Positions 1 through 64,000 of a DNA stretch of 64,000 nt are shown one piece after another. A model generated the notes under the pieces. That model did no database searches, had not been told where the DNA came from, and saw nothing but the letters and a program-made list of their open reading frames with translations. Positions within the stretch are counted from its first letter, which is position 1, and every line of letters begins with the position of its first letter. The position numbers were made by a program, and so were the translations under genes. The stretch comes from Plasmodiophora brassicae (taxonomy: Eukaryota): NCBI GenBank assembly GCA_036867785.1, contig CP145409.1, forward strand, positions 310,001 through 374,000. The letters are read 5' to 3'.

Positions 1-1330
1 CAACCTCATCGTGCAGGCCGTATGGTACGATGTGTACAAGAACCACCCAGTGCCGTCCGCGACCTCACAGTTTGTGATCGAGGGCGGTAACCCGACGCTA
101 GTCCCAGGAGGCCTGAAGATGCCGGTCAGAACCACTGGCCCATCTGTCCGATGCGTTCTCTAATCCAATGCCGCCTCAGATGACGTATCCGAAAGACCTG
201 ACCCAGCCCACGACGGGGACGATCGTGTCCACGACGCGTTTCTTGCTTTATGTAAGTCCCCGAGCGGGCACGTTCCGTCGACAGCGCATTGTGAGTGACC
301 TGAGGGCAGGGCGTGGTGTCGGCAACGTTTAAGAGCTCAGGCGTTCCTGGGCTAGTATCAAGTTTCATTACGTTCGGCAACAATGAGGACGAGATTGACG
401 TCGAGATCGGTGGTGGAGACAGTACCAACGTCCAGTTCAACTGGTACGGGTGTACCCCTGGCCAACGTGTCGCACACATTCTGAATTACGCGACCAGGTA
501 CTGGCATGGCATCAAGGAGCTCAATGCAAAGGGTATGCGGGTCGCCTGTACGTTTCCAGTTCAGACCACACTGACGAGCGCAGGTGCATCCCTTCACGGC
601 CACATTGTGAATACGCCGTTGGACAACTCAGAGAATTACTATACCTACACGGTACACGCCCTCGTGTGGCGAGCGCCCGTTGACGCATGTGCTCATCGCC
701 TGACTGCAGATCGACTGGAACGCAGAGCGCATCATCTGGTCCATCAACGGTGTCGTGCAGTACACCGCGACAGCGGATAGCCCCCGATTCCCCAGTTCGC
801 CTTCACGGATCGCCTTCGGTGTCTGGCAGGCACAATGGGGAAGGTCTCTTTAACCGCTGGTGGAAACGCCCCAGTCACACACGGTTTGACGTTGGGCGAT
901 AGCACCTGGGCGGGCACGAACGACTACACGAAATGGCGCAAAGACACCCCACCGTTCGTTCAGTTCCAGACCATATCCGTTGCATGGTAATCGGCGTGCT
1001 GTGGTGTCCGCGCGTGTTTCGTGGCACACAGCTGATTTCCGCTGTTCAGCGCTGCACAGAACGGCCCGCCTGCGGTCCCGTCTTCTCGTCCCGCCCCGAC
1101 GCCAATGCCTACCAAACCTTGTAGGGCGCTCCGGCGCGTGTCTGGGTGCCCCAACCGTATAACGAGTCTGCACAGGGTCACTACCGCCCCAACCTCCGGG
1201 CGGACCGTCCTGCAGCGACATCACCAGCTGTCTCTTCAACACGAGTAGCGACTCCAAATCGATCGCCCCGGCCGCCATCGTCACCGTCCTCCTCATCGCC
1301 ATCAACCTCTTCTTCTACTTGCACCACTGA
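1..1330 (+). CDS. GH16 glycoside hydrolase/transglycosylase, Crh-like; 5'-truncated by the window edge, multi-exon
   Basis: GVVSATFKSSGVPGLVSSFITFGNNEDEIDVEIGG contains the GH16 E-I-D-x-E catalytic motif. Later exons read YYTYT|IDWNAERIIWSING and PSSPSRIAFGVW. A hydrophobic tail AAIVTVLLIAINLFFYLHH* (TM or GPI signal) ends at TGA 1328-1330. Confidence 0.85.
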
Positions 1331-1610
1331 CCGCCACTGGCGCCAATACACTCCTGTCTGCGCCAGTCGCCGACGCCATCGACAACAGATGCCGGCCTGG
1401 ATGAGGCGTCACTGCCCAACGACGACGGGTGCCCGGCACGGGGCGACTTGCGGAGCGTCCGGAAATAGACGCACATACGTGCGCTGCATGACGAGTCGGG
1501 GCGCAGACAGTGCGTGCGAGAGTAGGTAGTGCGAGTGCGCGAGTGGAGCGCGACGCGCGGGTCCATCTAAGGCGGCCGGCGACAGCCCCAGACAGATATC
1601 GGCCGGCGCC

Positions 1611-2667
1611 ATGGAGGCCGGCAACGGCGCGGGGCTGTGGCTTCACGGCACCGCCTGCCCCGTCATCAACGCCGATGACGCCCACGTGGACGCGCAGCTC
1701 GACTACGCCGCCGAGGTGACGCCCACGAATCCCGGCGGCGTCCATATTCCGACGGGCGACGCCCTCGCGCAAATACGCGCTGATCGGCAACGGGAAGTCC
1801 TCATGCGAATGGCAACTAAAGCCGGTAGGGATATGATGTGCGCCGCCGACTGATTGCCTGTCTCACGCCGCTATTGCAGAGCGTGCAAGACGATCGCGTG
1901 TTAAGCGAAAAGCGTATGTCGCCGATCTAGAAGCGCAAGTGCAGGCTTACACCGAACGACTGGCGGCCCTCCAGGCTGAGGAGGCGCGTCTCGACGCGGA
2001 ACGACAGCACGAGGAATCGCAATCTTCAGCGCCGTCGCCGCCAGTGCCGCCGGAACAGGCACTGGATGACAAGTTCGCGACGTTGATCAACACGCAACGA
2101 AGTATCCTTGATGCAATCGTGGCACTGGACGTGTCGTCGCCTGACGCCGACCTCTCTGAGGCCAAACGACTGCTGGCCGCCTTCAAAGACATCACCAACC
2201 AACGGGCGGCCATGTGCGAATCGTATTTGGACTTGGCGGAGAAGATTCTATCGTTCGGGTCGGGTGTCTCCGGCGAAGCGCTCTGGGTCCTCTGCTGTCA
2301 GAACAGCGGCCAGGACGAGGAAGGCGGCCTGCTCCAGCAGCTGGAGCTGTCGACCCTGCAGCGAAACGCGATCGAATCGTTCAGCGAGGTGTTCGTCGGC
2401 CTGGAAACGCGCCTCAGGCACATCATCAACATCATGAGGCGGTACAAGACCCACTGTCGGGCCATGACCCAAACGCGGAACGCTGAAGTCGGCACGATCG
2501 TGTCATTGACCGGTACCCGAGAAACGGTGCGCATCCTGAACTGGATCGAGAAGCAGACGTGGTGCATGGAACTGCTCAGCAGCCTGTTCGACCAGTACGT
2601 CATGGACAGCCTTAGCGACTTCAACGGCAACAACAATAACAACCTTGGCAACAACCCGGCCAGGTGA
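1611..2667 (+). CDS. bZIP transcription factor, one intron at about 1825-1879
   Basis: Splicing gtaggg..ttgcag gives MATKAERARRSRVKRKAYVADLEAQVQAYTERLAALQAEEARL, a basic region followed by a leucine heptad repeat. Confidence 0.8.
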
Positions 2668-2849
2668 TGCCAGGCAGCGGCCCCGTCTATCTAAACCTAT
2701 TATCTCGTCCAGTATAATGTCAGCAATACAGTGCCGTTGGCTCCGCTGTCGACGTGGCTCGCGTCGCTCGAGATTGCTACCGTGCACGGTCTGATCGGTT
2801 CGGGAACGTGGCACGCGCCGCGCCCACATCACGATCCATCGCACCCAGC

Positions 2850-4738
2850 ATGTCGACATCTGATGCAGCAGCAGCTGCGCCGCCTGAGGCGACGACCGAT
2901 ACTTCACTCGCCGCGCCACGCCTCGCCCACCACCATACGGTTTCATCGATATCGCAGGTGTCCAGGGCCACCATCAGCGACATCGAAGACGACCCGGCCA
3001 CGACGAACACGCTTTGGGACACACTACTGGTCAGGACCGCGCGCATTCGTCAACGCGCGCGCGCTCCCGCTCAAACCCTCTGTTGCAGAAGGTCCCCCGT
3101 CTTGATGATCCAGAGGGGTCCCCTATCAACCGTCCTCATATTCGGTTCGTGACATTCGACAGCTGCCCTCTGGCGCGCGTGTTTGAAATCACGGGTGAGT
3201 AGGCGGTCGCTGTCGTCGATCATTGTGGGGCAGGCGACGGCTGCCCACGAGGCACATCATACGCGTTCCACGACGAGATGTTCGACGCCCGCATTCGGTG
3301 AAGGCAACGACGAACCCGGATGCGAAGTCAAACCCAGCAGCTATCTCGCCCTGTCCCTTCTGCGGCGTCCCTCGATGGCCTGCCTAACCGTACGTCGAGT
3401 CGGACGTCGGGCTCTCGTCGCCGCGACTAACGCTGCCGTCACGACCAGTTGAACGCGACGGCGGCTCGCGCCGGCCGACATCGGATCGAGCACCTGGAGA
3501 GCCCCGCATTGGTCGTCGAGTCCAGGACCAGCACGGCCGGCTTCGTGAACGCCGACGTGGACAGCGGGGAGGCGCCCGACGCCCACGACGGCACACTGGG
3601 CGCCCCTGCCGCGCGCGCTGGTCTGGCTGCTGATCCCGACAAGCGTCATCGGCGGCACCGATCGAGTTACGGCCGGGAGCCACGCCCGACGTCGCTGCTG
3701 TTGCAGGCCCCGGACGCGGCGGCGTCGACGGCCGGCGATGAGCAGTCGAACACCGATGCGCACGACTCGTGGTCGGCGTACCTGGACACGTCGTGCGACA
3801 GCGCGTCCAACTACGGCCAGGTGGGTGCGCGCCCGTCCACGACCCGTCCGCGTCTGACGTCGTCGTCGCGGGTACAGGCCGACGACAGGAAACGCGGCGG
3901 CGTGAAGGTGGAGATCACGAATGCCGACCAGGGCCCTGTGCACAGGCCGAACAACGGGGCCAGCAAGGCGCCCCAGCCGATGTTGTCGATTGCCGCGAAG
4001 CCCACGTCGCCGCTGTCGCTGCTGATCGCCAACCAGCGGTTCACGATGAAACCGCCGGCGTCGCCCGACAACGCCAAGCAGGTCGTCCTGATCGAACCCC
4101 GCCAGACCGGCGACGACCAGCCGGCGGCCCCTTCGTATGTCATCGTCCAGGTAAGCGATCGTCTGCTGGGTCCCCCGGGCGCAATCGCATAACGTGCCCG
4201 ACAGGCAGCAACGATTAGTGAGGCGCTGGCGGTGCTGTCGGCCGAACAGCAGGCCGGCCGGTCGTCATCTGTCCCGTCAGCGGCTCCAGCGCCCCCGCGA
4301 CGACGGGCACCTTCACGGGCCATACGACGATCATTGGTGTCCACCTGCAAGGAGCTGGTCGTCGAGTCGCTGCAGGAGGAGCGGCGTCGCATGCGACGCC
4401 GATCATCGGCATCGGTGCCGTTGAACGACCTCGTCGTCGCTCTGCTTCACCACGCGAGACGCCCCACCGTGTCCCGTCGCCGACGATCCAGGACGTCAAA
4501 GTTGGCCCCCCGCACCGCCCGGTCTCTGGGGCGACGTTCACTAACTGTGGGGCCAGTGTCAACAGCGAAGCGGGCTCCAATGACGAATCGTCCGACGACG
4601 GCGAGTTCTCCAGCAGCTACGACGACACGCCGGTCGCTCGACCGACCCTGTCCCGGTACCGTCGGAGGAGATCATCGGCACGGGCCGCCGGCCCTCGACG
4701 AAGCAGCGCATCAGGCGCCCGTTGACACTCTGCTATAA
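2850..4738 (+). CDS. hypothetical low-complexity Ser/Ala/Arg-rich protein, multi-exon; boundaries approximate
   Basis: Successive + strand ORF pieces (MSTSDAAAAAPPE..., KVPRLDDPEG..., 3449-4149, 4232-4738) are separated by GT..AG segments. No domain recognised. Confidence 0.45.
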
Positions 4739-4798
4739 ACCGCAACAGCAATCGTTGGCGAATCGCGCGTTGCATATTTACTTCGTTCCGGTCGTGGA

Positions 4799-7700
4799 TC
4801 ACGACGCGAGCGTGATGGTGTACGGGGCGCCCGAGATCGGCGTCGCCGACGAGAAGAGTTGCGCCTGTGGAATCACCTGCTTCGTCTGCGACGTGGACGA
4901 CCACGACAGGGCCGCCCAGGCGTTCCCGGTCGTCTTCCGGAACTCGACCTTGATCGGGTACAGGATCGTCGCCGTCGGGATCGCATACGTCGCGTTCGTC
5001 TCGCCTGCCGACCGCGATTAGACAACATGGGCGACCCCGCTTCCACGACTGACCGGCGACGCCGTTCCAGTTGTCGATGATGAGGATGTTGTTGACCCAG
5101 AGACGCCCCTGGATGACGTTGATGTAGAAGGTGTACGTCTGCGCGTACAACGGCGACACGTATCCGGTCCAGCGCACGGACACGTAATCCTGCCGGTGAT
5201 CGTCACCTCCCGATGGCACACGACGGTCGGGGGGGCAGGACTCGTACGCACCTGGGCCGATGGCGTGATCAGGCCGGACCCCCATTGGAAGTCGATGAAC
5301 TTGTCCACGCGGGCGTCGACGGGGCCGCCGGACAACCAGCGATTGTTGTAGTACTCGCCATAGAGGCCATCGCCGCCTGTGCCGCTGCCGCTGGCCAGCA
5401 GCACGTTGTACACGTACATGCCGGCCGCCGGCAGCGTGTAACTGATCGTCGTCGTCAGCAACCCCGGACGGCAGCGCACGCGAACCCAGGCCAGCCTACT
5501 TGACAACGTAGGTGCCGTTGTTCGCGTCCGTAACGGTCGCCCTGTAGACCGCGTTCGTCTTGTCGGTCATGTTGACGAACAGGAACCGCCCCCCCGTTGC
5601 CAGCGCGTTGTTGCTCGCGTCGTACGTGATCACTGGGAAGCGCGTCGCGCACGGTCAGCCGTGAACGGGGATAGCCACAGGCGGTCGCCGCCCTGTACCT
5701 TTGAACGAGGCCTTGCTGTTCGAGGTCGGCGCCGGCGGCGTCCCACCTACAACGATGGTATTCGACGCCACGGCTGCGTTGGCAGCGACGACCGTGGTGA
5801 ACGACGACCCGATGACGACGGCGTCGACCGCGATACTCGTCGTGTACGTCGCCTTGACGGTCGCTGTGTAATTGCACAGGTACGTGCCGTCGGCGTTGTC
5901 CCTGATGGCAACCGGCACGCTGGTGCCTGCCGACAGCATCTGTGCGATATTCCATATCATCTGGTCAGCGCCGAGCTGATCCAAATCGCCCCTACCGTGA
6001 TGTTCCAGAAGTCGCCACCGACCGTCCGCCGGTTCCCCGATGAGTCGTAGACCGTCAGCACGAATTGTGTCTGCGCCAAGCAATGGGGCAGGGTCAGCAG
6101 AGGCGCGCATCCACAGCAGCTCGACTATGTTAGCAGACCGGCACGCCAGCGATGGCTTGAGTGGCTCCCGTCCCCGCGATCACCGTCTTCTCTATGTGAT
6201 GGGTAAGCGGTCGCACGTGCGATGTGCGTCCCAGCGGCGTACTGGCGTAGGTGGGTCCCACAGGGACCGTCAGCTGCCAAGGGCTGCCATAGATGTGGTT
6301 GCCAGCGCCGTTCAGGTAGATGGACAGCGTGAAACTGCCCGCCTCTGCACAGCGGGCAACGACGTGTTAGATCAGGTCGTCGGCGAACGGACACGTCGAG
6401 TGCCCCCGAACCGGTGGCCGTGAAGTTCACCAGGTACTGCCCCGACTGCGACCCGACGTTCGTGATGACGGGCGTGTACGTCGTCGACGTGTACACGGCG
6501 GCCAGCGATGCGGAGAACAACGCTACAGAGCAAACGTTATCGTCAGTAATTGACGGCGGTAGGGTTTCAGCACCCGGGCGGGAGATTGTCGACCTTGTTG
6601 CCCTCCGGCGATATCCAGGTTGCCGTACGTGTCCCTGGCCGTGATCGTGACCTGTGTCGGCGTGCTGTAGGGGATCGTGCCCGATGTCAACACGGAACCA
6701 GTTGCCGTCGTCTTCGTTCGGTTCAGCGCCCCCTGAGTGACGGCCGCCACTGTGTCGCCCAGCGTCATCGTACTGCCGACAACAGCCGTGCTGGAAAGTG
6801 ACGCGCGTGCCTAACCTGTGTACGGGGAACCTGCGATGTTGCCGACGTAGTACAGGGCGGTGGACGGCACGACGGCCAGCGTCGTGCTGGGCGACGACCA
6901 CCACAGGACGCATTCGGCCTGGCCCGTCCCGGCATGGAACTCGAGCGCGATGTCGTAGAGCGTTGACGCGGTCAGCGAGATCGTCCCCGAGACGTCTCCG
7001 TCGCCGGACGCGCTTGCCCAACTGCTGATGACGGCCTGGCCTGCGACGCAGGACGACATCAGCAGGCGAAGCGTCAGTGGGCGGGCGAGATGCCCGCCGT
7101 ACCGTTGACGTAGAGCTGGGCGCCGGTGTTGGCGTTCAACGAGACAGTGAACTGGTACACCTCGCTGTACGACGGCATGATCTTGCCGACCCAGCGCACC
7201 GAGAAGTGGTCGGCAGGCAGGCCCGAGATGGCCGGCGCGTACCCCCAGTTATGGTTCACCGTCGCCTCCAGCACGTTCGCCGACTTCACGGCGGTCATCA
7301 CCTGCTCCCATGTCACGTTTCGAGGCACGACCCTCCTCTGCCCAGAGGAGACCCACCTCATCCGCATAGTACGTCGCGTACAACCCGCCGACAACGGCCA
7401 CCTGGACGGTGACTGGCACACGCGCATCAGCATACCGATTGTGTGTCAGGCGTGCCGCCGCCTGGCCCGCCAACCTGTATGGGATCCAGCCAGCGTCGGC
7501 GTGTACGCCGCCGAGTAGATGCCCGTGCCATAGTCGGTGAGCGCGATCGGTAGCAGGCCGGCACCACCCGGTTGCTGGACGGTGACATTGACCAGGTTGC
7601 CGCCTGTCACCAGCGCGTTCGCCGACGCGTCGTGCAGCGTGATTGTCAGCGATACGGCCGTGCCGGCGACCGACGTCGACAGGCCCGTCCCAGTGACCTG

Positions 7701-10568
7701 CGCTCTCGCTCGTCAGCAGCGGGAGGTGAGCACGCCCCCAGGCACAACGCGTACATTGGAGTTGGCGGCCGATGCCGCTCCCGGGTACACGTTCAGGACG
7801 AACGGGCTGCCGGGTACGTTCGTGCCACCGACCTGCGCGCGCGGGGGCGTCATTCGCCCGCCCGACCCACGCGCCGCTGATGGCAACGTACCTTGACGGT
7901 CAGCGTGCACCCGAGGTACTTCGTCGTCGGCGTGTACGTCACCGTGTACACGCCGTTGCCGGACCAGACCGCCGTCCCGCTTACCGACCTGCCGCCCGGG
8001 CCCACCTCAGTTCCTCGTGCCACCAGATACAGGTTCGCGCGCGTCCTGTCACGAACCCGCAACTGGATCCAGTGACGGCCGTCACCGTCGCCGTGTTGTT
8101 CGCGATCAGGTTCGTCTGCGAGTCGCGCGCCGTCACCGTGAACGTCTGCAGGACGCCTAGACGAAACGTCGTTGTAAACGTCACCGGCGTCACGGGCGGT
8201 CCGCTCCACGAACCTGAGACGGCGGTGCCCAGACTTGCACCGGCTGCACTCGACGTTGAAGCGACCGGGGCGCCGGGTACGGCCACAATCGTGACCGGCG
8301 ACCCAGACAGCTGGGTCCCGTTCATCGATACCGTCGCCTTGTAACTGTGCGACAGGCAATGTCAGGACGGGGGGAGGGCGCATGCCTCCAGGGCGGTGCC
8401 GCATCGAACCTGCCGGCGAGGGTCGGTGTGAACGTCGCCGTGTACCGTCCGGAACCAGCATAGACGATAGAGCTCGCCGACAGCGTCGCCGGGCCCGTTA
8501 ACGATACCGCCCACGTGCTGATACTGGTCCCGCCCGTCACCAGCTGGTTGCCGTAGACGTCCCTCGCCGTCAGCGTCATCGTGCTCGACACGCCCGCAGT
8601 CGCATTCGCCAGGTACGTGAACGTCGACCTGCCGGAAGGGCACACAACCGTTCAGATGCACGACGACACGGCCATGGGCAGCACAGCGCGCCCGACTTAG
8701 CAGCATCGGGGGCACCGACAGCAACCGTGACGCTGAAGGTGCCCGACTGGGTTAGGATCGCGGTCGACCCGATCGTCACCAGCAGCGTCAGTGATCCGCT
8801 GACGACAGGGACGTAGAACACGGCGTACAGGCCGTTGCCCAACGCCGTCACGCCCGCCTGGGGCGCGTTCGTCCCCGACAAGGCGCACCCGACCGAATCC
8901 GTCGTCGACGTCACGTTGTTTCCGTAGGCGTCCTTGGCCTACGGCGACATGGCCCAGGGGTCATTGACGCTCGACGATGCACCGAACGCTCCCGCTGCGC
9001 GTCGTACCTGAACGTAGAACGACGCCGTCTGGCCGACGGTGGCGGTGGACAGGCCCGACCCGTACGCGATGGAGTTGCCGGCGCTGGTGGCCGCCGGCAC
9101 GACCGACACGCTGAACGGGCTGGCGACGATGTTGGCCCCGTTGATCTTCACGTACAGCAGGTAGGCGCCGGTGACGTTCGCCGTCCAGCTCGCCGTGTAC
9201 GTCGCCCCACCGCTGTAGACGATCGTGCCGTTGATCGCGCCGGGCCCCGTCGCCGTCACCGTGAACGTCCCCGCCGTCTTGGCCGTCTGCAGGTTGCCGA
9301 ACACGTCCTTCGCCGTCACCTTGAACACGTTCGACAACGTCCATGGCCCGGCCGTGATCGGCGTCGTCAGCGCCACGCCCGACGCCGTCGTCTGCGACGA
9401 GCTAGGCGGGTCGCCGGGCTTCACCACGATGCCGTTGAACGGCGACCCTGAGATGGCGTCCACCGTGTACAGCGCGGTGGACGGGATGATCTGCTTCGGG
9501 ACCGACGGCGCCGACCAGGACAGCTGGGCGGTGGCCGACCCTCGTATCTGCCGATAGTCGATGGCGATGTCGTGCAGGTAGTTGGCCATTAGGGCGACGT
9601 TCGCCCACGTCTCGTTGCAGCACGTGTCCCACTTGTCGATGACCAGGCGCTTGTCCAGCCACAGGCGCACGCCATCGTCGGCGTAGAAATAGATCGTGTA
9701 CGTCTGGCCGGAGTCAGTCCAGGTGATCAGCGACGCGCACGAGGGGCAGACCTGGTTGTACGACGGCCGCAGCCGGCCCTGCCAGCGGACGGACACGTAA
9801 TCGACGCCATAGGTCGTGATGGGCCCGGTCCCCCACTGGAAGTTGATCGTGGAGTCGATGCGCGTGACGGTCGGGTTGTTCAGGAACCACATGTTGTCGT
9901 AGTACTGGCCACGTAACCCGCCCGAATACGCGTACCCTGCGCTCGCTGGTCAGCATCCATTCCGGGAGCGGCGTCTCGCACACGCCAGGCGCCTCACAGA
10001 TTGACAGGTCGTATGTGCCGACGACCTCGGGCGCGTACGTCACCGTGTACGTGCCGTCGGCGTTGTCGGCAACGGTGCCGACGACCCAGTTCGGCCCACC
10101 TGACACCTGTCCGGGTTTGCTTAGCGAACGATGCCTGACGGGCGACGATACACACACTGCCTCGTGCCTGAATGTACGAGGTGGACAGGCAGGACGGCGA
10201 GGCAACGTTAGGCGACGTGTATGGAGCGCACGATGGCAGGCACGTGTACGTGTACAGGTTATTCGTGCACGACGCGTTGTTCGTGTACAGTTCGGCGACG
10301 AACAGGTCGCCTCCCGTGCCGACGGCGGCGCCACCCGACGTCTTCGCCGTCACCGTCACCTGCCTGGTCGACAGTGTCCCGCCTATCGTCGTTGGATTCG
10401 TCTATGGCGCAGGCTGTCACCCCACGATCGCCAATCATCATAGCAGGGCAACGCGACGAGACGTACAGCGGCCGTTGCGGTCGACGTCGGCCCATAGGTT
10501 GTTGCCCCTGACACAATCGCGAACCTGATGCATAGGGTCGTAACAAGAGCGAGCGCGCTCGTCGACAT
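4799..10568 (-). CDS. large secreted protein with three PA14 domains and multiple filamin/Ig-like repeats, many introns
   Basis: Signal peptide MSTSALALVTTLCIRFAIVSG. PA14 signatures GLRGQYYDN..INFQWG..DYVSVRWQG (about 9450-9925), GLYATYY..NHNWG..DHFSVRWVG (about 6850-7375) and GLYGEYYNN..IDFQWG..DYVSVRWTG (about 4810-5370). Filamin-like motifs TARDxYGN, DNADGTYxxxY and GSPFxV recur. Ends GAPYTITLAS*. Confidence 0.85.
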
Positions 10569-10691
10569 CGTCGCCGGCGACCGCCCAACTGACACCACCG
10601 GTACTGGATCGGCCTCCTTCGAATGCGCAACGTGAACGGGAAGGTCCCGCCGGCGGAACAGGACCTTTGTGACGGGGGACGCGCCCATGGG

Positions 10692-12159
10692 CTACGATGA
10701 CGACAGGAACTCGGCACGCCTCCGGGCGGCGTACATGGTGGCAGCGACAACGACAACGACGAGAACGGCGCCGACCGCGGCAATGATGGCGGCGGTGGAT
10801 CCCTCGGACAGGCCCGCGCTGGATGATTCTTGAACGGCAGGCGCTTGGTCTGACGACGATTCGCCCGGCGCTGGTGCCGGCTTCGTCTTGCCGCCCGCTT
10901 TCGCCTTCCTGGGTTTGCCGCCGGTGCTTCGGCTGCTTTCGATGACGACCGTCTCGGTCGTTGCCGTGCCCGGGTCGGCAACGTCGAACACGCTGTCCTG
11001 CGCCTCCCGTCGTATAGGACCCCATGCGCCGTCCTGTCCCTGGGCACCTGTGGGCCAGACAACGACCCGCTGCTGCTGGTCGGGCGGGTTGCGGCCCAGG
11101 TTGCCCCATACCGAGTTGTCGTTGCCCGGCCAGGGGCCTGGACCGGCCTGTTGCCCCGGCAGAGCGTTCTCCTGGGCGACGATCGACCCGGGCGGCGGGT
11201 CGCCAGCAGCGACCTGTTCCGGGCCACGATGTCGTGGCATCTTGAACGGAGACCGCTGGATCCGCGTCTGCTGTTGCTGCTGCTGCTGTGCTCCCGGATC
11301 GGGGGCGACCTGGTCCACAGCAGGGTCGGCCGGTGGTGGCTGAGCAACAGCTTGCTGTTGCTGGGAGGTGGCCTGTGGCGGCCTGCGATTCGGTTTCTTC
11401 GGCGGTGGCGGCGGACGTGGCGCGACCGATTCGTCGTCGCCGTCGTCATTGTCGTCGGCGTCGCCTTCAACGGCATCAGCCGCAGCAGCAGCAGCAGCAG
11501 CAGCAGCATCATCAACACTGTCTTCCGCCCCCGCCGGTTGCGCCTTCTTCCCCGGAATCCCCTTCTTCTTCGCAGGCCTGCGTCATCGTACGACCGTTAG
11601 ACGACCCATGATCGTATGGCCCGTTATCGTCCGACCGTTTGGCTGCCGCTGGACCTGCCGTTGTCGAAGGAGGTGTCACCGTCGCTGGTACAGGAGCAGC
11701 AGCGGGAACAGCAGCAGCAGCAGGCGGGACGACTGGGGGGACGACGACAGCAGGAGGCGATTGCGCTGGTGGAGCAGCAGCGGCAGGAGGTGGCGGGGCG
11801 GGTGCGTCAGGCGGGACAGCAGCCGAAATCGTCGCCGCTGTTGCCGCCGCCGGGTGCACGCTCTCATCGTCGGCAGGGCGGCAGACGGGCGGGTTGGATT
11901 CGGCGGCGCCCAGGACGGTTCGGACGGTGGCGACCGTGCTGGACGGTGTCGTCATGCGCTCGTCGACGCACTGTTTACTGGCCAGGGTGACGTCGAACAC
12001 CTGACGACAGGCGACGACCTGCGATTTGACGGTGCGATCCGAGCACGACACGCGCTGGAGGCACCCGGCCAGTTCGGACGCCGCTTTCGTGAAGCAGTCG
12101 GCGCCGGCGACGGACGCCAGGCTGAGCAGGAGGAACGCGACCGTCATCATCGTCGCCAT
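10692..12159 (-). CDS. type I membrane protein with a small Cys-rich N-terminal domain and a Pro/Ala/Gln-rich stalk
   Basis: Signal peptide MATMMTVAFLLLSLASVAGA, then a five-Cys segment. One intron near 11580-11635 joins the frames. C-terminal TM AAIIAAVGAVLVVVVVAATMY is followed by RRR. Confidence 0.7.
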
Positions 12160-12793
12160 CGGGTTGTGGCCGTCGTCGGTGACTCATACTGGACCGGGGG
12201 CGCGTGCCCGGTACCGAACAGTGTGGAAACCGACGGCTGTCCTGCAGGCCTCGCTGGCCGCCTAAATCGGCGGCAAGCAAACGCAGAGCGCCGGCGGCGG
12301 CGATGGATGACGACGGTGGCCCGGCGTTCGACCATTGCCTGATTGCGGCCCTGATGAAGTCGCTGGCCACGAAGACCCCGTCGCGGTTGACATGTACGTA
12401 GGCGCTGGGGTCGCGTCCGACGACGCCACCGACCTGGGTCATGTGCAGACAGCAAAGAAAGCATCGCGCTCATTGCCCGGTACGTTCAGATCTTCGTCGA
12501 AGGTCGGGTGGTGCGGATCCGCCGACACGACCGCGTGTCTCGCTGACCCGGTTGGGGCGGTTGTGCAGATGCGAACACGCGTTCGTTCTCGGATGCGCTG
12601 GAGACGGACTCGGAGACGGTCGAGGCCGGCAACTTTGAATCGATCATGTCGCTCCTGCGTCTCGACTATCGATGAACTGTCTGTAGCATATCGTCCGCAT
12701 CGTGGAACGTCTCAGCGTCGTAGCATTGGGTGCAGTCAGTCAGACGGGCGCGCTCGGGCGGTGGCGATCGTCGTGCGTGCTGGGGGAGCTCCA

Positions 12794-15730
12794 ATGCTGC
12801 TGCTGCTGCCCGATGACTCCGAACTAAACAGCCTGCTCATGGCCGTCACTGTCGATGTGACCGTTTTCGTCGCCTGCCTCGTCGTTTACGTCGTGCGGAC
12901 GCGTCATGTCGCCGACGGGCCCGAAACCCAGTCCCTGATCGGCGTGTCGCCCAAGTTCTCGACGACGTCATCGACGACGACGGCGACGTCGGCCAGGTTC
13001 TATCCGTTCCCGGTCGCGACGATCCTCCGCCAGTTTCCTGACCCGCGGTGTGTGTTTGGGGGGACGAATCGGAATCAGTTGGCGTCCAGCACGCTCAATG
13101 ACGACCAACAGGCCGTATTTCTTCACGAGTAAGTTCTCGTGGGTCGTGATCCGCTTCCTGCAGCTATGCCTGGCGGTGCTCGCCGTGATGACGACGATCG
13201 GCATGACGATCCTGGTGCCCGTCTACCTGTCCGGCGGCAACATCGACAAGTGGGAGGCGATGTCAGCACTTGGACGGGCATCGATCGCAAACGTCAACGG
13301 TTGGTCGGATGCTTCCAGTTCGCCCACAACGTGACATGACAGGTGTGCCATTCAGAGACGGGCCTGATGGTATCGGCGTTTGGCGTGGCTCTCGTCTTCA
13401 TCGTTCTCGTCTGCAGCGTCGCGTCCGGGTTCCTGGACGAGTCGGAGAGATTGCAGAAGGATACTACCGCCCCCGATTCGGTTCAGGCAGTCACGACCGA
13501 CAGGGACGTTCCTGCGATGCCTAGAACCATACACATTAGCGGTACGGCGAATGGAAACGATTGTGCAATCCGGGCTCTCAATGGGACCCTGACGATGCAG
13601 AGATCCCCCGGGTCGGATTCACCGAAAGCCAACTGAGGGAGTACTTAGAGGCCCGATTCCCGGGGCGACAGATCGACCAGGTCCACGTCGTGCCCGACTT
13701 ATCCGAGGCCGCCCTCCTGGCCGAACAATTGGACCAGCTGACGCAAGCGTTGGAGCGCGCGCGCATCTGCCGATCACAGGTACTGTCGCCGTATAATTGT
13801 GTATGATCTGCTTTCCCGCTCAGCCCCTCTCTCACGTAGAGGAACCCAACCTCGGTTGCACGCGCTGCCCAGCTGGAGAATGAGCACCGGCAGCTGACCC
13901 GACAGGTCGCCCTCGCGGTTAGCACTGCCCTCACCAGGCATTCCGTCAATTCTGGCCACGCTTTCGTAGCGTTTCGTACGCGACAACAAGCTCGTGCCGC
14001 TCTAGCGTACCTTCGCGTATGATCGGACCTGGTCAGGTGCATTTAACATCGTGGGGGCTGACCATGCCGACGTTAGGGTCCGGCGAGAAAGGATCCACAT
14101 GGGCAGGCCGTCGGCTTGCCTGGGTGGGTTGTTATGCCCGCCCCTCCTTGCGAGGATATCATCTGGGACAACGTCGCCGTTAGCGCCTCGGTGCGCTGGT
14201 TCCGGTGTTGGATTGGCAACGCGTTCCTTGCCATCATGATGGTCATCATCATCACCCCATCGACCGTCCTGACGTCAGGCGCTCCGTTTGCATTGCGATG
14301 ATCGCCAGTTGCGCTAACTGCCTCTTAGGCCGCTCACCTATATCCTCACTGGAGTGGATTCCGTTCGAGGTTCCTCGTTGGCAGATTCGACGGGCGCGTC
14401 CCTCGTCGGCAGTGCGATGCCCGCTCTGGCGTTATTCTTGGTGAACACAATCATTCTTCCTTGGTATGTTGACACCTAACCGCTACGTGATCCTGTAACG
14501 TTCGACTGTAGGCTGATCCAGCTAATGGCCGATTTTCAACGAGAGTTCCTAGTTACTGAAAGGTTACGCGCAGCGTCACGCTTCAGAATGTCGACAATGA
14601 CCTGTTTCGCCCAGGGAGCGTTCAATTATGTCGAAGCACACACTGTTTCTATTCTTCAACGCCCTGCTGCTGCCGACCTTCTCCTTGAACTCCCTGGCGT
14701 CGTTCATCAATTCTGAGTACGTCCAGGATCTGGTATTTCACCACGTGAACCGGTGCCGTTCTCGCCCCATCTCTTAGACTTCCGCATAGTCGTTCTGGCA
14801 GCAGCAGCTCGGCCTGCTCATCATGTCATCCGGCGGGCAATTCTTCATGATCTACCTCGTGCACGCAGCGCTTCTCGGTCCAGCAGCCGAACTGTTGGAC
14901 GTTAGCGGCATGTTCTGGCGAGCGTACTACAGATATACAGGTGGGTTCCGTCTGCCACGTCATCCGCAAGACGTCATTGACCTAACGCGGCGTCAGCGGT
15001 CACGCGTGCCGAACTGGACCGTTCGAAACAGGTTATCCAGATTCGCCATGCCTGGTGCCAAAGTCGTCCTGATGGGAATCGTACAGCAAACGCGAATCGA
15101 TTGCGGCTACAGCCTTGCCTATCATCTGACCATGTTCGGCTTGGCGCTAACGTACAGGTAGGGAGATGCCCGTCATGTCGGCGTTCAACTCGGTACTGAT
15201 TCCAGCATCAGCGTGACTGTGCCGCTACTGCTCCCTTTCGCTTTGATGTACTTCGTGATCAACGTAGCCGTCATGCGACACCTTATTGATCGCAGGCTGC
15301 GAACAGTCGATGGGTACTGTTGCGTCGTTCACATTGTGAAACGCTCAGTGCTCCTGATGACCGTGTGCAGTGACGCCTTGAACAACATTGTCCCGTCGCT
15401 CGTCCTGTATATGTACTCGTACGTCGTCATCTTTGAACTCGTGATCGCGTCCATCATGGGCATCCAGAAGGCATTCCCGCTGCGGGTATCCGAAACGTGG
15501 TCCCGTACTCGTCACTGTTGGTCATTGTGCTGCCTACGTAGGTGTGTGCCGTTGTCATGGTTGTCGGCGCTATCGTGACGATCCTGACGTACGGCGTGAG
15601 CCAATGGGCGGCCGCTACGAAGCCCAGTCTGCACGCTGTCACCAGTTCAGGCCATGAGCAAGGTTTCGCCAGCGCCTACATGCACCCTTTGCTGCAGTGG
15701 GAACGAAACCACCACGACTGCGATCTCTGA
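12794..15730 (+). CDS. OSCA/CSC1/TMEM63-family mechanosensitive channel, multi-exon
   Basis: RFLQLCLAVLAVMTTIGMTILVPVY..RASIANV; PRTIHISG|IP; FPGRQIDQVHVVPD; SGHAFVAF; PAPPCEDIIWDNV; GQFFMIYLVHAALLG; GYSLAYHLTMFGLALTY|SVTVPLLLPFALMYF. These follow the RSN1_TM/PHM7/RSN1_7TM layout. Confidence 0.88.
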
Positions 15731-15857
15731 TGCTCGCCTGGCAACGATGTTTCTAATAATTCTTGATCGTGGGGGAATGAAAGTGTACATTATGATCTCG
15801 TGTAGAGAGTTCCGTCGACAGTCGAACGTGGGGCCCCACTGCTAGCCGTACTGTGAA

Positions 15858-17445
<1,588 letters not shown>

Positions 17446-17772
17446 CGCGGAGCGCCCCCCCGCCGTGACCAACGCCGCGACGATTCGGGCAGCCAATGTT
17501 GACGCGACGCGAGGCCTCCCGCAAGCTGACTCACGGCACGAGGCACAAATATAGCACGCGCATGAGGCGCAAAAATAGAAGGCGTCCCGTTGCTGGATAT
17601 GTTCTTCTTTAGCGGGATGCAGTTCTGACGTGATATCCGATGCGAATCGCTGCCCGAAGCGTGCGCTGCTGGGTTGTTCGGCGCGTTACTGCTTTCAGTC
17701 CAAATTGCTGAAGTACACACCAGACGATACGGTCCCGTGTATCCATCACATAGAGGCGCGAGGGGACAAGGA

Positions 17773-19771
17773 TCACAAGCTCCATCGCGCCAGCGTCGCA
17801 TGCACGCCATTCCAAATGCACGTGTTGTTGAACGGGACGTATTGCTGGGTGAGCACCTTCAGGGCTTCCTGGGCGGCTAATCCGCCCATGAAGGCGGACG
17901 TGTTGTGCATGGCTGAGGAGCCGAAGCGCGTCAGCTCCTCGAGCGTGTCCACATTGATGCGATCTGCAGGCACGCCGATGCTCTTGAAAATGTCACGCGC
18001 GATCGATTCAGTTTCCTTGACGTCACCGCCTATGTCGTTCGCGTCCCCAGGGTAACGCCCGTGGCGACTGAGGAATACATCGGCACACTTGATTGCAATG
18101 TACCAGTGGATGTCGTTCGGGGGCAAAGCCGGCGGGTCTTCACCTTCCATCTCATCCGACGCCATTGACGACGACACGTCATCTCGAGCTTGCTGTTCTT
18201 CGTCCAACGCTTCGCAAACGACTGCGCGTGCAACATCGTCAATAGCAGGTCCTAGGTCGCAACCAAGAGACCGCATTCGGCAAACGTCAAGCGTTCGGCA
18301 GTTGCGTACGAACAACTCGACCAGCGCATCCGGAATGGTATCATGGCTCATCTTTAGCGAATCGAGACGATCATGTACGTGCCGCAGTACCGCATCACGA
18401 TCACGCTCGGCCTTGCCTTGGTACAGCGCTTTTAGGGCAACGTACGTTTGTGTATCAGCAGTCATGTCAGGAAGGGATGGTGATACGGGTAAGAACCCGC
18501 GCCCTTCACCCGATACGAACCGATTCAGCGCGTTGACCAGTATCCAGAACGGTTCGGTTTGAGGTGACAAGTTGGAATCGTCGGCACGAGGGTCACGAAG
18601 CACACCAGTAACGCGACTGTCAATGCGGAGAGATGGGTCACGTGTCGCGTAATGGTAGTATCGGAGAGCCTCTTCGAAATTCGCAGAGTTCAGACGATCG
18701 TGGGAACTGATTAAGGCCTTGAACTGGGCAATTTCAGAGGCCGACCGGGGAAGCGTTCCATGGGATTGTACCCACTGCCGCCCCAGTTGATACAGGATGG
18801 CAGGGAAAGGAATGTGCGACAGAGCATGCGGGTCAGACGTTGTCAAATCGAATCCAGACAGGAAGCTGGCAAGCTCGGGAAAGGTTCCGGAGCCGATCTG
18901 GTCTTGGTGAATGAATAAGTCTGTCCGATCGGATTCACTGTGCGACTCCATGATGGCGTGCTCCTCAATCGCTACGACATCCGAATGTGAGTACTTTGCA
19001 GTCATCAGAGGCGGGCCTCGGGACCGCTTACCGATTCGTAGGTATCCAATCAGGCCAAAGCCGCGAACGAACATTAAGGGGATTTTCATGGGAAACATGA
19101 CGTCGCAGAGCCTGGCAGCGGCAGCAAGAGGCAACTGACTGGCAAGTACTAGTAAGTATGATTAGCATCTCCTTCGACGGAGCACCCGATAGAAATGTAC
19201 CAAGTTTTGCTTGCTTCAGGCATTGGCGTTCGGGACCGACAGGATTTCCCGCACATGCATTTATCCAGGCAACTGGATCGCGGACAACGGCTTGTATATT
19301 TCGGTCCGGATTCAATTCAGAGAGCAGGAACGCGGTTGCTTCTGCACGCGGGTGCCCGATTTGCGCGGGCTCGACGAAGAAGTTATTGCCAGAGTCGCCT
19401 TCAGACGTTGTCGCGCCATCCACAATTGTGAATCCTGTCATCACGTGTTAATACGTCCGCGAGGATGGCCTGCCTTGTCATACCGCCAACGTTGGCGATG
19501 ATCAGGTTTTTCACGAACTCGGACGCGATTGGCCCTGTTTAACACTGTTAGCATACCCCTTGTCAATCGCGACACGCAATCACGTCCATGCGCGCCGTAC
19601 CGGATCCCAGAACGAGAACGTGCGCCGACTCCAGCGCCGCCTGGCCATGATATCCCCACAGCCTACACGAACACCACACACTCAGCGTCCAGATGAATAA
19701 GCGACGACGACGACGCCGGGTTTGAACCTAATCTGCCGGTCGAACTTGTGTTCGTGGTGCGTATGCTCCAT
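17773..19771 (-). CDS. NAE1: NEDD8-activating enzyme E1 regulatory subunit (APPBP1/ULA1/AXR1)
   Basis: HKFDRQIR|LWGYHGQAALESA; GNNFF; LSELNPD; HIPFPAIL; NFEEA; LPDMTADTQTYVALKALY; AFMGGLAAQEALKVLTQQYVPFNNT. Confidence 0.93.
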
Positions 19772-19904
19772 CTCGGTTGCGATAACGCGATTGCTGCGGC
19801 AGCGACTCAAATAGGTGCGCGGTTCGCGGGCCCGGATGCATTACTCGAGTAACACTTCTAGTTTAGAGTTTAGTATAGCATGAAGCACCCTGTGATCATT
19901 GCAA

Positions 19905-20734
19905 ATGGAACCGGTTACTGAAGTGACACCGGGCCTCCGTTTAATTCGGGTTGATGTGCTGCAAGGCGAAGATATTTCGCGATCGTCAGGTGATATCTGT
20001 ACTGGTCGACCAGAGGGCGGGTGGCAAGTCGCACGATGTTCACGGCGTCGCATTCGACGGTAGAATTCCGAGGTCGCCGTCACTACCAGGTCCAGGACGA
20101 GATCCATCGATGGAACTACCTAATGCATCATGACAACTCGTCGTCGATATCTGAGGTTCGTCGCGCAACATGCCGAATTCACTTCGAGAACGTGACTGTA
20201 CGGGTTAGTTTGCCCCGCCCAAGGGCCTCCGGGAGACGAAGTTCCTCAAAGGATTCAACCGACGCTCGGTTGATCAGATCTGGCCCAACAAGAAGATGGA
20301 CGCGTGCAAGGTCGAGCAGGTACGAAACGGTCGGCGTTTGGGAGCGCCGTCGTTTGCCTGACAAATGTTGGCTTCAGGAGAGGCTCAAGAAGTTAGAGCG
20401 GGTTGAAGAGCGACGTAAAGTGCTTCAGGAGATGAACAAACGAAAAGGCAATCCTATAACGGACCTCCCCCGGCCCCGCCCCGAAGGCAAAAAGATGTTC
20501 CCATCGACGCCGACGCCCGAGCAGGTTCAGGAGACGCTCAACAGGAATCGCACATCCATCTACCGGTTCGCCATCAGCGACCGCAAGAAGAAGCTTCACG
20601 AGAACCGAAACGTGAAGCAGTCCGCGTCCGTGATCGGGTTCGGCAGGAGAGACATCCCGTCACGTGGCGTTCTGGACAACTTTACCGGACACGGCTACGC
20701 GAAACGTGCCACCAACCCATCAATACACCCATGA
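19905..20734 (+). CDS. hypothetical basic protein; start and exon structure uncertain
   Basis: The last exon ERLKKLERVEERRKVLQEMN...RGVLDNFTGHGYAKRATNPSIHP* follows a cag acceptor. Divergent from NAE1. Confidence 0.45.
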
Positions 20735-20747
20735 CCGCCGTTGGCAG

Positions 20748-21467
20748 TTAGAACTTGAACGATTTCATGGATGCTGACTTGTGGCGTTTCCTCGCTGAAG
20801 ATAGACTGGCTTGTCGTTCGGTGACGCGAGCAAGGTTCGCTTCAGCAGCTTGTAGCCTGCTTTGGTAATGTGATGCCATGTTACCGTTGCCTTGGCCGGC
20901 GCTCCGTTTCATAGCCGAACGTACTCGTTCACATTCATCTCTGGCCGCCTCCGCGCGCCCACTCATAGCAAGCAGGCTCGTAGTACATTCTTGTTCCGAT
21001 AACGTCGTCACGCCTTTCGGCGCGTCACTGGCAGTCCTCCGCCGGTTTACGCTGACATTGATAAAGTCGAATACATCAGGAGGTGCTTCGACAGGCGGTT
21101 CGACTTTTGATGGTCGTTGTTTCCTAGGCGCAGTCGAAGGCTGGTAGGCGATCCCGGCGCCAGGCGGCCGCACGTTAATCGGAACCGGGTTAATACGCCC
21201 TTGCCTGCGCTTCCCGAGCCCGGTGCCGAACCGATACCCACTCTTCATCATCAACGCTAACCCAATCCCATTCGTGTTCTGCACCCACGTGCAGAACTCA
21301 TGGTCCGTACTCTGGCAACGTTCGTCGGTCGCCTCCTCCTCCTCGTCTTTCTCGTCCAACCCATACATGGATATAAGACGCTGCTTGCGAACCTCGATGT
21401 CGTCTGTCGCGGCGACGTCGCCCGAGCAGTCGTCGCTGTTCGTCCCTCGCCGACCATCACTGTCCAT
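20748..21467 (-). CDS. G-patch domain protein resembling the ZGPAT C-terminal half
   Basis: WVQNTNGIGLALMMKSGYRFGTGLGKRRQGRINPV is a G-patch. DVFDFIN and a coiled-coil tail ending MKSFKF* follow. Intronless. Confidence 0.85.
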   Translation of the reverse strand: MDSDGRRGTNSDDCSGDVAATDDIEVRKQRLISMYGLDEKDEEEEATDERCQSTDHEFCTWVQNTNGIGLALMMKSGYRFGTGLGKRRQGRINPVPINVRPPGAGIAYQPSTAPRKQRPSKVEPPVEAPPDVFDFINVSVNRRRTASDAPKGVTTLSEQECTTSLLAMSGRAEAARDECERVRSAMKRSAGQGNGNMASHYQSRLQAAEANLARVTERQASLSSARKRHKSASMKSFKF

Positions 21468-21904
21468 GAACTCCGCGGGCGACGGCCTTCCAGATGCAAT
21501 CCGGTGCCACTTTGGCTACTTGGTACACTTTTTATTCGAAAAGAGATAAGCATGTCGTGTACCCTATCGGACAGTTTCCGACACGCTCATGTGCCACTGG
21601 ACATGATCTCGGTTCGGGCGGATCTTGCAAGGTCATGGCCGTGCGCGTACCAAGCCAGGACTGTGTGGATTCCGATGTGTGCGATACGGTCGCAGGTGCA
21701 GTGAGTCCCAGTGGGAGCAGTACCAGCACTGCTGCCGGTGGAACTGTGGAGGTCAACCACCAGGGCGGGTCGCTATTCAAACACGGCGCGCAGCGCATCG
21801 CGTCCGTCGTGTGTCGCTTCATTTTGGGAGGCTGCCGCCGGGTACAGGCGTTGCGCTGCTTCGTGCCCGTGCCTGTGGGCAGAGCCGAGGACAGCGCGCG
21901 AGCG

Positions 21905-22895
21905 ATGTTCCAGCCGGCGGCGGCGGCGGCGGCGGCGCTCGCTGCGATTGACGATGGTGAACCCGTCGTCCCCGACCTACACAGCGAACGCATCAACGAC
22001 GACGAGGCGTTCGTAATCGACCCGAAATTCGAGTCGGAACCTATCCGTTTAGTCGGCGGTTGGATGCTGACGCTGAGTCCGTGCAAGGTTTGAGGCACCG
22101 CAGTACGTCGATCTGATGGTCGAGATGCGTCGGATGTTCGTCGGTGACGATGACGCCGACAGCCAGCGTGACGATGCATGGTTCTCAGAGCGTCACGTTC
22201 ATCATGAGGCCGTTGTGAGCGCGGATCCAGCGGCCTCGGGCCGACCAGTGGTCGAGATCGCGAAACCTTCTGGGAAGGTCAGTGATGACAATAGCAGCAT
22301 CCAAGAACTACTGGACCAGCACAATAAGAAGATTCGCGAGAACCACAACGTTGCAGTTAGATCCCGACGAGATCTGGCTGGCGGCCGTCCAGCGGCAGCC
22401 GTCACCAGGAAACGATCGTCCGTCGTCTCCACCGACCCTGCCAAACTTCGCAAGCGCATTCGCGTTGAAGCGGTCGTCTGCGAGGCACCACGACCTCTCG
22501 CCAGAATGGACCCGCAGTCGAAGGCGTCCCCGACGAAGAAACGAAAGGCACGGCCAGCTGCAACTGGCAAGGAGAACGTCGTTGGTGATGCAGTCGTACC
22601 GAAGATGAAAAAGGGCAGAAACGTGGCGAATGGCAAGGAGGACGTGGACGACATCGCGGCGATGCTCGAGGCCCACAACAAGCAGTTTCGTCCGAAAACG
22701 AAGTACGTCCCGCGACAGCACTCGACCCGCGATATTCGGCAATGGGAACAAGCATCCGGCCGTCGTTGGTATTCGCTGACGCCTGCTGAACGCGAGGACG
22801 TCAATCGGCGAATTGCCGCTGAGAAGGCGGCGGCTACCGCTCAAACCAGTGATCGCCAACGACGGGAGATGCTCACATTGCGAACCTCACGATAA
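21905..22895 (+). CDS. TPX2-like protein with an N-terminal Aurora-binding motif, one intron at about 22033-22087
   Basis: The spliced product IDPKFEFEAPQYVDL...DDDADSQRDDAWF resembles the TPX2 motif (Y/F-x-(Y/F)-D-A-P...D-x-W-F). It also has a KEN box and the NLS-like PTKKRK. Confidence 0.6.
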
Positions 22896-22998
22896 TAGCG
22901 ATTCGACCGCTCATTTCAAAATTATCAACGCAAGAATTCATATGAATATGTCAATACGAGGCCCAGTGCCGTCTGCGTTCTCAGGTTGACAGCGGCTA

Positions 22999-25739
22999 TC
23001 ACTTGCCGTTTCGCCTTGGTGCAGGCCCCCCATTGACGATGGACTTTCGTGCTGGTCGTGGCGCCCTCGAGTACAACGCTTTCAACGCGTCCCGTTTCTC
23101 CTCAATAAGGACGATATCTTTCGCCAACGTCTGCGAATACGCTTCCAGCTCGAGGATATCAGCCTCATTCTTGGCTTCGTCAAACACGATCGTTGCCATG
23201 AGCTTGTCGGCGTCTTGGCATGCAACGCGGTTAACATAGGCCTCCAGGGAATCACCGCTGGTCAGTTCCGGCCTCGAGTAAGGATTGTGGATCGGCCTCT
23301 CAAGGTCGCAGACAATCAGGCTCTCGATATCGTACACGCTGAACGACAGCTGGGTCAGCAGCGACTTCTCGACGACGTCGCGGACGATGGCCACGGCGTC
23401 GCGATCAACGTATCGTGCCAGAGGAAGTCGTTCCGTTGCTTTCGGCTCCGACAGCAGCATGGCCAGACGAGCTTGAGTGCCACAAATGCGACGTTCGAGG
23501 GGCGGTGGAGGTGCCTCTTCCCCATTGCCTGGCTCCTCGTAGACGGGCGACTGATAGTATGCCGTTTCATCGTACGGCGCCTCAACATGATCAGTGCATC
23601 GTGTCTGGTGCTCGAGTTCGCAGAACATCTGAGCCAGGTTACTACCGAGCTTCTAAAACACATGGGGCGCACTCAGTATGAATCCAGAGAACAACCGCGA
23701 CCCAGACTGACCATGTTCAGGAACGATGACTTCGCCCTGACCAGGTGCTTGGCAGCTTCAGCCGAACGTTCCCCATTTTCCGCCACAAACGACAGGTACG
23801 ACTCTGGCAGCACACGTTCAGTGCAAGAAGACGTAATCCGTTGTGCATCATGGGCCGACCGAGGATCTCGTCGATGAACCGGTGGTACTCGGGGTCGTAT
23901 TTGTCTTTCAGCGCACTGGCGACGATTACCCCGATGTGGTTGTACACATGCACGACCCTCGACGTCAGGAAGTCTACCGACGGGATCATGATCTCGCGCA
24001 GCGACCAGTTGACGACCTGGGCAATGGCGTGGTCCCACGATGGCTCCGTGGACGCCTTGATGAAATGCCCGAGGGCGTTCATCCACATGCTGTCGTCGAC
24101 GGGCGGCAGTTCCGCCATGCTGATGATGGCACGGTTTACGTTGAACAGGCGACGAATCTGGGAGACACCAAGCAGTTTGGCGGGAAGTTCCCTCTGCCAG
24201 CCCGACATGGACGCGTTGATCGTCATCATGTCGGACTGAGACATTTCGCGACCCCAGACAAAGACCTTGCCGCCGCTGGACCTGTACCGTGAGTCCTCGT
24301 CCTCGAACGAGACGCCCGACGACAGCGACCCAAGCTTGTCGACGCTCCAGATCGTCGAGTCCTGCTGTGTGACCAGCTTGATCAGGTTCAGGAAATCGGC
24401 CGCCAGCGACGACACCCGCAAACGGATCGACGTCGGGTTCAGGCTTTCCTTGATAGCACGAAGGCCGTCGATCCGGGCAGCCGTCTCCCGTTGCTTCTGC
24501 ATCAGCGCCAGCTGGACGTTCGGGAACTGGGCCGAATAGCTCTCGTACCACTTGCGCTTGATGGCCGACTTGGCGTGCGACAGACCCATGAACTGGCGCC
24601 AGTGTGCAACATCGAAGTCGGGCTGGCCGCTGGACTTCACTTCCGCCAGGCACTTCTCGATCATGTCGGCCTCCAGGCGCTCCAGGTTGCGAATCCGTTC
24701 GACGAGCTCGGAATGCTTCTTCTGCATGAGAGCGGCTCGGTCGACGATCGGCGGTGGGTTGCACGACACGAAGTATTTCGTCAACACGCGTTTGAGTTTC
24801 GGGTTCTCTGGGTCACAGCAATGCCCTTCGAGCTTCAGCGTCAGCGCGTCGCCGTTCTTGGGGAGATTGGCGTCGAAATGTGTCGCGACGAAGAGAGACG
24901 ATTCTTTCCAGCCAGGCCTGGCATGATCGCGGATGAACGAATACAGCATGCCTGTGGAAGTCAGGTTCAGTATCGGGAAGAATGAGTCGAGGACGGCCGG
25001 CGGTGACCCGTTGCGAGATCTTCAGATGCCTTTACAACCATGATGGGGATAACGTTCGGCATTTGCAGATAGCTTCGAACGATATCGCCGATGACGGTGC
25101 ATCGCGGGTCTATTGGCGAGACGATCCCGGGCAGGTCTACGAAGAACAGGTTCGGGCACAGGTCGCTCGTCACGTGCACTTCGAGTTCGTCCATGGAGAA
25201 CCCGGTGGCCGAATGCTCCTCGAGCTGCTGCATGACCTTACCGAGCGCGTCGGGCAACACCTGTAGGGCGCTGCATGAACAGGTGGACGTCGCTGTCACA
25301 GGGCCACACACGCGTACCTTGTAGTCGACGTTGATCGGGCGTGCGACGCTGACGTTCGGGTACAGGTGGGCCACTTCACGTGGCACCTTCACGATATCGC
25401 AGTGGGGCGTCCTCGCCTGGCTGTCAAACTGCAGGAAGAACTTGGTGGGGCACCGGGTGCCCGTATCCTCCTTGATCAGCGTCAACGGTATCCCGACGAA
25501 GAACTCGACCAGCGACGACTTGCTGTGAAACGCGATCATATCAGCACCCATGGTGGTGGGGAAGGAGCGGGCGCCGTTCCATACCCGTGCGACTGCACAC
25601 CGACGAGGCACAGCGTCGGGATCGCATCAGCCGATATCGAATGCGACCGCAGAATGCCGATGATATCCGAGAACAGGCGCCGCTCCTCGAGTTCAGCGGC
25701 CGTCGCCGCGAACGGCTGCTCCACCGCCGGTCCGACCAT
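22999..25739 (-). CDS. dynamin-superfamily GTPase, copy 1, multi-exon
   Basis: G1 IPTLCLVGVQSHG|KSS is split by an intron. G2 GTRCP, G3 FVDLPG and G4-like VATHFD follow, then a long helical stalk. Confidence 0.85.
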
Positions 25740-26105
25740 GTCGTCGTGTAGGGACGACAGCCGAAACGCAATCGGCGATTCAACCAAATGCCCTCAGCCT
25801 GCTTGCTTGCCGCCCATCCCAATCTGGGGTGTCCATTCTATAAACAGAATTTAGCACCCGGCCCGATTTAGGACCTGCTGCTCCGACCGCCTAACTACCT
25901 ATAGTCGCTCTGCCGTCGACGACATAACGAGGCTGTGGCTGCCTCCCCCCGAATGCACTACTGGCAGTACGTGCCCTTGTTGACACCTGCCTTGGGCGAA
26001 CGTGAAAAGGTATTCTGTATTATAAACGGAACCCGTAGGTAGATCGTGGTCGTGGGCGCCGCCAAATCAGGATGCGCCAGCGTTGTCGTTGCTGACAGCC
26101 CTGCC

Positions 26106-28589
26106 ATGCACGTGTCGGTGGCCGGCCGGGCATGCCCAGGGTGTCGCCGCACGGTATGGCGGCCGGGAGGCGGCGGCGTTCGGCACGCGTCCGCGTATGA
26201 CGAAGGCCTGCTGTCGACGCTGCGGAGGCTGATGGCAGGGCAGCGCGGGTCGTCGCAGCCGACGGCCGCGTTCAGGGCGTTCGTGCGGTCCCCGTCCGTG
26301 GCGCTGGCCGCCAGATCCCTGCAACAGGAGGACGACCATGTTCGCGGGTGGACTGTCTACCAGCTCATGATCGGGTCCGACGATCGCCTGGACACCGTCT
26401 TCTTCGAACGGATGATGCGATTCTGTAAACGGCATCTGCCCGCCAAGGCCCCTGCTGTGTTTCGCGGCGCCATCGACCGACATGTCCGACTGTGCGACAC
26501 GATCTTCATCGACTTTGTCGATTCGTGCATGAAGACGAAACCCTGTATGGTTGCCGACGCGCTCGACCTGTACGCCCAGTGCGACTTCCGATCGACAAAC
26601 GCGCTGTTCAGCCTGGCGCATATGTGCCGAGTTGCCAAGCGGCCGAACTCGGCGATGTTCCTGGTGCCGGATGCCGTTCGCAACGGCGTCGAGGTCACCC
26701 ACAAACTGTTATCCGCGTTCACTGGCTGTTGCGCCGAAGCCAACTCGCCAGAGGCGGCGGATACTGCCGAAATGATCCTGAGGCTGATTCGGTCGAACAC
26801 CATTCCTTTCCACCGAAGCCAATGCTCGTTTGGGTACATAGTGAAGGCCCTGATGTCGCAGAATCGTCTTGATGTCGTTTTCGACTTGATCCAGTGGATG
26901 GATTCGAGGCGGTTCCCGCCGTCAATGGGGATCTTGACTGAGGTCTTGCGCACGCTTGCCAACAGTGGGCGAGCTGATGATGGATTCCAGATGTTCAATG
27001 CAATCCGAGACCGGGGCCACCTTGTTGGGATCCCCGAACTATGCCTCCTTATCGCATCGTGTGGTCGGGAGCGCAAACTCCCAACGATCGAGGAGTTGCA
27101 TTACTATGCGCGCCAGCGGGCGTTCCTACAGAATGATCGGTTGGCTTCGTCGCTGATTGACGCGTACTGCCAGTTGTCTCAGTTCGAGGCCGCCGAGAAG
27201 GTGCTGGCAGAACGGTGTTCCGGCTCAAAGCCAAGCGTCGTGGCCTATACTGCCCTGATTTCAGCATACAACGCGTGCGGGATGGCCCAGAAAGCAATCG
27301 AAACGTTCGAGCGGTTTCGGGACAGCAGCGTTCGTCCAGATCGTGCCATTTGCTCCAGTGCAATTGTTGCATATGCCAGTCATGGCAGGTTCTCAGACGC
27401 AGTTGCCCTATTTGATAGGAACCTCAGGGCAAACGTGTCCGTTGGCGATGTTCCCGTTCTTACCTGTCTTATCGAAGCATGCGGCCGTTCCTTCGAGCTC
27501 GCTGCGCTGCAATCTCTGCACCAGCTCATCGTCAACAAGCCATTTGCTCGAGAAGCTCGCGTTGCGAATGCCCTTGCGCGTTCGTACGCCCAGTGCGGAC
27601 GGATTGATCTCGCAACCCGGTTGTTCCTCGAACATCCATCTCCTGACGCCGATTCCTTATCTGTCTTGATCTCTGCATACGCGGATCATGGCATGTTCCA
27701 AGATGCCGTCAGGACGTACGACCGCCTGAAGTCTTCCCGGCTGCCTCCGAATGGCACAATCCTTCTGTCACTTTTGGTCGCATGCGGCAATGCCGGGGAC
27801 ATTGGTTATGCCAACGCGATCCTATCCGAATTCAAGGCACAGTGGAACATCTCGCCGGATCCTACCCACATCAACTGCTTGGTCGACATGTTCGGTCGAG
27901 GCGGGCAGCTGGACGAAGCCGAACGTCTCGTGATGTCTGCAGTATCCACCGATGCACTGGCGCTCTGGATGACCTTGCTTCGATTGTCCTGTAAGCACGG
28001 CGATGTTCTGCGGGCAGAACGTTCCTTTTCTACGATTCTCGCATTGCCTCCGTTGCCCGATGATGCCCTGCGTCTTCCGGAAGCATTCATATTAATGTCG
28101 AACCTGTATAGCAAGGTTGGCCGCTCGTCGGACGCGAAGCGTCTCCAGCGTGACATGACGGCAAAGGGGCTATCGCCAACGCCGATCAGGACGACGGTCG
28201 TGCTTCGCGATCGTACTGTTCGCTTCGAACCGGGTGACGGCCTGTATAATGCTGACCTTCGCTTGCGACAATCGCATTCCCGACTCATGGAGAAACTAAC
28301 TGCTCATGGATTATCGCCTGATAGTCCAGATGTTTCGGATCATGGTGCCTCACCAGTTGAAGGTCATGCATCGGTTTGCATGCATGGACCGGTGATTGCA
28401 GTTGCCTACGCTTTCAGTATTTCGCCAGCCGGCACAGTATTCGCGACCAAGAACGCCGAACTATGTTCTAGCTGCCATACAGCCATGAAAGCAGTATCGA
28501 CCCTGTATCAGCGCGACATTCACATTCGAGACGCCGTCCGACATCATCACTTTCAGGGTGGCCATTGCTCCTGTGGCGATTATTGGTGA
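26106..28589 (+). CDS. pentatricopeptide repeat protein with E/E+ and DYW domains, intronless, probable mitochondrial presequence
   Basis: PPR repeats (LASSLIDAYCQLSQFEAAEKVL; PSVVAYTALISAYNACGMAQKAIETF; HINCLVDMFGRGGQLDEAERLV). E domain FILMSNLYSKVGR. DYW domain KNAELCSSCH..IHIRDAVRHHHFQGGHCSCGDYW*. N-terminus is Arg-rich and acid-free. Confidence 0.95.
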   Translation: MHVSVAGRACPGCRRTVWRPGGGGVRHASAYDEGLLSTLRRLMAGQRGSSQPTAAFRAFVRSPSVALAARSLQQEDDHVRGWTVYQLMIGSDDRLDTVFFERMMRFCKRHLPAKAPAVFRGAIDRHVRLCDTIFIDFVDSCMKTKPCMVADALDLYAQCDFRSTNALFSLAHMCRVAKRPNSAMFLVPDAVRNGVEVTHKLLSAFTGCCAEANSPEAADTAEMILRLIRSNTIPFHRSQCSFGYIVKALMSQNRLDVVFDLIQWMDSRRFPPSMGILTEVLRTLANSGRADDGFQMFNAIRDRGHLVGIPELCLLIASCGRERKLPTIEELHYYARQRAFLQNDRLASSLIDAYCQLSQFEAAEKVLAERCSGSKPSVVAYTALISAYNACGMAQKAIETFERFRDSSVRPDRAICSSAIVAYASHGRFSDAVALFDRNLRANVSVGDVPVLTCLIEACGRSFELAALQSLHQLIVNKPFAREARVANALARSYAQCGRIDLATRLFLEHPSPDADSLSVLISAYADHGMFQDAVRTYDRLKSSRLPPNGTILLSLLVACGNAGDIGYANAILSEFKAQWNISPDPTHINCLVDMFGRGGQLDEAERLVMSAVSTDALALWMTLLRLSCKHGDVLRAERSFSTILALPPLPDDALRLPEAFILMSNLYSKVGRSSDAKRLQRDMTAKGLSPTPIRTTVVLRDRTVRFEPGDGLYNADLRLRQSHSRLMEKLTAHGLSPDSPDVSDHGASPVEGHASVCMHGPVIAVAYAFSISPAGTVFATKNAELCSSCHTAMKAVSTLYQRDIHIRDAVRHHHFQGGHCSCGDYW

Positions 28590-28638
28590 CAAACTAAAGT
28601 TATCCGCAAACTTGCCTACCAGTTTCTCACAGTTCTGG

Positions 28639-28975
28639 CTACCAGTTACATCTGACATTCAAGCCGGGCCATCCAGCTTTCCACCCTTCGTCGAGCAGGT
28701 GGTTCAGGTCGTCGACGGATGGAGGCCGTATCGCGTCGTTCCCGATGATGGCATTGCTGAAGCGATGAAGGTTCTCGATAGCAGTAGACTCGGCGAGTCT
28801 GAACTTATCGTCCAGCTCGTGTGCTGAATCACCTGATGTGAGCATGCGCACCGCCCAGGCGACTTTCTGCAAGGACGTAAACCCTGGAACCTAAGGAAGA
28901 TTCGGTTATAAACGCAACGTACAGGTAGAACAGAGCAGTCCTTACCCCAAGAGCATATTTTTTCTGCAGCGCTTG
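28639..28975 (-). mobile_element. PIF/Harbinger transposase fragment (Plant_tran-like), decayed, containing an intron
   Basis: LQKKYALG|VPGFTSLQKVAWAVRMLTSGDSAHELDDKFRLAESTAIENLHRFSNAI..RPPSVDDLNHLLDEGWKAGWPG matches the HTH region that precedes the Harbinger DDE core. It stops before the catalytic domain. Confidence 0.8.
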
Positions 28976-29667
28976 CCGGGGTATAGGCGTTATCTAACGT
29001 TGCTGCTTCGACGCCGCCCAGGCCGAAGCCAAAGACGTTCTAGGTGAATTCGGTCGCTACGCCATTGCCTCTCGAGACGGAACCAGAGGCCTTTCTCGCT
29101 GCTGAGAGAACAGCGACCAGATCTCAGCTGGTCCCTTGTTGCCGACGAGTACCAGAACCGAGCTCGTGAATGTCTATTCTGCTCTTTTTTGTGCCACTGC
29201 TGGCGAACACAACGAGAAACCTGGTCCATTCTCAGAAGCGTGATAACCTTGGAGATGCGAATACTGAGCGTCAGACCGCATTTTCGTTCAACTCGTCCCA
29301 ACCGAAGCGTTCCGGAAGCGCGGCCAATAGACGGGCCCCTCAAGCACCTACTGATTTCCACTCCTGTGGGGAGTCTCTCGCGGGTATTGCTGCAGAGGGT
29401 CGTGGAGATCCTGTGATCGCGAGGTCGATCTCGTCGAGAAGCCGAAGGACATCGATGACAACGCTATCTACCCCAACCCGGATAACGAGGAGGTCGTCTT
29501 GGAGTCAGTTCACGATGATTTGGCGTACTGGTCGTCATAACTGGAGTGTAAGTACCGTACCTTCGGTCAAGCCAGGGCCACGGACACTGGTGGTCGCCTG
29601 AAAACTGCGCGACAGTGAGGGCAGTCAATCGGCAACTGCGTCGGCGGCCGGCAAGGCCGTGCCCTCG

Positions 29668-30749
29668 ATGTTGTATGGACGATATCGACTGCTCGTCGTG
29701 GTGCTTGTCACTATGTTGGCCTGTTCACAGGCCTTGGACGCGAGCGACGACGGACTCAGTGGTGAGGATACAGGCACTGATGGAGGCCGATACACCGGTC
29801 AGGTCACGCTTGCAAGCACACGAACGGTCGTCTGATGCTGGTATACCGTACAGACCACGTCAGCGCCAGCAAGACGGCATCCTCGGTACTTCCCCGTCGT
29901 AATAACTTGATGTCGAATGTCAGTTCCCATATGACTGTATTGATCGACGTCGATTGACGTTCGGCGTTTTAGATTGACGCTGCGTTGCTCGTTACCAGTG
30001 CGGGGTTTCTGCTGTACTACCTGAATAGGGCCAGCCCTGCGACACCATTGAACAGTAAGAATGCGAAAGTGTGACTGATTTCTAGGACTTACTTGATCGT
30101 AGGTGGATTCTTTGCAAAGGGTCTGTTGAAATCGAAGTTTGTTTCAGCATCAACTGCTGTCACGGGTTTATCATTGGCTGCTGGCGTAGCGATCGGGTTC
30201 AGGACAGCTGCGAAATCCGATACCCTGGGCCATCGTCTGAGCTGGCCTGATTCTAGTGCTGAGGCGGTTCCCCCTGCTCCGTCTCCTGAAGATGATTCGA
30301 AACCCACACTGAGGCGGTCCTCATTTCCACTACTTCTCATCATCTGCGCGTCAGTCGTGGGCGTTTCCCTGATCATCCTTGTCGTGGTTGTTTGTTGCTG
30401 GCGAAGGATTGTACAATCAGTGACGCGGAGAAACAGACGGCTTAATAGCAAGCGATATTCCATCAGCCGAAACCCATCCATCAAGGTAATTGAAATCAGT
30501 CCTCCTGAACCATTGCGGCGGGGCCAAATCCAGGTCCTCGCTGAGGAAACTCCCATCATACCTGTCGCACTTGATGACGTCGAGAACTCGGAAGAGCAAG
30601 ATCGTCGTGAAGCCGAACTTCGCGCTCAGCGCATGTTACGTGATGCAGATGCTTCCAGCCGGAGTCTGGCATCAGTGAGCGTCGCGCCAACGTCATGGAC
30701 CACAGTCCCTTACAGCTTTTCCACGAACGAACTCCCTCCGACGCGATGA
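29668..30749 (+). CDS. hypothetical type I membrane protein, multi-exon
   Basis: Signal peptide MLYGRYRLLVVVLVTMLACSQA, short GT-AG introns, and TM FPLLLIICASVVGVSLIILVVVVCC followed by a basic tail. Confidence 0.6.
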
Positions 30750-30926
30750 TGCACCTGCATTGTTCTTTTATTCATACGTCCTAATATTGATAACCTTTAT
30801 GAACTGTTCTCTTGTCGTACTGTACTGCGCACGTGCGCCGTGCCGAGCAACGCGCCACTGGCGAAGCGACCCCCTTTTTGGTGCCGGGCGATTGCGTCGC
30901 AGTGTCGCCACTCATCGTTCGGCGCA

Positions 30927-33631
30927 ATGGGGTCTTCAAGCCACGGCGCAGCGTTCGTGGCGACGCGTGACGAGATCGAGGAGCGCCGGCTGTTTTCGAA
31001 GATCATCTCCATCTTGAGGTCGCATTCCATTTCAGCTGATGCCATACCGACGCTGTGCCTGATAGGAGTTCAGTCGCATGGGTGCGGATCATGCGTTTTG
31101 CACTCGGCGTTCCCCTGCTGACGGTGGCTGTACTCAGGAAATCCTCGCTGGTCGAATTCTTCGTCGGGATGCCTTTGACGTTGATTAAGGAGGACACTGG
31201 TACCCGATGTCCAACAAAGTTCTTCCTCCAGTTCAACGTCGACGTGAAAACCCCACGGTGCGAAATTGTCAAAGTCCCGAAAGAGGTCTCCCATCTGTAT
31301 CCGGACGTCAGCGTCTCCAGTCCGATGAAAGCCGACTACAAGGTCCGACATAGCTTTCTCGAATTTCAGGTTTAGCTGACGTTCTTGTTAGGCGCTACCT
31401 AATGCCCTTGGAAAAGTAATGCAGGAAGTTGAGCAGCACAGTGCCAACGGGTTTTCGATTGACGAACTGGAAGTTCACGTTACGAGCGATTTGTGCCCCA
31501 ACCTCTTCTTTGTCGACCTGCCGGGAATCGTGTCTCAGATTGATCCACGATGCAAAACCATCGAGAGCATTGTCAGAACGTACCTTCAGATGCCAAGCGT
31601 CATCCCAATCATGGTTGTTAAAGCGTCCGAGGATCTTGCTACCGGTACCGGTACCTTGCCCTAATTCGTTTGTTCCCACACGCTGACACAATCCGAAACC
31701 TAGGTATGCTATATAGCTTCATCAGAGATAATGCCCGTCCTGGGTGGAAACAGTCATCTCTATTCGTTGCGACTCATTTTGACGCCAACCTGCCAAAGAA
31801 CGGAGAGGCCCTGGCACTGAAGCTGGAAGGGCACTGCTGCGATCCAGAGAACCCGAAAGAAAAACGAGTTCTCACGAAGTTCTTCGTGTCATGCAATCCT
31901 CCACCTGTCGTCGATCGTGCAGCGCTGATGGAGCGCAAGCATGATGAACTCATCCAGCGCATTCGCAACTTGGAGCGGTTGGAAAATGACTTGATTGAGC
32001 AGTGCCTGACCGAGATCCGATCAAGCGTTCATCCCGAATTTGACATCGAGTACTGGCGACCGTTTCTTGGACTTGGGAACGCCAAGTCTGCAATCAAGAA
32101 GCAATGGTACGACAGCTACACGAAGCAGTTTCCCGCCGTACGAATTTCTCTTCAGGAGAAGCAACGTGAAACAGCAGCCAAGCTTGCCGAGCTGCGGTCC
32201 CTGCAGTCTGCCAACGATCCAGATACGATTCGTGTCTCAGTCTCGAAGATTGCGTCGAAGTTTCTGAACCTGGTGAAGCTAGTCACCGAACAGGACGCAT
32301 CCGTATGGAGTTCGTCCATGTTTGGTTTCAAGTCGTCGGGCGTGACATTCGATGAGGAGGACTGTCTGTACAAATCATCGGGAGAGAGGCCGTTCCTCTG
32401 GGAGCGGGAAATCTCGCAGAGCCAACTACAGGGAATCCGAGGGCCTTCGGCGGACTGGCAACTCGAGCTCGATGCGAAGTTGCTTGGGAGCTCCCAGATT
32501 CGTCGCCTCTTCAACGTCAATCGCGCAATCTTGTGCACAGCTGAACTCCCGCCTATTAACAGCGACCTTTGGCTGAATGCCACTGGCCACTTCGTGAAGG
32601 CAACCACCTCGCCCTCTTGGGACCATGCGGTCGCACAAGTTGTCAACTGGTGACCACGCGTGGGTTCCGGTACGTTGCCATCGTCTAATCAGTGTTTCGT
32701 TCAGGTGGCTGCGCGAGCTCATGGTGCCTTCGGTTCACTTCATGACCTCGCGGATCCTCCACATTTTCAAGCGCATCGGGACCATCATCGCGGATTCGAT
32801 GAAGGCAGACGCGAAATTTACAGGGTTTCACCAGTTCGTTGATGAAGTCAACGGTCCGTCGTTCCGATAATTTGGTTCACGAGTGTCCAACTAACGCGAT
32901 TCGAAGAGGCGTTTCAGGAATGGGTAGAAAAACGCGTTCGTGCCACTGAGGCTGTCGCCGTGCAACTAGTGGAAGCGAAATCCGAGTTCCTCGATCTGGT
33001 TAGGTGCCCATGTTCCCTTTGCGTTTCGATCCTTGACGTTCGGCGATAGAGTCTCAGCCGAAACATGGCGGCAGTCTTCGCCACCGATTCGCAGACTGAA
33101 TCGAGATCTGTGGATGGCTACTTCACTGCCAACAGTGAAGGGTACTACTCTGAAGGTGCTGCGCCCGACGCGCCTCCTGCGCCGGAGGTCAACAGCGACG
33201 TCTCTAGGCGTCTGCGTATCATGCTAGGGGACCACTTAACTGATGCAGTGCAGTGGCCGACAACTCGGTCGTTAGACCGGGAATCCGTCGTGCTGGTTCG
33301 GAAGATCGCCGAGCGGTGTCTCCTGACGCAACTCTTATTCTGTGTGCACGACATCGAAAGTCTCGCCATATGCAACATCGAGAAACCCATCCAGAATCCC
33401 ATGTCGACGTCCGGCTTCTCCTGCGACGCCACCCTTGCCGAATCCGTCGGCCGCGTCGCCTGCCAGGACGCCGACCGCCTCGCCGACGCGTTCCAGCTCG
33501 ACATGAAGCGCATCTCTTCTGAGATCGCCGACCTCGCGTCGTACGAGCAGAACCTTGCACACGACGTCGTCGAGCTCGACACGACCTGTCGCGACCTCGA
33601 CACTCTGTACACGTCACGTCGGGCTCGGTGA
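30927..33631 (+). CDS. dynamin-superfamily GTPase, copy 2, paralogue of 22999-25739
   Basis: IPTLCLIGVQSHG|KSSLVEFFVGMPLTLIKEDTGTRCPTKFF; FVDLPG; VATHFD. The intron splitting G1 and the following GTPase-domain introns are at equivalent positions to copy 1. Confidence 0.85.
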
Positions 33632-33790
33632 ACCTGGTCCCCCACCTCACTATCATGAAAAGCAACACGTTTCCCCATCTAATGCTTCGCTGAGCTGGAA
33701 GCGGACAGGGAGGGGGGGGCCCGCGCTGATCTCCTGCAGGAGCGGTCACGGACCGTGCGCGCGTCACTGGTCCAGCGGGTTGGCTGTCGA

Positions 33791-35060
33791 ATGGTGCTGC
33801 GGCGACGTGCGCGAGAATACCGGCGCGGCGAGCGTCCCTCGTGGGCGCCGGAGGCGTTCACTGAGGAGGCCGCCGTCGAGGAGGAGGAGGAGGAGGAGGT
33901 GGAGCACGATGATGTTGTTGATATCCACGAGGCCGTGCAGCGGGCGCCGCGCGTTCGGCCGACCACGTCGAAGATTCGCATTGAAGCGATTGTGGAGAGC
34001 GAGGCGGCCGTGCCGCCGCCCCATGTCCGGCCTGCTGTCGTTGCCGCCGTTGAGACCGCTGGCCTGGAAGTGCCGGAAGTCGCTGCCGCTAGCGAATCCG
34101 ACGAGGAAGACGTGGATGTTCGCCGGCAACGTGCTCGCATGAAACGCGCCGTCGAGCCTGCCCTGTCGGAGACAGTCGCGCCTGCGGCTGTGGAAGAAGA
34201 GGTATCTGAAGAGGAGGAGGAAGAAACGGAAACGGAGGAGGAGGAGGACGACGACGACTTCCAGGAGTACGGTCGACCGCTGATTAAGCCCGTGTTCGTT
34301 GCCAGGCCGAATCGCAAGACGACTGAAGAACGTGCTGCGCAGGATCAGCTAGAACGAGAGAGGGAAGAACGCGATCAGGCGCAGATTGCTGAGCGAAAGC
34401 GAGAAGCGACCGCCAAGCTGATTGACGTCATCGAACGTGAGGAGCTGGAACAGGAGATGGCCGTCAAAGCGTCGTTGGCCGAGAGGCCTGACGACACCGA
34501 TTATCCCGACGATGAGGTCGAGATTGAGAAATGGAAGCTTCGCGAGATGGTGAGGCTGCTGCGGGACAGGGAGGAGCGCAGACTCGCAGAAGAGGAAATG
34601 CAGGACACCGCGCGTAGAAGAACGATGACCGACGCCGAGATCGAGGCAGAGAAGGCTGCGGCGCGTGCCAACGCTCCTGAGAAGGGCAAGCTGAAATTCC
34701 TGCAGCGCTACCACCATAAGGGCGCCTTCTACCAGGACAAAGTCGATACCGAACTGTTGCAACGCGATTATGCAGCGCCAACCGGCGTCGACGCCGAGAT
34801 CGACCGGGCAGCCCTCCCGGCAGTCCTCCAGGTCAAGAACTTTGGGTTCGCTAGCCGCACGAAATGTACGAACGGGGAACGTTGCCCAGTTTGCTAGGCC
34901 TGGTACTGATCCTCGTTGCCCAGACACCCATCTCGCGGATCAAGACACGTCACGTGACGACCCCTGGGCGGCGTCGGACGTCTCCAGACCCACCGGCTAC
35001 AAGCGCGGCCGCGATAGCCAGAGCTCCGCCAATGGCGATAAGCGCTACCGGCAGAGGTGA
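33791..35060 (+). CDS. MFAP1: microfibrillar-associated protein 1 (spliceosomal B-complex protein)
   Basis: YRRGERPSWA; acidic runs; PLIKPVFV; WKLREMVRLLRDRE; KFLQRYHHKGAFY; DRAALPAVLQVKNFG..RTK|YTHLADQDTS. Confidence 0.94.
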
Positions 35061-35196
35061 TACACCCGATCGTGTTTAAAGAGGCGAAACCAGATCAGCG
35101 TGCGTTTCGTGTGGAAACATTGACAGACAGTTTTTAATGATGCCATGTGAAGAGGGGTGTAATGAGCAGGCCAGCACGTGGCACCACTGCTCCTGA

Positions 35197-36978
35197 TCAG
35201 ACCGCGCTCGCGACCTGTGCGTCCCGCCGTCGCGTCAGCCGCTCCTTCGGTTCAACTTGGACGACTGCTTGAGCAGCGCTTTGACGGGGCCCGCCCCAGC
35301 TGCGAACCTTGAAGGTCAGCATGCCGTACAACTGGAAGACGGACGAGAAGATGGGCAGGAACAAGATGTTCATCGGGTACCCGAAGATGACCTTGTAGCG
35401 GTTGATGTGGATTGCCCACGCGCTTACAAAGAACCAGATAGGCACGAAGATGAGGATCGCGAACCCGATCGTCGTGACGGTGCCGTGCCCGAGGGCCGCC
35501 TCAAGGAAGAAGACGTACACGAACAGCGGGCCGTTCTTGAGCGCCAGCAGCGCGATCAGGACGTTCAGTCCGGTGAAGTGCCTCCAGAGGACCGGCGAGG
35601 TCAGCATGTAGACCTCGTTGGTCAGCGTGCCCAGGTACCATCGGCGGCGCTGCTTCATCAGCGACCGGAAGTCCTCGCATCCCTCCGTCTTGCAGCGAGC
35701 GGCCGGGCAGAACCCGATCCGGTACTTGACGGTGCGTGATTCCATCAGCAGGTGCGTCAGGTACCGGTCCTCGCCCAGGTGCGTCCTGTTGAAGTCGAAG
35801 TTGTCCTCGGCGGTCATCTTCCCAAAGTAGGTCGGCGCGACCGCCTCCAGCGCCTCGAACCGCACCATGGTCAGCGCACCGGGCAGGCAGGACACCGCCC
35901 CGAGGTAATCCTCCGTGTTCCTCTGCAACATCTGCGACTCGATATACTCGCTGTCCTGCATCAGCTTGTAGAAGCTGTACGTGCCGGCCGTCTTGCACGT
36001 GATCAGGCCCGTCAGCGCCTCGCGCGTCACGCCCTTGTTCCTGTTCATGTCGTACACGAAGTGCGCCATGGCGGTCTCGTCCAGCTCAATGTCGGAATCG
36101 ATGAACAGGAGCAATGGCTTCGTCGGCATCGACTTGTAGGTGCGCTGCAGGTACTTGAAGGCACACATCTGCGCGTGCCGCTTGCCGCCGTGCTCGAACC
36201 GGCACGGCGTGATGATCAGGTTCCTGTACTTGATGTCGCCGATGAACGGGTAGTCGTCCGCGTTCGACGAGATGCCGAGCTCGGCCTGCCCCTCGTCGGT
36301 CGCCAGCTTGGCGTAGTCAGGATCCGGGTTGCCGCTCGTCAGGCAGTAGATGACGGCCTTGTACACCAGCGTCAGCTTGTCGTCGTCGAACGCCAGCACC
36401 AGGTGCAAACGCTTCTTCGGGTACTTGGACGTCACCACCGAGTTGATGGCGATCATGAGCGTCTCGATCGGTTCGTTGTAGATGGGCATGACGACCGTGA
36501 TCGAGGGTAGGCCGCCCTGTCGCCTGTCCTTGGCGCGTTCCTGGAGCAGCGTCGTGACCTCCTTCGTGCCCGGCGACCGCCGCCAGGCGTCGCTGGCGCA
36601 CCCGATTTTGAACCAGGTCAGGGCGATCAAGACGACGGGTTCGAACTGGAGGAACTGGACGTACTCGTGGTCGAAGATCGACCCCAGGAACGGTTTCTGC
36701 AGCAGGTACAGGCCCTGCCAGTTGACGGTCTGCGCCAGGACGAAGTACACGAACCCGTTATACCCCATGTAGGCGATCAGGAATAGGAACGCCGTCAGTC
36801 GGGTGAGAATCGGGTGCTTGCCCGCCTTCTCGCCGTCGCGAACCACCTTGAACAACGTGATGCAGTACGAGGTGAAGTACGAGAACGCGTGGAAGAACGC
36901 AATCAGCAGGAAGAAGGACACGACGCCGTTGGCCGCCATGACGAAGTTCGGTCCAAGCCATTGGACGGCGTCGACCAT
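35197..36978 (-). CDS. CHS: chitin synthase (GT2), intronless; start may be as far upstream as 37113
   Basis: MPIYNE; HGGKRHAQ; FIDSD; QDSEY; CLPGALT; LGEDRYLT; QRRRW; RSWG. TM helices at both ends. Confidence 0.92.
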   Translation of the reverse strand: MVDAVQWLGPNFVMAANGVVSFFLLIAFFHAFSYFTSYCITLFKVVRDGEKAGKHPILTRLTAFLFLIAYMGYNGFVYFVLAQTVNWQGLYLLQKPFLGSIFDHEYVQFLQFEPVVLIALTWFKIGCASDAWRRSPGTKEVTTLLQERAKDRRQGGLPSITVVMPIYNEPIETLMIAINSVVTSKYPKKRLHLVLAFDDDKLTLVYKAVIYCLTSGNPDPDYAKLATDEGQAELGISSNADDYPFIGDIKYRNLIITPCRFEHGGKRHAQMCAFKYLQRTYKSMPTKPLLLFIDSDIELDETAMAHFVYDMNRNKGVTREALTGLITCKTAGTYSFYKLMQDSEYIESQMLQRNTEDYLGAVSCLPGALTMVRFEALEAVAPTYFGKMTAEDNFDFNRTHLGEDRYLTHLLMESRTVKYRIGFCPAARCKTEGCEDFRSLMKQRRRWYLGTLTNEVYMLTSPVLWRHFTGLNVLIALLALKNGPLFVYVFFLEAALGHGTVTTIGFAILIFVPIWFFVSAWAIHINRYKVIFGYPMNILFLPIFSSVFQLYGMLTFKVRSWGGPRQSAAQAVVQVEPKERLTRRRDAQVASAV

Positions 36979-37241
36979 GGTCTCGTCGAGCGCGCGTAGT
37001 CCACCAACGCGATCTATAATGTCAATGAGGAAACGTAACCGGGATCCAGCGCACTCGATACGAAACCATAACGTCACGCCTAGGACACAGTGGAGCCGAC
37101 GGGCGTGATTCATGCCGGCTCCAACAACCGAACGTCTGCCACCCTCGATCAGCTTCCGGCGCCCCCCTGATGCCTCCTGATGGAATCCCTACGAACTTGA
37201 GCCACTTACCTAGCGATCATCTCACAAGCGTTGCAGAGCGT

Positions 37242-40001
37242 TTATGACATACACTGACTAAGGGCGTCGCGTGCCTCGTAGAAGTCTGAATTGGAGCGGG
37301 AGTCGACCTCCTGTTTGAGGAACGTGATGGCGGCCATGTTGTACCCGACGAGGTCCTTCTGCGCCCGCAGCCGCTGACGCATGCGATCGCGAAGTGTGAC
37401 GAAGTGGGGGCCCATCTCGTCGGCGGCGATCAGGCGCTGGTGGTGCGTCTGCAGCAGGAACAGGACACATCGGACATAGAGCTCAATGGCATCGCCTTGC
37501 AGAAGCATGTCCTCCAGGATCAGCAGCAGGCGCTTCGCGTACGTGAACGGCAGGACAACAAGGGCTACCTCGAGCTCATTCGGGCGTGCCTCGCTCAGGA
37601 CCTTGGTCATGAATGCGAACGGTGTCAGGCCGAGGAGCATCGGGTTCGATGACGGCTTGTCCGGTGTTCGACCTTCGAGGGACGCCAGCTCGGCTTCGAC
37701 AAAGTCGATCGCCTCCATGAGACGCTCACCGGTTCGCACAGTGGCCAGCGACTGCTTGTCGACGGCACTGGCCGACTGGAACGTCGTCGGGTCGGGCAGA
37801 CCGGACTCTGGCAGAGCGCCGACAACGCCAGCAGACTCCTTCTCGACCACGCCTTCTTCGAACAGCTCCTCCAAGCGTGTTTCCCGCTCCTCCTCCAGGA
37901 ACACTAAACGTGCAGGTTCAGACCAGGGGTTGAATTCCGATGCAGGCGACGCTACGGTGTACCTTGCTCCTCGGTTTCCGACCAAACGCGAATGGACCGA
38001 TCGTTGCCAGCGCTAACGAGCGTTCGTCCTGCTCGACTGACCGCCAAGCCCCAGACCTCTGCCTGGTGCCCAGACAGGGCGTAGATCTGTTCGAACTTGT
38101 CCGCATCCCAGAACCGAATCTGTGAACTCGTCAGCACACGGAACTCGACAGCACACACACACAGAGTTCATCACCTGCTTGTCTTTGCTGGCTGTGAACA
38201 CGTAATGTGTACCGGGGACGAACTTCACGGCCATGACACTGTCGTCGTGCGCCAGCAGCGACTTATGGCAGTCACCGAAATCCAGACCCCAGATCTTCAG
38301 GCTCTTGTCGGCGCCCGCTGAGCACAGCAACGTCCCGTCCGAGCTAATGTCCATGCAGAGCGCGGGCAGGCGGTGCCCGTACAGCGACAGGTAGAACTTC
38401 AGTGAGTCTTCATGGAACACCCGAATCGTAGCGTCCAGCATCGCCACCGCGACGTAGCGACCATCGGGGCTGAACTTAACGAACAGCACGTCTTCGTCCA
38501 GGCGTAACGTTCGCGAATGGACAGCGCCCAGCGTTCGGGTTCGCTTTCGGGACGATGTAGGTTCGCCGTCGGCATCCGCCTTGTCGATCAGCTCGAAGAT
38601 CCAGAACTTCAGGTCGTGATCGGCACCTCCAGTGACGAACCCACGACCGCTCGGGTGCACGTCGATCGACCACAGCGCGCCTGAATGCGCTTCAATGCGC
38701 TGGAGAAGCTGGGCGGAACCAAGCGAGTAGAGCTCCAGGTGCCCGGTCTTCGTACCGACAAGGACGTGCTGATCGCCAGGGACGAAGGCAATACAGAGAC
38801 CGTACCCAGACGGCAGTGTTCGAACACAGCGTTGGGTGGCCAGGTTCCAGACCTTAACGCTGCCGCGCGAAGCCGACGCGATCATGGTATCGTCGCGGCT
38901 CAGACAGACGGCACGAACGCCGGACCGATGGCCGGCCTCGTCGATCACATGGACAGGCTTGCTGATCTCGTCCGTTCCGTCGCCGCTGACGTCAAAGACG
39001 GCAATGGAGTTATCGGCGAGGCCGACCGCCAGACGGTCACCGGACGCGCTGAACGATCTCTGCTTGTCCTCGGTGCGGACGACGCGCTGCGATTCCAGGT
39101 AGTCGGCGGCCTGGACGGTGACCTCATCGGCACCAGCCGTATTGCCCTTCTCGCGCAGGCGCCTTTGCCGACGTTGCACCTTCTTCTTGATCTCGTCCTG
39201 GGTCCTGGCTCGGAACAGTTCCAGGTGGTTGCCGGTGCCCTGAACGAGCAAGCGCGACCCGCCAGCGGAGAACCGAATGCGGTTGACGCGAGTCTTGTCC
39301 GATCGGGGAATAACGCCCAGAAGGACAATGTCGGCGTTCGGGTCGGGAATGGACCACAGACGAAGTTCGGCATCGGTGGACCCGGTCACGAGGAATTGAC
39401 CATTGCCGTCGACGTCGAGGCTCCAGACCTCGGCATGGTGCCCGACGAGCGTCTGCGCGCAGTGCTGAGTTGTCAGCTGCCAGCGCTTGACGAACGTGTC
39501 CTTCGACGACGACAACAGGGTATTGTCCCCAACGAAACAGACATCGGTGACGGCGTCAATGTGCCCACGCAATCGAAACAAACCCGCCTGCGCAATGACG
39601 TCCCACATGATGATGTCGGTATCGTTCGACCCGGACGCGAGTCTCGACCCGTCTTTGTTAAAACGCAACGCGCTAACGGCACCTCGGTGCCCATTCAAGG
39701 TAACGATACACGTGGAGTCCGCCGTGTTCCAAAGACGGATGGATCCGTCCGAGTACCCAGCTGCGGCAGCCCCATCTGGTCCAACCGCGATTCGCGTGAC
39801 GGAGATCGGCCGTTCCTTAGACGTACGCTCAGGCGACATGCTGGTCACTAGAGCGCCTTGCTTGACATTCCAGACTTGAAGCGATTCCAACGATCCGGAT
39901 AGAACGAGACGCCCGGAAACATCAAATACGACGTCACTCGTTGGCGAGTAAACGACGCCGAAGGACGACGATTGCTCATAGCGCAAGTACGCCTTGACCA
40001 T
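37242..40001 (-). CDS. WDR3: WD-repeat SSU processome protein WDR3/UTP12/DIP2
   Basis: MVKAYLRYE; many GH..WD repeats; FYLSLYGHRLP; KIWGLDFGDCHKSLLAHDDSV; LEEERETRLEELFE; C-terminal Utp12 domain ELEVALVVLPF..DLVGYNMAA. The 3' end may include one more exon. Confidence 0.95.
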
Positions 40002-40279
40002 GCCGGCGACGGGTTCTCTCACCAGCAGCCGGTTTCCAGGGGGACTGCGGGAAGTCCGTCACGGACTCCGTCGCGGAGTTCGCTCGCTGATAGTGATAAG
40101 TGATGGCTCGGAGCAGTAGGTATGTAGGTGGGTACGGTAATGATTGAGCCGCGCGTGCTCTGGTACAGGACACCGAACCAAGCATCGCGGGTCGCCTACG
40201 CCTGGTTTGAGATCGGAGTGCAAACTCCTGTTCGCCGCCCTCGGTGTACCGTGACGAGTGATGCCCTGGCTGTGCTGTC

Positions 40280-40478
40280 TCAGTGTTTCCGCTGCCTTGA
40301 CGGGGACGTCAAGGAACAAAGCTCTCTCTCTCGGCATCGGATATATAGTGTTTGGTACTTAGCCGACTTACTGGCGTGTAGCCGGTAAGTGGGCTATGTA
40401 CGGTCATGTTAGCGACCCCATACGGTCCACGTTGGAGACAGGACGTCGAAAAGATGGTAAATCATGTTGAACATAGGC
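40280..40478 (-). pseudogene. decayed hAT transposase fragments of the same family as the 52294-54929 element
   Basis: Minus-strand HASKSAKYQTL..ERALFLDVPVKAAETL and MFNMIYHLFDVLSPTWT..ANMT match HASKWATYQTL..ERAVFFDVPVKEAETL and MFNMVCQLFDVLCPTWT..ANMT, with frameshifts. Confidence 0.8.
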
Positions 40479-41335
40479 ACGCGGGGATGTCACCCGATGT
40501 TCTTCGCCCAGATCGGCGACTACGCCTCGATCCTTGACCCTCGTATCGTCAATGTCGTCGCGTGCCCTTCGATGAAGCTCGACAGCATCCGGCTGTACAT
40601 GGATTTCAATCTGCTCGCTCCGGTACCCGAACCTGACGCTTCAACGCCTTGCCCATGACATGGTGCCGACGGGGGTTATCACATCGCCAAGTTCTTCGAC
40701 AATACTGATGGCGTTCGCAGCCGGGCGTTGACCGGTCGACAGCGTATAGAGCGACGCAGTTCGAACATGGCTCCAGGTAGTCGCTGGTGTGGCCACGCTC
40801 AATGTGAATCGCAAAGACGACGCTACCCAGGTGCTCGAAGGTCTCGGGCCATTCCACCTGCCGCCCCCGCGATCAGCTCTTCGGACCCGATGCACCGGCC
40901 ATTGGGTCCTCGGAGCGATCAGACCGTGTAGACCTGGACATGCTATCGGGTTCGACATTGGTATTCCCTAACGCCAAGCTAGGTCCACAGGAACCCGTAA
41001 TGCCATCCCAAGGGGGCGGTGGACGTCTTTCGTTGTTCGGCAAACGAATGAGAAGTGACAGCCGCGCCGGGCAGAACAGCGTGCGAACGATATGGCGCCA
41101 CAGACTCGTTTCGAACACATCCCCGCCCTGTGCCAACGATAAATAAGGCCCGGGTTGCCATACCAGTTGCCATGTGCTTCTGAGCGGCTTTCTCGGGTTG
41201 GTCGTAACTGAGCCCGGTCTATGTTATTAAGATATCTGGGGAAGGGAGCAAACACCCGTCAGGCAGATTCGTTGCGGGTGCGATCGGATTCGTAGGTCAA
41301 AGAATTATTATCTCCAGCCTCGACGTCAGGTGACC

Positions 41336-41779
41336 ATGTCGTCCGTGTCCAAGAACCAGATGGGCCCTGTCAAGGACGTGGTCCCGAAGATAGCCGAGAT
41401 CGTATCCACCCGGGAGATCAAGCACGCCGCCATCCACGCCCTGCACGAGAAGCACAGAGAGAACAAAATGCACAAGTTCGTTGAGGACAACTTTCAAGGG
41501 CATGTCCAGGTCGGCGGCGCGCCCTCAGGTGACCATATTGACTCTAGCGCCAATCTGTAGGCGTGGAAGCCGCTGAAGTACGCCGAAGAAGTCGTCGCCT
41601 ACGGGGTCAACTACTTCGTCAAGGTGCAGATCGCGCCAACGCTCTGCGTCCACATCCGGGTCCATCGTCAGAAGCACCACGACGTCTGGGACTTCTACTC
41701 GCTACACGAAACCATCAAACACAACCAGGCCACCTGCATCTGGACCATTGACGAACCATTAGTCTACTTCAACGCCTAA
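41336..41779 (+). CDS. stefin/cystatin family 1-like protein, intron 41510-41560
   Basis: KPLKYAEEVVAYGVNYFVKVQI..CVHIRV..DEPLVYF parallels stefin QVVAGTNYFIKV..HLRV..DELTYF. No signal peptide. Confidence 0.75.
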
Positions 41780-41946
41780 GTCGTCGTGTTTCACCTTCTG
41801 ATAAACCCACCTCAGCTTCACCAGGGTGTGGCGAGCCAGGCAACAAATCCCCGAATTAGCAGCCACGTCTATTTACAGAGGGGGCAACGTCTCTAATTTC
41901 GAGGCAGGCACCCCGACGGGGACACATCACACGGTCATTATCGATC

Positions 41947-42537
41947 ATGAGCGCTCGTCTGATATTCGTGCTGGCCGGCCTGGCTCTCCTGCAGGCGGGT
42001 ATCGAGGCCAATAACGACACGCGCGTCATCAAGTGCGAACTGTCGGCGCACGATGGTGCCGACGCTCCCACGATGCAATGCTGCATGCTGGACCTGAACG
42101 ACGAGGATGCCCGCAGGGAGTACGAAGCGTACCTGACCGACCACTGCGTCAAGGTCGACCACCAGCTCGACCTGATGTCCCCGAACGACAAGCTACGCGA
42201 CTTCCTGAAGAAGGCGTCGTGCCGAACGACTCGCGGTGTCACCGCTGGCGTCTGCACGGCCACGTACCTGTTTGGAGCGCAAACGATTGCTGCTGGGGCC
42301 ACAACGCTGATCGGTTGTATGAACCCTGTCACACTGATCGTGTCCGCTGCCATCGTCAGCAACGCCGTCGTTGGCGGATCTCTGGTTGGCATTGGTGCCA
42401 GCCTGTGCACGCGCCCATCGGCCGCCACAGTCAAGGAGGCGCTGCATCGGTTCCTGGCACAGGTCGCCGATCGTGAGTCGGCCGTCAAACAGATCGACGA
42501 CACTGTCGCAGGTGGCCAGATCGTCAACTGGTCGTAA
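41947..42537 (+). CDS. small secreted protein, paralogue A (effector candidate)
   Basis: Intronless, 196 aa, signal peptide MSARLIFVLAGLALLQAGIEA. Homologous to the next gene. Confidence 0.8.
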   Translation: MSARLIFVLAGLALLQAGIEANNDTRVIKCELSAHDGADAPTMQCCMLDLNDEDARREYEAYLTDHCVKVDHQLDLMSPNDKLRDFLKKASCRTTRGVTAGVCTATYLFGAQTIAAGATTLIGCMNPVTLIVSAAIVSNAVVGGSLVGIGASLCTRPSAATVKEALHRFLAQVADRESAVKQIDDTVAGGQIVNWS

Positions 42538-43065
42538 GCGTCCTTCTTGTTTGGCACATTCGTAATACACATTGTCATGTTGCCGCTGTCCGCATCTCGC
42601 CAAGCGCGTGACAAATTCAGGGGGAAGGGGAGGGGGAGGGGCGGGTGAACCGGTTCCTCGGCTCGGACGTCATCCAGAAGTTCGGCGATTGTACACATTT
42701 GGCATTCACGTCGTCGGCCATGTCGGCAACCAGCTGTTGTCGCCCAATAGTGCTCTCGGCCGATGTAGTCCTCGACGGTGACTTCGCTGTTATCACCAAC
42801 ATCGTTCTGCTCTGATTACTGCACCGTCCAAGGGTGTGCCGTGCTCACTGCTAAGTGCTATGGTCCCTGGCCTCTGGCCGACCCCACTGACGCATCTGGC
42901 GTGGCTGCCACTGACGCACATTTCAAGGGCGCAGTGGGCTTGTCGGGGCACGTATTTCCGAACACAGTGGCGCATCTTTGACGGTTGCACTGGGCTGCGG
43001 ACTACCCGCTGCCGCTGGGTCCTCCTGCCGGCGTCATTCGTAATTTCTACTGGTCAGGCGCCATC

Positions 43066-43620
43066 ATGTGCAGTCCTCGTCTGTGTTTCGCGCTGACCGG
43101 CCTGGTCCTCCTGGTCGTAATCGAAGCCGAGCGGCATGTTCGCGTCACCTTGAAAGCGGTCGATGGCGACGACGCCCCAACGATGGAATGCCTCGTGCTG
43201 AACTTGAACGACAATGGCGCGCTCCAAGAATACAAGGCGTACCTGAACGCCCACAACATCATGATCAACCCCGCGTTCGATACGAGGTCTCCGAATGACA
43301 AGCTTGGCGACTTCCTGAACTTGCTGTCGCTCCGACAGGAATGTATCTATCGTATGCAAGCCGGCGCGAAATTGTGCTTGTTTGGAATGCAGGGGGCCGG
43401 CATGCTAAAGGACTCTCATCCGTACCTAGCTACCTGTGCTGCCGCCGCGGCCGGCGTTGCTGCCTCAGATGCCATTTGTACTGGGGTCATTGATTTTCCA
43501 CGGGAACGCAAAGTTAAGGCGGCCCTGCACCGGTTCCTTGCACAGATCGTGAATCGCCACATGGTGATCCCCATGATCGACCACATCATCACGGGCGAAC
43601 TGATCCGTCATTGGATGTGA
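43066..43620 (+). CDS. small secreted protein, paralogue B (effector candidate)
   Basis: Signal peptide MCSPRLCFALTGLVLLVVIEA. Shares DG.DAPTM.C..L.LND, EY.AYL, SPNDKL.DFL and VK.ALHRFLAQ with paralogue A. Confidence 0.8.
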   Translation: MCSPRLCFALTGLVLLVVIEAERHVRVTLKAVDGDDAPTMECLVLNLNDNGALQEYKAYLNAHNIMINPAFDTRSPNDKLGDFLNLLSLRQECIYRMQAGAKLCLFGMQGAGMLKDSHPYLATCAAAAAGVAASDAICTGVIDFPRERKVKAALHRFLAQIVNRHMVIPMIDHIITGELIRHWM

Positions 43621-43801
43621 ACATTGCGCCGTCTACAGGCACACTTTTCGAATACAGCGCTCCTTATCGGTCAAGTCGCTTCGTCAGGAACCTGTTGAGC
43701 GGATTAGTGCGCCCTGGCGCGTTTGATGAGCATAGCAATCATGGGTGCTCGATCAGATGAAGCATCGGGATGTTTAATAATGACACGCAGAAGCGAGTCG
43801 C

Positions 43802-44998
43802 TTACGACGGGAGATAGCGCTTTTCGGCTTCGGTCAGTTCGTGCTGGTTCTGAAGGCGAAACACTTCATTGACGGACGCGATCTTTCCCTCGACGTCTAG
43901 CAGCGATTCGCCCTCGAGGATCTGCCGCGAGGTCTTCTGCATGGCCGAAATGCAGGCGCGCATGTTGTGGTTCGCCCAAATGATCAGACTGACGCCCTTC
44001 TTACGCCAGTGCTCCGTCGGGACCTTGAAGTACTTGGTGGGCACAATCACGACAGGGTGACGCTCCCTACAGAGCAAGCTCAGCCACAGAACGGGGAACG
44101 GGGTCGCGTTGCTGCGTTACCCCCATTCGTCAAGGAACGCGTTAATATCAGCGCCATCCTTCGTCTTGGAATGAATGAGAATAGCATCCGCGCCGGCTTT
44201 CCTGTACGCGTCGGCTCGCTTCATGGCTTCGCTCAGGTCCCATCCGGCGATGAACGCCTCGACACGGGCGACGACCTGAAAGTCGGGATCACGCTGCGTG
44301 TCCTTGCACGCCTGGATCTTCAGGCAGAATTCTTCGATATCGGCCAGCGGCTGTGCCTTGCCGCTCAACAGCGAGTTCGTCTTCGGGAACAGCTTATCTT
44401 CCAAGCACACACCCGCGACACCCCTGGACTCCAACTTGGCCACCAGGCGTCGCGCGTTCTACCTCAACTCTCAGCAATCGCGACGTGAGCGTTTCAAATT
44501 GGAACTTACATTAAAATTGCCATAGCCTGTATCGCCGTCCAAGAGAACTAACCAACCGTGGGTCAGCGTAAGCGCACGTTCTCAGCTGACATGCGAACGT
44601 ACTGGGTATGTTGGTAGCTTCCGACATGAACTCGAGAACCTCGAGGACCTGTAGGCAACGCCGTCAGAGACTGATGGATAGTGGAACCGATCCGCACCAC
44701 GTCGAACCTGTGTGTAAGCAGCCTCGTTGCTGTCACGAACGCCCATGGCCGCTGAAATGGATAGGCCGCTACCCCAAATGCCTTTGAACCCGGTTTCTTC
44801 CACGATCTTCGCGCTCAGGCCGTTGTGCGCCTCCATGATGAACTCCAGGCCCTTGCTCTCAATCATCTTCCGCAGCATCGTCGTCTTGCGGGGCGACGTG
44901 TTGAACCGGCGTCGCCCGGGAGCACCGCACAGGAACGGCATGGCTTGTCGACCCGGCTGCATCGCTGGACGCCGAATAAGGCATACACGCGACAGCAT
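43802..44998 (-). CDS. pepM: phosphoenolpyruvate phosphomutase with an N-terminal presequence, multi-exon
   Basis: [49 protein letters not shown]; the diagnostic [10 protein letters not shown] (EDKx5NS); [17 protein letters not shown]; ends AEKRYLPS*. Confidence 0.95.
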
Positions 44999-45403
44999 CG
45001 TTGGGCGACGAGCAAAGACGGAATGCAGTCGGAGGCCCGATGTAGCAGGAAGTTGCACAGCACAGTGGCCGCACCGGAACGTGCTTCCCGTGACACTATG
45101 ACGCGCTCGGCATCATCGGTCACACAGGCACACTTGTGGATGCCACGCGTTGACGCGGCCGTTCCGGGTCCGGCTTGCTGCACACGTACGGCTAACGGGG
45201 ACATGAACAGGCGCGATAAACAGCAGACAGCCGCACAGGCAAGCGCGGGAATCCGCTTACCAGGAGAGACGACAGACAGAGGAGGACCACAGCATCATGA
45301 GGTTGCACGTCGTGGCATAGCGAACGTCGTTGCACGCGCCGGTCGTCGTTTCTCCTAGTCACCGTGGCATGAGGTGAGCCGTGACCAAGGTGCGTGCGTC
45401 GAG

Positions 45404-46755
45404 TAGGCCTCGGCAACGTAAAGTAAATTTATTTTTACGCGACGTAAATTCGACGACGTAAAAGTAAAATAAAGTAAACGTAAACGACTATGACGTAAGA
45501 CGTAAAGATAAAGTAAAGCCTCCTGGTTACTGGTAAATTTACGTAGTAAAAACGTAAATGACGCAACTCTGTACCCGAGAGCTCACCGACGTCTGCCTGA
45601 CTGCTAGCTGCAGCCTGCATGTCGCAACGGAAAACCGGGAGTCCGGGACAGCGCGCTGTGGCCTGTGGGCGTATTGCGATTTTGGCGTCGACGTCGTCGT
45701 TTGCTCATTCCCCCTGTAGTTCTTGTGTTGCGATGGCGGATGATGTCATCGATGTGGTTGAGGTTATAGAGAGAAGCGATGCCGATGGTATCGCCGGACT
45801 TGCTGCCGAGGACAAGGGAGATCCAGGTCGCACCCGTAAGCGCACGCGGGAGCGCAAAGCGTATCCCAACCAGTACTTCCGCACTATGACCCGACTATTG
45901 ACCGTGCTTCCAATGCTGGAAGCCTTCAATGCACCACATGTCGGCAATGGTTAAAAGAGAAGTGGTGGCACGTCAGGTATTTCAGATCGATGTGTATTCG
46001 CTGTTGGTGATCATGACGCCGACACGCTTTGTGCAGGCCGCAGAGGAAGAGAATTCGTAGAAAAAGACAGTCGACCCCGAGCGACTAGTCAGCGAAGCCA
46101 GTCCCGGATGCCAGTCCTAACTAAGAAGGAGCACCAGTATCTCGAAGGCGTGGTCGGAATGGGTTGGATGAGGTCGACGCATTCTGTTCGCAAGCTGTTG
46201 GGGACTTGCCTGACCTGGATCTGGCCACTTGGTGTTATGTACGCAGGGACCAGTATCCATATCAATACCGTTTGGCAATTGACATTTTATCGATCCCCGC
46301 GTCGTCGACGGAGGTTGAACGGTCGAACTCCCAAGCGGGCGTTGAATTTGACTATCAACGCATGTCGTTATCGACATCGATGTTTCGTGCTTCGATGTGT
46401 ACGCGTTCATGGACGCGGTCCGGTCTCATCGAAATTCCCGTAGACCGATGGGCTGCTGCCCATGCATATCTGGAGTCAGACAGCATTGAAGGCACCTCCT
46501 TCGAAGAGGAACTCGAAATTCTGCAGGGTGGCGTCGCTCCACGTCATCCGATCTGACTAATGCCAGGAATGCTTTGACGCGGGGCACATTCGATGGCCCT
46601 GCCCCCTGATTTACGTTATAAATTACGTTTACGTCGGTAAATTTACTTTTACTTTACGTTTACCACTGTTTTACTATCCCAACGTAAGACGTAAACGTAA
46701 GTAAAGACCCTTTTACGTTTACGCTTTTACTTTTACTTTACGTTGCCGAGGCCTA
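45404..46755 (+). mobile_element. non-autonomous, internally deleted hAT DNA transposon
   Basis: TIR TAGGCCTCGGCAACGTAAAGTAAA at 45404 with its reverse complement ending at 46755. Perfect 8-bp TSD GCGTCGAG (45396-45403 and 46756-46763). AT-rich ACGTAAA subterminal arrays. Internal hAT dimerisation domain YRLAIDILSIPASSTEVERSNS (46164-46556). Confidence 0.96.
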
Positions 46756-46842
46756 GCGTCGAGTGCCGGCGGGGCGTCGTACTCGAACTGGCGGTCGGAG
46801 TGCGTCGCGGCGTCGTCGTCGCCGCAGACCGGTCTGGTCCTG

Positions 46843-47168
46843 ATGGTGTACTACACGGACTGGCCGACGTTCGCCTCCGCTGCCAAGCAGCTGTACGCCG
46901 AGCGGCCCAATGACACCAGATACTGCATCAAGTACAGGCACAAGGCGGGATCCCTCGTCCTCAAGGTTACCGACGACCGGCAGGTCCAGCTGACGATTCC
47001 GAATCAGAGTCGCCATGGTTGCTGATCGAACGCGTGCCTGTGTAGTGCCTGAAGTACCGAACGCAAATGCAGCCTGACGTCAAGAAGGTCGAGCACCTCA
47101 GTAAGGACTTTATCGCCCTGATGTCGGCACCTGCCGTTGATGGTGCGGGCGTTCGCTCTTCGCAATGA
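46843..47168 (+). CDS. SRP9: signal recognition particle 9 kDa protein, one intron
   Basis: MVYYTDWPTFASAAKQLY..PNDTRYCIKYRHKAGSLVLKVTDDRQ|CLKYRTQMQPDVKKVE. Confidence 0.93.
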
Positions 47169-47842
47169 ATGTACCAGCGCCGATTATCGCATGCGTAATG
47201 CTCTACCGATACGAATCCTGTGGCATACACGAGGACCTTCTTGCAGATAGGCGAATAGAATAGCGCCAGCGTATATCACACCCTCTGAACGTTTATTTCG
47301 AATTCGAACAATTCCCCAAACGGGTCGCTATGAGAGCTATCAACCAGGAACGCTGCGATTGAAGCTATCGGTGACAAACGTACCCCAGAAATATCAACTT
47401 TGTGTCACGCCAACAAATAGCCTGTAAAACGCCATGCGTCGACAGCAGTTTCCTGCATGACGCGTCCAACACAATTATCGAGCCGGTCAAGACCACGGTT
47501 CTAATGCGGGCCCAACGGGGACCGATATCATCCAGGATTATCCATAAACTGGGATGCACATATTCCGACAGAACCCGCCGCCATCTACATACTGCATGGA
47601 GCAACCAGATCATAATCGATGCACCTGGAGCGATAGCCGGAACACAAAAGTGCCACACACGTGCATGCGAAACGCGATGGGCGAATGATGGCAACGCGTA
47701 AACATGGGCAAACTGAAAACCGCAATCGCCAACAGCGTGGTCGATGTCAACACTGTTTTAGTTTGGAGACAAGACGACAGATGGGTCATGCGACAGATAT
47801 ATCCGATGGATATCCAAACCAATAGTACAGCACAAATGCGAA

Positions 47843-49003
47843 TCAGACGGAGCCGTTGTCATCGACAGAGCCAGTCGGGGACTGCTGCGACGGTTGCTGC
47901 TGGGACTGCCCTTGCTCTCGTTGCTCATCACGACCTCGATTCGGGCACGTGCGAATACCATGCGTCGACTTGCCGCACTCGCCACAGATATGGGCGTAGT
48001 TGCAAGGATCATTCGGGCACTCCCGCTCGTTGTAGTAGATGCAAGAAAGGACGCCGTTATTATCACGAGGGAATCTGTAAAACGCGCGCACCGGACGACG
48101 TCGACCTTCATCGTTGCTGGGACGCCTGGACGAGAACCCTCGAACAAACCGTCCAGCTGGGGAGCGCATACGCCCAGAGCTGTTACGAGGCCCACCACGA
48201 GAACGGGGCGACCGCGACCGGGATCGACGAGGATGCACGGCCTGCCCTGGACGGTCATTGCCCTTCGGGAACGAGCGGTGAACTGGAGGAGATAACGATG
48301 CGTCGAGAACGACGAAATCACCGAGCTCGGAGGACTCGATGCGAATCGAACGGCCTGGCAGGGACGCGACAACCTTCTCGAATGACATCCCTGGGAACGC
48401 TACAACATCGTGCCCGTACTTACGTGAATACAGACGATGCAGCGACCCGAGTTCGATCTTATCCGAGTGCTCCTGCAGAAGAATTTCCAGTTCCCGAACC
48501 AGTCGAAGCAGCTGGCTCCGAGTCTCAGGCGACTCCGGATCAAACGGCGGAGAGGAGTCCAACCAGTTCGAACGGTCCGATGCGGTATTCTGCCCTTCCA
48601 GGCCCCGACGGTTCGTTTCGTTGCGATTCGATTCCGAATTGACGGGTGGAGGAGTCCGGTCCAGCGACCGATCCGGAGAGGTATCGACAGACGCAGCGAG
48701 CGCCTCGAGACGCTCCTGTTGGCTCAGGATATGCGTCGCGAACGCCCGCATCTGCTCGCAGAACGCAATCGACTTCTCGGCGAACGCCTTCATATCAGCG
48801 CTGCGGACCGTGTTGATCAGCGACTCGCCCTGCAACTTCCCACCCGAATTCGCCTGCCGCAGCACGTCCGCCAGCATGGCCTTCGACGACGCGTGCGCAT
48901 CGCGTTCGGCGGCCAGCGCCTCCTTCAGCGTGGCGTTGTCCCTCTCCATCTCCGCGAACCGCTGCGCGAAGTCGGCCAGCATCGCCGAGCTCGTCGGCTG
49001 CAT
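47843..49003 (-). CDS. coiled-coil + LOTUS/OST-HTH-like + RS-rich + double zinc-finger protein, intronless
   Basis: IELGSLHRLYSRKYGHDVVAFPGMSFEKVVASLPG (LOTUS-like); RRSRSRSPRSR; CIYYNERECPNDPCNYAHICGECGKSTHGIRTC. Confidence 0.7.
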   Translation of the reverse strand: MQPTSSAMLADFAQRFAEMERDNATLKEALAAERDAHASSKAMLADVLRQANSGGKLQGESLINTVRSADMKAFAEKSIAFCEQMRAFATHILSQQERLEALAASVDTSPDRSLDRTPPPVNSESNRNETNRRGLEGQNTASDRSNWLDSSPPFDPESPETRSQLLRLVRELEILLQEHSDKIELGSLHRLYSRKYGHDVVAFPGMSFEKVVASLPGRSIRIESSELGDFVVLDASLSPPVHRSFPKGNDRPGQAVHPRRSRSRSPRSRGGPRNSSGRMRSPAGRFVRGFSSRRPSNDEGRRRPVRAFYRFPRDNNGVLSCIYYNERECPNDPCNYAHICGECGKSTHGIRTCPNRGRDEQREQGQSQQQPSQQSPTGSVDDNGSV

Positions 49004-49206
49004 CGCGGATAGCACCGGTGGGTGGTCTGACGGCGGTGCGGATCGCGCGACGACTTACGGACTATGCGAAGCGCGGCGGCCGCCGCCGCACGGGCTGCCC
49101 GGCACAAGTCCAAATGTACCTCTGGCCGCATGTGAGGGCCCTGTACTTAAGTACTTATGGGGACGAGGAGCTGCCATCCGGCGATCGGGACATGTAAACG
49201 GATGCA

Positions 49207-49982
49207 TCATTGCTTCTTGTAGGTGGTTTCGGGGACGCCCAGGGCGTGTGCGGCCGTGCGGGCGGCGACGAACAGGTAGTCGGACAGGCGGTTGACGAAC
49301 ATGCCGACGGAGCGGTCGCAGTCGCCGTCCTGGATGACGGGTTCCAGGTCGCGTTCGACGCGGCGGGAGACGGTACGCGCGACGTGGATGGCGGCTGATG
49401 GCAAGCCGCCGGAGGGCAGGATGAAGTTGCGAAGAGGAGGGAGCGACTTGTCTAGCTCGTCGATCCACGATTCGAGGATCTCTGTTTGCCCGCCCGGGAA
49501 CGCCGCCCTCTCCTACTTCAACGTCAGGCAACGTAGCGTTCGCAACAAGTGCGATTCTACCAAGGCCTTCTCATTCGAAGACGATCGAGGAGTGGCAACA
49601 TGCGTCCCAATGTCAAGCAGCCTTGACTGAATCATCGACATCTGCTTGTTGATCGCCTGCAGGCTTGCGTGATCCTGGGTAGTACAATACTCACGAGCCA
49701 GGCCAATGTGGGCGTTCAGCTCATCGATATCGCCCAGGACGTGGAAGACCGGGTCCGATTTCGGTCGGCGTTTCCCCTAAGCAGGCGCTCGTCAGCATCC
49801 ACCCCATTCACTATTCGCCCGAAAACGTTCCGCTCACATTGTACAAAGAGGACGTTCCTGCCACGCGTCAACTCACGTCAGGCAGCGGGGCAACGGTGGG
49901 CAAGCACGCCAGGATACGAACCTTGATCGCCCGACCTTGTATATATTCGGACGCGCCTCAGCTCCTCGTCCGACTCCGACAT
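49207..49982 (-). CDS. MMAB: ATP:cob(I)alamin adenosyltransferase, PduO type; may extend further 5'
   Basis: RIYTRSGDQG|TSSLYN; VFHVLGDIDELNAHIGLA; DIGTHVATP; FILPSGG..IHVARTVSRRVER; FVNRLSDYLFVAAR. Confidence 0.92.
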
Positions 49983-50009
49983 GACGGACACGCGGCGCCA
50001 CCAGCGCCC

Positions 50010-50517
50010 CTGCAGACGCGCGACGGCACCACCAACCCACCTTCGTCCGGCGATCGCAATCGTTTGATGCAGATCTGGAGCGCCCTCAAGTCCGCAATGC
50101 GAACCGTCGCACGGCGGGGCACCGCCGTCAACATCTGCATCACACGGCGCCGGCAGCGAACAACGATTGCGAGTTGGCGTATGTCCGGTTTGGGGACCAT
50201 ACGATCGTTCATTGAGCAGTTGGGTTGAGGCCTGACGGGAAGGATCCCGGCGGGACGGACCTAGCGAAGCTGTTCATGATGATGCTGAGATCGACGTGGG
50301 CCTGCGCGTCGAACGTGTCGCTGGATTCGTCGCGGAGCATGCGGGCCAGAGCTTGACGATTCAGGCCGCGTTTGACCGCCATCTCGTCCGGGGTGAGTCG
50401 GGGCGCCGCAGGTGCGGGGCGGGGCGTCGTTGGGGCTGCTGCTCGAACCTTGCCCATGACGCTCGCTACGTTCAGGGTGCTGGCCGTGGTCGGCTCGCCG
50501 CCCTCGGACACGCTCAC
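50010..50517 (-). CDS. hypothetical small protein, or upstream exons of MMAB
   Basis: ORF MGKVRAAAPTT..NRQALARMLRDE is followed by short GT-AG segments and further open frames running up to MMAB. Unresolved. Confidence 0.3.
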
Positions 50518-50951
50518 GTCTCGACGACTGCCTGTCGACCTACTACTTGGTGTTTGTGCGCGCCTAAACCGATATTAGGCACACAGCGTATAAAGAATCA
50601 CCCGCTGCGAATCCTACCCCGGTTCTCGGGGGCTGCAGGTCTTCGTGCCTAACTGCCATGGAATGGCCGGTCGATCGCTCTGCTTCTCGGAGCGGCAACG
50701 AGACAGTGATGACGAAAGGCGACGTGAGCCGGAGATTCGAACGCGCTGCATTAGCGACCGGACGTCGCCCATCGACACGAGTCGCCGACTCTAGGTCGTC
50801 GCCACGGGCGACAGGATGGAGATCAGCCATCATCAGTCACAGAGCATTTCAGGAGATCTACGGCGCAACCAGGCGGGCATTGGGCCGTGCGCTGGCGTGA
50901 ATCTAGAATGGTGAATGTATCATCGGGTGGGAGCGCGCGACGGATGCCCGC

Positions 50952-51847
50952 CTATTTCTTGGCGGCACGTCGGTCGGCCCGGAGCGTGGCGTGGAAACCG
51001 GACTTGATCGGGGCGACTGACCGGGACGATCCGCACATCTCGCATTTGATAAAGTACAGGCGCGTCAGGCTGTCTCTTGTCAGGGTCGTATCCGGGTTCT
51101 TGCACATGTTGCACGTCACGTACTCGATGATGTACTTCTTCATCAGACTCTCGATCTGCTTCGGGTTATATCTTCCCTTAATCTGTCGTTGTCGTGTCAA
51201 ACGCGCATGAAACAGCAATCATTGGGGTACGCGCGCGTCGACGTACCACGAGGCGCTGGTTGCCATCGATGGATCCCTCCGTTCCCAATTCGGCCATGAA
51301 GAACGAAATTACATGATCCATGTTCCGGTTGATCTTGCTGCACATCTCGGCGATGTTCGCCCACATGGTCTTCTTCGACCCGATCTGGTTCATTTTCGGC
51401 GGCGGCATCACGTTGCGTTTCCGCTCGGACAGATTCGGGTTCTTCTCGCGAAGGAGACGGAAGATCCTCTCTAGCATCTACAGACACCAGTTAGACCGTC
51501 CAGCAATATCCACATCGGGGGGACGACCCGCTCGTACTTCGACGTAGCCGTAGTCACGGTCAGTCCCGTCCCAGGCCCGTTCCTGGCCGGTGCCCCCGAC
51601 CTGCGCTTGTTTCGTCTCCTCTGCACAGCAGCGTTCAGCCCAACGATCCATGCGCGCACAGGACGCGACCGTCCATACCTTCCGTGGTCTTCTTCTTCTT
51701 CTTCTTTTTCTTCTTCAACGACAGGTCGAACAGCTCGAGGTCGTCCGCCAGCGTCTCATCGTCGACTGCGTTGGCCGGCCGCCCGACAGTGGCGATGTCC
51801 TCGCCATCGGACTCGTGGAAGCGTTCCAGGTCGTCGTTGGCCGCCAT
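50952..51847 (-). CDS. EIF2S2: translation initiation factor 2 beta subunit
   Basis: Poly-Lys box [64 protein letters not shown]. Confidence 0.96.
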
Positions 51848-52293
51848 GGCGCGTCACGCACAACCGCTCAATGGCCGACAGTCCGCCACGCACTCGCTGA
51901 CGGACACCGTCCGACCCACGACCCGTCCGGTCCATCAGACCACCATGTCCCAACTCCCAAGTCCCAACCCAATGGGCAAACGGTGGTCGTTTCCCCAAAG
52001 CGCTCGGTGGGTTGCGGTTACGGTGCCTAACTGGCGTGCGCGTTGCCCGACGACTCGTTCAGTACTCTGTACCTCGTGTTCTGGGCAACACCCGGTAAGC
52101 GCCTCGTGGAGCACCCGGTGCAGGAAGGTTACGCTTGCTGGCATAACGAAGAATTCGTGAAGGTCCCCGCTGGCTTGGTGACGACAGCAGGATTTCGTAC
52201 TGGTGTAGCGAGTCTGGTGCACCTCGTGTTTTGAAGGCCCGCGCTCCCTGACAGGGCACGTGCTCCGAGGCGACTGAACCGGTTGCTTACAAG

Positions 52294-52911
52294 CAGGCCT
52301 CTTAAATTTAGCATTTTGCTAAAAAGTCTAATATCCAAAATTTTAGATATGAAATGCGATCCAGGATTAGCCATTTTAGACATTCAGATGTTTACTAGAT
52401 AAGCAGACGGAGCTGAGCGAACTAGTTGTGGTCAGATACCACCCAAGATGGTCTCCTTGCATTGCAGCTTAGACTCCAACGAAAAGTCTGTCAACGATTT
52501 GCTGAACTTGTCCTTCTCGAACTTCAGACTGCTGAAGTCAGCCTCAACTGTTGCAGTATTCGGAAGAATGGATGCCAGTCCTCCGACGAAGCGGCAGAGG
52601 TCGCCATAACGATCACGAATGCCTTCTATTGCCCAAGCGTCGTCGAATGTTGTTTGGTCATTGCACCGAGAAAGGGCAGTTCGCATTCGTGCGCTGCTGT
52701 CGTATTGGGCTTTCAGAGCCTTATGCTGCGAGACGATCTTGGTCACATCGTCTTCGGCCCAGCTCGCCAGCAGGCGATCTTTGTGTTTCTTGATGATGGC
52801 AACAAGTTCACGACCCTGCAGGTGTACGAGCTCATGCGGCAGTACCGGAATGGTGACCTTCTCAGTCACCGTATCGTCTGTCGCAACGATCGCCAGAACA
52901 CCAGACATAAG
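52294..52911 (-). mobile_element. 3' part of a hAT transposon (terminal repeat plus transposase C-terminus)
   Basis: The terminus CAGGCCTCTTAAATTTAGCATT at 52294 reads inward. The minus-strand ORF contains PVLPHEL..FVGGLASILPNTATVEADFS..SLTDFSLE, which includes the third catalytic Glu. Confidence 0.85.
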
Positions 52912-54929
52912 CAGGCATCTTAAGTTTAGCATTGTTTGCTGAAATGTCTAAAATTTCGGGTCTCTCAAAATAGCTAAAATTTCGAAAGTTCAGAACTGGA
53001 CTGCACAGGTCTTCGGGAGGGCATTTCGCGCCTCTCCGACCGCTCGGAGTTGTGTGACGCACAATAATTGTTGTCCGTTGAACTGCGTTGGGAGCGCGAA
53101 GATGAGGTCGACGTCGTCGTCTGCGCCGGTATCAACGACTGGCGGTGGGGCACCTGCTGAACCATCAGCGTCGTTGAGTGAGTTGTGGAATGACGCTGTG
53201 CTCTCTGCTGTTTGTGACGTAGTAATTTGGATATAGAACGCGCGGCTCCTGACAATGCTGATGACAACCCACCAAAGAAGTTGTCGGGCGGCTTTAAGCT
53301 GAACCATCGGCAACAGTATGGTCTGGTGAACAGCGACCGAGACCCCGGCACGTCCGCCGTTACGGGAGTCAAGTGTCGCTGCTGCATCACCTTCGGTCGC
53401 GAGGTCGAAACGTGTAAAACGCAATGGACGTTTAAAGGGCCACCATTCAGGACTTACAATTATCGCGTTCATCTTGAGAAGCAACACGCCAGCAAGTGGG
53501 CGACGTATCAAACCCTGTCCGATGCGGAGAGGGCTGTGTTCTTCGACGTGCCCGTCAAGGAGGCTGAAACTCTGCCTTTTTACTTCGGCGCCCGCTCGGA
53601 ACAGTTGGAATTCAAGTTCGACAAACCGATCGTTGATGCCTTGATCGGTCAGCTTCTGTGGCGTCCTGAGGACGTTGGTACCTTGGCTTACACCAAGGCA
53701 ATGTCAATTTTCCAACTCGATGGCACTGGCTCGGGTTACACTGCGACCGTAAAGGAGGCGAAACAGTTCCAATTGGTAATCCGTTTCCTTGCCCGGGGGA
53801 TGTCGTTCCGGATGGCCACCTCTGCGGTCAATGATGCGAAGCTTGTTACTGGGTATGCGAAGCTTGGGTGCGCTTCGGAAGTTAAAGTTGCAACGTTCGC
53901 GCGCATCCAGTGTGCTGCAAACTTCCAGTCGCTCGCTTCTTGTCTTCGTCGTCAATGGGCTTTCTCGATTGCACTCGATGGCGCGGTGTGCGACGGTACT
54001 GGCTATATCGATGTACGGGTTCGATTCTGCGACGCCGGCCGGATGCAGAATCGACATGTCATTGCCGCTCCGTTGTTTGGCTCGCATACCGGCGAGGCCA
54101 TGTTCAACATGGTGTGCCAGCTCTTCGATGTTCTCTGTCCAACGTGGACAGAGCACATTATCGGCAGTTCAACCGACGGTGCTGCTAATATGACAGGTAA
54201 GGATAACAAATGGAACTCCAGAGCATGACCTGATTTCGATATCTCTATCGCAGGCCGATTATCAGGCGTACAGACACGATTGCAAGCGGTGGCTCTTCCT
54301 GGGTTTATGCGAATCTGGTGCTACTTGCATCAGTTGGACTTGGTCCTGCAAGACTCCTACCAGAATTTCGATGGGGACCATTTCTACCGCCAAACAACTG
54401 CTACCATCTCGCACCTCAGGCGTCAGTACTCTCTGATTGGCGAGATGGGTGAGACTTGCCCAGCGCTGTCCAAGACGCGATGGTCATCAATGGCACGGGT
54501 AACCACATTCTTCCATTCGAACAGGGACAGGCTGATGAAGCACTATCATGGCCGGTCTGATGCCCCATCGCAGCGCTGGTGGTTGACGAACTCAGCGTTG
54601 AACGTCGTCGCAGTCATGGCCAGCGAAACGGTTGCACGCTGTCAGGGCAAGGAGGCGCTTTTCGGGCACCAGTTCGCTGAACTTCGTGGGCTTTTTCATC
54701 AGGTGAAGAAGCTGGCGTTCGCAACCGAATCTCACCCAACGACCGCTCTGTGTATCGACGAGTTCGTTGATATGATTGTCATCGGCCCGTGGACTTTCCG
54801 GAAGGACAATCTGAAGGGGATGTTGATGGATCAGGGCCTCTTTGAGGCGGAGGCGGTTGAAGGCCTGGACGTCGAGGATGTCGACTTTGTGGTCCACTCT
54901 ACGGCGACGTTACTGTCAGGGATTATGTC
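52912..54929 (+). mobile_element. 5' part of the same hAT transposon in opposite orientation; transposase with two introns, truncated
   Basis: Terminus CAGGCATCTTAAGTTTAGCATT at 52912, ATG at 53102. Zinc-finger-like CRCC..HLEKQH; SIALDG; STDGAANMTG|RLSGVQTRL; WCYLHQLDL (CxxH); TRWSS. Confidence 0.9.
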
Positions 54930-55008
54930 ACATAATCCCAAGAGGCCCTGATCCATCAACATCCCCTTCAGATTGTCCTTCCGGAAAGTCCACGGGCCGA
55001 TGACAATC
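54774..55008. repeat. fold-back inverted duplication
   Basis: 54940-55008 is the exact reverse complement of 54774-54842 (69 bp). 54919-54939 is the palindrome GGGATTATGT-C-ACATAATCCC. Confidence 0.95.
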
Positions 55009-55235
55009 CAGCGACGCCTTGGAACGCGACGTCATTGGAAGAGATGAAGGTAAAGCAGACCAGCCCGACGACAACGATAAGCAGGTACATGACTACGATG
55101 CCAGAGATATCACAGTACGTATGTTGAGGAGTGTTGATATATGAATCTAAGGCATTTGCCGCCACGCTTCGGTTCCCGCTGTGATGCATACTTGACGTCG
55201 TGTGTTCCTCGCTCCCACTGCCTTTTGCCCTGGGT

Positions 55236-58200
55236 CTAATCGGCTGTCTTCGCATGGGCATCTCCACGAGTGTACTTGAGAGCCACCGTGGTGATCACAC
55301 CGGACGCCAGGTTCCTGCACAGACACGCGCGCGCCCCTGTCAACCTATGTGGCTGATTGCAATCTCCCGACGTCCCATACGATAGCAGGATGTAGACGAT
55401 GATCATGTACGACATGAAGTACAAGGCGATGTTCCACGACGTGACCTGGATCGCTGCATACATCGTCGCGTGCCAGTTCTACACGATCGGTCAGCGTGTG
55501 CCGCTCTCAGCACCAGGCGCGGTAGTTGGCTCCTGTGCTTACATCGCTGACGAGCAGTTGCGTCAGGCCCAGGAACGCGTTCGCCAGGTTGTCGAAGTTG
55601 GACGGTGGCACCGCGCCGACGAGCATCCGCTCGAACCTGTGCGCCAGCATCTGCACGCCGACCATCGCATAGATGTACATGACGAGGAGCAGCAGCACAA
55701 CGAGGTCCTTGATCACCGGTACGACCCGGAACGTGCCGAAGATCAGGTGTCGGGTCGCCACCGTCTGCGTCACGATCCGGACGACGGGCAGGGCGGCGTA
55801 GAACCGCTCGTTGTTCTCGTTGTCGGTGTAGTGGAACCGGAACCCGGTCATGGCCTGCCCGGCCAGGCTGCCGATGAACGCTGCCCCGACGACGATGGCG
55901 TCGTACCGGTTGGCGAATTGGATCTCGGCCGCCCACCGCCCGATGTTGTACCGGGAATAGTTCCAGAACTGGGACGGCGCGTAGACGGCCACCTTGACGA
56001 GCATCTCCAGCGCCGACACGACGACGAACGCCAGGCAGGTCCGGTCCAGGTTGCGAGTCGTCGCCTCGTCGGACACGCCGTACAGGGCGACGACCCCGAT
56101 CAGGCCGATCGTCAGCAGGCGCCAGACGTGCAGGTAGAACGGGTTCTCGAAGAACAGGCCGCGGGCGTTCGCGCGCCAAGCGCTTCGCACCGGCTGCTGG
56201 ACGATGGTGGACGCGAGCACGCGTTCCGCCCCCGATATGAACCCGTCGACGTCGACGAAGCGCTTCGGCGGGCGCCCGCTGCCGGCCTCGTTCGACAGCG
56301 ACGACTTCTTGTCGAGGTCGCCGACGGCGGCGTCGACGTCCTCGGAGGCGATCGCCGGGCGCATGAACCGAAGGAAATGGTGGAAGTCGCCCATGGACAT
56401 GTGGCCGTCCTCGTCGTAGTCGAGGAGGACGAAGGCGGCGACCATGCCGGCGCGCGCCAGCACGCGCTTGTGGATGTCGACGGCGGCGCGCTGCCGCTCG
56501 AACGCGGCCTGGAACGTGCCGATGACGATGCCGAGGATGATGAACATGCCGGCGCCGACCATGAACGCGATCCAGACGACGTTGAACGCGTTCACGGCCG
56601 GGTACTGCATCTCGTGGTAGTTCTCGGCGGTCGACATGACGACGAAGCAGGACGAGATGGCGCGGACGACGTTCGTGAAGCTCGAGTTGAGCTGGTCGGC
56701 GTTGACGTCGGCCCGGAACACGGCCAGGCTGATGCACCCGCAGACGACGACCATCAGCAGGTACAGGAGCGACGCGTCGAGCGTGTCGTAGACGGTGCGG
56801 GCGAACAGGCGGACGCTCTCGCGCGTGCCCGCGTTCGACAGGACGTACAGGAACGGGCGGCACGGGACGTAGTACTCGATGCTGACGTTGCCGGCGACGA
56901 TCGCGATCCAGTCGACGACGACGACGGCGAAGACGACGATCAGGCCGATGTCCTTGACCTGGATCGTGCGATGGTCGTCCCACTTCAGGTCGGCCTGCAG
57001 GCGCACGCTGCGAACCGCGATGTACTTCGTGGCGAGGCGGGCGCCGATGAACAGCGCCTCGATCACGAGGCAGACGGCCTCGGCGACGACGACCGAGGTG
57101 GTGGCGCCGCCGGCCAGCAGGTCGCCCAGCGTGGCCGGCTTCGCGAACGACAGGCAGATGTGGACCGTGATCGTGACGGTCAGGGCCCATTTGACGACGG
57201 GCCTCTGGATCAGGCGGTAGACGCGAAGCGGGACCCGGGTCGGCAACTTCTCCAGCAGGCAGATGTGGGGAACGTTGAGCCCAGCGGCACCTGTGATGCC
57301 CCCCTCCCCATCGTCAGTGGCGGCGAACGTTTTCGCGTTCGGCCCTCGTACCGTCGACGATGTGGCGTCGGGCGCGATCCCAGGCGTGGCGCCGGAAGAG
57401 CTGACTGCTGATCGGGTGGTCGACCTGCCTCAGGACCTGCTGCTGGTACTCCCAGTCGGCGGCACGCGCCTCCTGGATCGTCGTCTGGATCGCGACCTTC
57501 AGGTCCGACGCCGTCCTGTACTTGACCCGTTTCTGGCCGCTGCGCCGATGTCGGATCGACGTCATGATGGTCAGCATCGACCCAGGGCCGCTCGTCGGCC
57601 GCTTCCCCGTCGTCGTCGTCGCTGTCACCCCGGCGGCCGACCGCCGACCGGCCCAGTCGAGCACGAGCATGAGGACGACGGTGAAGACGGCAATGACGAG
57701 CGTCAGGGTGTGGCGCTGGTCGGTGGCGCCGGATAGGTCGGAAACGGGGACGAGAGCGGCCACGATCCAGTCGTTGCCGTTGGCCGCATCGGCCAGGCGG
57801 ACGGCCCAGGTCAGCGGTTTCAACGTGTCGCGCTGGACGCTGGAGACCGATGTCGTCACCGAGGCAATGTTGGCGTTAGCTTGCAGGAGGAACATGGCGA
57901 GGTGCCGAATGATCGTTTCCGTCGACGTGGCGGTCGCGTCCGCGGTCGGCGCCGTCCCGTCCGACGTGGTCGACGCGACCAGACGCAGGCCCGACCCGGT
58001 GTCCTCCAGTACAATGCCGACCGCGTTCGGCGACACACGCCCCATCAGGGACCGCAGCCTGGCGACGATCACATCCGACCCGAACTCGACGGAGACGCTC
58101 CCGTTGCCATACGCCAGCGACGTCACGTAGACGGCGCCCGATCCGGTCGGCAGGTACGCTGTCCTGGTCGACGACGCGCGCGCCACCTTGTACCCGCAAT

Positions 58201-60641
58201 CGATGACGACGACGCCACCCGACGCGTTCCTCTCCGTGTAGCACGACGACGCTCCTGGGCTCCGCTCGATGGTCAGCGTCTCCTGGCCGGCCACCCTGAT
58301 GCCGGACATGAACCCATCGGGGCGCGTCACGTAGATCGCCGACGGAAACGCCGACGACCGCGTCCACAGCGATGCGACCGAGGCCATCGCCGTCGCGTCG
58401 GCCGCACGCGCCGCCTCCGCCACGACGGTCTTCGAGGCCTGCAGCAGGCCAGCGACGTCGGTCGCCGCCTGCCACGCCACCGACTCCACGACACGGTCGC
58501 GCTCGACGCCGCCGATCGCCCCGAGCGCCTCCATCCACGCGACCCAGACGACGGCGGGGACCAGAACCAGCACGACGAACGCGACAGTGGCGGCGGCGGC
58601 GGCGGCGTCGCCGGAGCCGTCGTCGTCGGAGCCGCGGCCGGCGCGCCACCGGCCCGCCGCGAAGACGACCGTGGCGATGCAGAACACGACGAAGACCGCG
58701 CCGGTGCCGATCGTCAGGAGCGCAATGCGCTTCCCGTACGTGGCCGGGAAGTCGTCGATGGCGAAGGCCGTCATCAGAGACAGGCCCGATGTCGCGCGGA
58801 ACGACGACGACTGCGATGCGGACGGAGGCGGGGCGGTGCCGTTGCCGCCCAGGAGCGCGCTCGGCAGCGTGCTGGCAACGACAGCGGCGTCGTCCATCAC
58901 GACGACGTCGACGTTCGGGCACGAGCCTACGCTGCTGGACAGGGCCTGCAGAGGGACGCCCGCACCGACGCGCCGCGTTGCGTTGATGGGCGAGACGACC
59001 GCGTACCCCCTGCCGCCAAACGGCAGGTCCACGATCGCGGTCCACAAGGTTCCCGCCGACGGAAACGGGGCGATCAGACGCCCGCAAGGCCATGCGCTGC
59101 CGGTGCAGGGCGGGCGCGTCACGACCGACTCGTTACGAACGGCGGCGGCGGTCACGTAGCCGGCGTTGTCGACGACGAACAGGCTGGAGACGTCGGGGAA
59201 CAGCTCCAGCTGGTCGGCGAGGGCGTCCGGCGACGTGAACCGACTGGCGGCCAGCCTGGCGAGCGTGTCGGCGTCGCCGGTCAATGCGCTGATGCGGTTC
59301 TGTGCGACCACGATGGACGTCGCCTGCAGGACGCGCTGGGGACCCGATACGGCCGCGCCGAACGACGAATGGCATTGCCAGATGAGGAGGACGACGCCGA
59401 CAACGCCGACGAGGACGACGAGGGTGGTGAACGTGCGGCTGGCGATGGTGGCGGCCACCCGGCCGTACTTGTCGCGAAGGTCCCGGACGAGGGTGGCGTT
59501 CTCGGCGTCGATGATGTCCTGGCTCCTGCGATCGGCATCGGGCAGGGGCAGGCCTTCGTACCGGTCCAGGACCGTCGGACGGAGATGGGATGGCATCTTC
59601 GTCATGCGCGTCTCGCTGCGATACAGCATCATGGCGAGGACGTTGTCGATCAGGTAGAGGAACCCCTCGCAGGCGGACAGGTTCGGCTGGGCTTCGACGT
59701 CGCGCAGCAGGGCGATCGTCGTCGCCGCCTGCTGTATCGCGGCACACGCCTCGTGCGTGTACCGCTTCGCGTGCAGATGCATCGGCCGGAACAGGAACTC
59801 GCACAGCGCCCTGTACCGCGCCTTCTCCCGGTGCGTCGGCTGCGCCGTCTGGCACAGACCCGACAACGACGCCCGGTGGTCGTCGTTGTCGGGCGCGAAC
59901 ACCGACAGGAACTTGCGGAACCGCTCCATGGATGTTGCCATCTGGACGGCGCTCCACTCCTGCGGAGGGGGCGGAAGAGTCAGCACATCAGCGACGACCT
60001 GACCAGCGACGGTTCGCCGCTGCACTGACCGCGTAGGTCGCATGGACTGCTACAGGGTCCGCGTCGCCGGCGGAACCGCCCGGCAGCGTCAAGACAGTCG
60101 CTCCCGTGGGCAGCACGATATCCAGCGTCGGCTGGTAGACGACCGCGTTGGCGTTCGTGGCCGTCGACGACCGCGATCTGTACATGGAGCGCAGGGCGCC
60201 GTGGATGTGCGGTTTCCTGACGGCGACGTCTTGTGGCGGGCTGGCGGGTGGTGCTGGTGGTGAGGGCGTTGCCGCTGCTGGCACGGAAAGCGTTCGCCGG
60301 TGCTGGGTGATTCGGGCGTGGCCGCTCAGGATCTCGTGGAGGCGAGCGGACTCCCGCGGGGGCATGTACTCGGTCAGGAACGCGCCGATGCCGATGCCGT
60401 TGAGCAGGTCCAGGGCGCAGACCAGGCGCCAGGCCTGGTTGATCATCGGGTCATCGTCGAGCGACCGTGACGACCCGCCCTCCGAGAATAGGTCGCTGTC
60501 CTCAGTCGTATCGGGGAGGTGGGCAGACGCGGTACCGCCACCCTGATGGGCGTCCCGGTCGTCATCCCAGGGGAACGATGGCTCTCGACGAATCGGCCCT
60601 ATAGACACCTTTGTCGACCCGTCGTCGATGACGTCGCCCAT
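55236..60641 (-). CDS. two-pore channel (2x6TM with EF-hand linker) fused to an N-terminal module of four TM helices and two Cache-like domains
   Basis: ORF 55507-57246 has pore 1 FVVMSTAENY, EF hand DYDEDGHMSMGDF, and pore 2 NFDNLANAFLGLTQLLVSD|NW. Intron 57291-57351 (GTACG..CACTGAC..CAG) joins it in frame to ORF 57314-60043. A further intron near 59965-60030 joins the 60641 start exon. Confidence 0.8.
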
Positions 60642-60902
60642 GGCATCACGGGTAGTACTGATCAACCGATCGACCTGCCCGTTATACGGTCGTCAGCGTG
60701 TAATGTGCCCGCGTCACATTACCGCTGGGCGCCCCCCGTACCATCGAAGGTGCAATAGGAAGTGGCCGGCAGGACCCATTCATCGAAGCTGGCAAAGGGA
60801 TTGATGCCAATCCGGATCGCGAAGTGCACAACGGATCGCGTCTCAGCCCCGGTGGATTTATCATCATCGTAACGTCGGCGGTGATCGCACCCGGTTCGGC
60901 GG

Positions 60903-63150
60903 TCACAAACGCGCCTGAGGCGACTTGAGCAGCCAGAGGTTTCTGATGGCCTCGTCGTCCTTGTTGAGCTCGGCTAGTACCCGGTCATCCCTGCGACGAC
61001 CATATAGGCACCGTGTTCCGCTGGACGTATAGCACGCGCGCCGTACCTGGCATGGATGTATGTAATCAGGTCGGCAATGATGCGAGCCGGGATGGAGAAG
61101 TTCAGGCTAGGGATGGTCGCCGAGTCCCTGTCCGCGCCACCCGGCAGCGACTGCCGAATGTTGCAGGACACGACGCCTACACCATGTGTTTGTCAGTAGC
61201 GTTCAGGTCAGGGTTACGTGAGGGTGGCGTACCGATGGCCCGACCGGCATCCACGTCGAGAAGCATGCCACCCGAGTTCCCTCGATGGACCAGCGCCGAA
61301 CTTTGCAACAGGACAGGTTCGCCGCCGCGTATTCTGCCGACTGACGAGCGCGCGTGAATATTCCCACGAACAGGCCGGCGTCGAACGCCGGCTGCACACC
61401 TTTCGCTAGCGTCCCTCTCGACACCGACGGCCCCGCCGGCGTGCACTCGACGGACGGGTCGAACAGGGCATGCCCGACGGCAGCAACAGACGTTCCTGGA
61501 CGAGGCGGGGCGAAGCTCCATCCGATGCCTTCTGATACACTGACGAGCTCGTCCTGACGTCCACACAGCGTCACGCGCGCGCTCGTCATGCGGGACCCGA
61601 GTTGGACCCGACCTGGTCGATGTGGACCAGGGCAAGGTCCCAGGGGCCCGATGAACAGTACACGACGGATGCCTGGGCCCACCGCCTGCCCTGCTCTGCA
61701 CGAGCAATCGGTTACACGTGGGCCGGGCAGGGAACCGGTTCGGTCTGCCTCGTACTGTTGCCATGCAGGAAATTGGATCCGTCCAGCCGGACACGTAGCC
61801 CGGGAACGGGACCGGGCTCTGTGGCACCGCTAGGAATCAACAGGTGTGCGTTCGTCACCAGGTACCTAACAGGACCGCAAGCATGAGCACCTATTCGCAA
61901 ACGCATAGCAGCGGTACAAAGGGTCCACCCGTCGGAGTGGATGATGACGGCCGATGCCCAGGACCTGTCGAGGCAGATCGGGACAACGGACCTCGTCGCC
62001 CTGACAGCGCGCGTCAGTTGTGCCACAGACCAGCATTGCTGTCGCGCTACAGGGTAAGTCGGTCGGTGAGGTCGCTTCGGGGGCGGCCCGCGGCAGGGCG
62101 CGTCATGGGCGGGAGGCACCGGTGCCGACTCAGGAACCCGGCGATCGCCTCGACGGACATCATCATGTTGACCGCGGTCGTATCCGTCTGGTCGGCGCGG
62201 CGCAACGGTATCGTGACGACGCCGACCAGGTTGCCGTCGGTGCAGAACACGCCGCCACCTGGCGATCGATCCCCGGTTGGCGGTTGTTGTGTCGTCAAGC
62301 GACCGCATGGAACAACCTTCTGACCCCGGCAGGCACCTGGCGTCGATGGTCTGCAGGCACCCTGGGCGGATCGTATTGCCGACAACGCCTTTCGACACGC
62401 CGTTCTGCATTGCCGCTGGGCAGAACAGCCCGAACGGAGAACTGACCGCGCACACGTCCTGCCCATGGTCCCCCGAACGCCCTAACGTCACCGGGCGCAC
62501 GCCCTGCCGCCAACGGACGCGTCAGGGACGACTGAACACACACACACGCGCCTGCCTGCGAGAACGCAGCCGTACAGCTGGTTGGGAAACGTCGGCAGTG
62601 ACAACGGCCAGCGCTGCCGGCGACATCAGGTTGTTGACGGCGTCGTTGGATGACGACGCGTACCGCCAGCCGACGGTCCACCCGATCGTCTGCTCCATGA
62701 TGGCGCGAAACGCGTCATCGACACAGCTGACCTGTTGGGTGCGATAGTCAGGGCTGAATCGGGCGGCCAGTCCAGAGCGGGTGGACGGACACGACCAACG
62801 GCGTCGAGCCGGCAATCGACGGGGTCGGGATGGCCGGGCAGGACGGCCACAATGCCGATATCGTTCTTGTTGAACAGCGACAACGCCGACGCGTTGCAGA
62901 GGATTCGAATATGGGAGCGGTTCGCGCCGATCACGATGCCGCTGACGCTGATCGTCGTGCGGCCCGTCCTCCTGGGCGACACTGGTATCAAACCGGGCAC
63001 ACTGTGTCAGGTATCCCCAACTGGCGCGGACGATATGGAGTAGAATGGCAGCGTCGTGCGCAAGCTGGCAGGGCATTCGCCCGTGATTCGAACGAGGACG
63101 CAGGACGTGCGCGGATCAGACGCAAACGTCGTGGTCGCTTTGGCCTCCAT
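60903..63150 (-). CDS. TYSND1: peroxisomal leader-peptide processing protease (TYSND1/DEG15-like, two trypsin-like domains)
   Basis: SCVLVRITG; TISVSG; VSSPFG..NGVSKGVVGN; IDARCLPGSEG; WASAVII..YLVTNAHLL; VGHALF; LQSSALVHRGNSGG; IPSLNFSIP. C-terminal PTS1 ARL*. Confidence 0.88.
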
Positions 63151-64000
63151 AACGATCGTCTTCCCCCGCAAGCAGGCTGCTCCAGGTCAGTGACGGTCGA
63201 GATTCGAGCCAACGTCGGTGGTCACACACACACACACACACTCAGGCAGCTGGGCTTCGCGACCCCGATGTCGAACATCGCCAGCCAGTTCGAAGGCTGC
63301 AACGAACGATGGACGAATTGTGGGCGCAGTACGTGGAGGGTCGACGAAATAACCGGTATACCTCACGCGGGTATCGCTCGAGTTCACGGAGACGGTGGTA
63401 ATGCACGTCACCTGCGATTGACTCGAACCGTTGATGATCGCGGGATTGGCACGTGCTATACGCTTGAGTGAGTTGCACTGGTAAACGTTATCGCAGAACG
63501 CGCCACAGCAGGTATCGTTATGGCTCAGGAGGGGCGTATGCTTGTTTGACTGAGCCCATCCCGTCCGCGAGCCTGTCGATCGCAGGAGATGCTTCGGGTG
63601 TAGCAGGCGTAATCACGGCGGGGCTTTCGCCCCATGAGCTTAGAGTATAGGGATGGACGCTCAGGAAGGCAGGTTGCCTGGGATATTGGACTGCACGACC
63701 GGTCGCAGCCAGACCAAGAATGCAGGCACAACAAGAAAACAGTAGAAGAGGTGCCACGAAGACGGCTGGCTCGAGCAGGCCAACGAGCGGGTTTTACATA
63801 TCGTATAATCTTTACTGGTCTATAGTAGTACCGTGTACACACCAGGTAGATAACCGGGTAGTTCACGTGAAACTAGGTTCATAGGTAGGTCTATGACGAT
63901 GTCACCAAAGACAGTCGGCGTTGCTGGAAAATCGCTGTTTTGACGTCACTCTGCGTTGCAGACGCGTGGTATAGGACCATGGAGAACTTGCCGATGATAA

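Follow-up and report, generated by a model that had tools for sequence, protein, structure and literature searches.

A PPR-DYW protein of Plasmodiophora brassicae with a most likely inactive deaminase domain, and the lineage-specific family to which it belongs

The PPR-DYW gene and its product

The window analysed here is a stretch of 64,000 nucleotides from P. brassicae (contig CP145409.1, positions 310,001 to 374,000), and all coordinates refer to it. It contains an open reading frame with its first in-frame ATG at 26106, lying within a stop-to-stop frame of 848 codons. Contigs from all four runs (four studies) spanned 26035-28610 of the gene, and the single difference among them was C>T at 26136. 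The reading frame was unbroken and no contig showed a joint, in agreement with the original prediction of an intronless gene. Short, gene-sized contigs over the reading frame in four studies give a weak hint of transcription, the RNA label of these runs being a guess. The gene and the features at this level are as follows:

26106..28589, forward strand: whole coding sequence, 827 codons plus stop, without intron (open reading frame; contigs collinear with the window in four of four runs)
26136, forward strand: C>T polymorphism, P11S (one of four runs; P0002 has the same residue)
26028..28662, forward strand: possible transcript limits, a weak hint from the span of short contigs of 2605-2943 nt (four studies; the RNA nature of the runs is only guessed)

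The product of the flanking WDR3 gene showed 100% identity to a P. brassicae protein in NCBI that is placed on a 2.1 Mb contig; this bears out the earlier claim that the genome is not that of a plant. This neighbour is multi-exon; its 681-aa open reading frame is only part of the 881-aa annotated protein. A gene for chitin synthase is located 7 kb from the PPR-DYW gene, and GC content around the latter is 54-60%. The PPR-DYW gene is a real, intact nuclear gene of P. brassicae. Retroposition, which had been suggested as its origin, has left no mark: inspection of the DNA downstream of the stop codon revealed no A-tract. An old retroposition event may nevertheless lie behind the intronless gene.

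The protein is divided as follows:

26106..26237, forward strand: residues 1-44, Arg-rich, acid-poor, presequence-like N-terminus (composition only)
26238..27125, forward strand: residues 45-340, conserved N-terminal module specific to the family, an all-helical solenoid of PPR type (HMM score break; AlphaFold2; Foldseek)
27126..27905, forward strand: residues 341-600, central PPR array, PLS-like (Pfam PPR from residue 373; alignment to the PLS repeats of 9kfx)
27906..28175, forward strand: residues 601-690, E1/E2 helical motifs (unbroken 9kfx alignment; model TMq 0.88 to 9kfx_A)
28176..28586, forward strand: residues 691-827, DYW deaminase-fold domain (PF14432; PDB 7o4e and 7w86 by sequence and fold)

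Pfam models PPR (100.3 bits) and PPR_2 (97.6 bits) matched the 827-aa protein, and DYW_deaminase (PF14432) matched residues 755-827 with 70.4 bits (cut-off 24, E 1.1e-19); E_motif scored 20 bits, under its cut-off of 27.3. A phmmer search of the PDB gave an unbroken alignment of residues 469-827 with the synthetic PPR-DYW protein 9kfx (E 7.5e-85), and designer PPR and PPR10 structures were also matched by sequence. The AlphaFold2 model of residues 600-827 had a pLDDT of 90.6. When it was used in Foldseek, 9kfx_A was the best match (E 1.6e-15, TMq 0.88, rmsd 2.3 over 229 columns), followed by the DYW domains of OTP86 (7o4e/7o4f) and DYW1 (7w86). The open reading frame, Pfam, and the alignment and fold relative to 9kfx thus agree with the predicted PPR-E-DYW layout ending in DYW, and the protein has the PPR array, E1/E2 motifs and DYW domain that define the PPR-E-DYW structural family.

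The first 45 residues include 7 Arg/Lys and 2 Asp/Glu, the earliest acidic residue being at position 32. By composition alone, the N-terminus resembles a presequence, as had been noted; it has no hydrophobic core, and similar N-termini occur throughout the parasite-lineage family. Pfam detected no domain in residues 45-240. The N-terminal module (45-340) was modelled by AlphaFold2 with a pLDDT of 96.1, and its best Foldseek matches were designer and mitoribosomal PPR proteins. The central PPR array is the region that differs most between paralogues (mean pairwise identity 0.33).

Catalytic site, zinc sites and PG box

The residues that bear on catalysis and zinc binding were located by alignment with 9kfx and in the DNA:

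28176..28205, forward strand: degenerate PG box PTPIRTTVVL, Gly missing (alignment to 9kfx; family alignment)
28383..28391, forward strand: H760-G761-P762 where HxE is expected, CAT GGA CCG (aligned to the reference HSE column of 9kfx)
28464..28478, forward strand: C787-x-x-C790-H791 (CxxCH), kept (alignment to 9kfx; DNA)
28539..28586, forward strand: H814, C821 and C823, which with H791 make up the second zinc site, and the terminal D-Y-W (ligands in 37 of 37 family DYW domains)

The replacement of HxE by HGP, with CxxCH and the terminal zinc ligands kept, had been read from the sequence and was upheld by the 9kfx alignment and the DNA. The P762 codon, CCG at 28389-28391, was identical in contigs of all four runs (four studies); a Glu codon, which the original prediction proposed to look for in reads, was carried by none of them. 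A Glu codon is two or more base changes away from CCG and is out of reach of C-to-U editing. All seven zinc ligands are present (catalytic H760, C787 and C790; second site H791, H814, C821 and C823), and the C-terminal tail is D825-Y826-W827. The PG box is required for editing. Its Gly column is occupied by Ile in PTPIRT (residues 691-696), a change that the original prediction had not noticed.

Because Pro stands in place of the proton-shuttling Glu and the PG-box Gly is lost, the DYW domain is most likely unable to deaminate cytidine; canonical hydrolytic deamination needs a zinc ion and a glutamate (PMC11332814). Judged from sequence and model, the domain is most likely a folded, zinc-binding deaminase-fold module that is catalytically dead. 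The change from Glu to Pro with retained zinc ligands supports the pseudo-deaminase reading offered earlier.

The parasite-lineage family and its catalytic losses

The gene is no singular oddity but one of a large, lineage-specific family that is deeply diverged and has an N-terminal module of its own. The family comprises ~52 clusters (50% identity), a count of cluster representatives rather than of P. brassicae genes; the homology search also counted 149 further relatives. The conserved N-terminal PPR-like module is common to the family and absent from plant-like matches, as judged by a break in HMM score. In the DYW phylogeny that had been proposed as a check, the family DYW domains formed one group, separate from 50 plant-like DYW domains (SH-aLRT 99, unrooted tree), and the protein showed 25-30% identity to plant-like proteins. 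The low identity and the separate grouping contradict horizontal acquisition in its recent form; the tree, being unrooted and without taxon names, fits both an ancient transfer and vertical descent within Rhizaria.

Homologue searches with the protein and with an alignment yielded, apart from the gene itself, just a few unrelated PPR proteins and did not reach the family, and a metagenome scan with the single protein found no relative. A scan with a second alignment revealed 80 metagenome loci, all with at most 31% identity and with alignments that begin no earlier than about residue 116-380. By sequence, these loci are plant-type and not orthologues of the PPR-DYW gene.

The full H, E, C, C set was present in 18 of 37 family DYW domains versus 46 of 50 plant-like ones (Fisher p 1.2e-5), at least one catalytic residue being missing from the other 19 and 4, respectively. 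The lost Glu was replaced variously by P, T, D, V, A or C, and other copies have lost the His or Cys. HSE-bearing members exist within the family, as seen in the alignment of DYW domains. The second zinc site was intact in every family domain (37/37). The PG-box Gly was found in 4 of 19 catalytically incomplete versus 11 of 18 complete family copies (p 0.02), and in 36 of 50 plant-like domains. Across the family alignment, the catalysis-specific elements (catalytic residues, PG-box Gly) are lost jointly while the structural elements stay. On a coarse measure over 144 columns, match to the family consensus outside the catalytic columns, incomplete copies scored 0.50 and intact copies 0.53 (Mann-Whitney p 0.24); the query scored 0.50.

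Catalytic losses were dispersed on a star-like tree and showed no more clustering than did shuffled labels (11 changes; 135 of 500 label shuffles were as low), and the terminal branches of the family DYW tree were long, about 0.9-1.2 changes per column. HGP also occurs in a second family member, P0035, which is 31% identical overall to the query. Free tree searches keep the two HGP copies apart, as does an interim, unconverged IQ-TREE bootstrap tree. A tree uniting them was not rejected by the AU test (p 0.83). The constrained search that joined them surpassed the short free search by 26.9 log units, which shows that the free tree is suboptimal. The HGP common to the query and P0035 may be a coincidence.

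Proposed role and comparison with known systems

It is unlikely that the gene is a decaying paralogue, that is, a redundant copy of an expanded family which has lost catalysis and is drifting, without function, to a pseudogene. The 827-codon frame is unbroken and identical in all four runs apart from one SNP, none of the seven zinc ligands is missing from the query, nor is the DYW tail, and the 600-827 model is confident (pLDDT 90.6). In favour of decay, half of the family is catalytically damaged in many different ways over a star-like tree with long end branches, and the query is also without the PG-box Gly; however, the second zinc site persists in all 37 members, and incomplete copies are no more divergent than intact ones.

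Retention of the catalytic zinc ligands H760, C787 and C790 raises the alternative that the domain is still enzymatic, either as a deaminase with another water-activating residue or as a zinc-dependent ribonuclease acting where the PPR array directs it. RNase activity that is sensitive to zinc has been described in vitro for recombinant DYW domains of CRR2, OTP85 and DYW1 (PMC10318007), although the authors of that paper regard it as possibly artefactual, and hydrolytic deamination is considered to depend on the Glu of (H/C)xE (PMC11332814). A further point in favour is the presence of HGP in P0035, the joining tree not being rejected; free trees nevertheless separate these two copies, and the motif they have in common is possibly coincidental. 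We consider an active domain quite improbable.

Contamination with host-plant DNA or a gene recently gained from Brassica, to which the plant-type layout, the life of the parasite within plant cells and the plant metagenome label on some runs containing the stretch might point, is refuted by the WDR3 identity, the low identity to the closest plant-like matches and the separate DYW grouping, and the nearby chitin synthase gene, the GC content and the family-specific N-terminal module also speak against it; we regard it as highly implausible. Hardly any weight can be given to a parasite effector that is sent into the host cell and binds host organellar RNAs, for which the case is circumstantial (host PLS-class PPR genes form the most striking night-time infection response; PMC13247141): the Arg-rich N-terminus without hydrophobic core is like a mitochondrial presequence rather than a signal peptide, and such N-termini are common to the whole family.

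The gene probably encodes a sequence-specific RNA-binding protein of the mitochondrion, in which the deaminase is inactive but preserved in structure. We infer the mitochondrial location and the RNA binding; the variable central PPR array would bind the RNA target, and two roles may be envisaged. As a non-catalytic site-recognition subunit, the protein would borrow an active, HSE-bearing paralogue. This role, modelled on plant E/E+ proteins that borrow DYW2 or MEF8, presupposes a catalytically active partner within the same cell; E-type PPR proteins without deaminase activity, for which MEF8/MEF8S is recruited in trans, are described in PMC9522420. In the other role, the protein would stabilise RNA or assist splicing in a mitochondrion whose genome is rich in introns. 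Possible substrates are the 54 introns of the P. brassicae mitochondrial genome, which also has unusual splice boundaries and lacks an ATG start in 9 of its 32 genes (PMC6823432). We found no published report of C-to-U editing in P. brassicae; PMC6823432 maps transcripts and mentions none. The roles suggested in the original prediction, RNA binding or processing and a scaffold for an active paralogue, may be regarded as reasonable proposals.

A wider and rather doubtful proposal is that phytomyxid mitochondria run a hitherto undescribed, plant-like RNA editing or processing system on a two-tier PPR-DYW family. About half of the members would be competent deaminases; the other half, with dead sites but with the whole DYW fold and the structural zinc kept, would dock onto active paralogues as site-recognition subunits, and docking or assembly throughout the family would rely on the conserved N-terminal PPR-like module. 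If true, the family would represent an independent re-invention of the division of labour between plant E/E+ proteins and DYW2/MEF8, reached by point inactivation and not by domain loss.

Few plant-type DYW editing factors are known outside plants, and the publications on them in Rhizaria date only from 2025-2026; 31 DYW domains have been counted in Rhizaria (PMC13386178). Earlier mentions of DYW in P. brassicae, as found in the literature, amount to three unexplained 'DYW' labels in one supplementary table. The occurrence of so large a family in an important crop parasite raises the questions of whether clubroot mitochondria edit RNA and how inactive deaminase domains remain useful, and the answers would bear on the oddities of the mitochondrial genome, namely its introns, splice boundaries and missing ATG starts. 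A second zinc site that is always kept, together with a catalytic site and PG box that are lost jointly, amounts to a natural experiment on the non-catalytic parts of the DYW domain.

Land-plant PLS-class PPR-E1-E2-DYW:PG proteins (OTP86, 7o4e/7o4f; synthetic 9kfx) have the same domain order as the parasite protein, and the fold (TMq 0.88 to 9kfx_A), both zinc sites and the DYW end are common to the two. The parasite protein differs in having Pro for the HxE Glu, in the missing PG-box Gly, in an additional conserved N-terminal PPR-like module of ~300 residues, in its 25-30% identity and in its rhizarian host. Plant PPR-E/PPR-E+ proteins, which recruit DYW2 or MEF8/MEF8S, are likewise site-recognition PPR proteins without deaminase activity of their own (PMC9522420); however, they have lost the DYW domain outright, whereas the parasite copy keeps the domain and its zinc ligands and loses the catalytic elements. 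Arabidopsis CRR2 is a complete PPR-DYW protein that acts outside editing, in transcript processing or protection, and has no known editing site according to PMC10318007; it works in plastids, unlike the probably mitochondrial parasite protein.

Plant-type DYW proteins also occur outside plants in Naegleria gruberi, in paradinid Ascetosporea (Rhizaria) and in Agaricales fungi. Paradinids are endomyxan rhizarians with mitochondrial C-to-U editing (PMC11946409). The non-plant DYW proteins described in that paper, numbering 1 and 3 per strain, conserve the His, the Glu and both Cys; by comparison of descriptions, the parasite family is large and half of it is without catalytic residues. A natural plant precedent is P0003 (At5g03800-like, Punica granatum), which has HSA for HSE and keeps CxxCH and CxC. 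Copies of this kind are rare among the plant-like matches, 4 of 50 plant-like domains lacking a catalytic residue versus 19 of 37 in the parasite family.

The PPR-E-DYW gene and its catalytic site

26106-28589, + strand: open reading frame of the gene, 827 codons without a break (848 codons from stop to stop)
28383-28391, + strand: codons CAT GGA CCG of the HGP triplet, read from the DNA sequence

Pfam analysis of the encoded protein revealed PPR repeats and a DYW_deaminase domain (70.4 bits; cut-off 24); the E motif was found only with a score under the cut-off. The top match among solved structures was 9kfx, a synthetic PPR-DYW protein (E 7.5e-85), and a single alignment with it spanned the last PLS repeats, E1/E2 and the domain up to the terminal DYW. 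An AlphaFold2 model of residues 600-827, based on a 65-row alignment, had a mean pLDDT of 90.6, with the loop at residues 747-755 as its sole uncertain part. Foldseek with this model gave six matches at E < 0.001, consisting of 9kfx_A (E 1.6e-15, TMq 0.88), the DYW domain of OTP86 (7o4e, 7o4f) and DYW1 (7w86). The PPR-E-DYW architecture and fold are previously known ones.

In the structure alignment, H760-G761-P762 lay opposite HSE of 9kfx and C787/C790/H791 opposite its CxxCH; the tail H..CxC..DYW was retained. The original prediction that HGP stands in place of HxE while CxxCH and the zinc ligands are kept was borne out in full by this alignment, the codons and the model. A defect in the PG box adds to that observation: PTPIRT, which has no Gly, lies opposite the PG box of 9kfx. 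CCG cannot become a Glu codon by one base change or by C-to-U editing. The Pro codon also stood up to sequencing, being the same in contigs of four runs from four studies. The only change in those contigs was C>T at 26136 (Pro11 to Ser, in the presequence), in one of the four runs. Ser at residue 11 recurs in P0002, a Logan-derived database match whose gene-caller start is an upstream GTG. The gene-covering contigs (2605-2943 nt) started within ~25 nt and ended within ~50 nt of each other, a weak hint that they are transcripts; the RNA label of the runs is a guess.

A family sharing an N-terminal module

26238-27125, + strand: N-terminal module, residues 45-340, delimited by a break in profile scores and by predicted fold

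HMMER was run in full against 1.84 billion cluster representatives, and 14,819 matches had E <= 0.001. Among the best 150 of these, about fifty top matches had 31-41% identity to the protein over near full length, including residues 45-340; in lower matches (25-29% identity) the alignment began only in the PPR array. A profile of the module, built from 36 aligned members (A1), was scored against 155 proteins. Scores of at least 322.9 bits were obtained for 53 of the 155 entries, sixteen of them outside the seed alignment; the next scores were 262.8, 212.3 and 177.6 bits, then all <= 164.3. These entries represent at least 52 clusters (the protein is also present as an upstream-GTG call), which are unnamed database representatives and not a gene count for P. 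brassicae. In the e3 genome paper, a supplementary table labels three species-specific proteins with the DYW Pfam family and nine with PPR.

Pfam gave no match over residues 45-240, the first ~200 of the module. The module was modelled (pLDDT 96.1) as regularly stacked helical hairpins; designer PPR and mitoribosomal PPR proteins were its top structural matches. Mean pairwise identity between paralogues was highest in this module (0.40) and lowest in the central PPR array (0.33). Conservation above that of the RNA-reading array suggests a shared role that is not target-specific. The fold of the module, the conservation pattern and the domain matches indicate the layout of the family: presequence, common N-terminal PPR-like module, variable PPR array, E1/E2 and DYW.

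For two further matches, P0074 and P0108, the module profile gave intermediate values (263 and 178 bits). Both have complete catalytic sites and are placed on the family side of the DYW tree; they may derive from relatives bridging the family and other DYW proteins.

Catalytic residues across the family

An E2-DYW profile detected 90 domains in the 155 proteins, or 89 rows without the duplicate: 37 family, 2 borderline and 50 others. Fifteen family clusters, maybe fragments, had no DYW match in the available sequence and are outside all active-site counts.

Active-site residues in the family and in plant-like others
His, Glu and both Cys present: family 18/37; others 46/50
Glu present: family 25/37; others 48/50
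Second zinc site (H, H, C, C) complete: family 37/37; others 50/50

Catalytic completeness differed significantly between the two groups (Fisher p 1.2e-5). HxE variants in the family were HGP (twice), HCT, HVD, HSV (three times), HSA (twice), HSD, HAC and HST; there were also four losses of His and six of a Cys. In a family tree (36 rows, star-like and not optimal), catalytic incompleteness required 11 changes, and 135 of 500 label shuffles were as low, indicating no excess clustering. Outside the catalytic columns, similarity to the family consensus was 0.50 in incomplete copies and 0.53 in intact ones (p 0.24). The PG-box Gly was present in 4/19 incomplete copies vs 11/18 intact ones (p 0.02). 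The family appears to consist of two kinds of protein: complete ones, and ones that lost catalysis-specific elements and kept fold-holding ones. By both catalytic residue and PG box, our protein is of the second kind.

P0035, 31% identical overall, has the same HGP triplet. Free trees did not unite it with our protein, and an AU test did not reject their being sisters; the two may have inherited a dead site from a common ancestor or share the triplet by coincidence. Plants, too, have natural DYW domains without the Glu, though rarely: a catalytic residue is missing in 4/50 plant-like matches. P0003 (At5g03800-like, Punica granatum) has HSA for HSE with other ligands kept.

Published Rhizaria DYW proteins are those of paradinids (PMC11946409), along with a bare count of 31 DYW domains (PMC13386178). 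Searches of openly available literature on DYW and PPR proteins in Plasmodiophora, DYW in Rhizaria and RNA editing in Phytomyxea gave no account of either the family or its dead-site half. What sets the protein apart is an extra module specific to its lineage, together with a catalytic site that has been inactivated naturally, as in half of the family.

Origin and proposed function

The intact frame, complete zinc ligands, confident model and family-wide structural site argue that the DYW domain is kept for some use, and decay of the gene is accordingly a doubtful explanation. Zinc-bound water with Glu as proton shuttle is described as required for hydrolytic cytidine deamination (PMC11332814). 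Judged from sequence, Pro at the Glu position and the broken PG box make self-sufficient editing unlikely; residual or altered enzyme activity of the domain is slightly less probable than decay.

Contamination or recent transfer is scarcely credible. Neighbouring genes in the window were as follows.

33683-34897, + strand: MFAP1-type pre-mRNA processing factor
35197-37188, - strand: chitin synthase (Chitin_synth_2)
38013-40058, - strand: WDR3/UTP12 homologue, 681 aa

Over 90% of its length, the last matched an NCBI P. brassicae protein (on a 2.1-Mb contig) with 100% identity; the first two are unremarkable genes that fit a non-plant eukaryote. Plant contamination is excluded by the WDR3 match, the chitin synthase and the concordant contigs of four runs. 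The NCBI title of the WDR3 match is tagged "(mitochondrion)" despite the contig size and the nucleolar-type protein, probably a labelling slip at the source. In a GC-rich block (55396-60049, 68-70% GC), both strands carry several long frames of up to 911 aa that overlap one another. Pfam had no match for any of the three analysed, and the frames may be a simple effect of GC content; a similar block (65-66% GC) lies at ~6-12 kb.

The low identity excludes the present host as a donor. In a DYW tree (89 regions, 144 columns, quick search, unrooted, rows mostly unnamed), the 37 family and 2 borderline rows were split from the 50 others by a branch with SH-aLRT 99. The family thus arose once and then underwent an old burst of duplication; terminal branches in trees of DYW regions were ~0.7-1.2 changes per column. 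Among the 50 others are the single plant protein with a name and a clade whose KPA-type boxes and HAE resemble the DYW:KP variant. Ancient transfer has been proposed for other protists (PMC11946409, PMC13386178); for this family the unrooted tree with unnamed rows fits either way. No poly-A remnant was found downstream of the gene. A host-directed effector is as far-fetched as contamination or recent transfer.

We consider it fairly probable that this PPR-DYW protein binds RNA in mitochondria without catalytic activity. With 54 introns and unusual splice boundaries (PMC6823432), the mitochondrial genome of P. brassicae has many possible RNA targets to offer; its authors, who mapped transcripts, do not report editing in the available text (PMC6823432). 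The protein might recognise a site and borrow an active deaminase in trans, or might act as an RNA stabiliser or splicing factor; we have no preference between the two. Plants provide a model for each. For site recognition with a borrowed deaminase, the model is the PPR-E/E+ proteins, which find the site themselves and recruit DYW2 or MEF8/MEF8S (PMC9522420); for the other role it is CRR2 and like PPR-DYW proteins, whose function is the maturation or protection of transcripts (PMC10318007).

What the first reader, a model, noticed from the sequence alone, without database searches (positions are those of the whole stretch)
55236..60641. Two-pore channel covalently fused to tandem Cache-like sensor domains: candidate ligand-gated TPC
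Seen: a 61-nt intron (57291-57351) with a branch point joins two long ORFs in frame (..RARRHIVD/GAAGLNVPH..). The spliced order is cytosolic N-terminus, TM1, domain A, TM2, short loop, TM3, domain B, TM4, linker, then a complete 2x6TM channel with EF hands. Domain A (PDVSSLFVVDNAG..WTAIVDLPFGGRGYAVVSPI..VGAGVPLQALSSSV..VVVMDDAAVVAS) and domain B (AIYVTRPDG..RTAYL..VSVEFGSDVIVARLRSL..IVLEDTGSGLRLVAS..WIVAALVP) follow the dCache pattern of chemoreceptors, degenerately. Four extra helices keep the channel N-terminus cytosolic and put both domains on the luminal or extracellular side. Known: Cache domains bind small ligands, and in animal Ca2+ channels they sit on a separate alpha2delta subunit; canonical TPCs have no such extension. 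Inference: a one-chain chemosensor-channel. I do not know of this architecture having been described.
Basis: partly seen in the sequence, partly recalled or inferred. Interest (0 to 1): 0.9.

Follow-up and report, generated by a model that had tools for sequence, protein, structure and literature searches.

The report
Two-pore channel fused to Cache-like sensors
A eukaryotic gene makes a single spliced mRNA for a two-pore cation channel that has two bacterial-style, outward-facing sensor cassettes built onto its front end, a design I could not find described in print and which suggests a channel that senses chemicals directly.

Summary
A five-exon minus-strand gene (60641..55236, 1714 codons, no internal stop) has four GT..AG introns of 61-70 nt. 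The 61-nt intron at 57351..57291 joins the two long ORFs in frame. Contigs from 4 of 4 public runs laid, from 4 studies, lack that intron and introns 3 and 4. One contig spans the whole coding region with all four removed.

The C-terminal ~640 aa are a two-repeat Ion_trans channel with an EF-hand loop. Its only solved-structure hit is TPC3. Upstream lie TM1, domain A, TM2, TM3, domain B and TM4.

The Cache reading is partly supported. Neither window domain matches Pfam at E<=10, and both AlphaFold models failed (pLDDT 34 and 32). However, a 2107-aa homologue (P0007) has the same layout and passes Pfam's dCache_1 threshold in domain B. Window domain B is homologous to that domain, and its nearest language-model neighbours are dCache_1 clusters. 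Domain A rests on weaker leads.

Ten literature searches found no Cache-channel fusion. Ligand gating is inferred, not shown. Verdict: a real, expressed, rare architecture; a new variant of known kinds.

The parts
60030..60641 (-). Exon 1 (204 codons from ATG 60641): start of the cytosolic N-terminal region
   Evidence: First in-frame ATG after the upstream stop. 612 nt, frame 0. A conserved stretch aligns with the N-terminus of P0005. Spliced to exon 2 in contigs of runs X1 and X6.
59960..60029 (-). Intron 1, 70 nt, GTCAGTG..CGCAG, CTGAC 20 nt from the acceptor
   Evidence: Skipped in contigs of 2 of 4 runs laid (X1, X6); the other two runs have no cover there.
59435..59959 (-). Rest of the cytosolic N-terminal region (aa 205-379), with a conserved motif block (LRDxExQPN..GFL..IDN..A..LYR); no known family
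   Evidence: 35% identity to P0005 over 142 aa, E 3e-25. Weak match to P0007 residues 164-248, E 0.004. No Pfam or NCBIfam hit.
59372..59434 (-). TM1 (aa ~380-400)
   Evidence: Hydropathy peak 2.53. 4 K/R in the 15 aa before it and 1 after it.
58721..59371 (-). Domain A (aa 401-617, 217 aa): extracytosolic, candidate degenerate Cache-like module
   Evidence: Lies between TM1 and TM2. 3 N-x-S/T sequons and 3 Cys. 33% identity to domain A of P0005 over 187 columns. The nearest language-model clusters of that P0005 domain include dCache_1 and MCP-like_PDC_1. No Pfam hit at E<=10. AlphaFold pLDDT 32.
58547..58720 (-). TM2, a 20-aa Arg-rich cytosolic loop, and TM3 (aa 618-675)
   Evidence: Hydropathy peaks 2.44 and 2.64. 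Loop composition.
57707..58546 (-). Domain B (aa 676-955, 280 aa): extracytosolic, diverged dCache_1-like sensor domain
   Evidence: Aligns with P0007 domain B at 26.6% identity over 274 columns. Smith-Waterman z 13.5. P0007 domain B passes the Pfam dCache_1 threshold. Language-model neighbours are dCache_1 clusters, top score 0.96. No direct Pfam or PDB hit. AlphaFold pLDDT 34.
57352..57706 (-). TM4 and the first part of the basic cytosolic linker (aa 956-1073), end of exon 2
   Evidence: Hydropathy 2.47. The linker has K+R 24 against D+E 8. It aligns with P0006 and P0007 through to the conserved ICLLEK..PLRVY motif.
57291..57351 (-). Intron 2, 61 nt, GTACGAG..CACAG, CTGAC 23 nt from the acceptor; holds an in-frame TGA if retained
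   Evidence: Skipped in one contig in each of 4 of 4 runs laid.
55543..57290 (-). Exon 3: rest of the linker, channel repeat I (S1-S6, pore I), EF-hand linker, repeat II up to the pore-II helix
   Evidence: Pfam Ion_trans 7.7e-18 in 2 stretches; EF-hand_6 0.017, below threshold. The only PDB hit is TPC3 6v1q, 9.5e-7, colinear over residues 99-553. 31% identity to P0007, 2e-86.
55479..55542 (-). Intron 3, 64 nt, GTAAGCA..TGTAG
   Evidence: Skipped in 4 of 4 runs laid.
55381..55478 (-). Exon 4: selectivity filter II and most of IIS6
   Evidence: Aligns with the pore II and S6 of P0007. Spliced in contigs.
55315..55380 (-). Intron 4, 66 nt, GTATGGG..TGCAG
   Evidence: Skipped in 4 of 4 runs laid. 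Read through unspliced, this intron would also stay in frame (read from the sequence).
55236..55314 (-). Exon 5: end of IIS6, a short C-terminal tail, and stop TAG at 55238-55236

Best explanation
This is one gene for one 1714-aa membrane protein. It has a cytosolic N-terminal region of no known family, then two cassettes of the bacterial receptor type (TM helix, extracytosolic Cache-like domain, TM helix), then a basic cytosolic linker, then a TPC-type two-repeat voltage-gated-like cation channel. The channel has one canonical EF-hand loop and acidic residues in both selectivity filters. Shown here: the gene structure, the splicing into one mRNA, the channel identity, the predicted topology, and conservation of the whole layout in a distant homologue whose sensor domains are recognisable dCache_1. 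Inferred: the channel works as a dimer like other TPCs, and the Cache-like domains face the lumen of an acidic organelle or the outside of the cell. Binding of a small molecule, or another change on that side, would shift TM4 as it shifts the last helix of bacterial Cache receptors. The conserved linker that runs into IS1 would pass this on to the gate, together with cytosolic Ca2+ acting at the EF-hand. In the window's own copy the sensor domains are strongly diverged, so its ligand competence is uncertain.
For: Gene and transcript: in-frame five-exon model of 5145 nt with no internal stop. GC3 is 0.88-0.96 in all parts. Contigs lacking introns 2, 3 and 4 stand in 4 of 4 runs laid, from 4 studies. 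Intron 1 is skipped in 2 of 4. One 15974-nt contig spans 55200-60700 with all four introns removed.

Channel: Ion_trans 7.7e-18 in 2 stretches. TPC3 is the only PDB hit, colinear over both repeats. 34% identity to the P0007 channel over 632 columns, including exons 4-5. EF loop DYDEDGHMSMGD; filters ..STAENY.. and ..VSDNW...

Topology: four hydropathy peaks of 2.4-2.6. K/R-rich flanks lie on the predicted cytosolic sides. There are 5 sequons and 5 Cys in the two domains, against 0 sequons in the loop and linker.

Conservation of the fusion: P0007 (2107 aa) has Ion_trans 5e-48, dCache_1 1.3e-12 (48.2 bits, threshold 45, 2 stretches), MCP-like_PDC_1 5e-10 and EF-hand hits. Its domain A alone gives dCache_1 4.3e-4. 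Its domain B plus the following TM matches the sensor part of the bacterial phosphodiesterase GepA at 1.5e-8. The P0006 fragment (177 aa) runs in one frame from the end of domain B through TM4 and the linker into the channel's first conserved motif.

Window domain B: BLASTP 6e-13 to P0007. Domain-only Smith-Waterman z 13.5, 0 of 200 shuffles. Language-model neighbours are dCache_1 clusters; top score 0.96, and 10 of the ten best hits with a family share one clan.

Window domain A: its orthologue in P0005 has a top score of 0.97, with 8 hits in a dCache_1 set and 4 in an MCP-like_PDC_1 set. A colinear local alignment to window domain B gives z 5.7, 0 of 200 shuffles.
Against: Neither window domain matches any Pfam family at E<=10, any NCBIfam model or any PDB sequence at E<=10. 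Both AlphaFold models were unusable (mean pLDDT 34.2 and 32.0), so the fold was not tested. hhalign does not confirm that A and B are paralogues in the window (P 0.28 for single sequences, 0.55 for thin profiles). Window domain A shows no detectable similarity to P0007 domain A (z 1.2; 31 of 200 shuffles reach the score). In one search only 1 of the ten best hits with a family shares a clan with the best, which the tool reads as 'that family is probably wrong'. In the MAFFT alignment, window domain B lacks about 46 residues that in P0007 hold the RxWY pocket motif. Between two strains or close species, the listed changes in domain A are 11 nonsynonymous to 1 synonymous (10 differences were not listed by the tool). 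That fits relaxed constraint as well as it fits diversifying selection. IIS4 keeps few regularly spaced basic residues (read), so voltage dependence is uncertain. No experiment bears on ligand binding, gating or location.
Confidence: 0.55

Rival explanations
1. A built-in auxiliary module rather than a ligand sensor. The two extracytosolic domains are degenerate Cache relics that serve folding, trafficking, glycan shielding or assembly of the channel, much as the Cache-bearing alpha2delta subunit supports Cav channels. On this reading they do not gate the pore in response to a small molecule.
For: The window's domains have lost all profile-detectable Cache signal. In the alignment, domain B lacks the RxWY pocket segment. 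Domain A shows mostly nonsynonymous change between close strains (11 of 12 listed codons). Both domains carry sequons and Cys typical of structural ectodomains. Alpha2delta's known role in channel trafficking comes from the passages of PMC8915833 and the search listing of PMC12303104.
Against: The distant homologue P0007 keeps a threshold-passing dCache_1. By my manual reading against the motif definition, it also has a near-complete amino-acid-binding pattern (FxxxxRxWY..Y..D). That argues the ancestral module was a working sensor. The TM-domain-TM cassette form is the signalling form found in bacteria. TM4 and the linker are conserved in window, P0006 and P0007.
Confidence: 0.25
2. The window's domains A and/or B are not Cache-fold at all. 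They would be lineage-specific ectodomains of another or no stable fold, and the resemblance to chemoreceptor patterns would come from composition (Ala/Val/Ser/Gly-rich, beta-prone sequence).
For: There are no Pfam, NCBIfam or PDB hits. AlphaFold confidence was about 32-34. hhalign gives no signal for A against B or A against P0007. Language-model neighbours are leads only; by the tool's own statement, a first hit of 0.95 or more occurs about once in 100 shuffled proteins.
Against: For domain B, homology to a Pfam-verified dCache_1 domain is significant without the TM and linker parts (z 13.5). The HMMER hit to P0007 is 3.3e-5 against 1.84 billion sequences. The alignment covers P0007 residues 1101-1173, which lie inside the Pfam match 1062-1173. 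This rival is therefore credible mainly for domain A.
Confidence: 0.15
3. Artefact: two neighbouring genes (a sensor-like membrane protein and a TPC) wrongly merged, or a non-functional locus.
For: If intron 2 is retained, the frame stops 13 codons later, so a sensor-only product is conceivable. The runs' kind is only guessed to be RNA. Logan contigs cannot show transcript ends or rare isoforms, and 74 rows of pieces were not shown.
Against: Exact removal of a GT..AG intron that restores the frame is seen in 4 of 4 runs from 4 studies. There is no stop in 1714 codons, and GC3 is uniform across parts. The same fusion stands in P0007 and across the junction in P0006.
Confidence: 0.03

Closest known systems
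Two-pore channels (plant TPC1, animal TPC1-3)
   Same: One chain holds two 6-TM Ion_trans repeats. It aligns colinearly with TPC3 (PDB 6v1q) as the only solved-structure hit. An EF-hand sits in the inter-repeat linker, as in plant TPC1. The profile that includes P0007 hits Arabidopsis TPC1 chains at about 1e-22.
   Different: About 1070 extra N-terminal residues with four more TM helices and two extracytosolic domains. Acidic residues sit in both filters (..TAENY.. and ..SDNW..; P0007 has ..TGENY.. and ..GEGW..). As I recall, not from a call, canonical TPCs carry Asn-rich filters there. Few regularly spaced basic residues remain in IIS4.
Bacterial dCache_1 receptors (chemoreceptors, sensor kinases, c-di-GMP enzymes such as GepA)
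   Same: The cassette form is TM helix, periplasm-side Cache domain, TM helix, placed N-terminal to the output module. P0007 domain B passes the Pfam dCache_1 threshold and matches the GepA sensor region including the following TM.
   Different: The output is an ion channel, not a kinase, MCP or cyclase module. Two cassettes stand in tandem. The host is a eukaryote. The window's copies are too diverged for Pfam.
Alpha2delta and CACHD1 (Cache-bearing partners of Cav channels)
   Same: Extracellular Cache domains are associated with a voltage-gated-type cation channel.
   Different: Those are separate polypeptides. According to the passages read in PMC8915833, every eukaryotic dCache_1 protein those authors found has a VWA domain inserted. 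No VWA family was found here in P0002 or P0007, and the domains are covalently part of the channel chain.
Dictyostelium TPC2 (DDB_G0289105, UniProt Q54HZ8)
   Same: An amoebozoan TPC with EF-hands that is unusually long. The knockout description replaces amino acids 216-1645 'to remove all predicted transmembrane domains' (PMC6977259, passages). It may therefore carry a comparable N-terminal extension.
   Different: Its sequence could not be reached with these tools, so homology of the extension is untested. The passages I read discuss only the 12-TM core. The term 'N-terminal' does not occur in the main text.
Ionotropic glutamate receptors (analogy only)
   Same: A bacterial-type extracellular ligand-binding domain is fused in one chain to a pore of the P-loop channel superfamily (recalled, not from a call).
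   Different: The binding fold is unrelated (periplasmic-binding-protein type), the pore class and topology differ, and there is no homology.

Membership tests
Two-pore channel (TPC) | Two Ion_trans (6-TM, P-loop) repeats in one polypeptide | tested here: met
   Pfam Ion_trans 7.7e-18 in 2 stretches. Twelve hydropathy peaks after residue 1105. Colinear alignment to TPC3 6v1q over residues 99-553. Exons 4-5 supply pore II and IIS6 and align to P0007.
Two-pore channel (TPC) | Closer to TPCs than to other voltage-gated-like channels | tested here: inconclusive
   The only PDB hit of P0003 is a TPC. However, the profile that holds P0007 scores four-repeat Cav chains higher (1.6e-32) than TPC1 (5e-23), which may simply reflect four repeats against two. 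No phylogeny was made.
Two-pore channel (TPC) | EF-hand pair in the inter-repeat linker (plant TPC1 type) | tested here: inconclusive
   Pfam EF-hand_6 0.017 and EF-hand_7 0.03 are both below threshold. One canonical DxDxDG..D loop is visible in the sequence. The second hand is degenerate.
Two-pore channel (TPC) | Dimeric assembly, endolysosomal or vacuolar location, gating by voltage, NAADP or PI(3,5)P2 | not testable with these tools
dCache_1 (Pfam PF02743, Cache superfamily) | Match to the family profile at or above the gathering score | tested here: not met
   Window domains A and B: 0 families at E<=10. Whole of exon 2: none at E<=1. The feature is met only by homologue P0007 (48.2 bits against 45).
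dCache_1 (Pfam PF02743, Cache superfamily) | Homology to a verified member | tested here: met
   Domain B only: BLASTP 6e-13, HMMER 3.3e-5 database-wide, domain-only z 13.5. Domain A: not met against P0007 domain A (z 1.2).
dCache_1 (Pfam PF02743, Cache superfamily) | PDC/Cache alpha-beta fold (long N-terminal helix, one or two PAS-like modules) | tested here: inconclusive
   AlphaFold mean pLDDT was 34.2 for domain B and 32.0 for domain A. No fold search was run on such models.
dCache_1 (Pfam PF02743, Cache superfamily) | Extracytosolic position between two TM helices | tested here: met
   Hydropathy. Charge distribution, sequons and Cys. This is a prediction only.
dCache_1AA (amino-acid-binding subclass) | AA_motif Y121, R126, W128, (Y129), Y144, D173 in PctA numbering (PMC8915833, passages) | tested here: not met
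   In the alignment, window domain B lacks the RxWY segment. Only the Asp of the G-x-D block is kept. By eye, P0007 domain B has FxxxxRxWY..Y..D, which I did not verify by structural alignment.
Alpha2delta / CACHD1 | VWA domain inserted in a dCache_1 domain | tested here: not met
   No VWA family appears among the Pfam hits of P0002 or P0007.

The most novel reading that the evidence does not exclude
This is the first recognised family of eukaryotic P-loop cation channels gated directly by covalently attached, bacterial-type Cache chemosensor cassettes. It would be a luminal or external nutrient or chemical sensor wired straight to Ca2+ release. The family may include the unusually long Dictyostelium TPC2 that controls mTORC1 on starvation. 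If so, a lysosomal amino-acid sensor and the channel that signals to mTORC1 would be one polypeptide. The family would also be a free-standing precedent for the Cache-channel partnership seen in alpha2delta-Cav.
Probability: 0.25. Interest if true: 0.9.

Novelty: new variant of a known kind. Interest (0 to 1): 0.68.

Why it matters
TPCs are known to be gated by voltage, Ca2+, lipids and NAADP through accessory proteins. None is known to have an ectodomain ligand sensor. Cache domains are the main extracellular chemosensors of bacteria. In eukaryotes they are described chiefly on the separate alpha2delta and CACHD1 proteins, always with a VWA insertion according to PMC8915833 (passages).

A single chain that joins uninterrupted, TM-flanked Cache cassettes to a TPC would be a new route from chemical sensing to cation flux. 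It would make the question 'what do eukaryotic Cache domains do to channels?' testable in one protein. It would also be a plausible product of bacterial gene capture.

The possible link to Dictyostelium TPC2 and mTORC1 gives an experimentally tractable system, if the link holds. The main caution is that the window's own copy is the most degenerate of the three relatives seen.

Tried and rejected
- AlphaFold2 of domain B (3-row alignment A1) and domain A (2-row alignment A6): mean pLDDT 34.2 and 32.0. The models were unusable, so I ran no fold search on them.
- PDB sequence searches with domains A and B: 0 hits at E<=10.
- A PDB profile search with A1 returned only channel chains, because the profile kept all P0007 columns.
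- Pfam and NCBIfam on the window's sensor part: nothing.
- Homologue searches:
  - P0002, near lengths: self only.
  - P0007 residues 300-1420, near lengths: self only.
  - P0007 residues 895-1245, shorter proteins, E<=10: none.
  - Full HMMER scan of 1.84 billion representatives: 4 hits including self.
- Two metagenome scans (alignments A4 and A5) found no relative.
- hhalign of thin profiles did not confirm A/B paralogy in the window.
- MAFFT of domain A with whole P0007 gave a stretched, unusable alignment (A2).
- No RNA holder is on record for the stretch; all runs were 'RNA? (a guess)'.
- No whole genome is held for the window.
P0007 exceeded the Atlas length limit.
- Supplementary datasets of PMC8915833 (Dataset S3, the eukaryotic dCache_1 proteins) are closed. 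They might list proteins of this architecture.
- Considered and rejected:
  - Alpha2delta-like membership, because there is no VWA domain.
  - A coding role for the long plus-strand ORFs 55396-57411 and 57737-60028, which are GC shadows.

Full report
**1. The observation**

The gene lies on the minus strand. Two long ORFs, 57314..60049 (911 aa) and 55507..57429 (640 aa), are separated by a frame shift. The sequence between them reads ..CACATCGTCGACG|GTACGAG...CTGAC...CACAG|GTGCCGCT... The GT is at 57351 and the AG ends at 57291, so the intron is 61 nt.

Removing it joins ..RARRHIVD to G-AAGLNVPH.. in frame, with the Gly codon split 1+2. Left in, the frame meets a TGA 13 codons later.

Three more introns have the same style:
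- 60029..59960 (70 nt)
- 55542..55479 (64 nt)
- 55380..55315 (66 nt)

Each is GT..AG and has a YTGAC 12-25 nt before the acceptor. The five exons give a CDS of 5145 nt, or 1714 codons plus a stop, with no internal stop.

**2. Is it more than chance?**

ORF length alone is not evidence here. This stretch is 68-70% G+C and carries long ORFs in other frames and on the other strand, for example 57737..60028 (+) at 763 aa.

Three things go beyond chance:
- **Codon bias.** GC3 is 0.79 in exon 1 and 0.88-0.96 in every other part of the annotated frame. The alternative ORFs have their G+C peak at codon position 1, which marks them as shadows of the true frame.
- **Family matches.** The channel part matches Pfam and known relatives (see section 3).
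- **Public transcript contigs.** 20 of the 24 runs listed, from 9 studies, hold at least half of the sampled words of 55200-60700. I laid four runs from four studies.
  - All four have a contig that skips exactly the 61-nt intron, the 64-nt intron and the 66-nt intron.
  - The 70-nt intron is skipped in X1 and X6. X5 and X11 have no cover there.
  - One X6 contig of 15974 nt spans 55200-60700 with all four introns removed.
  - One X1 contig of 3349 nt spans 55200-58689 with three removed.

The runs' kind is only a guess ('RNA?'). Contigs cannot show transcript ends or rare isoforms, and 74 piece rows were not shown. Even so, clean removal of four GT..AG introns is what cDNA gives.

**3. The channel**

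Exon 3 (P0003) matches Ion_trans at 7.7e-18 in two stretches. It also has EF-hand hits below threshold, at 0.017 and 0.03. Its only PDB hit at E<=0.001 is a TPC3 structure (6v1q, 9.5e-7), aligned colinearly over residues 99-553 and so across both repeats.

The spliced C-terminus aligns with the channel of P0007 at 34% identity over 632 columns. This includes pore II and IIS6, which are encoded by exons 4 and 5, and so independently supports introns 3 and 4.

Read from that alignment:
- One canonical EF loop (DYDEDGHMSMGD).
- Filter I is ..STAENY.. (P0007: TTGENY).
- Filter II is ..VSDNW.. (P0007: VGEGW).

Both filters carry an acidic residue. As I recall, not from a call, that is more like Cav EEEE-type filters than the Asn-rich filters of canonical TPCs. 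IIS4 keeps only two regularly spaced Arg.

A profile that contained P0007 scored Cav chains (1.6e-32) above Arabidopsis TPC1 (about 5e-23). Four repeats against two could explain this. I made no tree, so the finer placement is open.

**4. The N-terminal 1070 residues**

Hydropathy gives four strong peaks (2.4-2.6) at about 380-400, 618-636, 657-675 and 956-974. They bound domain A (401-617, 217 aa) and domain B (676-955, 280 aa).

Several features fit both domains being extracytosolic and the channel N-terminus being cytosolic, as a TPC requires:
- Basic residues cluster before TM1, in the TM2-TM3 loop and after TM4.
- The linker has K+R 24 against D+E 8.
- The two domains hold 5 N-x-S/T sequons and 5 Cys, while the loop and linker hold no sequons.

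This is a prediction, not a measurement.

**5. Relatives**

A full HMMER scan of 1.84 billion representative proteins with exon 2 (P0002) found four hits:
- The window's own ORF.
- P0005: 753 aa, E 1.6e-19.
- P0006: a 177-aa fragment, E 7.9e-9.
- P0007: 2107 aa, E 3.3e-5.

Word-indexed searches added none, and two metagenome scans found none. The database consists largely of prokaryote-style gene calls, so the rarity partly reflects poor sampling of eukaryotes.

**P0007** has the same layout: a cytosolic N-terminal region, TM 301-319, a 332-aa domain A, TM 652-672, a long acidic loop, TM 872-891, a 360-aa domain B, TM 1252-1271, a linker, then the channel. Its Pfam hits are:

| Family | E-value | Note |
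|---|---|---|
| Ion_trans | 5e-48 | |
| dCache_1 | 1.3e-12 | 48.2 bits, gathering score 45, two stretches, best at 1062-1173 |
| MCP-like_PDC_1 | 5e-10 | |
| EF-hand families | 0.0044-0.036 | below their thresholds |

Its domain A scanned alone gives dCache_1 4.3e-4 and MCP-like_PDC_1 1.1e-3, both below threshold. Its domain B plus the following TM matches the sensor part of the bacterial phosphodiesterase GepA at 1.5e-8. Its two domains resemble each other (z 6.9; hhalign P 9e-4).

**P0006** runs in one frame from the end of domain B through TM4 and the linker into the ICLLEK..PLRVY motif at the start of the channel.

**P0005** shares the N-terminal region (35% identity, 3e-25) and domain A (33% over 187 columns). 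After that its gene model looks unreliable.

The fusion is therefore conserved in at least two organisms besides the window's, and probably three.

**6. Are the window's own domains Cache-like?**

Direct tests failed:
- No Pfam family at E<=10 for either domain.
- No NCBIfam hit.
- No PDB sequence at E<=10.
- AlphaFold gave mean pLDDT 34.2 for domain B (3-row alignment) and 32.0 for domain A (2-row alignment).

Indirect evidence for domain B is good:
- BLASTP to P0007 gives 6e-13 over window P0002 604-869 against P0007 1101-1364. This overlaps the Pfam match at 1101-1173.
- With TMs and linker cut away, Smith-Waterman gives 107 against a shuffle mean of 35.4 (z 13.5, 0 of 200).
- MAFFT aligns the whole domain at 26.6% identity over 274 columns.
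- Its protein-language-model neighbours are dCache_1, MCP-like_PDC_1 and dCache_1_like clusters. The top score is 0.96, and 10 of the ten best hits with a family share a clan. The tool notes that shuffled proteins reach 0.95 about once in 100, and that all-ten agreement occurs in a third of shuffles, so this is a lead.

In the alignment, the window lacks about 46 residues that in P0007 carry ..FDFTDRLWYQ...

Evidence for domain A is weaker:
- Its orthologue in P0005 has neighbours that include dCache_1 (8 hits) and MCP-like_PDC_1 (4 hits), but also CHASE9 and HK_sensor_dom_bact. Only 1 of the ten best hits with a family shares a clan with the best.
- A colinear local alignment of window A to window B covers the N-terminal helix, the FP..y..d.G strands and the G.(D)V....L......v.v.D....vAST block. 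It scores z 5.7, 0 of 200 shuffles. hhalign does not confirm it (P 0.28 and 0.55).
- Window A shows nothing against P0007 A (z 1.2; 31 of 200 shuffles reach the score).

I put domain B at about 0.8 and domain A at about 0.55-0.6 for belonging to the Cache superfamily.

**7. Constraint**

The X6 contig differs from the window at 32 listed codons, 13 synonymous and 19 nonsynonymous. By region:

| Region | Synonymous | Nonsynonymous |
|---|---|---|
| Domain A | 1 | 11 |
| Domain B | 6 | 4 |
| Channel core | 2 | 2 |

Many of the domain A changes fall in its Ser/Pro/Ala-rich tail. The tool did not list 10 further differences, and the numbers are small. For domain A this fits relaxed constraint or diversifying selection. 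It does not fit a tightly conserved pocket.

**8. How it most likely works**

Shown: one mRNA, one frame, the channel identity, and conservation of the cassette-channel order.

Inferred from established knowledge of the families:
- TPCs are dimers.

Here TM4 follows domain B and leads through a basic, partly conserved 130-aa linker into IS1. I therefore propose that events on the luminal or external side bias gating through TM4 and the linker, together with cytosolic Ca2+ at the EF hand. I give the ligand-gating step about 0.35-0.4.

The main rival is a built-in auxiliary ectodomain of the alpha2delta kind with no ligand role. The degeneracy of the window's copy fits that rival better.

**9. 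Comparison with what is known**

This is a TPC-type channel by the tests I could make. It is not an alpha2delta/CACHD1 relative, because no VWA domain was found.

The passages I read of Gumerov et al. 2022 (PMC8915833) state that in all eukaryotic dCache_1 proteins they found, a VWA domain is inserted. P0007 has an uninterrupted, TM-flanked dCache_1 and departs from that.

Upadhyay et al. 2016 (PMC4822843, passages) limit eukaryotic Cache to alpha2delta, histidine kinases and an adenylate cyclase.

Literature searches gave the following:

| Terms | Result |
|---|---|
| 'two-pore channel' + 'Cache domain' | 1 paper, an alpha2delta review (listing only) |
| 'dCache' + 'eukaryotes' + 'ion channel' | 7 papers held, 6 listed; none on a fusion, judged from titles and abstracts |
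| 'dCache_1' + 'Ion_trans' | 0 |
| 'Cache domain' + 'TPC' + 'protist' | 1, on histidine kinases |
| 'Acanthamoeba' + 'two-pore channel' | 0 |
| 'Cache domain' + 'Amoebozoa' | 6 papers held, 5 listed; none on a fusion, judged from titles and abstracts |
| 'dCache_1' + 'cation channel' + 'fused' | 0 |

The searches 'two-pore channel' + 'oomycete', 'Dictyostelium' + 'two-pore channel' + 'TPC2' and 'DDB_G0289105' supplied the papers below. The oomycete Ca2+ review (PMC4820453, passages) and the diatom Ca2+-channel paper (PMC11085791, passages) do not contain the word 'Cache'.

One lead stands out. The Dictyostelium TPC2 knockout paper (PMC6977259, passages) replaces amino acids 216-1645 to remove all predicted TM domains. 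That protein is therefore at least 1645 aa, as long as this family. Its N-terminal part is not discussed, and I could not obtain the sequence.

**10. Verdict**

The architecture is real and conserved, and I could not find it in print. The Cache identity is well supported for the family and for window domain B. It is weak for window domain A, and the fold itself is untested. Ligand gating is a reasonable but unproven mechanism.

I rate it a new variant of known kinds (TPC plus bacterial-type Cache cassettes), with interest 0.68.

The organism was not determined. The gene content of the window (a PPR-DYW deaminase, a chitin synthase 2), the high G+C and the short introns suggest a free-living protist. 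An amoebozoan is my guess only.

Noticed in passing
window 26043-28589 (+): An 848-aa open frame encodes a PPR-repeat protein ending in a DYW nucleic-acid deaminase domain (PPR 2.5e-29, DYW_deaminase 1.1e-19, E motif 8.6e-4). This is the type of organellar C-to-U RNA editing factor best known from land plants, here in what looks like a protist genome.
   Followed up: no
window 35197-37188 (-), 38013-40058 (-), 33683-34897 (+): Neighbouring frames match Chitin_synth_2 (2.6e-22), WDR3 beta-propellers (1.5e-132 and 1.4e-108) and MFAP1 (2.1e-51). These are ordinary eukaryotic genes with no evident link to the channel.
   Followed up: no
P0007 residues ~1058-1130 (domain B): By eye, the homologue carries FxxxxRxWY, then a Tyr 17 residues on, then the Asp of a G-I-D block. 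That is five of the six positions of the amino-acid-binding AA_motif defined in PMC8915833 (sequence). This homologue may sense amino acids; the window's copy lacks the segment.
   Followed up: partly
window 58721-59371 (domain A) against 57707-58546 (domain B), run X6: Between the window and the X6 contig, the listed codon changes are 1 synonymous to 11 nonsynonymous in domain A, but 6 to 4 in domain B. The tool did not list 10 differences. Domain A evolves fast or is relaxed.
   Followed up: partly
window 55396-57411 (+), 57737-60028 (+), 55403-57313 (-), 57876-59132 (-): Long ORFs of 418-763 aa overlap the gene in other frames. Their G+C peak falls at codon position 1, so they are shadows of the GC3-rich true frame and not genes.
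   Followed up: yes
window 56000-60000 against the rest: The channel gene is markedly richer in G+C (0.68-0.70) than most of the window (0.53-0.66).
   Followed up: no
window 53218-54951 (+): Two consecutive open frames (336 and 240 aa) lie just downstream of the gene's 3' end. The first has no Pfam hit and the second was not scanned. Their nature is unknown.
   Followed up: partly
window 60030-60641 and 59435-59959 (aa 1-379): The cytosolic N-terminal region has no known family but shares a motif block (LRDxExQPN..GFL..IDN..A..LYR) with P0005 and, weakly, with P0007. It is a conserved third module of the family with unknown role.
   Followed up: partly
run X6, record 17: The spliced contig that covers the whole gene is 15974 nt long and extends about 10.5 kb beyond 60700. 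It probably joins neighbouring transcripts, so it should not be read as one mRNA.
   Followed up: no
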